Part shown: positions 1 through 28,555 of the stretch, piece by piece
Layout: the number at the start of each line of letters is the position of its first letter
Position numbering within the stretch: the stretch's first letter is position 1
DNA from: Paramoeba atlantica
Lineage: Eukaryota > Protista > Discosea
Direction of reading: 5' to 3'
Length of the DNA: 28,555 bases
Assembly (NCBI GenBank): GCA_977017575.1
Contig: CDRNVI010000218.1
Span: 1 to 28,555 of the forward strand
Notes under the pieces: generated by a model
Told to the model about the DNA's origin: nothing
Database searches by the model: none
The model's input: the letters and a program-made list of their open reading frames with translations, nothing else
Position numbers and translations under genes: made by a program

Positions 1-755
1 CCTAAACCCTAAACCCTAAACCCTAAACCCTAAACCCTAAACCCTAAACCCTAAACCCTAAACCCTAAACCCTAAACCCTAAACCCTAAACCCTAAACCC
101 TAAACCCTAAACCCTAAACCCTAAACCCTAAACCCTAAACCCTAAACCCTAAACCCTAAACCCTAAACCCTAAACCCTAAACCCTAAACCCTAAACCCTA
201 AACCCTAAACCCTAAACCCTAAACCCTAAACCCTAAACCCTAAACCCTAAACCCTAAACCCTAAACCCTAAACCCTAAACCCTAAACCCTAAACCCTAAA
301 CCCTAAACCCTAAACCCTAAACCCTAAACCCTAAACCCTAAACCCTAAACCCTAAACCCTAAACCCTAAACCCTAAACCCTAAACCCTAAACCCTAAACC
401 CTAAACCCTAAACCCTAAACCCTAAACCCTAAACCCTAAACCCTAAACCCTAAACCCTAAACCCTAAACCCTAAACCCTAAACCCTAAACCCTAAACCCT
501 AAACCCTAAACCCTAAACCCTAAACCCTAAACCCTAAACCCTAAACCCTAAACCCTAAACCCTAAACCCTAAACCCTAAACCCTAAACCCTAAACCCTAA
601 ACCCTAAACCCTAAACCCTAAACCCTAAACCCTAAACCCTAAACCCTAAACCCTAAACCCTAAACCCTAAACCCTAAACCCTAAACCCTAAACCCTAAAC
701 CCTAAACCCTAAACCCTAAACCCTAAAACCTAAACCCTAAACCCTAAACCCTAAA
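1..755. repeat. Telomeric array (CCCTAAA)n / (TTTAGGG)n, ~108 units
   Basis: Uninterrupted 7-mer from base 1 to 755, C-rich strand on + as expected for a left chromosome end. One variant unit, ACCTAAA, at 728-734. Confidence 0.99.
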
Positions 756-953
756 TTTCCTTATTTAGTCAATTTTTTCGCATCAATTAAAAAGCTCCAA
801 ATGATGAAAAATGAATGATAGAAAATAAATCCTATTCAATAAAGGTTTTTTTAAACATATTATCAACTTTAAATCAATTTTTTGATTTCTGACATGATTT
901 TATTAACACATTACAAAAAGTAGTTTCTCAAAAGTATGCTTACATAAAAGATC

Positions 954-1640
954 TATAAAAATCTCTCAATATCAAAAAATGAAAAATGAAAGTAATAGAG
1001 TAGTGTAAAAACATCAAATGAATCTTAAAATAAAGAAAATCAATTTGAGATTTATCTATTTTGTTTTTATGTAGGGAGCAATAATATTATTTGTTATAAT
1101 AGGGAAACAGAGCCAAAAGTTCCAAAAGTATGTTTACAAAAGGATGCTATAAAAATCTCTCAATATTAAAAAATGAAAAATAAAAGTAATAAAGTAGTGT
1201 AAAAACATGAAATTAATCTATGTTTAAAGAAAACTTTGAAAAATTTTATATATTCTCCTATTATGTAGGTACCAATTCATTGATGTTTTTTTATATGTAA
1301 AATACATAGAAAAAATACTCATATTTTTGGACTCTATAAAAATCTCTCAAAATGAAAAAATGAAAAATAAAAATAATAAAGTAGTGTAAAAACATGAAAT
1401 TAATCTATGTTTAAGGAAAACCATGAAAAATTTTATATATGACCTGATAATGTAGGGAGGAGACTAAAATTATATGTTTGTATGTAAAAATCATATAAAT
1501 GTTTTCTCAATTATTTTTGTTTTATGAGACAAAATCAAAAATCTGGCTGGTTCAAGTTTTAGAAAATAGTTTTTTTTATTATGTTATCAAAAAAAATGAG
1601 TCCCAGCTCACTTATTTCCTCAATATGTAGGGTGCCACTT
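954..1640. repeat. Degenerate ~190-bp subtelomeric satellite
   Basis: TATAAAAATCTCTC at 954, 1148 and 1335, each followed by AGTAGTGTAAAAACAT. ATGTAGG recurs at ~1069, 1263, 1450 and 1625 with the same period. Confidence 0.8.
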
Positions 1641-1827
1641 TAAAGTCCTATCATTATATGTGAATTTCATATATAAGACCTCTTCGTAAACTGCCTATAA
1701 CTTTTTGTGACATATTCGGATTTTAAAAAAAAATATGCCATTAGGAAGACAAAAATGAGGCGCATCTTTCTACCAGTCTCGATTTTCCGAATTGTGAAAA
1801 AAAGTGGTTCAAAACAAAGTAATTAGG

Positions 1828-1840
1828 CCCTAAACCCTAA
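1828..1840 (+). repeat. Interstitial telomeric seed CCCTAAACCCTAA (second copy at 2670-2682)
   Basis: Two telomere units lie exactly at the end of each 401-bp unit, in the same orientation as the terminal array. Confidence 0.85.
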
Positions 1841-2207
1841 TGACCTGATAATGTAGGGAGGAGACTAAAATTATATGTTTGTATGTAAAAATCATATAAA
1901 TGTTTTCTCAATTATTTTTGTTCTATGAGACAAAATCAAAAATCTGGCTGGTCCAAGTTTTAGAAAATAGTTTTTTTTATTATGTTATCAAAAAAAATGA
2001 GTCCCAGCTCACTTGTTTCCTCAATATGTAGGGTGCCACTTTAAAGTCTTATCATTATATGTGAATTTCATACATAAGACCTCTTCGTAAACTGCCTATA
2101 ACTTTTTGTGACATATTCGGATTTTAAAAAAAAATATGCCATTAGGAAGACAAAAATGAGGCGCATCTTTCTACCAGTCTCGATTTTCCGAATTGTGAAA
2201 AAAGTGG

Positions 2208-2630
2208 GTTGGTGCCTGTAGTTTAGTCGTAAATTCGACTATGTCCAACTCCGGGGGGGCGAGTTCAAATCCCAGTTTTTCGATATTATAGAAAATTTTT
2301 CTGGTGCTGTAGAGTGATTTGATTGGAGTGAGGAGCTCTTGAAGAAGTGTGAAAATCGGAACAGGTTACATCTCAGCCCTGTCTGCTAAAAAGTTGAGGA
2401 TAAATTCCTTTGGAAGGAGCTTTGGATTATTCTCCCTTCTGATGTACATCCTCCAGCCTGAACTTGCAGAAGTTCTAAAGTTCAGCATAAAGACCGACTG
2501 AACTAAGCTGAAGTTTAAAACTTCACCTCTCGTTAGAGGTTAAAAACAAACATAATTTAATGTAATTCAAATGGCTTAGATTAAGAACTACTAATTGAAT
2601 AAAGTCTGCCTCAAAAAAAAAAAAAAAAAA
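2208..2630 (+). mobile_element. tRNA-derived SINE (~420 bp) with poly(A) tail and 18/19-bp TSD
   Basis: TSD GAATTGTGAAAAAA(A)GTGG at 2190-2207 and 2631-2649. tRNA-like head with A box (~2219-2230) and B box GAGTTCAAATCCC (2261-2273). AATAAA at 2598-2603, then an A tract 2613-2630. The uninterrupted target is present at 1789-1807. Confidence 0.9.
2219..2273 (+). promoter_or_regulatory. Internal RNA Pol III type-2 promoter (A box + B box) of the SINE
   Basis: TAGTTTAGTCGT and GAGTTCAAATCCC, starts 42 nt apart, which is tRNA-like spacing. Confidence 0.75.
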
Positions 2631-2678
2631 GAATTGTGAAAAAAAGTGGTTCAAAACAAAGTAATTAGGCCCTAAACC

Positions 2679-4484
2679 CTAATTAGCATTCAAATTTGCA
2701 AAACCTCGTTGGCTACTCTGATAAAAGTGCATACAATCCAAGTAGTGGACCTGCTCCCCAGCTTCTGCTGCCCAAGGTTGCAAATTCCCAAACTAACAAT
2801 ACATATCTGCTGCATGAGCTTCTAGAATGTGGAAATAAATTTGCCAGGTAGAACTCATCTCCCCTCCCCAATCCGTGAAGCTTTCCTTCCAAAAACCAAT
2901 TTTTTTTTCAAAATTAATGGTGACTGCTTCATGATTTGACCCTTTTGGGGGGTCACTTGTCAGCATTTGAAAACATTCTCAAAAAGTAACCCACAATGAT
3001 GTTGTGGATGGTCGATTTGGATTGCAACAAAAGATTCTTTTGACATTCTCCAATACTTGCTGCATTTGAGTGTCTATGTATCGCCCCAATTTCCAATTTC
3101 CATCATCACCAACTCGGAATTGAAAAGGAATTTTGCATTTAGAAAACACAAAGACCAGCAACTTCAATGATTTGGTCTTCAATGAGTGATTCTTCTCAAA
3201 TCATTCTTTTGTGGAGCTTTTCTCATATTCTTCCTCCAGACGAGATTTCAACAAAAGGAAAGAGGAAGGTGAAGAAGAAAAAGATGAAGAGGAAGAGGAA
3301 GAGGATGAAGATGAGAAGGGTAAGGAAGATGAAGGTGAGTTCAATGATGAGGATGAACATGAAGAGAAATCTTGAAAGTCAGCCCACCACTTTGCTATTA
3401 AATCAATTCTCAAGATTAAATGAGCTGAGTTCTTCAGTATCTTTTACTTACAAAAGTTTGATTTCCATTCGTCCCGCAATGACTCACTGTTCAATCCTTC
3501 CAACCATTTTTCTTCTTCTCGAAATTGTGTATTCTCATTAGAATATTGATAGAAAAGCAAGAAATTAAATTCATTGTGGCATTTCTGTTGAGACCTCCTC
3601 CCAACCTCAATTTGAGAGCATACTTTTTCTAGCACCCACTTATTTTCCTTCAATTCATTTTGAATTTGAGTTTTGGCAAATTCATCGAGAACAGTTTCAA
3701 CAATATTCATTGCAGTCTTAAATTTTGTTTCGAAAAAGCTTCACTTTAAAATGACGTAATTTATCCACAATTCAAGGAATTTCATTTCATCAAATGTTTC
3801 GTGGCCACAAAAAGTTTTCATTATATTCAGCAACCATTTTTGTCCATTCAAGGTTTGGGGTGGGTTTGGAGGCAATTGATTCTTTTTGCTTATATTTTGT
3901 CCATTCTCCAAAAATCTTTGTTCTTCTTCCAAATACCTTCCAAAATATCGATTTTCAGCTTCAAATTCAAAGAGAAAGTCCTTCAAAAACGAAATTGACT
4001 CTTTATCTTCAGTGATTGCAAGTAGTTCATGCTGTTTTTCTTCTTTTGACAACATCCCAGGAAGAGAACATATCTTTTTTTTGTTTTCAATTTCGATATT
4101 TAATAAATGAATTCGTTCTTTCAATGGAGATGAGTAACTGTCACTTTGAGATTGTAAGTTTTTAAGAGTCGATTGAACTTGAGTGTCGAGCTCCTGATAA
4201 ACAAGATGACGAGCAGTTTTGTGAAAGTTTTGAATTGCCTCAATCTTCCCCTTAACTTGGAAAAAATGAGATGAAAAGATATTTGCTGAGTTTTTGGGGA
4301 AACCTGATATTGAAGAAATACAAAACAAGTCTCTTTTGAGGGTTTTGATCATTTGTTCCTGCTCCACTTTTTCAGCTGATCCTTGGTTTTCACTTTTTCA
4401 TTTTCGTTTTCGACTTTTTTCTTCCTTCTTGAAATGAATATGACTATTCTCATCTTGAGCAAACTCAAAAATCAAATCATTCAT
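2679..4484 (-). pseudogene. Decayed Transib/RAG1-like DDE transposase
   Basis: Track ORFs 3741-4367, 3444-3710, 3201-3413 and 2979-3182 share one frame. Read through, it runs 602 codons from ATG 4484 to TAG 2679 with six internal stops (TGA 4398, TGA 3741, TAA 3444, TGA 3201, TGA 2979, TAG 2793) and no frameshift. The C-terminal YFHILEAHAADMYC*FGNLQPWAAEAGE aligns without gaps to RAG1 [28 protein letters not shown]. The first two catalytic Asp were not recognised. Confidence 0.6.
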
Positions 4485-5619
4485 CTTTACTCTCTCAACA
4501 AATCAAAAACAAAACTGATGTCACAAAAGAAGGAGAAAGGTTCCACTTTTTACTTGCTCAAAATTAAATTGTTCTCTGAAGTTTATATTTAAAAAAGCAC
4601 TTTTTTAAAAGTCGTACATTCAATTTTTTATGCACTTTAAAGGATCAAATGTCTTTTTGATTTCAAGGTTTTTTTTCAAACTTTTCTCTTGTATTTAGAA
4701 ATAAAAACCCCTTTTTCTTCTAAATTAAAACAAAACCAATCAAATATTGACACGTTGGCACTATACAAAAATTCTGTAATGATGTTTCAGTATTTCCTTG
4801 GAATCATGTTCAAGTTCAAGATAAGCATCTGCCATCCTTTAGAAAATGCTACATGTGAATGACTCCACACATGGGTTTGTGAAAGAAGAGGGGATCTCTT
4901 CACACTCAAAAATTGGTTTTGGCCAAGGGCTAGTCTCAGGGCAAGCCTAAACTCTTAATCTGTCAAGATTGACAGATCTCTGGAGAGCAGGAAACAAAGA
5001 ACAGAAACACACACGCCAAAGACAAGTCAAAAATGTGAGTTTTATTCTTGGGGCAAAAACAAGGGGAACATTTGAACTAGAGATAAAATACAGGAGCAGA
5101 GAAAACACAGTTGAGACGGGGGTGTGACAGAGATAAAAGGAGTATTAAATTAGCATTTTGATTGAGGAAAACAAGAACAGAATTAAATCGGGACAGGACA
5201 AAATAAACATCAGGAAAAACAGGAAAGAGGAAAATAATACAAGGGAAAAATACAACAGAAAAGAAGGGAGGAAGGGGAAAGAGGGAGCAGTGGTCAATCA
5301 GAGGAGCAAAGCGACGAGATGGCATCAAATTGAATAGAAGACAAATGAAACAGGGTTCAGAACAGTGATTTTTTGTTTTGTTGTGTAATTTTCAGTGGAA
5401 ATGTACACTTGGGGGGGTGTTAGGTTGTGAGAGTGTTTTGATTCTTAAAGATGCTTTTTGATTTGATGTTGTTTTGTTGTTTCCTCTGTGTTTCTCTAAT
5501 TAAAAACCATTTTATTTTGTCCAAATTTGTGTTTCATCATGGGCAAACGAAAAACCAGCCAAAAAAAATGGTTCCTACTTTTAAATAAGCTTTTTTTGTT
5601 TTTTTGTTTTTGTTTGAGA

Positions 5620-6423
5620 ATGGTGTTTGTTCCTGTAGTGCCTGATGCATTTTCTGAAGATACAATCTTGCTTTATGTCATGGGAAAGCAGAATTTCAAC
5701 AGAGCCAAAGTGATGATTGCTTGTGGTGATGTTCATGATCTTCATTTCTCTGAATCAGAAGCTGGTCAATGGGACTATGAAGCATTTGTCCATGCGGAGA
5801 TGGTTGCCAACAAGAATTACCTTGTTCATGTTTCACTTGCTCATTCTTCAATTCTGACCACAAAATGTGTTTGCAAGGCCTTCAAGAACAAGCATAACAA
5901 GTGTAAGCATGTTGCTACTTTATTGTTGACTCTTTTTCTTCTTGCAAAATGTCCAAACTCTCCACCGAAGTGGATCACAAATTGAAGAAGAAAGCTTGTG
6001 CCAATGAAATGTCTTTCTGATTGGGCAATTTATAAAAAAATCAAATTTGATTTGGATTGGAATGGGATTAAATAAGAATTTTTCGAGAAAGTCCCAAAAC
6101 ACAATGATAAAGCTCCAGTCCTTATCACTTCCCCAGAGGTAAAGAAGAGAAAGAAAAAAGATCCAGAAAAGAAACAAACAAACAAAAAAGAAAGTCAAGA
6201 AAAAAAAAGTCAGAAAAAGAAAGAATCAAAGATAAAAGAAAGGGAGGAGGAAGGGGTGGAGAAGAAGAGGAAAAGAAAAAGAAAATGTGAAGAACCCCTT
6301 CAGTTTGGGCCAACAAAAAGAAAGAGAACACCAATCTCATACCCAAAAGAATTGGAAGGAACAAGTCAATCAAAAAAAGAAGAATGGCGACTTGCTCAAG
6401 TTTTGGAAGAAGTAAAAAAATAA
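5620..6423 (+). pseudogene. SWIM zinc-finger accessory protein of the transposon, Lys/Glu-rich tail
   Basis: From ATG 5620: SWIM motif CVCKAFKNKHNKCKHVATLL (CxC-xn-CxH). The same frame continues through TGA 5983 and TAA 6073 to TAA 6421-6423. Confidence 0.8.
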
Positions 6424-7930
6424 AACCAAAAATATTATTAGTATTTAAATTTGTTTAATATTACATTTCTCAAGAAACCAATTCATCAAAGCAGCAGAAA
6501 ACAAAATCATTTTGTATGTTTGCATCAAGTTGTTACAATGGCTTGGTTGTTGAAATATTGGCCAGCATTTAATTCGTTGGATCATTCGTTCAACAACACC
6601 TCGCAATCGTGCAATCACAGGATCAAAGACAACATCCTTCAACTGAGCATTCTTTGCCTTCTCCCCCACCTCCTCTTCTTCTTTGTCCAGATCTCGAGTT
6701 TCCTCACCAGATTTTGTAATTCCTACATCCCACCCTTCAGGTTTGTTGATGTAAGGATATGCTTTGTCCCCCCCAATCTCTCTCTTAAAGGTTTCCCCAT
6801 CAACACAAGTTTCGTGGTTTGAATACATGTGAGTGAGTTCTTTCACCACAGAAGCCTCATTCCAATGGGTTTTGTCATGAACTGATCCATCTCAAAGGTC
6901 GTTTGAAAGATAAACAATTCGTCCACAAGGAGAAACAACAACAAAAAACACATATGCTGGGATTGTGTGTTTTCCATTTCGAATTGCACAGGAGATTAAA
7001 GGGTCACCACTATTTTATCATTCCACCACAGTTCCATCAGCAAAATAGAAAAGGGTTTTCCAATATTGTTGATACTCATGTGTGTGTTTCACAAATTTTC
7101 CAGGAATTACGAATCCACTCTTCATCAGAGAGAAAGAAGATTTGAGATTTCGCCCATGGGAGAAGATCTTCCAATGCTCCATCAAACCAATTTATCAATG
7201 TTTTTGAACAAATCAGTTGATCATCCACATAAAATGATTTTGCAATTGTCTCAAAAGGGAGTCTTGTTGAAAATGTAAAAAAAAGTAAATCTAAAAGGAG
7301 ACCTGGGGTTTTTTTTACAACTGAGGAAGTTGGATCAATTTTGAGATATCCAGTGAGTTCAGAGAAAAGCTCATTGTGGATTCTTGGATCCTTTGTTCGA
7401 AACCATGATACCTTATCTTCAATCTCACTAAGGTTCAAATGAATTCCTGCTTTTTGTTTCATTAGTCTTCTTTTCATGTGGTGGAAATTTCTTTCCACTT
7501 CCATTTTCTGTTGGTCCAGAACAGAAACACGGAACTGTAATTCCTCATTTTTTTCCTCCACTTCTTCTTGCTTCTTTTCCACTTCTTCTTGCTTCTTTTT
7601 CAAATTCACAATTTCTTCTTTCAACTGGGAAACCAAATCGAGTTTTGGTCTTCGAGAAGGGACAAACTCTCAGGGGTACGGGGCCTTTCGTTTTGAGTTT
7701 CTACTGGAGATTCGTGAGAAACTTTCAAATCCCTGTTTTTTTTTCAAGTGAGTTCAATGGACACAAAAGAAATTAAAATAGAGAGGCTACATCGATTTTT
7801 TTTATCCCAGGGTAGGTTCTCCTTGTGTATTGAACCACCTCCTCATGATCATGATCATTGAAGTGATCACAACATAAATATACACATTTGGATGGTGTTT
7901 CTTTTTGGTGGATTTGACAAAGCCATTCAA

Positions 7931-9082
7931 TTTTTTTTTTTTAAAGTTCAGACACCAGGTGCCATTTATTAGAGTTAAAAAACCATCTCTAGGATGGAAA
8001 AGAGAGGGGAAGAAAGGGGGGGGGGAGGGAAGATAAATTAAGAGTTAGATCCAAAGATCTCTTCAACATGGGATGCATTGGAGTTTCTTTACCAACTTCA
8101 GTTTTCACTAAGGGGTCTGCGTTTGATTGTCCGCCTTCTAAAACCAAGGAGTGAGTTCGGTTTGGAGGTTTCTATGAAGTTAATTACATTCCTTCGAAAA
8201 TCTTCCTCAATAAAGCTCCTCACCAGATTGCTCTCTTGGGACTGATGGAACCATCCTTGGATATCTTTAGTAATTATTACAGGGAGGATTAGAGCATTCT
8301 CAAGAGCAGTTTGGGCTGGAAACAAAACATGGGGGGTTGTCACCGTGTTTCCTTGGAATTTCCTTACAAAATTCCCTGGGGGGATGGGGAAAGTCCAGTC
8401 ATGGGTGAGAGGGGAATTGATCCAGTTCCACAGGGTTGAATTCAAAATAATCCACTCTTCACTGGTTTCTGCAACATGTTGTGATCTTGGATCCCAATGA
8501 TGGTCATTCACAGCACATGTTCCATCCTCTTTAGACCAACTTGCAGCAGTTGCAATTGCATCAGCTCGCTTGTTAAGTTCTTGGGGTACATGGATGAATT
8601 CTATCTCGTCAAAGCACATTGCTAACTTACGGATTTCACAAAGTAGTTCATTCAAGGCATAGTTTTTGATGGCATGGGTTTTGGGTGCAGCCTTGGTGAG
8701 AATCATACAATCCCCAACAACTTCAATCTCATTCATCATTGATCTGGCGCATTGCATTCCTTTCAAACAGCCTGTAAATTCACCAATATTGTTGGACCCA
8801 AGAGGGATGGTTTCAAACCCACCACATATCTCTTTCCCTTCCCTGAAAACTGCAAAGCCCGCACCCCCCAGATGAGGGTCTGTACAGCCTGAACCGTCAT
8901 AAAACACTTGAAAGCCTTTAAATTTAAAACTTTCCTTTTCTTTGGTTCCTTTCTTTGTTTGGGTTCTTGGGGGCCGAGGGAGGATTTTGTTCTTTCTCAA
9001 GATTTTTTCGAAAATTTCAGTAGCATACTGGGGTGATTTCGATCCTTCTGCACACACTGTGAGCCACAAACTCAACAGGGCA
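7931..9082 (-). mobile_element. 5'-truncated non-LTR retrotransposon (LINE) fragment with RNase H
   Basis: Perfect 14-bp TSD ACAAAGCCATTCAA at 7917-7930 and 9083-9096. Poly(A) tail on the minus strand (T12, 7931-7942) and AATAAA at 7965-7970. No RT domain remains. Confidence 0.9.
8098..9082 (-). CDS. C-terminal LINE ORF fragment with type-1 RNase H domain (5'-truncated, open)
   Basis: VFYDGSG (D), SNNIGEF (E), VVGDC (D), HVPQELNKRADAIA (H, D): all four catalytic acids intact and no internal stop. The track start MTLNGFV comes from host sequence and the TSD. Confidence 0.8.
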
Positions 9083-9488
9083 ACAAAGCCATTCAAGGTC
9101 ATCTCCAGGTAAGGTTTTACTCACATGTGTTGTCTTGACAACTCATTCACAAAGATAACATTTCAATCCCATTTTCAGAAACAAACCACAGGAAACACAC
9201 AAAAAGAAAAAACGGGCAAAAAGCTTATCTCAAATATGGGTAATAGACCCTATTATTTAGACACCTAAATTTTGGCTATTTTTTGTTTGCCCATGAATTT
9301 GGTTTGTATTGCTTTTGTTGTGCTTTGAGCAGAAGTTGTAGAAATCATAGTAAATTTAGGAGATTTAAACTGAACTGTTTCTTTGTTCTCTTTGTTTTAA
9401 TAGTAGAAATGTGCCACTCCAGACTGTTGTCCATTCAATATATTCCTGACATGCCTTCTTTAGTCTGATCCAAAGTAGACATGTTTAA

Positions 9489-9995
9489 ACTGCTGCAAGT
9501 TGGTCTAAAGAGAATGGAGAATGTGCTGTGAATAACCATCAATTGAGGATCCAAGAGTTGAAACATATTGTTGGAACCAGTGAAGAGTGGATTGTTCTAA
9601 ATTCAACTTTGTGGAGTTGGATCAATTCCCCTCTAGTCTGTGAACTAGGTGCCTTCTCAATCCCTTCAATGAATTTTGTAAGAAAGTTCCAAGGAAACAC
9701 ACAGTGACTACTCCTCACATATTGTTTCCAACTCAAAGTGCTCTTGAAAATGCTCTAATCCTCTCTCTGTCATTATTACTAAGGACATTCAGGAATGGAT
9801 CCCCCAGTCCCAAGAGAAGGATCTTGTGAAAAACTTTATGGAAAATGACTTTCAAAGGAATGTTAAAAAACTATGTGTTTAAGTCTTAATTTATCTCCCC
9901 TTTCCCCAAGTCCTTTCTTTCCCCCCTTTTCCATCTTAGTGAAGGTTTTTTAATTTCAATAAATGGCATCTGGTGTCTGACAAACAAAAAAAAAA
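9489..9995 (+). mobile_element. Second, more decayed 3' fragment of the same LINE family, opposite orientation
   Basis: Reads TAASWSKENGECAVN...SEEWIVLNSTLWSWINSPL...NFVRKFQGNT...KDIQEW...DFQRNV with frameshifts, homologous to 8098-8550. Shares the 3' UTR ending AATAAATGGCA(C/T)CTGGTGTCTGA plus an A-rich tail (9981-9995). No TSD found. Confidence 0.85.
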
Positions 9996-10045
9996 CCCCT
10001 ACTACATGACCAAGCTACATTGTACAGCACATTGTACAGCACATT

Positions 10046-13000
10046 TTAATTTTCTTTTTTTGTTTGAGCTGGTTTTCTAGTTAGTCCCTAAATCAAAAAA
10101 ACAAAAAGTGAGATTCCATTTCTTTCCCACACAATATTATTATTTTAAAAATGAAAAAAATTGAAACAAAAAAAATGAAAAAAAATCAAACCTTTAATTG
10201 AATGATTAGTTCAACAATGCTTTCATCTTTTGCAACATCAAGTACTGTTTGTCCATTCTAAAAACAAGAAAAGAAAAGAAGTTCAAAAAAAAAAAGCTCA
10301 CTTTTCCAATAACCCCACAAATAAAAAAAATAGCAAAATAAAGAAATAAAGAAGAAAAAAAAAACATCAAAAAAAAAAAGAAAAAAAAACTTTGTTTTGA
10401 ATATTAACATTGGCACCATACCCAATCAAAATCTGTACAATTTCTTCAAAACCATTAGAAGCAGCTATGTGAAGGGGGGTCCAACCATTCTAAAATATTA
10501 AAAAAGAAGTGTTAAAAAAGAGAAAAAAAATAAAACAATTATAAAACCCATTAATTCCCCTCTCTATCACAGCAATATAAAAAAAGAGAATAGATTTTTA
10601 AAAAAGAGAAAGAAAATGAAAACTTTATCTTGATGACATATGTCAGACCCATGTTCAATAAGAATTTTTACAACTTCTTCAAAATCTTTGGAAGCAGCTG
10701 CATGAAGAGGGCTCTGACCAATCTGAACATAAAAAGAAGTTTAAAAAAGAAAAAAACATATATCATACATAATATCAGAGAATAACCAACACAGATTAGA
10801 AACACCAAAAAAAGAAAAAAGAAAAAGAAACAATATCAACAAAAAGAACCTTATTTCCAAGATCAACATTTGGTTTTCCTTTTTCCAATAAAATTTGAAT
10901 AATTTGTTCATGTCCATTATGAGCAGCAATATAAAGAGGAGTTACTCCTTTCTTTTTACATTAAAAAAAAAAAAAATAGAAAAATGAGAAAGTGAAAAAA
11001 AATGAGAAAATGAAAAAGAAAACACAATCAACAAAATAACACCTTAGTTACAAGATCAACATTTGCTCCACCTTTTTCCAATAAAATTTGAACAATTTGT
11101 TCATATCCTTCTTGAGCAGCAATAAAAAGAGGAGTTGCTCCATTCTTTTTACATTAAAAAAAAAAATAGAAAAGTGAAAAAGTGAAAAAAAAAGAAAAAG
11201 AAAAAGAAAAAGAAAAAGAAAACAATCAACAAAATAACCTTATTTGCAAGATCAACATTTGGTTCTCCTTTTTCCAATAAAATTTGAACAATTTGTTCAT
11301 GTCCTTTAAAAGTAGCAACAAAAAGAGGAGTTGCTCCATTCTTTACATTAAAAAAAAAATAGAAAAATGAAAAAGTGAAAAAAAAAAAAAGAAACAATCA
11401 ACAAAAAAGAACTTGGTTTGCAAGATCAACATTTGCTCCACCTTTTTCCAATAAAATTTGAACAATTTGTTCATGTCCTTTTTGAGCAGCAATATAAAGA
11501 GGGGTTACTCCTTTCTTTACATTAAAAAAAAAAAATAGAAAAATGAGAAAGTGAAAAAAATGAGAAAATGAAAAAGAAAAAAAAACACAATCAACAAAAT
11601 AACACCTTAGTTACAAGATCAACATTTGCTCCTCCTTTTTCCAATAAAATTTGAACAATTTGTTCATATCCTTTTTGAGCAGCAATAAAAAGAGGAGTTA
11701 CTCCATTCTTTACATTAAAAAAAAATCGAAAAGTGAAAAGTGAAAAAAAAAGAAAAAGAAAAAGAAAACAATCAACAAAAGAACTTGGTTTGCAAGATCA
11801 ACATTTGCTCCACCTTTTTCCAATAAAATTTGAACAATTTGTTCATGTCCATCCAAAGCAGCAATATAAAGAGGAGTTGCTCCATTCTTTACATTCAAAA
11901 AAATAGAAAAATGAAAAACTAAAAAAAAAAAAAAAGAAAAAGAAAAAGAAACAATCAACAAAATAACCTTACTTGGAAGATCAACATTTGCTCTTCCTTT
12001 TTCCAATAAAATTTGAACAATTTGTTCATGTCCTTCTTGAGTAGCCATAAAAAGAGGAGTTACTCCATCCTTTACATTAAAAAAATAGAAAAATGAGAAA
12101 CTAAAAAAAAAAAAAGAAGAAAAAGAAAAAGAAAAAGAAACAATCAACAAAATAACCTGATCTGCAAGATCAACATTTGCTCCTCCTTTTTCCAATAAAA
12201 TTTGAACAACTTGTTCATGTCCTTCTTGAGCAGCAATAAAAAGAGGAGTTGCCCCATTCTTTTTACATTAAAAAAAAATAGAAAAATGAGAAAGTGAAAA
12301 ATAAGGAAAATGAGAAAAAGAAAAAGAAAAAGAAAAAGAAACAATCAACAAAATAACCTGATCTGCAAGATCAACATTTGGTTTTCCTTTTTCCAATAAA
12401 ATTTGAACAACTTGTTCATGTCCTTCTTGAGCAGCCATAAAAAGAGGAGTTGCTCCATACTTTACATTAAAAAAAAATAGAAAAATGAGAAACTGAAAAA
12501 AAAAGAAAAAGAAAAAGAAACAATCAACAAAATAACCTTACTTGGAAGATCAACATTTGCTCTTCCTTTATCCAATAAAATTTGAACAACTTGTTTATGT
12601 CCATTTTGAGCAGCAATAAAAAGAGGAGTTGCTCCATTCTACATTAAAAAAAAAATAGAAAAATGAGAAACTGAAAAAAAAAAAAAGAAAAAGAAAACAA
12701 TCAACAAAAGAACTTGGTTTGCAAGATCAACATTTGCTCCACCTTTTTCCAATAAAATTTGAACAATTTGTTTATGTCCATTTTGAGCAGCAATGTAAAG
12801 AGGAGTTGCCCTATCCTTGACCAAAAAAAATTGAAAAAATGAAAAACTGAAAATGAAAGAGAAAAAGAAACAATCAACAAATAACCTTGTTTGCAAAATC
12901 AACACTTGGTTTTCCTTTATCCAATAAAATTTCAACAATTTGTTCATATCCATTTTGAGCAGCAAAAAAAAGAGGAGTTCTTCCATACTTTAGTTGCAAA

Positions 13001-14169
13001 AAAAAATCGAAAAATGAGAGAAAGTGAAAAAAAAAAAAAAAAGAAAAAAAAAAAATCAAATTCAAATTATCATCATAATATCATAATATCATAAAAGAGA
13101 AGAAACCATATCTGCAAGATCAACATTTGGTTTTCCTTTTTCCAATAAAATTTGAACAATTTGTTCATATCCTTCTTGAACAGCAAATTGAAGAGGAGTT
13201 GTTTCATGGAACTAAATAAATTTTAAAAGATAAAGTGTTTTGTTCAAAAAAAAAAAAAGAGAAAAAGAACCAAAAATGAATTTCAAAAAAGAAACAAAAA
13301 AGAAACAAAAATTGTTTCTATTGAAATTTTAAAAAAAAATGAAAAAAACTTGTTCAACAGCATTGATATTAGCTCCTTGATGTAATAACAACTCAATCTT
13401 CTTTCCATCTCCTTTGAAAGAACCACAGTGGAGATCTGTTATTCCAAACTGTTTTTGTTTTTTGTTTTTTGTTTTTTGTTTTTTGTTTTTTGTTTTTTGT
13501 TTTTTGTTTGAAAAAAAAAGTTAAAATTGTGCTCCAATTTCCACCCCTCTCTCTCTCTCCCAAAAAAGTTGAAAAACATAATATCCATTTTTTTAAAAAA
13601 AGAAAAGAAAAAAATAAAAAGAACATTGGGGTATTCATGTTTTTCCACCATCTCAAAAAGTATCCCAATTTGAATCCAATTGTGATCCACAAAAGCAATT
13701 TTGAATAATTCCTTTTGTTTTTCAAAAATATAATTAAAAAAGATTAATTTAATATTAAATCAAAATAAAATGTTGTTTCATTGAATCAAGACATAGACAA
13801 AAAGAGAAAGAAGAAGAAAGAAAACAAAGAAATAAACAGTCAGAAAAAAGAAGCAGAAAAAAGAAGCAGAAAAAAATGATTGACACAAACCTCAAATGAT
13901 TTTTCTTTCAATTCTTTTCTCATTTTCTCTTCTTCTTCTTCTTTTCTCTTCTTCTCTTCTTCTTCAATTCTCAATCTCACTGCTTCAAGTTCTTCATTTT
14001 CCACTTTCGGTCTTTTAATCACTCCCTTTCTTTGTTTTTCTCTCCCTTTCTCTTCTTCTTCTTCTTTTCTCTTCCTCTTCCTCTTCCTCTCTTCGTCTCT
14101 TCTCTTCTCAGGACTCTCTCTTTCTCTCACCACCTCCTCTTCCATCATATTTCTCTCATTCGAATTCAT
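10046..14169 (-). CDS. Ankyrin-repeat protein, 20 exons, ~699 aa, ~16.5 ANK repeats, one per exon
   Basis: Exons: 14169-13891, 13711-13625, 13448-13350, 13211-13107, 12987-12886, 12815-12714, 12638-12537, 12459-12358, 12258-12157, 12069-11968, 11886-11785, 11707-11606, 11514-11413, 11340-11239, 11144-11043, 10951-10850, 10722-10624, 10489-10391, 10257-10192, 10087-10046. All introns are GT-AG and phase 0, and the spliced frame is open. Repeat consensus xGxTPLxxAAQxGHEQIVQILLEKGxxNVDLxxx. The terminal exon is the least certain. Confidence 0.88.
10850..12987 (-). repeat. Tandem array of 12 ANK exon+intron cassettes (102-nt exons, ~170-205-bp period)
   Basis: Twelve 102-nt exons. Introns share GTT(A/C)TTTTGTTGATTG at the 5' end and mostly T-run-AATGTAAAG at the 3' end. 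Confidence 0.93.
13451..13510. repeat. (TTTTTTG)n microsatellite in ankyrin intron 2
   Basis: Direct reading of the sequence. Confidence 0.85.
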
Positions 14170-14266
14170 TTTGGAAAAGTAAAACAAAAATAAAACAAAA
14201 ATAAAAAGAGAAAAAAAAGCCACACAAAAAATGAATAAAATATGGTTTGCTAAATAAGGAATAAAT

Positions 14267-14276
14267 CCAAATAAGG
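14267..14276. promoter_or_regulatory. CArG box CCAAATAAGG upstream of the ankyrin gene
   Basis: Exact CC(A/T)6GG match ~100 bp before ATG 14169, with near-match CTAAATAAGG at 14250-14259. Function unproven. Confidence 0.3.
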
Positions 14277-14971
14277 AATGAAGTGATCCGTTTCCGAATT
14301 TTCCAAAAACGACAAAATTTGGTTTTGCTTGATTGGTTGATTCGGTTTTCCGAAAAGAAAGATAGGGAAACAGAGGTTTCTCTCCTCTCTCTCCTCTCTC
14401 TCTCCTCTCACTCTCCTCTCTCTCTCCTCTCTCCTTACTCTCTCCCTCTCCTTTCTCCTCTTGATTGAAAAAAATCCTTCTTCTCTTTCTATCCCTCATT
14501 TTTGAGAAAAATGTGTCAGCAGTGAGATATTATTGAAGAAAGATTTTCTCCTTCTTGTGTGTGGGAAAAATATTGGCTCAGAAAAAACTGTTGGAAAAAA
14601 GGAAAGAGAGAGCTTATCAACCTTAATTTTTTATCATTGAACTGACACACAGAGAGAGAGAGAGAAATAGGGTTGTGGTCTGTTTTTCAACAAAAAAGAA
14701 AGAAATCGTTTAGCGTTGTTGTATGTTGGGGTGGGGGGAGGGAGAGAGGATATGGTTGGTTTGGAACGAGAGTGTGGTGGGGGTTGGGGATGTGTTGTGT
14801 AGAGAGGATGGTGTATGTACTTCGAGAGTCCTCCGTTGTAATCAATGGATTCTTCTTTCATCAGTCCATTGGAGGGGTGAAGAGAGAGAGGGAGAGGGAG
14901 AGGAAGAGAGAGAGAGAGAGAGAGAGGGTGGGAGGGAGGATGGTCTTGTCAGTATGAAAAAAGAAGAAGAA

Positions 14972-16456
14972 TCAATCTTGTTGATGCGAAAATAGGGACG
15001 CTTCTCCTCCTTGTAAATAATTCTGAGTTGGTGCTGGGGGATCATTTTGTTGTTGGTGATGGGAGTGGGGGTGGTGGAGGTGGTGGTGAGATGAGTATTG
15101 GGGGGGGACGTGGTGGTGATGTGGTGGCAGTGGTGGTTCTTTTTCTTGGAGTGGTAACAACAACCCACCACCCCTTGGCCAAGGTTTTAGAGCGTTTTTG
15201 GAGGTGATGGTGGTGGTGGTGGGTGGGTGGTTGAGTGGTTGAAACCGCTTTGTGCTGCTGCTGAAGAGGAGGTTGTTTGGTGAGGGAGTGGAGAGAGGGA
15301 TGGGAGGGAGGGTAATAATGGAAGAAAGAGAGGGGAGATGATGATGATGATGCTTTTGTTGTTGTTGTTCTGATTGTTGATGGGATGGTTTTGGTGGTGG
15401 TAGTCGTGGTGATGAATCAAAAATTGGTCCTCTGCTGCTGCTGATGGATTTAAAAGGAAGAATAATATTGGGGTGATGATTTCCTTCTTTTGAAGGGAGG
15501 ACGGAGGGTAGAGAAGAAGAAATTTGTTGTTGTAGGGGAGGTAAGAGAGGAGTGGCGGCAGTGGTGGTGATTGTGGCGGCAGTGACAGCAGCAGTGGAGG
15601 AAGTAGCACTCCTTTTTTGTTGTTGTTGTTGCTGTGAGGAAACAAAAGAAGAAAAAGAAGAAGAACCAGAAAAATGTTGTTGTTCTTGCATATTGTCATG
15701 TTGATCCACAGAATAATCATCAGAATGACCTTCTCCTATGGATTGTTGTGATTGTTGTTGTTGTGTTGCAACACATTGTTGTTGTTGTTGGAATGAAGTT
15801 GTTGTTGGAATTATTGATGAGGTTCTTGTCACCAACTCGCTCTCACCAATCTGCTGAAATCGAGAGTTTTCAACAACAACAGGGTGAGGAGAAGAAGGAT
15901 AATGATGATGAAAACATTCTTCAGAAGAGATTGGGGTCATCTTTTCGAAGAACCGCTGCTGCTGCTGCCTTTGAAAAATTCTTGGTGGTGTTGGTGATGG
16001 CATTAATATTTCTTGAGGACTCATCATCATCAAGTCCTCTTCCTCTTCCTCTTCTTGATGAATTTGTTGTCTCTTCTTCTGTTGCTGATGATGATGTTGA
16101 GTAGTTGGTGATGTTGGAGGAGAAGGAAGAGGAAGATAATGTTCACAGAAGAAAACTTTTGATGCTTGAGGAGGGGGTTGAGAGTGGCAATAGAGCCTGG
16201 CATAGTCTTCATTCCGCAAGGCTCGAACACGACAAAAATTCTTTATCTTCTTTTCAAAATCTTCTGGAGAACAGGAAGAATACTGATACAATTTTGGGGA
16301 CTTTGAGTTGGAGATTATTGTCAAGGAAACTTGGCACCCACAGAGAATCGAGATTTCCATTGCTTTCTTGATTAGACCACTCTTTCTTTTCGAAAACGTA
16401 TTTTGTTGGAATCGCCTATCTGAAATTTTCTTGATTGGTAGTTTCTTTCTTCCCAT
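14972..16456 (-). CDS. MADS-box transcription factor, MEF2/type II-like, 494 aa
   Basis: N-terminus MGRKKLPIKKISDRRFQQNTFSKRKSGLIKKAMEISILCGCQVSLTII...KLYQYSS, followed by a Q/H/P/S-rich low-complexity region. Single open frame. Confidence 0.92.
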   Translation of the reverse strand: MGRKKLPIKKISDRRFQQNTFSKRKSGLIKKAMEISILCGCQVSLTIISNSKSPKLYQYSSCSPEDFEKKIKNFCRVRALRNEDYARLYCHSQPPPQASKVFFCEHYLPLPSPPTSPTTQHHHQQQKKRQQIHQEEEEEEDLMMMSPQEILMPSPTPPRIFQRQQQQRFFEKMTPISSEECFHHHYPSSPHPVVVENSRFQQIGESELVTRTSSIIPTTTSFQQQQQCVATQQQQSQQSIGEGHSDDYSVDQHDNMQEQQHFSGSSSFSSFVSSQQQQQQKRSATSSTAAVTAATITTTAATPLLPPLQQQISSSLPSVLPSKEGNHHPNIILPFKSISSSRGPIFDSSPRLPPPKPSHQQSEQQQQKHHHHHLPSLSSIITLPPIPLSTPSPNNLLFSSSTKRFQPLNHPPTTTTITSKNALKPWPRGGGLLLPLQEKEPPLPPHHHHVPPQYSSHHHLHHPHSHHQQQNDPPAPTQNYLQGGEASLFSHQQD

Positions 16457-16999
16457 TTTTCTTTTCTCCTCTCAGCTCTCAGCCTTTCTTTCTCAGCCTT
16501 TCTTTCTCTGTCTTTCTTTCTCTCTTTTCTTTCTCTTTTCTTTTGAAGCTTTCTTCTCTTCAGCCTCTCTCTATTTTGTGTGACCGTTTCGGGGCAGATT
16601 CCTTTTGTTCTTCGTGGCCTAAAAAAGAGTATTATTTTTCTGCAAGATTTCTACAACTAAACTCTTTTTGAACACAGAACTTTTTTTTGGCAAAAAAACT
16701 GTTTGGGAACAAAAAGAAACAAAAGAATAATAAGAAAGAATAATGTATTTTTTGTTTTGGTCTTTTTCTCTCCTCTCCTCTCCTCTCCTCTCTTCCTCCC
16801 CCTATTATCTTCTTCCTTTCCCTGTTCTCATTTTTTTTTTTGTTTTGTGATGTGATTTCTTTTTTTCTTCATGTGTGTGTGTTCGTTCCCTTGAAGTGAG
16901 GTAAAGAGAGAAATCAGATTTTTTTTTGAAAGTGATATCTAACAAACACTTTGAATAATAGACACATAAAGCACCCCCCAAGGAGCCCAAAAAAAAATA

Positions 17000-18050
17000 T
17001 TGTTGAAATCAACAAATGAAAAATATGTTCTTCTCTGAACGGCTGGGGTCAGTTTTCTTTTTGTTTTCTTTTCGCCAATTTGTGCGTCCCTCTTTTCCTT
17101 TTTTTTTTCTTTCTTTTGCTTAATTTTTTTTGTTTGTTTTTCTTTCCTTATTTTAGAAAAAAGAAAGGAGAGGGGTTGTGCACTACTGGCTTCCAAAGGG
17201 TTCGCTGTGTTGCGTTTTTCCCCTGAGGAAGGAATAAGGAATCATCCCCTGAGGAAGTGAGGGACTCCCTTAAGAAATCAAACACTGCTATCCAATCTTC
17301 AGGGTTTAGATGTTCCTTCCTCCCAGCATGTCAATCCCCTCCTCTGGTGGTGCGGTTTCCGCGGATATAAATGCTTTCTTCAAAGTGCATTGCCTCGGAG
17401 GTTCTACGAAATGAGTCAGGAGCTCATATGGACACAGAGGTACCACTTTGAAAAGTTTCCATTCACTCAAGTGAAAGTGATCGTATGCTTAGAGGAGGGC
17501 CTGACGCTGCTGGGGTGAGTTGCTTCTCCAGAAGTCTTCAAAAAGACATTTGGTGAGGTTTGGTTTGAACTCAAAGAGCGGGATTGGTAAACTGAAATCC
17601 AGGAGCCAAGAAAGGCTGTCTGATGGGTGTTCCTTCTAAGAGTAACTTAAACCCCCCCCCTTAAACCTTTTGACTTTGGGATGCCAGCAGCTTCTATCTG
17701 GGAGCGGTGGAGTTCTTCATTTGGGTGGAAAATACATTGTTGAAAATCAACGATGAAAAAAATACTCTTCTGCGATCGCCGGGCAGTTTTTTTTTTTCTC
17801 CGTTCTTTTCGTTTTTTTTTTTGGGGGGGGATGAAAGAAATTTTTTTCTTTTCTTATTTTAGAAAAAGAAAGGAGAGGGCTTCACACTGTCCTGCATTCT
17901 GTAGTGAAAGGCCAGAGAAGATTTTTTAGAGAGGGGGTATTATTGAAATCAACAATGAAAAATACTCTTCTGTGAACGGGTCAGTGTTTTTTTTTACCCC
18001 CCCTTGTTCTTTTCGTTCTTTTGGCCAATTTGAGCGTCATTCCTCTTTCT
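17000..18050. repeat. Three degenerate direct copies of a 100-190-bp element starting with a hairpin
   Basis: TTGTTGAAATCAACAA...GAAAAATA(T/C)..TCTTCT at ~17000, ~17737 and ~17940. Copies 1 and 2 also share TTATTTTAGAAAAAGAAAGGAGAGGG (~17146-17175, ~17853-17879). Confidence 0.65.
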
Positions 18051-18108
18051 TTTGGTTAATTTTGTTTTTCATTTTATTTTTCGAATTTTTTTGAATAAAG
18101 ATAAAATT

Positions 18109-18525
18109 TTATTTGAAATCAAATGGTTTTCAAAGAAGGGGAATAACGGTCGAGGATGAAGATGCTGGGAGAAAGATGATACATCACCTAGGAGATCGGA
18201 GAGAGGATAATATTTGTTTAAGGGTCTGTTTCTCCTCAGGGGTGGTGTCTTTGTTCCTTCCTGCATCATTGAAGTCTGCCTCATTTAGTGGCCACTCTCA
18301 ACATATTCCCCTTACATATCATAATTCTTTGTATTGGTGCGCGGGTGACTGAGGGTGTCACCCATGTGTGTCAGAGCGGGGCTTGTTGGGTTGTCGGATC
18401 ACATGCCAAAAGCGTGTGGGGTTTCGTGGCTGGACACAACCCCCGAAACATCGATGCACAGTGCATCACCCAGGTTTTGGCCTCCAATGTCCCACAAAAC
18501 CACACACACAAACTGTTGATTTCAT
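18109..18525 (-). pseudogene. Unassigned Cys/His-rich 139-codon frame with six in-frame TGA
   Basis: ATG 18525 to TAA 18109: MKSTVCVCGFVGHWRPKPG*CTVHRCFGGC... Internal stops at 18466, 18358, 18319, 18298, 18184 and 18130 are all TGA. The frame coincides with a GC-richer island in AT-rich flanks. Confidence 0.4.
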
Positions 18526-18644
18526 TGAATTTTAATTTTATTTTTGATTTGGTTTTCTCCAAGTATTTAGGAAGGGTTTGCTTTTGAGGAATCTTGCTGA
18601 CTTGAAAAAAGAACGGAAATATAAAAATAAAGACAAATTGAAAA

Positions 18645-19778
18645 TTATCCTTCCCATTTTAATATATCAACTTTGTCTTTGTTGTGTTCAACTTTTACAT
18701 GACAACAAAAACTGTGAATACAAAAGGTAACTGGAACAAAAAAGATGACAATCCCAATTCCCACAAACACAAAGAAAACTGGATTGAATGTAAATTCACC
18801 AGGAGGATTCAATGGAAAACATGGAGTTTCTTCATCCATGACACACATCCCAGTCCCTTCTTCAGAGCAACAACAGGGGAGTGGACAATTAATGAAATTG
18901 TTTCTCAGGTCAAAATCAATTGAGCAAAGCCAAGTTTCTGGATCAAGAACCCCACTCAAAGAATTGGATTTCAAATTCCTAATGAAAAAAATCAAAATTA
19001 AACAAAACAACAAAGTTGTTTGAAATAATAATAATAATAAAAAGAACGAACAATTTTTGTAATTTGTAAGGGTCAAATAATTCAGATGGAACTGTTGTTA
19101 TGAGAAAGCAACCTAAAAAAAATCAAATCAATTCAAAAAAAAATCTGAGGAAAAAAAAAAAGGAAGGAATCACAAACAAGTTTTGCATTTTGAAAATTTC
19201 TCCAATTTCTGTTGGAATTTCTCCTTCGAATAAATTAGAAGTTAGATCTCTGCAAAAGAAAAAAAAATTAAAAAGAAGAGAAGGTTTGAGAAAGAAAGAA
19301 GAAGAAAAAAATTATGTTATTCAATAATATTTGAGAAAGAAAATATTCATACAAATTCGATAATCGAGAGATTTCTCCTATTTGGGTTGGAAGAGTTCCA
19401 TTGAATTGATTTCGAGAAAGGGACCTTTGAATAAAGGAAGTCAAAAAAAAAACATACAATAATAAAAATTATTATTATTTATTATTTATTTATTATTATT
19501 TAATATTTATTTCTTATTTATTATTTATTATTTATTATTTATTTATTTATTTATTTATTATTATTATTATTTATTTTAAAAAGAAAAAACATCATACACG
19601 ACAGTCAAATAAGAGAGTCTTCCAATTTCAGTTGGAATTTCTCCCTCTAACAAGTTGAAATTGAGATAACTAAAAAAATTCAAAAAAAAAAATCAATCAG
19701 TTTCAACAAAATAAAAAGAAAAAGAAACAGGTAATTTAAAGAAGAAGGATAGCCAATTTCAGTTGGAATTGTCCCAAT
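18645..19778 (-). pseudogene. LRR receptor-like transmembrane protein (plant-type 24-aa LRR), 5'-truncated and frameshifted
   Basis: 72-nt phase-2 exons 19669-19598, 19424-19353 and 19249-19178 (LxLxxNxxxGxIPTEIG). Exon 19112-19052 is 61 nt (11-nt loss, frameshift). Exon remnant 19778-19729 lacks an acceptor AG. Last exon 18978-18645 has an LRR, a Cys-rich cap, TM helix VFFVFVGIGIVIFFVPVTFCI and a short tail. No start or signal peptide found. Confidence 0.75.
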
Positions 19779-20211
19779 CAAGAAAAAAAAGAAAATAAAT
19801 AAAATAAATAAAATAAAATGAAAAAAATTGAAAAAAAAAAAATAAAAAATGAAAATTAAACTCAATTTCAATATTTTTCATTCTTCATCAATTAAAAAAA
19901 AAAAGAAAAGAAAGAAAAGAAAGAAAAGAGAAATTAAACATTTTAGTGATTTAATTTGACAAAAAAATAAAATAAAATAAAATAAAAAAAAAAGAAAAAT
20001 AAAATAAAATAAAAAAACAAAAAATTTTTAAAAAAATTCTTTTGAAAAAGAGAAAAATAAAAAGACTACAAACACTTTTTTGTCCCTGCAAACACCCTGC
20101 ATTTTGGGGTTCCCATGGGGCTTATTTAGCACAAAAATGGGTCAAAACCAAATTAGTTAACCACCAAATATCAGGAAACAACCAAATATCTAACACAAAA
20201 AGAATTATTCT

Positions 20212-23200
20212 TCATCCAAAATTTTTGTAACAAAACAGCCGCAAAGTCCCATCTGTTGATGAAGAAAAAACAACTGACATTTTTTGATTTCCCCCAACTG
20301 CCCGACTAGGAACAGCCAAACTGCTTACATTCCCATCATGCACATCTTCTTCGCTCAATAGAGGGTGCAAAAGAGGAGAACGGGTTTCAATCTCCCATCC
20401 AATCACATTCCCTGTTGCAGCTGTCCCTCCCCAAATCTCATTGGGTCCAACCTGAACAAGGCAACTGAGAAAGGCATCTGAAGGGACTTCAACTTGATCA
20501 ACAAGAACGAGCTGTTGATGATCACCACTATCTATGGATCGGAAGATTAAGATTTTTTCTCCATCATAAGCCCAGATCTCTGGCCCCTTTTTAGCAGTTT
20601 GAGAGGGAAGAGGGAGAAAATCCTCCTCCTCCTTTTCCTCTTCCTGTTTTTCTCTAATCCCTCCTCTGTTTCCAACCACCCAATTCCCATTCCACACAGA
20701 AGTCAGACACCGAATGTAAGAAGAGCCACGATCTTTCTCTTGACACCACCCAACACCACCCATCATTTTGTCACTTCCACCTTGGATCTGGATCATACCC
20801 ACAGCATTACCAACTGCCAGACAGAGAGTACTTTTTCCTATAGACACCATTCCACTCCTGGCAGTGTTCTGAAACCGACCTTCAATCCCTGACTGGTCCA
20901 GTTGCAACACTCTCTTTGTCTCAATTCGTGATGTCCGATGCAACCCATGTTCATCTTCAACCGTAATAAGAGTGAACTCAACAACTTGAAAAGCATTTGT
21001 AAAGCACACACTATGTCCCACTGCTTCCAATCCCAAAAACCCTAAACCCTTCTTTGAGCCAGCCTCATCTCTACCATCCTCACCAATGCTGCTGCTATTT
21101 TCAGGTTGTTTCACACCAAGACAAAGGAGAGAAAGATCAAATAACAGCATTCTGGAAAATTGTTCCAAGGCACTCAACCACTGAGAAAGAGAGGGTGACC
21201 CTCTCATGTTCTCTTCAGCTTTGGCAACAGCAAATTTGAAAGTTTTGTTTTGTTCAGGGCACTGAATTTGAATGGTTGGTCTTGGGGTTGAGAGGAAGGA
21301 TGTGACAACTGTGTTTTTGTTAATCAAAATAGAATCTTCTTCTGTTCCAAAATATTGGTGCTTAAAGATACGAAGTCGACCTGTATCAAGACTCACCCAC
21401 ATATCTTCACTCCATAAACTCACTTTCCTCAACCAACCCTTGATGTTGAAGTGCTCAATTGCATCCTCACAATTCAAAGGTGCATCTTTCCAAACTCGGA
21501 GCGTCCCACACATTGAACTTGTCCAAACATGACCCCCAAATGACTGGTAGACCATTGCTCTGACTTCTTTTTTATGTGTGTCTTTTTCGTTACATAAAAT
21601 CAGTTTTGGGTTTCCTCCAATTGCCTTCTTCACCTCAATCACACCGACATACCCATTCCAAAATCCAATCCAAAGCCAATCAAGACCTGCAAAGAGAACC
21701 CTCTTCACTTTCCACTTTTCCTTCACAGACATCATTTCTGACAATCGCAGCGTGGCCACAGAGAGAGAATGGTGAGAATGCCTTGAAGGATGATGAGCAT
21801 CCGCCGCTGTTACATCAATCTCTTTCCTCAGTTGATCCAAAACCCCGACCTGATTCAAAACCTTATGGAACAAGGGGGATTCACCTTGAATCATCTCAAA
21901 TAGAGACTCACAAACTTGGAGGGCAGTTGGACGGCGAGAAGGTTGATGATCCCAGCAAGAGTTCATCAAGTCTAGATACTTTTTCAACAGCTCAGGATTG
22001 TTTTCATTTTCATGCTCAAGGACAGAGCGAGGAATTGAAGGACGCCCCTTTTTGCGAATAAATCCTTTCAACACTTCCATCAACTCAACCTCCAAATCAA
22101 AAGAGTAGGGATAACGACGCACTAAAATCTCCCATAACATGATTCCAATTGCGTGAATGTCAATCTTTTCGGTGAATTCTTGCCCCTTCAACACTTCAGG
22201 TGCTGCCCAAGTTGCGGTCACACATTCAGTTTTGGAATTTTTTCCTCCAACAAGAGAAGAAGCACCAACAAGTTTCACAGACCACCCAAAATCACCAACC
22301 TTCGCCAATGGCTCTCTCAAGGTCTGTTCAGTTATGGGAAATTGAATCAGAGAACGAGTGAGAAAGACATTGGGAGTTTTAAGATCACGGTGAATGATAG
22401 GGGGATTCAGAGAATGGAGATAATGAATGCCCAGAGCAATGTCAAAAGCAATTTTGAGGCGAAGAACCCAAGGGAGGGGAGCATATATTTCGGTGGTCTC
22501 ACGAATGAGATCTTCAACCTTCTTTGAAGTCTCTTTCAAATTCTCAAAGACCCGTTTTTCTTCTTCAGAACCCTCAAAGTTTCCTTCATATCCTCTTTCA
22601 ATCCCAATCTTGAGAGAGTCTCTCAAGGCATTGATTTGCTCCCCATGGCTCCCCCCTGCTATACCCAACCATTTGTCAAAGTATTGGTTGAGTTTTTTGA
22701 AGGCACCATCACATAAATGAAGAAGAGGAGGAAGGGGTGCAGGAGCAGGGAAAACACTTGGTTTGACAAAGTGGAGATTCAATTGACTTCGATAACTCCC
22801 AACTGATTTGATCACACTGTCAATAAGAACCAAAAGATTTAATCCCATGAAATTGATTTGCCCATAGAGGTCTCCTCCACCAACTAATTCCATTACCATT
22901 GCATGGTTATGATGAAATTCATTGAGTGAACCAGAAAGAGGATGAGTGATCCCCACTAACCTGACAATATTGGGATGAACAAGCCCTGTCATTGTGTACA
23001 CTTCCAATAGAAAGTCTTTTTGCAGTCCTTCTTCAGTTGGTGGTTTCTTCTCATCACTTCCAATCATCTGGCAAGAGTCTTGAGCCAGTTTTACATGTTT
23101 TGGCTCAAGAACTTTTGCTGCATATGCAAAGTGGGTTGATTCTCTTTCCTCTCTTTCAATCAGAGAGGAAAGAGAAGGTGAGGGTGGAGGCAAATGTGAA

Positions 23201-26200
23201 GGTGAAGATGGGGAAGGAGAGGGGGAAGGGGAAGGGGAAGGAGAGGGGGAAGGAGAGGGGGTAGGAGAGATTGATTCAGTCACATTTTCTTTTAAATACT
23301 CTAGGATTGGAACAGGAGTATGGTTTCTCTTCCTCTTACCAAGATGCAATGTTTGTCTACAATTTTGACAGAGAAATGATTCATCTTCTTCACATTGATC
23401 GCAAAAAAACTTGACTTCTTGTCTTTCACAATACTCACACAGAGAGGGAACTGAAGGAGGGAGTATTGAGCAAGGTGGGTCTGGGAAGGAAAGAGGAGGA
23501 GATGGTGAAGATATTGAAGGATGAGGGGAAGCAAGAAGAGAAGGAGGAGAAGAGGAAGATAGTTTCCTCTCACCGGAACTTAATTTTTGAAAATTGATTG
23601 ATGAAGAACACAACAGGACTTTTCCAAAAGACCCTTGGCCAAGTTCTTTCTCAATCTCTAAATCCTCCCAACTGACAAGAGAAAGAGTAGAAGCCTCTTG
23701 AATGAGAAGATCAGGAACAAGATATTGTAATGCAACATTATGGCTCTTGTTCTGACAGAGGGCAGTGACTTTCCTTTGAGCAAGGATTTTGTACAAATAA
23801 CTAAATTTATATTGACATGGAAAACAACTCATCCCTCCACCTTCTCCATAATATGCCACTTCCACATCATAATCCATATGATAAAACTCTTCCAACATAT
23901 TCTCAAGAGATCTCATTACCTCCTTCATCCACCATCCTGCCACCTCACTTGACACCCCTTCCAACTTAAGATTCAGTTTGTCTCCTCGTTTTTTTTTCAC
24001 AAGACAATAACACTCCACTGCTTTTTTTGACAACCCATCTGCTGCAGGATAAATAGCTACTGCACAACCTTGTTGCCAACACTCAATCACTTCACCAATC
24101 TTCATCAACTGCACAATCACCATTGGCATCACAGCAACAGGAACAGAAGCTTGATTCTTCATCTTGAAAGTCCGATCCAGGACCACATGATGATGATGTT
24201 GTCCTCCAATCCGAAACTCAAACTCACTCTCAATTCTGTGATTATGCTGAGGCTCATTTTCTTTTAAGAGACAGGGAACAAAGTATTTTTTTCGTTGTTG
24301 CTTTTGGTTGGGAGATCGAAGAGGAAACATGATATGAAGTTGCATCAACAGATTAATCATGTCTTCATGGTATCGCTTGGGAAAATCTTCTTCTTTACGC
24401 CAAAGGTGCAAGGTGAGAGTGTCATGGTCAATCACCCCCCCAGAAGACTGAGCAAAGGAGTGTTTGGTTGTGATAAGAGTTGCAAGTAGACGAGAGATCC
24501 ATTGGGGATTCAAAACGACCGCCATTTCAGTAGAAGCAGGACCCTCCTCTTTGGAAGAAGAGAGAGTTAACATTCTCCTTGGGCGAACAAGGTAGATGTA
24601 TCCGAGAGTATCTAAGTCTTCTAAAAATTCCATACATCTTTCTTCATCTTCTAATGCTTTGATACCTTTCTTGATTCCTTCAAATTGGATCACTTGATGA
24701 ACAAGAGAAATTTTTACGATTGGGCCCTGTTTTAAAGTTTCCAAAGCAACTCGAATCACTTCAAGAGGAGCAGGTGCATCAAAGGCCACTTCGTCACTCA
24801 CTTTCAGCAATACATCCCTCAATGCTTTCGCTCCTTCATCCATTACTTTTCGGTTAAAGAATGACTTCTTGACCCACTGCAGCATCACTGCCTGAGGATA
24901 GATCTTCTCTTCGCCATACCGAGCAATCAAGGATCGATGGAGGTGTTTGTGAGCAGCTTCTGCTTCATTGGGTTTCAACCTGTCCCCATTTGTTGTGATC
25001 AAAAGAATCCGAACCCTTTCTGTACGAGATAAAACAGACTCAATCCAGAAATGAAGTTCCCTCAGAGCATCCTCAGGAGCATCATTTACACGACAGACCA
25101 CAGTATAAATACAAAAATCACGGAGAAACAATTGGTGACTGATTCGATAAATCTTCTGTCCACCAAAATCCCAAGTTTCAAGAATGGTCCCATCTTTCAA
25201 CACAACATCCCCTAACTCAACACCGTCAGTCGAAAGAGGGATGTTCTCCATTTGTTGCCCATCATCTCTCAGTCTTCGAATCGTTGTTGTTTTGCCAACT
25301 GCTGGCCCACCCATCACCATCAATCGCAATGCTTTCATCTTCACCATCCCACCTTCCAACTTTGCCTTACAATACTCAATGATATTTTTTGGTGATTCCC
25401 CAGCTTTGATCTTATCAAGTTTCCTCCAATTTTCGCTTGTCATAAATTCGATTTGTTTGATTGCTTGAGGAGACAAGTACGCAAGGCCAACGGGGAGGCT
25501 GGTGACATCTTTTTGGTGAATAACTCTGACATGAGTGAGAAAAGGACCAAGTAGCGTCCAATCTATGCTGTCCAACTTCTCATCATTGATTTCAAGGGAA
25601 GGGTTGGCAAGTTCGAGAACTCCCGTTTCAATTGAACTGAAAAGAAGTTGTTTTAAAGAATAAAAATTCCCTTCCAATTGGGAAAACATTTGAGGAGAAT
25701 GGAGATAAGATCGAGCAAACTCTCTTGTTATTCTCCCTGATGACCGCGTCTTTTTCAAGGAAAGAAAAATATCGGTCAAAAAGAGAAAGGAAAGGAGAAA
25801 GTGAGGAAAGAGAGAAACACACACCTTCGAGGGCATTGACCCAGCTGCCAAAAGTATTGAAACGACTCGATTTCTCCCTTCGATTTGTTGATCGTTTTCT
25901 GGTTTCATCTCCAAAGCACACGCAAGTTCAGTTTGATTACCAAGCTTGTCTTGATCAAGTTTGGCGAACTGTGATTTGAGCAAATGTTCTAGAATTTTAC
26001 TTTGCCATCGATATGCTGCGTAGTGTATCATTGACTTTCTCTGAGAAAGGGGGAGGTGAGAAAGAAAAAGACTAAAAGACTAAAAGAGAAAAGAGAGAAG
26101 AAAAAAAAAAACCATGTAATCGAGTTTAACAATGTCAGAATCATATCTTAAGAGAAGGAGAACAATCTCGACTCGATCTTCTGATTCTTCCTCAATATCA

Positions 26201-28548
26201 CAAGCAAGATGTGATAAAGTATTTGCGTCCTATCACATCCTCTCCATTAGTAATTACTCCTTTCTTTCTTCTCTCTCTCTCTTCTCTCTCATCTCTCATC
26301 TCTCATCTCTCATCTCTCTTCTCTTCTTATGAAAACAAACAAAAAAATTATTTCTTCTTGATTTTCTCCTTTTGTTTTCTTATTTTTCTTTTTTTTTCTT
26401 TGTCTTTTGTTTTTGAATTGTTGTGTTGGGATGGTATTTTTTCTTTGACAAAAATTTTTCAATTGAAAACCTCTGGAGTGAGTACAATGTCCTTCTCCAA
26501 TTGTGGGTGAGAACGACAAAAAGGATTGTTACCAACACTGTCAATAAAAATTAATAAAAAAAAAAAAGAATAAAAAAAAAAGAAAAATTCAAAAAAAAAA
26601 AAAAGAAAGAGAGAAAAGGAGAGAGGAAAAAAGTGAGAAAGGAAAAAATCTAAATCTAAAAGAAATTTAAATATTTGAAGAGAAATAAAAATCCAAAATA
26701 AATATATTTATTTATTTAGAGAGAGAAAGAGAGAGAAATAGAAATAAAACTTGAAAATAAGAAAAAAAAATACAAAATACAAAATACAAAATACAAAAAA
26801 AAAAATATAAAAATTTATCTTCACAAAAAAGAAGAAAAGAGAAGAAGAAGAGAAAAAAAGAGAGAAAAAAAGAATGAAAAAAGAGAAAAAAAGAAAAAAG
26901 AGACAAAAACACAATTCAGAAATAAAGAGAGAAAACAAAATGAAAGCAAAACTGAAGTGTTTGAAGTGTTGCATTTGTTGAGAGGGACTTACCAATCTCT
27001 CTCGCTCCTTCATCTCCAATTTTATTGTTATCAAGGCTGTGTGTGTTGGAAAAAGAAAAGGAGAAAAAGAGAGGAGGAAGAGAAAAGAGAAGAGGGAAAA
27101 GAGGAGAGAAAGATAAGAAGAAGGAGAGAGGGAAAGAAAGAAGAGAGAAGAGAGAGAGAGAGAGAGAAGAGAAGAAAAGAGAAGAAAAGAGAGAGAAAAG
27201 AAGGAAAAAGAAGAAAAGAGAAGAAAGTGAGAGAAAGAAAAAAAGTGAGAAAGAAAACTAAAAATCCAAAATAAATATATTTATTTAGAGAGAGAGAAAA
27301 AGAGAAAGAGAGAGAAATAAAAATCCAAAATAAATATATTTATTTAGAGAGAGAGAGAAAGAGAGAGAAATAAAAATAAAACTTGAAAATATGAAAAAAA
27401 AATACAAAATCCAAAATCCAAAATATAAAATATAAAAATTTATCTTCACAAAAAAGAAGAAAAGAGAAGAAGAAAAGAAGAGAGAAAAAGAATGAGAAAA
27501 GAGAAAAAAAGAAAAAAGAGACAAAAACACAATTCAGAAATAAAGAGAGAAAACAAAATGAAAGCAAAACTGAAGTGTTTGAAGTGTTGCATTTGTTGAG
27601 AGGGACTTACCAATCTCTCTCGCTCCTTCATCTCCAATTTTATTGCCACCAAGGCTGTGTGTGTTGGAAAAAGAAAAGGAGAAAAAGAGAGGAGGAAGAG
27701 AAAAGAGAAGAGGGAAAGAGGAGAAAAAGATAAGAAGAAGGAGAGAGGGAAAGAAAGAAGAGAGAAGAGAGAGAGAAGAAAGAGAAGAAGAAAGAGAAGA
27801 AGAAGAAAAGAGAAGAAAAGAGAGAGAAAAGAAAAAAAAAGGGGAAAGAGGGAAAGGGAGAAAAGAAGGAAAAAGAAGAAAGTGAGAGAAAGAAAAAAAG
27901 TGAGAAAGAAAAATAAAAATCCAAAATAAATATGTTTATTTAGATAGAGAGAGAGAAAGAGAAAGAAATAAAAATAAACCTTGAAAATATGAAAAAAAAA
28001 TACAAAATACAAAAATATTATTTATCTTCACAAAAAAAGAAGAAAAGAGAAGAAGAAAAGAAGAGAGAAAAAGAATGAGAAAAGAGAAAAAAAGAAAAAA
28101 GAGACAAAAACACAATTCAGAAATAAAGAGAGAAAACAAAATGAAAGCAAAACTGAAGTGTTTGAAGTGTTGCATTTGTTGAGAGGGACTTACCAATCTC
28201 TCTCGCTCCTTCATCTCCAATTTTATTGTAACCAAGGCTGTGTGTGTTGGAAAAAGAAAAGGAGAAAAAGAGAGGAGGAAGAGGAGAAGAGGGAAAGAGG
28301 AGAGAAAGATAAGAAGGAAGGAGAGAGGGAAAGAAAGAAGAGAGAAGAGAGAGAGAAGAAGAGAAGAAAAAAAGAGAAGAAAAGAATGAAAAAAGAGAAA
28401 AAAAGAAAAAAGAGACAAAAACACAATTCAGAAATAAAGAGAGAAAACAAAATGAAAGCAAAACTTAAGTATTTGAAGTGTTGAATTTGTTGAGAGGGAC
28501 TTAGCAATCTCTCTCGCTCCTTCATCTCCAATTTTATTGTTCCAAAGG
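20212..28548 (-). CDS. Roco-family (LRRK-like) GTPase-kinase, 5'-partial, at least 2090 aa: RI-type LRRs-ANK-ROC-COR-TKL kinase(+B-box)-WD40-like propeller(+PH)
   Basis: Exons 28548-28465, 28237-28154, 27654-27571, 27036-26953, 26537-26471, 26229-26113, 26040-25825 and 25749-20212 splice in frame. ROC: GGPAVGKTT, STDG, WDFGGQ. COR: LNPQWI, YFVPCLL. Kinase: GQGSFGKV, AAK, HRDLKTPN, DFG, APE. Confidence 0.9.
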
Positions 28549-28555
28549 CTGTGTG
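26538..28555 (-). repeat. Tandem LRR exon+intron cassettes of the Roco gene (84-nt exons, 311-618-bp period)
   Basis: Four 84-nt phase-2/phase-2 exons encoding LxxNKIGDEGAREIGKSLSTNATLQTLH. Intron ends are near-identical and intron interiors are GA-rich microsatellite. The array runs off the window edge. Confidence 0.93.

Follow-up and report, generated by a model that had tools for sequence, protein, structure and literature searches.

The window is the whole 28,555-nt stretch of contig CDRNVI010000218.1 (C218) from Paramoeba atlantica, which ends at position 28555 inside an array of LRR exons. It begins with a telomere array, (CCCTAAA)x108, of about 108 copies at positions 1-755 (Tandem Repeats Finder: period 7, 99% matches). 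Transposon debris lies at 2-9.7 kb. The window contains three genes with one repeat per exon, all on the minus strand, 10-28.5 kb away from the (TTTAGGG)n telomere. These are an ankyrin gene, a gene with LRR exons and a transmembrane helix (LRR-TM), and a Roco gene with LRR cassettes. Repeat-per-exon genes near a telomere were the starting point of the original prediction, and all three were confirmed, the LRR-TM gene as a remnant. A MADS-box gene lies between the repeat genes and is not itself repeat-built. It has a 98% identical copy on contig C198 and is absent from the version in an independent ENA assembly. The splice sites of all exon models rest on consensus and conservation, and exons were searched singly, unjoined, against Pfam and the databases. 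Coordinates are listed in Table 1.

Table 1. Features of the window, with strand and the basis of each call
Feature	Position	Strand	Basis or remark
Telomere array (CCCTAAA)n	1..755	.	Tandem Repeats Finder
Ankyrin-repeat gene, intact, 20 exons	10046..14169	-	Sequence reading; exon finder (AG/GT, open phase-0 frames)
Ankyrin gene, exon 1	14169-13891	-	K/R/E-rich, NLS-like basic run
Ankyrin gene, exon 2	13711-13625	-	Sequence reading
Ankyrin repeat exon, 99 nt, divergent repeat	13448-13350	-	Sequence reading
Ankyrin repeat exon, 105 nt	13211-13107	-	Exon finder
Core array, twelve 102-nt phase-0 ankyrin exons	10850..12987	-	Exon finder, Pfam
Ankyrin repeat exons, 99 nt each	10722-10624, 10489-10391	-	Exon finder
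Ankyrin gene, half-repeat exon	10257-10192	-	Sequence reading
Ankyrin gene, last exon, ends in stop	10087-10046	-	Sequence reading
SRF-type MADS-box gene, intronless	14972..16456	-	PF00319, 57.8 bits
LRR-TM pseudogene remnant	18645..19775	-	Sequence reading; comparison with C198 paralogue
LRR exon stub, 47 nt, no acceptor	19775-19729	-	First exon of LRR-TM remnant
Three intact 72-nt phase-2 LRR exons (LRR-TM)	19669-19598, 19424-19353, 19249-19178	-	
LRR-TM exon, 61 nt, 11-nt deletion, in-frame TGA	19112-19052	-	
LRR-TM terminal exon: Cys-rich cap, TM helix, short tail	18978-18645	-	
Roco body, with one open frame at 20212-26031	20212..26040	-	Pfam scan; dN/dS
Roc	24988-25326	-	41.5 bits (cut-off 27), residues 236-348
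COR-A	24265-24528	-	41 bits (cut-off 35.3), residues 502-589
B-box	23308-23445	-	Pfam scan
Protein kinase (Pkinase)	21901-23034	-	Pfam, 115 bits
Roco body, C-terminal 560 residues		-	No domain assigned (Pfam scan)
Tentative ankyrin-like exon of Roco gene, between LRR module and body	26113..26229	-	Sequence reading
Terminal LRR exon, 67 nt, phase 2 start, phase 0 end	26471..26537	-	Sequence reading
Four 84-nt phase-2 RNI-like LRR exons (Roco)	27036-26953, 27654-27571, 28237-28154, 28548-28465	-	

The ankyrin gene contains 16 exons that each encode one ankyrin-type repeat in 99-105 nt, phase 0. Size range and phase are as originally described, with the correction that the majority of these exons are 102 nt (34 residues) and not 99. 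An exon-finder script recovered 15 of the 16, all bounded by AG...GT and in phase 0, and the remaining one (13448-13350) was found by reading. Each exon of the core array has an intron of 70-99 nt, for a unit of about 175-200 bp. Single exons cover positions 1-33 of the PF00023 model with 38.4 and 49 bits (cut-off 21.1). They match the 33-residue Ank repeat, and most repeats carry one additional loop residue (34 aa). The gene encodes a basic N-terminal exon and does not contain a nucleotide-binding domain. Its reading frames are open in three versions of the locus.

Mean identity between ankyrin units was 88% for exons and 81% for introns, and the best pair reached 97% and 94.5%. Some pairs had introns that were 93.5% identical yet exons that were only 85-86% identical. 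For face codons dN was 0.41-0.53; the intron p-distance was 0.145, and framework dS was 0.06. Omega was about 1-1.5 for face codons and about 1.1-1.7 for framework codons, at very low divergence, and the face excess appears only when introns or framework synonymous sites serve as the reference. Gene conversion or signals for splicing may keep divergence low at these two classes of site.

The LRR-TM gene is a pseudogene. Its 5' part is missing from the window copy, which retains 3 intact 72-nt exons, versus at least 19 in the paralogue on C198. The truncation junction is identical in contig C163 and the ENA copy. The 24-residue LRR motif and the TM helix were seen by reading, and single 23-residue exons gave no match in Pfam. 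An LRR receptor-like protein (signal peptide, LRR ectodomain, TM, tail) was considered and rejected for the window copy, which is 5'-truncated and frameshifted. No clear candidate for a signal-peptide exon was found in the intact C198 gene. The original prediction had one of the three genes decaying. This was correct but understated, as the gene is 5'-truncated and carries an 11-nt frameshifting deletion. The surface receptor that it was said to encode is dead here, given the truncation and the in-frame TGA.

The Roco gene encodes Roc followed directly by COR in the Pfam scan, which places it among the Roco proteins. Its 84-nt LRR exons each consist of 1 nt, 27 codons and 2 nt (phase 2), with identical splice sites, and the exon+intron cassettes are spaced at 311-618 bp. 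The count of four in the window is a minimum because the contig ends inside the array. The C163 copy alone yielded a 5' exon of the gene. Searched singly (27 residues), the LRR exons scored 16-19 bits against LRR_6, below the cut-off of 23.4; the motif L-x-L-x-x-N-x-I-G-D-E-G-A is plain in them by reading. An LRRK-type Roco kinase, with the order ANK-LRR-Roc-COR-kinase-WD40, was rejected. The kinase itself is present, but the LRRs precede the ankyrin-like exons, a B-box precedes the kinase, and the last 560 residues gave no WD40 match in the Pfam scan. The N-terminal 700 residues were compared with a large protein database. The nearest matches, at 51-90% identity, were ORF calls on ENA genomic contigs, followed by distant Roco proteins at 21-35%, with no transcripts of this organism among the protein-database matches.

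The Roco body had a dS of 0.034-0.061 and an omega of 0.30-0.33 against two other copies, and omega for the kinase was 0.10-0.14. The body, including the kinase, is under purifying selection. The LRR cassettes had an exon p-distance of 0.079, above the 0.061 of their introns. Among 13 cassette exons from three versions of the locus, each of the 16 variable columns is an amino-acid change, and most of these fall on the predicted concave face. In these 13 exons, which are mutually non-independent, pN was 0.42 for the face versus 0.043 for the rest of the exon. Outside face codons there were zero synonymous differences. The diversification theme of the original prediction holds to this extent: variation is concentrated on predicted binding faces.

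Other versions of the locus were retrieved from two contigs and the ENA assembly. Window positions 9536-19727 match C198 5604-15883 at 91-98%, and positions 19008-28555 match C163 31715-41641 at about 95%. The two blocks overlap by 0.7 kb (19008-19727), a segment common to all three contigs. C198 has the order ANK-MADS-LRR-TM and does not contain the Roco gene; a search for Roc on this contig gave no match. C163 contains the Roco gene and does not contain the ankyrin block of the window. In the ENA assembly (ERZ24900291, ctg3801l) the ankyrin gene, LRR-TM stub and Roco gene are adjacent, and window positions 14213-19218 are missing. No telomere was found at the start of the ENA contig, which has a low-complexity end. 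C216 was ruled out as a continuation of C218, as their arrays have opposite orientation. The versions are not distinguishable as alleles or paralogous chromosome ends. These alignments show the window to be a subtelomeric mosaic whose breakpoints fall within the LRR-TM gene.

Cassette numbers differ between versions of the locus. The ankyrin counts were 15, 14 and 12, and the Roco LRR counts were at least 4/4/5. The order of the Roco face variants also varies between copies. A copy-number comparison had been proposed as a check, and these counts, together with the pseudogene remnant, bear out birth-and-death turnover. The recent exon+intron duplication claimed for two genes is likewise seen in the ankyrin and Roco identities given above. 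Treating the three genes as a single locus or functional trio found no support, as C198 lacks the Roco gene and C163 lacks the ankyrin block. Ankyrin and LRR-cassette genes do occur together at several ends (the window, the ENA contig, C163 and C235), and given this joint recurrence some functional linkage between them may exist.

The LRR module of the Roco gene is found elsewhere. Together with its 67-nt terminal exon and some of the intron that follows, the module stands before Sel1-repeat genes on C216, C235 and C197, and it is fused to these genes at other chromosome ends.

An enrichment of related genes near telomeres was also proposed as a test, and it received only moderate support. Of 40 related ankyrin loci on 26 contigs, 15 lay within 30 kb of a verified telomere, a zone that makes up 16.4% of the contig sequence (P ~0.001), in a sample picked by similarity to a subtelomeric query, with 150 of 512 candidates scored in a fragmented assembly. 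Telomeres were verified directly at contig ends. A search by boundary pattern gave only 21 sites and missed known arrays.

These are probably ordinary germline repeat-protein genes of an intron-rich protist, duplicated by cassette in a reshuffled subtelomere, and neighbours through rearrangement and not as a co-evolved system. The arrays would have grown by tandem duplication of an exon+intron unit, and the repeat exons would be symmetric and repeat-sized because of this growth. Symmetric exons follow automatically from such duplication and therefore are not, alone, evidence of a diversification device. The subtelomeric zone would have been reshuffled by segmental duplication, deletion and ectopic recombination among chromosome ends, with the truncated and frameshifted LRR-TM remnant as a likely by-product. 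Two genes would be functional and fast-evolving at their predicted ligand-binding surfaces: the ankyrin gene and the Roco gene, a GTPase-kinase whose putative LRR sensor module is N-terminal. Change may occur through unequal crossing-over or gene conversion of cassettes and through amino-acid substitutions on the binding face. We infer that the binding-face variation is adaptive and that both proteins act in recognition or as sensors.

Several other explanations were weighed. The C218 contig could be a chimera in which the repeated LRR-TM exons join C198-like and C163-like ends, so that the three genes would not be neighbours in the cell. The redundant assembly breaks at LRR arrays, and the switch between homology blocks falls within the shared 0.7-kb overlap. 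A second contig backs each C218 junction, however. The junction of the Roco gene and LRR-TM stub is also present in C163 and the ENA contig, and the latter independently places the ankyrin gene, stub and Roco gene together, so that an artefact is extremely improbable. Neutral turnover would explain the locus by concerted evolution, with the variable sites as unconstrained surface and no adaptation or role in recognition. The ankyrin omega values at very low divergence agree with this, and recent duplication or gene conversion would account for the high identity of the introns. Subtelomeres also tolerate junk, such as the LRR-TM remnant and the transposon debris. Against this, the Roco cassette exons combine many amino-acid changes with the lack of synonymous change outside face codons, and they have diverged more than their introns and more than body synonymous sites (0.034). 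Several ankyrin units have exons that diverged beyond their own introns, and the ankyrin frames were kept open in three versions. We therefore regard purely neutral turnover as unlikely.

Taken in full, the original prediction would make the three genes a dedicated, cassette-diversified receptor locus, with a receptor at the surface, a sensor-kinase in the cytosol and a possibly nuclear binder. Combinatorial use of the symmetric exons, for example by alternative splicing as in brown-algal ROCOs, would then yield recognition diversity for innate immunity. Every cassette exon is frame-neutral when skipped, the splice sites of the Roco cassettes are identical, and variation is focused on the binding face. 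Cassette-type ankyrin and LRR genes recur jointly near telomeres, and the one-LRR exons of brown-algal ROCOs are reported to be alternatively spliced (PMC11378527). The LRR-TM gene is dead in the window, C163 and the ENA copy, though, the trio is not conserved, and the symmetry of the exons comes automatically with exon+intron duplication. This makes a dedicated receptor locus very unlikely. A modular inherited recognition repertoire at the chromosome ends is a tentative and rather doubtful proposal. It would recombine the LRR-cassette module through a phase-0 intron onto Roco or Sel1 bodies, with hypervariable ankyrin binders alongside and subtelomeric ectopic recombination as its engine. It would be an immune-like system in Amoebozoa, independent of NLRs, in which skipping of symmetric cassette exons might add diversity.

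Well-described candidate repertoires for pattern recognition come from animals, plants, fungi and brown algae and hardly at all from amoebae. Amoebae encounter bacteria and giant viruses, and this lineage also a eukaryotic endosymbiont. The locus supplies named exons whose binding-face codons vary between copies, in arrays of varying length. It is a natural case of one LRR sensor module on two signalling bodies. It also records, as a dated series, the subtelomeric rearrangements by which one receptor gene was lost. Such arrays break assembly: four contigs end inside them, and therefore copy numbers from short contigs are minima.

Subtelomeric contingency families include var, VSG and yeast FLO/PAU. 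The genes described here resemble them in being telomere-adjacent, in having mosaic ends common to several chromosome ends and in leaving pseudogene remnants. The proteins here differ in being mostly cytosolic, and the known likeness does not extend to expression switching or antigenic variation.

Human ankyrin genes encode 33-residue repeats in single 99-nt exons. LRR exons are 84 nt in NLRC-type genes and 72 nt in plant SERK genes; a literature search on 84-nt LRR exons in NLR genes returned nothing useful. The genes here share with these animal and plant genes an exon size equal to the repeat size and a symmetric phase. The architecture is thus a common outcome of exon+intron duplication. 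Animal and plant arrays are old and diverged, whereas the introns here are 81-94% identical and copy number varies between copies of the locus.

Fungal NLR repeats are usually not one per exon and lie C-terminal to NACHT or NB-ARC. In the fungal NLRs of Dyrka et al. 2014, ANK, TPR and WD repeats are reportedly highly conserved internally and near-identical in tandem. Their repeat-number polymorphism is said to be attributed to unequal crossing-over, with hypervariable binding positions. The ankyrin gene here differs in having only a basic N-terminal exon where these have a nucleotide-binding domain.

Brown-algal LRR-ROCOs are candidate immune receptors (Zambounis et al. 2012, PMC3341825; Teng et al. 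2024, PMC11378527). They encode one LRR per symmetric phase-2 exon of 72 nt, with tandem exon duplication and shuffling, concave-face variation under positive selection, and rapid gene birth and death (PMC3341825, PMC11378527). Their one-LRR exons are also spliced alternatively (PMC11378527). The Roco gene here differs in several respects. Its exons, at 84 nt, encode a 28-residue RNI-like LRR, as against 72 nt in the algae. Each gene has just 4-5 cassettes, and ankyrin-like, B-box and kinase parts are present as well. The genes here are subtelomeric; telomeres are not discussed in PMC3341825 or PMC11378527. The host is an amoeba-like protist and not a stramenopile. Like the brown-algal genes, the Roco gene encodes putative N-terminal LRRs before Roc-COR, with one LRR per phase-2 exon and turnover of cassettes. 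It also has an excess of amino-acid change on the concave face, by comparison of pN in a small sample. The locus is a good new example of a route already known for the evolution of recognition proteins, rather than a novel machine for generating diversity.

The ankyrin, LRR-TM and Roco genes, all on the minus strand with one repeat per exon, are neighbours through rearrangement and do not form a conserved unit. Window 9536-19727 matches 5604-15883 of contig C198 at 91-98% identity, and window 19008-28555 matches 31715-41641 of contig C163 at about 95%. C198 has a telomere at its start and a full LRR-TM gene. C163 starts with a telomere too. The original prediction had taken the three genes as one candidate receptor locus; against this, C198 contains no Roco gene, and the first 31 kb of C163 are unlike the window. 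In an independent assembly (ENA ERZ24900291, contig ctg3801l), the ankyrin gene, the LRR-TM stub and the Roco gene lie side by side, without window 14213-19218 (MADS gene, repeat element and TM exon). Every breakpoint of the mosaic lies within the LRR-TM gene or adjoins it. A misjoin is unlikely, since each junction in the window is backed by a second contig. The MADS-box gene is 98% conserved on C198 and missing from the ENA version.

Features of the window and of related contigs (window positions unless a contig is named)
Feature	Position	Remarks
Telomere array CCCTAAA	window start	about 108 copies
SWIM finger ORF	5527-5985	part of transposon debris
DDE_Tnp_4 fragment	6448-6849	part of transposon debris
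RNase H/RVT_3 ORF	8101-9102	part of transposon debris
Ankyrin gene, 20 exons	10046-14169	minus strand
SRF-type MADS-box gene, intronless, 494 residues, glutamine- and proline-rich tail	14972-16456	amid repeat genes
Roco body, single open frame: Roc, COR-A, B-box, protein kinase	20212-26031	minus strand
B-box zinc finger, then Pro/Ser-rich low-complexity stretch	23308-23445	between COR and kinase core
LRR module + Sel1-repeat gene	C216 1-8200; C235 1-2810; C197 14895-17079	Sel1 repeats PF08238, 88-91 bits

The transposon debris occupies 2200-9740. The RNase H/RVT_3 ORF has a second partial copy of its C-terminus at 9528-9707. Positions 2206-2633 are found again on C163 and C180 (95-97%). The tandem repeats next to the telomere, at 929-2207, comprise 2.8 copies of a 194-nt unit (79%) and 1.9 copies of a 401-nt unit (98%). 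A dispersed repeat has two segments (17413-17727 and 18152-18461) and at least 30 copies on contigs C137-C182 at 73-75% identity, its segments always about 840 nt apart. This repeat is a probable mobile element that inserted between the MADS gene and the LRR-TM gene.

The ankyrin gene begins with an exon rich in lysine, arginine and glutamate that has an NLS-like basic run. Sixteen exons encode one ankyrin-type repeat each, with sizes of 99, 105, twelve times 102, 99 and 99 nt. AG...GT borders and phase 0 were confirmed by script for 15 of the 16; the first repeat exon (13448-13350) is divergent and was identified by reading the sequence. Exons of the window were used singly as search queries, and a single ankyrin exon spans the whole Pfam Ank model with a score over the cut-off. 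The exon-intron units (cassettes) are 175-200 bp long. Their mean identity is 88% in exons and 81% in introns, and the best pair reaches 97% and 94.5%. Several pairs have introns 93.5% alike versus 85-86% for exons. Another one-repeat-per-exon ankyrin gene lies at C163 42250-43700, in divergent orientation to the Roco gene of that contig.

The LRR-TM copy in the window is a pseudogene remnant. What remains is a 47-nt stub of an exon that lacks an acceptor, followed by three undamaged 72-nt phase-2 exons and then a 61-nt exon that has lost 11 nt and carries an in-frame stop; the TM exon closes the gene. These lesions bear out the original prediction that one gene is decaying. Its 72-nt phase-2 architecture stands as well: it is seen in the three intact exons and is real because the C198 copy counts 19 or more exons, each exactly 72 nt long. 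The family is small (8 matches in a search with a single exon).

The region upstream (5') of the Roco frame has a tentatively assigned ankyrin-like exon, the terminal LRR exon of 67 nt, and four RNI-like LRR exons of 84 nt, all four in phase 2 and with identical splice sites. The contig stops inside this array, so the window count is a lower bound. The C163 copy has a complete 5' end of a first exon and four cassettes. All three copies retain the B-box, and in-frame indels lie close by. The ENA copy has a 10-nt gap in the COR region relative to the other two and was called as two ORFs; a frameshift in this copy or an assembly error may lie behind this.

C216, C235 and C197 carry further copies, at 80-95% identity, of the LRR cassettes together with the terminal LRR exon and some 300 nt of the intron behind it. 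On these contigs the exon that follows, likewise joined in phase 0, begins a Sel1-repeat gene and not a Roco body. Homology between the two types of locus breaks in the intron that follows the terminal LRR exon. The Sel1-type gene body on C216 runs on through about 7 kb of open frames, for which there was no Pfam match. All three loci lie at most about 17 kb from a telomere array, and C235 also has ankyrin genes of the window's family. Four contigs stop inside these LRR cassette arrays.

Cassette content differs between copies. Counted from the 105-nt exon on, the window has 15 one-repeat ankyrin exons, C198 has 14 and the ENA contig 12, and the inner repeats have no one-to-one correspondence. 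The Roco cassette count is at least 4 in the window, 4 on C163 and 5 on the ENA contig, and the variants of the predicted binding face differ in order from copy to copy.

Adaptive change is better supported in the Roco LRRs than in the ankyrin array. Among 13 Roco cassette exons, all 16 variable columns alter an amino acid, and 12 fall in codons 2-5 or the split codon, the x positions of the L-x-L-x-x-N strand. Outside the face codons synonymous differences are zero, against 6% divergence between the introns. The body of the Roco gene is conserved (dS 0.034-0.061, omega about 0.3; kinase omega 0.10-0.14). In the ankyrin array, dN is 0.41-0.53 at binding positions chosen a priori, with an intron p-distance of 0.145 and a framework synonymous divergence of 0.06. 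The face codons by themselves, however, give a dN/dS of just about 1-1.5, so the case for adaptive change in this array is suggestive.

The assembly comprises 45.7 Mb in 248 contigs, and the window takes up all 28,555 bases of its contig. Short GT-AG introns, 70-130 nt long, are in line with the published Paramoeba host genome (PMC5601477). Ankyrin-exon, LRR-cassette and dispersed-repeat matches are all on contigs numbered C137 or higher, as are all telomeres located. A genome search with one ankyrin exon, itself subtelomeric, gave 121 matches at 40 loci on 26 contigs, from 150 of 512 candidate matches scored. For most of the 26 contigs the length, and for 20 of them the ends, were checked directly. 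Fifteen of the 40 loci, which are not independent, are no more than 30 kb from a verified telomere, a zone that makes up 16.4% of the sequence of the 26 contigs (binomial P about 0.001). The predicted subtelomeric enrichment of related ankyrin loci thus has moderate support, short of proof. Ankyrin-exon scores are identical at a constant offset between C178 90.8-97.8 kb and C207 0.2-4.5 kb, so the assembly has redundant copies of some regions, either haplotigs or overlaps. At C197 1-2900, about 2 kb of non-telomeric sequence with compact ORFs precedes a CCCTAAA array of 125 copies, possibly a misjoin or else an internal telomere-like array.

The mechanism in the window genes is the same as in fungal NLRs and brown-algal ROCO genes, and the locus is therefore classed with an already known kind. 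The fungal NLR study of Dyrka et al. (2014) reportedly describes this same principle for ANK, TPR and WD repeats. In brown-algal ROCO genes each 72-nt phase-2 exon encodes one LRR, exons are shuffled and alternatively spliced, and the concave face is under positive selection (PMC3341825, PMC11378527). The window case differs in its 84-nt repeat type, Roco domain set, subtelomeric position and lineage.

Follow-up and report, generated by a model that had tools for sequence, protein, structure and literature searches.

Near-identical leucine-rich-repeat cassette exons with variation focused on a predicted binding face: a candidate variable sensor module of a Roco kinase family

Four near-identical exons, each encoding one leucine-rich repeat (LRR), probably serve as the variable sensing part of a Roco family (LRR-Ank-Roc-COR-kinase) that has several gene copies; the copy in the window (the whole 28,555-nt stretch of DNA that was analyzed) is subtelomeric. 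Judging from sequence patterns in the window and in an independent assembly, we propose that these exons, together with their introns, are units under concerted evolution, with diversifying selection acting on the binding face of the repeat. We assign this explanation, taken as a whole, a probability of roughly 0.8.

Cassette exons and the gene that carries them

All four cassette exons of the window are located on the minus strand, are 84 nt long in phase 2-2 (1 nt plus 27 codons plus 2 nt), and are AG/GT-bounded. One exon corresponds to one 28-residue LRR of the ribonuclease inhibitor (RI) type. Every cassette has ...cacacag in front of it and gttttgctttca behind it. The features of the locus are as follows.

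28465..28548, minus strand: LRR cassette W1, xx = WN; 84 nt; scaffold variants A20, S27, I3 and junction AA; cacacag/C...AA/gt; nhmmer 90.5 bits
28238..28464, minus strand: intron 1, short form, 227 nt, CT-rich; ends identical to those of the long introns
28154..28237, minus strand: LRR cassette W2, xx = GY
27655..28153, minus strand: intron 2, 499 nt; homogenized ends and an AT-rich, low-complexity middle about 6% diverged from intron 3
27571..27654, minus strand: LRR cassette W3, xx = GG
27037..27570, minus strand: intron 3, 534 nt
26953..27036, minus strand: LRR cassette W4, xx = DN
26538..26952, minus strand: intron 4, 415 nt; first 75 nt match the other introns, 3′ end unique
26471..26537, minus strand: terminal degenerate LRR exon, 67 nt, H-VGNNPFCRSHPQLEKDIVLTPE; phase 2 in and phase 0 out, predicted from the reading frame, which continues from W4 into the next exon
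26113..26229, minus strand: ankyrin-like exon, 117 nt, phase 0-0, with predicted splice sites
25825..26040, minus strand: second ankyrin-like exon (RKSMIHYAAYRWQ...); acceptor ctcag/AGA in frame with the long open reading frame (ORF)
25750..25824, minus strand: probable 75-nt in-frame intron within the long ORF (gtgtgt...aaaaag)
20212..25749, minus strand: main exon, with Roc GTPase, COR-A, B-box insert, protein kinase and a C-terminal region without a Pfam match
7..727, plus strand: telomeric (CCCTAAA)n run, which places the locus in a subtelomere

A preliminary description of the window had reported three cassettes that are nucleotide-identical except in codons 2 and 3 (encoding DN, GG, and GY) and a fourth exon with WN and a few other changes. 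Our comparison agrees with it: W2, W3, and W4 differ only at exon nt 6, 8, and 9 (GGT TAC, GGT GGC, and GAT AAC, respectively), with no synonymous differences, and W1, the upstream exon, has TGG AAC and four additional changes at exon nt 45, 65, 78, and 83, all of which are amino acid replacements. The chance that three variable columns out of 84 would all land in the two codons for xx of the LxLxxN motif is small (P ~2e-4). The described 84-nt length and phase 2-2 apply to all four exons, and near-identical intron ends were also recovered. Introns 2 and 3 have no mismatches in their first 75 nt and a single mismatch in their last 110 nt, while their middles have 17 mismatches in 295 aligned sites (~5.8%) and 72 gap columns. 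The near-identity of the cassettes, in other words, extends beyond the coding sequence into the introns, and the repeat unit is 0.3 to 0.6 kb of exon plus intron, within which near-identity covers the exon scaffold, ~110 nt of intron before the exon, and ~75 nt of intron after it. The stretch ends inside the cassette array, and array interiors are places where assemblies tend to break.

The 28-residue cassette consensus, LQTLxLxxNxIGDEGAREIxKSLSTNxT, fits the RI-type pattern of LxxLxLxxN/CxL followed by a helix-forming G..GA..L, with a period of 28 to 29 residues. For a single 27-residue exon, the best match to a solved structure is ribonuclease inhibitor (1dfj_I, E = 2.9e-8); RI-like proteins also match, and NOD2 (5irl) is among the solved-structure matches. 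A single exon matches Pfam LRR_6 with E = 1e-3 and 19.2 bits, which is below the 23.4-bit whole-protein cut-off, as expected for a query that consists of only one repeat. These matches bear out the earlier assignment of the cassettes to 28-residue repeats of the RI/NLRC3 type.

The cassettes are predicted to be the N terminus of an LRR-Ank-Roc-COR-(B-box)-kinase gene located ~20 to 28.5 kb from the (CCCTAAA)n telomere, and the reading frame is unbroken from W4 to the long ORF through predicted GT-AG introns. At the place of the probable 75-nt intron, paralogs L005 and L007 have an in-frame stop. The downstream ORF scores above the Pfam cut-offs for Roc (41.5 bits against a cut-off of 27; residues 236 to 348), COR-A (41.0 bits against 35.3; residues 502 to 589), and Pkinase (115 bits), and Roc is followed by COR as in Roco proteins, which is in line with the initial identification of a Roco gene. 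Pfam detected neither WD40 nor NACHT or NB-ARC in the downstream ORF. Named sequence matches to the Roc-COR region include animal LRRK1 (E ~1e-6). In an RNA-like run, only 13% of the sampled words of the main exon were present, and the exon-exon junction pattern and the exon core had no matches in JGI metagenome contigs.

Cassette arrays of paralogs and the focus of variation

An independent public ENA assembly (ERZ24900291) contains at least five copies of the gene that are 95 to 98% identical. Four of these copies carry arrays of the same cassette family, with 4, 4, 5, and 8 cassettes, and the window has at least 4. In the paralogs, each array is flanked on one side by a conserved ATG exon, which precedes the first cassette by ~390 nt, and on the other by the terminal LRR exon. 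Such variation in number fits the earlier proposal that cassettes can be added or lost in frame. Cassette order differs as well: WN comes before GY in the window and after it in locus L001. Paralog L005 combines a 96%-identical Roco body with an array of ankyrin cassettes in place of LRRs. No cassette of this family was found within the examined flanks of the distant Roco paralogs L002, L003, and L004 (68 to 77% nucleotide identity).

Together, the window and the four ERZ24900291 loci provide 26 cassettes of one family, all with AG/C...GT boundaries. Twenty-three are 84 nt long and in phase 2-2, and the three exceptions (81, 82, and 85 nt) belong to locus L006. The variation statistics were taken over the 23 intact cassettes and compare paralogs in two assemblies; several of these paralogs have interrupted ORFs, and, therefore, part of the cassette sample may stem from decaying genes.

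Rather than being spread evenly over codons, variation in the larger cassette set is concentrated at 5 of the 28 positions. Across the 23 intact cassettes, pN is 0.113 versus a pS of 0.019 (overall pN/pS = 5.8, by counting methods). At LRR positions 3, 5, 7, 8, and 10, which are the exposed positions of LxxLxLxxNx, pN rises to 0.41. The preliminary description had placed the variable codons only at xx of LxLxxN, that is, positions 7 and 8; this held, and the larger set adds positions 3, 5, and 10, as well as dimorphic positions 20 and 27. Ten different residues occur at position 7, nine at position 8, and five at each of positions 3, 5, and 10, and there are 19 distinct xx pairs among the 23 cassettes. 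Exposed xxLxLxx positions hold 27 of the 43 replacement variants (enrichment P = 8e-11), and only 3 synonymous variants accompany these 43 (P = 0.0026). With the window left out, the 19 cassettes of the other assembly, which are independent of the discovery in that they had no part in the original observation, place 26 of their 42 replacement variants at positions 2, 3, 5, 7, and 8 (P = 3e-10). In the gene body, comparisons between copies give pS of 0.03 to 0.067 (about 0.06) and pN/pS of 0.28 to 0.40. Given that the xx pairs GY and WN are common to the window and L001, some xx states predate the gene copies, and the diversification is not necessarily rapid.

The excess of replacements could, in principle, be a by-product of local mutation, if the xx codons were a hotspot for targeted hypermutation or for templated micro-conversion from other cassettes. 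Multi-nucleotide differences packed into 4 to 5 nt (TA to GG in W2 versus W3) would fit such a process, and the presence of the same xx codon pairs at different loci (GY and WN, as well as RY in L008 and in the 85-nt L006 relic) is compatible with short-patch copying. A hotspot, however, would ignore codon position and protein surface, whereas the third bases of the xx codons are nearly fixed (C in 23/23 second codons and T in 20/23 first codons) while their first and second bases have pi of 0.5 to 0.76, and variable codons 3, 5, and 10 are scattered along the exon and yet are all exposed. We consider local mutation a highly improbable explanation.

Homogenization of exon-intron units and a proposed mechanism

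The divergence of the exon scaffold and of ~75 to 110 nt of the intron ends is below that of the synonymous sites of the gene body (cassette pS of 0.019 and intron ends of 1 to 3%, compared to 0.06). Intron ends at +1..+38 downstream of the cassettes have a pi of 0.013. Over the first 84 nt of the intron ends, units of one locus differ by p = 0.022 and units of different loci by p = 0.034; these p-distances cover the first 84 columns, and region counts were made for pairs of introns, as p-distances over 110 nt are inflated by misaligned low-complexity tails. Combined with the high pN of the exposed face, these values are as anticipated in the preliminary description, which had suggested homogenization together with focused diversification.

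Near-identical cassettes could also result from a tandem repeat that was misassembled or overpolished at a contig end, in which case the array as written would not exist. The stretch stops 7 nt upstream of W1, as it would for a contig that breaks in a repeat, and an exact look-up of the window's Roco product (using the longest ORF and the start used by the gene caller in the paralogs) found it to be absent from the public gene collection. But a collapsed repeat would not yield introns of 227, 499, 534, and 415 nt with middles that are ~6% diverged, and polishing would remove the xx differences, not make them. Moreover, this architecture recurs at four loci of the independent assembly, where the units are just as homogeneous. 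We regard an artifact as extremely unlikely.

A different alternative is that the cassettes are old and that purifying selection, for folding and for the exon definition that short exons require among long pyrimidine-rich introns, keeps the scaffold codons (synonymous sites included) and the intron ends alike, while the xx residues are old, position specific, and stable; neither homogenization nor diversification would then be ongoing. Intron ends and synonymous sites are indeed conserved between loci as well as within them, WN is found in both the window and L001, and GY is the second cassette in L001 and, if W1 is the first, in the window (L008 has GF at that place). Several observations argue against this view. 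First, locus-specific intron indels are common to all units of an array: L001 has a 2-nt insert after GAA in 5/5 units, and L006 has a short CA run in every unit. Second, the arrays of 95%-identical paralogs vary in cassette number (4 to 8) and have only 2 to 3 of the 19 xx pairs in common. Third, each of the four possible allele combinations is present at two pairs of scaffold sites, 16/45 and 45/65, both <50 nt apart. Finally, the conserved stretch of 75 to 110 nt exceeds known splice signals in length. We find long-term constraint unlikely. The low synonymous and intron-end divergence could nevertheless partly represent nucleotide-level constraint for exon definition and not conversion.

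Under concerted evolution with diversifying selection, cassettes would be gained and lost by unequal crossing-over between units, and short-tract gene conversion would homogenize the exon and its flanks within arrays and probably also between loci. Diversifying selection would keep or renew differences on the concave face, and, as a result, each paralog may present a different binding surface. Binding of a ligand to the LRR horseshoe would in turn control Roc GTPase and kinase output, in keeping with proposals for other Roco and NLR-like sensors. The least secure step of this model is a role in sensing non-self or pathogens, although such a role is plausible.

We also conceived of the subtelomeric Roco arrays as a contingency system, in which cassettes or patches of the binding face would be exchanged between chromosome ends, or skipped in splicing, at a frequency high enough for clone-mates to express different receptor surfaces; an ankyrin array on a 96%-identical Roco body, as in L005, would be a second interchangeable sensor module. 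Such a system, which we judge to be very improbable, would be comparable, for an intracellular LRR sensor of a protist, to VSG/var-type subtelomeric switching or to VLR assembly.

Comparison with known systems

When repeats are nearly identical apart from a few hypervariable surface positions, vary in number, and are exchanged between paralogs, the combination is taken as a signature of receptors whose ligands are variable and have to be followed. This signature has already been worked out for candidate immune receptors, namely fungal NLRs and brown-algal ROCO and NB-ARC genes, and its recurrence in a protist lineage that seems to be unrelated would mean that cassette-based receptor diversification arose independently once more. 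The Roco cassettes are also a natural data set with an invariant scaffold, defined variable positions, and neutral comparators 100 nt away in intron ends and middles, and would allow measurement of conversion tract length and strength of selection. They make the gene family a tractable candidate for studying what Roco proteins detect in protists, free-living or parasitic.

The repeat itself resembles LRRs of the RI/NLRC3-NOD type in its 28-residue LxxLxLxxNxIGDxGA...L pattern. Vertebrate RI and NLR genes have modular LRR exons too, but each of their exons encodes a 57-residue A+B repeat pair (171 nt), and these exons are not known to be kept near-identical. Here, there is one 28-residue repeat per exon and extreme internal conservation. 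Similar to LRRK1, LRRK2, and the Dictyostelium Roco kinases, the window gene has a protein kinase after Roc-COR and LRR and ankyrin repeats before it. LRRK2 has the domain order ARM-ANK-LRR, and the order for LRRK1/LRRK2 is ANK-LRR-Roc-COR-kinase-WD40, while in the window gene the LRRs precede Ank and are of the RI type, Pfam finds no WD40, and a B-box lies inside the kinase region. We know of no LRRK LRRs that are cassette arrays under diversifying selection. The likeness to lamprey VLRs is that LRR cassettes carry the diversity of the binding surface, with variable residues on the concave face. Lamprey VLRs are assembled somatically from flanking cassettes in a conversion-like, cytidine-deaminase-linked process, whereas the diversity observed here is in the germ line, between paralogs, with nothing pointing to somatic rearrangement.

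In fungal NLRs, repeats of high internal conservation (HIC; HET-E/NWD WD40, ANK, and TPR) change in number, and unequal crossing-over and ectopic conversion between paralogs have been proposed as mechanisms (PMC13449251). HIC repeats are recognized by identity of at least ~80% and few hypervariable positions, a pattern shared by the near-identical cassettes, whose peptides are 78 to 100% identical to W2, and L005, with its ankyrin array on the Roco body, is reminiscent of the choice among repeat types in fungal NLRs. The fungal WD40, ANK, and TPR repeats, however, lie within one exon, on NACHT or NB-ARC ATPases. The cassettes described here are LRRs, one per exon, with co-homogenized intron ends, on a Roc GTPase and kinase, and the window gene is without a known link to allorecognition or cell death.

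The closeness to ROCO genes of Ectocarpus that had been noted in the preliminary description is real (PMC3341825). In LRR-ROCO genes of Ectocarpus and other brown algae, each LRR is encoded by one frame-neutral exon, making gain, loss, and shuffling possible (Zambounis et al. 2012, PMC3341825; Teng et al. 2024, PMC11378527). These genes are multi-copy, with pseudogenes and orphan or inactivated cassettes, have positively selected sites on the concave face, and are proposed candidate receptors; their architecture is LRR-ROC-COR, and alternative splicing has been shown (PMC3341825; PMC11378527). The window gene and its paralogs share with them one LRR per frame-neutral exon of constant length, cassette number and order that differ between paralogs, and a replacement excess on the concave face. 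The Ectocarpus cassette is a 72-nt exon for a 24-residue "type I" LRR (PMC3341825), whereas the present cassette exon, of 84 nt, specifies a 28-residue RI-type LRR and is followed by Ank, Roc-COR, a B-box insert, and kinase. In addition, homogenization is much tighter (exons differing by 0 to 3 nt) and includes 75 to 110 nt of each intron end, the window copy lies beside a telomere, and the organism is not a brown alga. The window gene is an analogue of Ectocarpus LRR-ROCO and not a member of that gene family. What it adds to the known systems is the RI-type repeat, the Roc-COR-kinase output, a telomere-adjacent copy, and intron ends that are homogenized together with the exon.

Cassette exons and the predicted Roco gene

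The four LRR cassette exons of the Roco gene in the window, W1 to W4, have the coordinates, phases and codons that the preliminary description had given when they are read again in the window. The parts of the gene are as follows.

Features of the Roco gene in the window
28548-28465, minus strand: cassette exon W1, 84 nt
28237-28154, minus strand: cassette exon W2, 84 nt
27654-27571, minus strand: cassette exon W3, 84 nt
27036-26953, minus strand: cassette exon W4, 84 nt
26537-26471, minus strand: terminal degenerate LRR exon, 67 nt, predicted splice sites
26229-26113, minus strand: ankyrin-like exon, predicted splice sites
26040-25825, minus strand: second ankyrin-like exon, predicted splice sites
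25750-25824, minus strand: probable in-frame intron, 75 nt (gtgtgt...aaaaag), inside the 1939-codon ORF
End at 20212, minus strand: long ORF, following the ankyrin-like exons

Each cassette is directly preceded by ...ccaacacacacag, directly followed by gttttgctttca..., and read as 1 nt, 27 codons and 2 nt. The translation is L-x-x-N-K-I-G-D-E-G-A-R-E-I-G/A-K-S-L-S-T-N-A/S-T-L-Q-T/I-L, and the x of LxL is the product of the split codon at the cassette junction. Exons W2, W3 and W4 differ only at nt 6, 8 and 9, within the two codons for the xx of LxLxxN (GGT TAC, GY, in W2; GGT GGC, GG, in W3; GAT AAC, DN, in W4), and, as had been claimed, no synonymous difference separates them. W1 has TGG AAC (WN) at these codons and differs further at nt 45, 65, 78 and 83, each time by a replacement (G>A, A>S, T>I and, at the junction, H>N).

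The frame continues 3′ of W4 through predicted GT-AG introns as far as the long ORF, in which Pfam detects Roc (41.5 bits), COR-A (41.0 bits), B-box (E = 1.3e-4) and protein kinase (115 bits) domains. The best solved-structure match of a single cassette exon is ribonuclease inhibitor (RI; 1dfj_I, E = 2.9e-8), followed by designed and ciliary RI-like LRR proteins and NOD2; Pfam LRR_6 matches single cassettes at E = 1e-3 to 1e-2. Because of these domains and matches, the predicted product is an RI-type-LRR - Ank - Roc - COR - kinase Roco protein, which bears out both the earlier assignment to the Roco family and that of the repeat to the RI type. The stretch VCVSLFPHFLLSFLFLTDIFLSL, encoded at 25750-25824, resembles a translated pyrimidine-rich intron and contains a stop in the paralogs L005 and L007; it is probably an in-frame intron. 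The intron that separates the terminal LRR exon from the first ankyrin exon contains a GA-rich simple repeat (26282-26319).

The window opens with about 720 nt of (CCCTAAA)n telomeric repeat (7-727), which places the Roco gene 20-28.5 kb from the telomere, and stops 7 nt upstream of W1, so that the 5′ end of the gene lies outside the view. The Roco gene, an ankyrin-cassette gene and a MADS-box gene are all within 28.5 kb of the telomeric run. The MADS-box ORF (14972-16456) is MEF2-like, with long Q/H/P/S-rich tails.

Related Roco copies and their cassette arrays

A protein search with the Roc-COR part led to unnamed proteins of a single ENA assembly, ERZ24900291; the 90% cluster of the nearest relative has nine members on five contigs, retrieved here as loci L001 and L005 to L008. 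Their Roco bodies are 94.8-97.6% identical to that of the window in DNA, with pS of 0.03-0.067, pN of 0.008-0.023 and a pN/pS (0.28-0.40) of ordinary purifying selection. None of the five is identical to the window copy, and exact look-ups did not find the window's own product in the public record. The downstream ankyrin-array gene is present in L001 as well as in the window. L001 lacks about 5 kb between the two genes and is a rearranged or paralogous block, not simply an allele; the missing block of this otherwise syntenic locus is the one that holds the MADS-box ORF.

ORFs are interrupted in several copies, which suggests birth-and-death turnover of the family. The gene caller split or truncated the long ORF in three of the five (L001:8682-14140, L006:10001-14275 and L007:7297-12799), a single in-frame stop that the window does not have occurs in each of L001 and L006, and the ORF is intact in the window and in L005. 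In the latter (ctg1549l of ERZ24900291), the Roco body shares 95.9% identity with that of the window. Ahead of it, on the same strand, L005 carries an array of one-repeat ankyrin cassettes (1-3445), 79-81% identical to the window ankyrin array at 10797-13207, and LRR cassettes are absent there. This arrangement may represent a swap of sensor domains between near-identical paralogs, or possibly a mis-join, as the contig is only 10.5 kb long.

A profile built from the four window exons detected 22 additional cassettes in the related loci: L007 has eight of them, L001 five and L008 four, and L006 has four together with a distant relic. Exon boundaries are the same in all 22, and 1-3-nt indels occur in three, all in L006. 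In L001, L006, L007 and L008, the first cassette is preceded, at a distance of about 390 nt, by a conserved exon with an ATG start (MDSNVQRFVDKYNLKGKENW...VTYL) and a phase-2 end. The arrays are therefore complete, with 4, 4, 5 and 8 cassettes, and these differences in number among paralogs support the gain and loss of cassettes anticipated from the window. No cassette of the window type was found in the retrieved flanks of the more distant paralogs L002 to L004. About 6 kb downstream of the L006 Roco gene lies an orphan cassette (L006:21665-21749; 85 nt, frameshifted, xx = RY, L006-type acceptor), which resembles the "inactivated exons" described in Ectocarpus.

Exposed-face variation and homogenised units

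Variation was analyzed in 23 intact cassettes, numbered L1 x2 x3 L4 x5 L6 x7 x8 N9 x10.

Residue diversity by LRR position in 23 cassettes
Position 7: 10 different residues
Position 8: 9 different residues
Positions 3, 5 and 10: 5 different residues each
Position 20: G/A dimorphic
Position 27: S/A nearly dimorphic, with one T
Most remaining positions: invariant

Averaged over all cassette pairs (Nei-Gojobori), pN is 0.113 and pS is 0.019; pN reaches 0.41 at positions 3, 5, 7, 8 and 10 and is 0.043 elsewhere. Distinct variant codons comprise 43 replacement and 3 synonymous changes, compared with 64 replacement and 20 synonymous sites (binomial P = 0.0026). Two of the three synonymous variants belong to a single cassette of L006, whose array is decaying, and the third, CTT>CTC, is adjacent to a changed codon, as if a 1-nt deletion had been offset by an insertion. 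CTT CAA has become CTC ATA or CTC AAA in one cassette each of L006 (7982-8065) and L007 (5667-5750); each change resembles a 1-nt deletion with a 1-nt insertion 2-3 nt later, altering one residue, at position 2.

Of the 43 replacement variants, 27 lie at the classically exposed xxLxLxx positions 2, 3, 5, 7 and 8 (P = 8e-11), as do 26 of 42 (P = 3e-10) when the window, as the source of the hypothesis, is excluded; within L007 taken by itself, the proportion is 13 of 18. The per-codon variation that the preliminary description had proposed to examine in a larger cassette set is uneven and concentrated on the exposed face. Nineteen different xx pairs occur among the 23 cassettes. Nucleotide diversity is 0.5-0.76 at the first two bases of the xx codons, but third bases hardly vary, with T in 20 of 23 cassettes for the first codon and C in all 23 for the second, despite the two- or four-fold degeneracy of many of these codons. 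A mutational hotspot confined to these codons, which would not be expected to spare third bases, is contradicted by their fixation, and the codon pattern is accounted for by selection on the encoded residues.

Across the four units of the window, the 7 nt 5′ and about 74 nt 3′ of each exon are identical too, so the identity of the cassettes is not an effect of coding sequence. From W2 to W4, substitutions in the exon and the first ~74 nt of the downstream intron are confined to two adjacent codons, and the ~110 nt of intron 5′ of these exons contain one extra substitution. Introns 2 and 3 have no mismatches over their first 75 nt and one over their last 110 nt, in agreement with the near-identical intron ends described earlier, whereas in their middles 17 of 295 aligned sites are mismatched and a further 72 columns are gaps. 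Homogeneity thus extends over about 270 nt, with the exon at the center. An assembly artefact behind the window array is unlikely, given that intron lengths are specific to each unit, that the intron middles have diverged and that the independent assembly shows the same architecture. The inter-cassette introns of the window fall into two size classes, short (28238-28464) and long (27655-28153 and 27037-27570); the long form has an additional AT-rich block of ~270-300 nt (GTGAAGATAAAT...TTATTTTGGATTTTTATTT), which is missing from the short form. L007 also has two unit spacings (316-351 and 528-613 nt).

Cassette pS (0.019) and intron-end diversity (pi of 0.013 over +1 to +38) are below both the synonymous divergence of gene bodies between copies (~0.06) and the divergence of the window intron middles (~5.8%). 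Over the first 84 nt, intron ends differ by p of 0.022 within loci and 0.034 between loci. Arrays have marks of their own: a 2-nt insert after ...TTTCTGAA is present in 5 of 5 L001 units and elsewhere in only one unit, in L008, and all L006 units have a shorter CA run 5′ of the acceptor and the GTTCTTTTGTTC variant downstream. Scaffold sites at exon nt 16, 45 and 65, less than 50 nt apart, occur in all four allele combinations. W4 and the last L001 cassette have orthologous flanks that are ~95% identical, but 10 of the 84 exon positions differ between them, and the W4 scaffold exactly matches those of W2 and W3. Together, these sequence comparisons point to recurring unequal exchange and conversion over short tracts within arrays, and probably to some exchange between loci. 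Nucleotide-level constraint, such as exon definition, may contribute to the conserved flanks, but it leaves the array-specific marks and the changes in cassette number unexplained and, by itself, fits the divergences and allele combinations less well. The homogenisation with focused diversification first read from the window is supported by the larger set, with cassette pS below that of the gene body and high pN on the face. The xx states GY and WN are common to the window and L001; some of the diversity is therefore older than the copies and has outlasted homogenisation of the scaffold.

Proposed mechanism and comparison with known systems

From the observed anatomy, copy-number differences, distribution of changes and divergence contrasts, we propose the following. 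The LRR exons would be spliced as predicted, and the repeats would form an RI-like horseshoe in which positions 3, 5, 7, 8 and 10, by established LRR knowledge, lie at the concave sheet or next to it. Unequal crossing-over and gene conversion would homogenise exon-plus-flank units, and diversifying selection would keep or renew the face residues. The resulting surface may bind a variable partner and control the Roc GTPase and the kinase.

Ectocarpus ROCO genes encode one 24-residue LRR per 72-nt exon; their exons are dynamically shuffled, some cassettes are inactivated, and positive selection acts on sites of the concave face (PMC3341825). Later work on LRR-ROCO genes described alternatively spliced LRR exons and an LRR-ROC-COR architecture (PMC11378527). 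In fungal NLRs with high internal conservation, repeats are 80-100% identical with about four hypervariable selected positions, and are gained, lost and shuffled, for which unequal crossing-over and ectopic conversion are thought responsible (PMC13449251). The window locus works like both systems and belongs to neither. The parallel with Ectocarpus drawn earlier extends to one LRR per exon and concave-face variation but not to membership, given the RI-type 84-nt repeat and the kinase. Relative to both systems, the locus is set apart by this repeat, by a central module of Roc-COR plus kinase, and by intron ends that are co-homogenised. The pattern is not categorically new; the window array is a real and uncommonly clear case of an evolutionary pattern already known, and both its molecular and its taxonomic setting are new; as such, it is relevant for work on receptor evolution.
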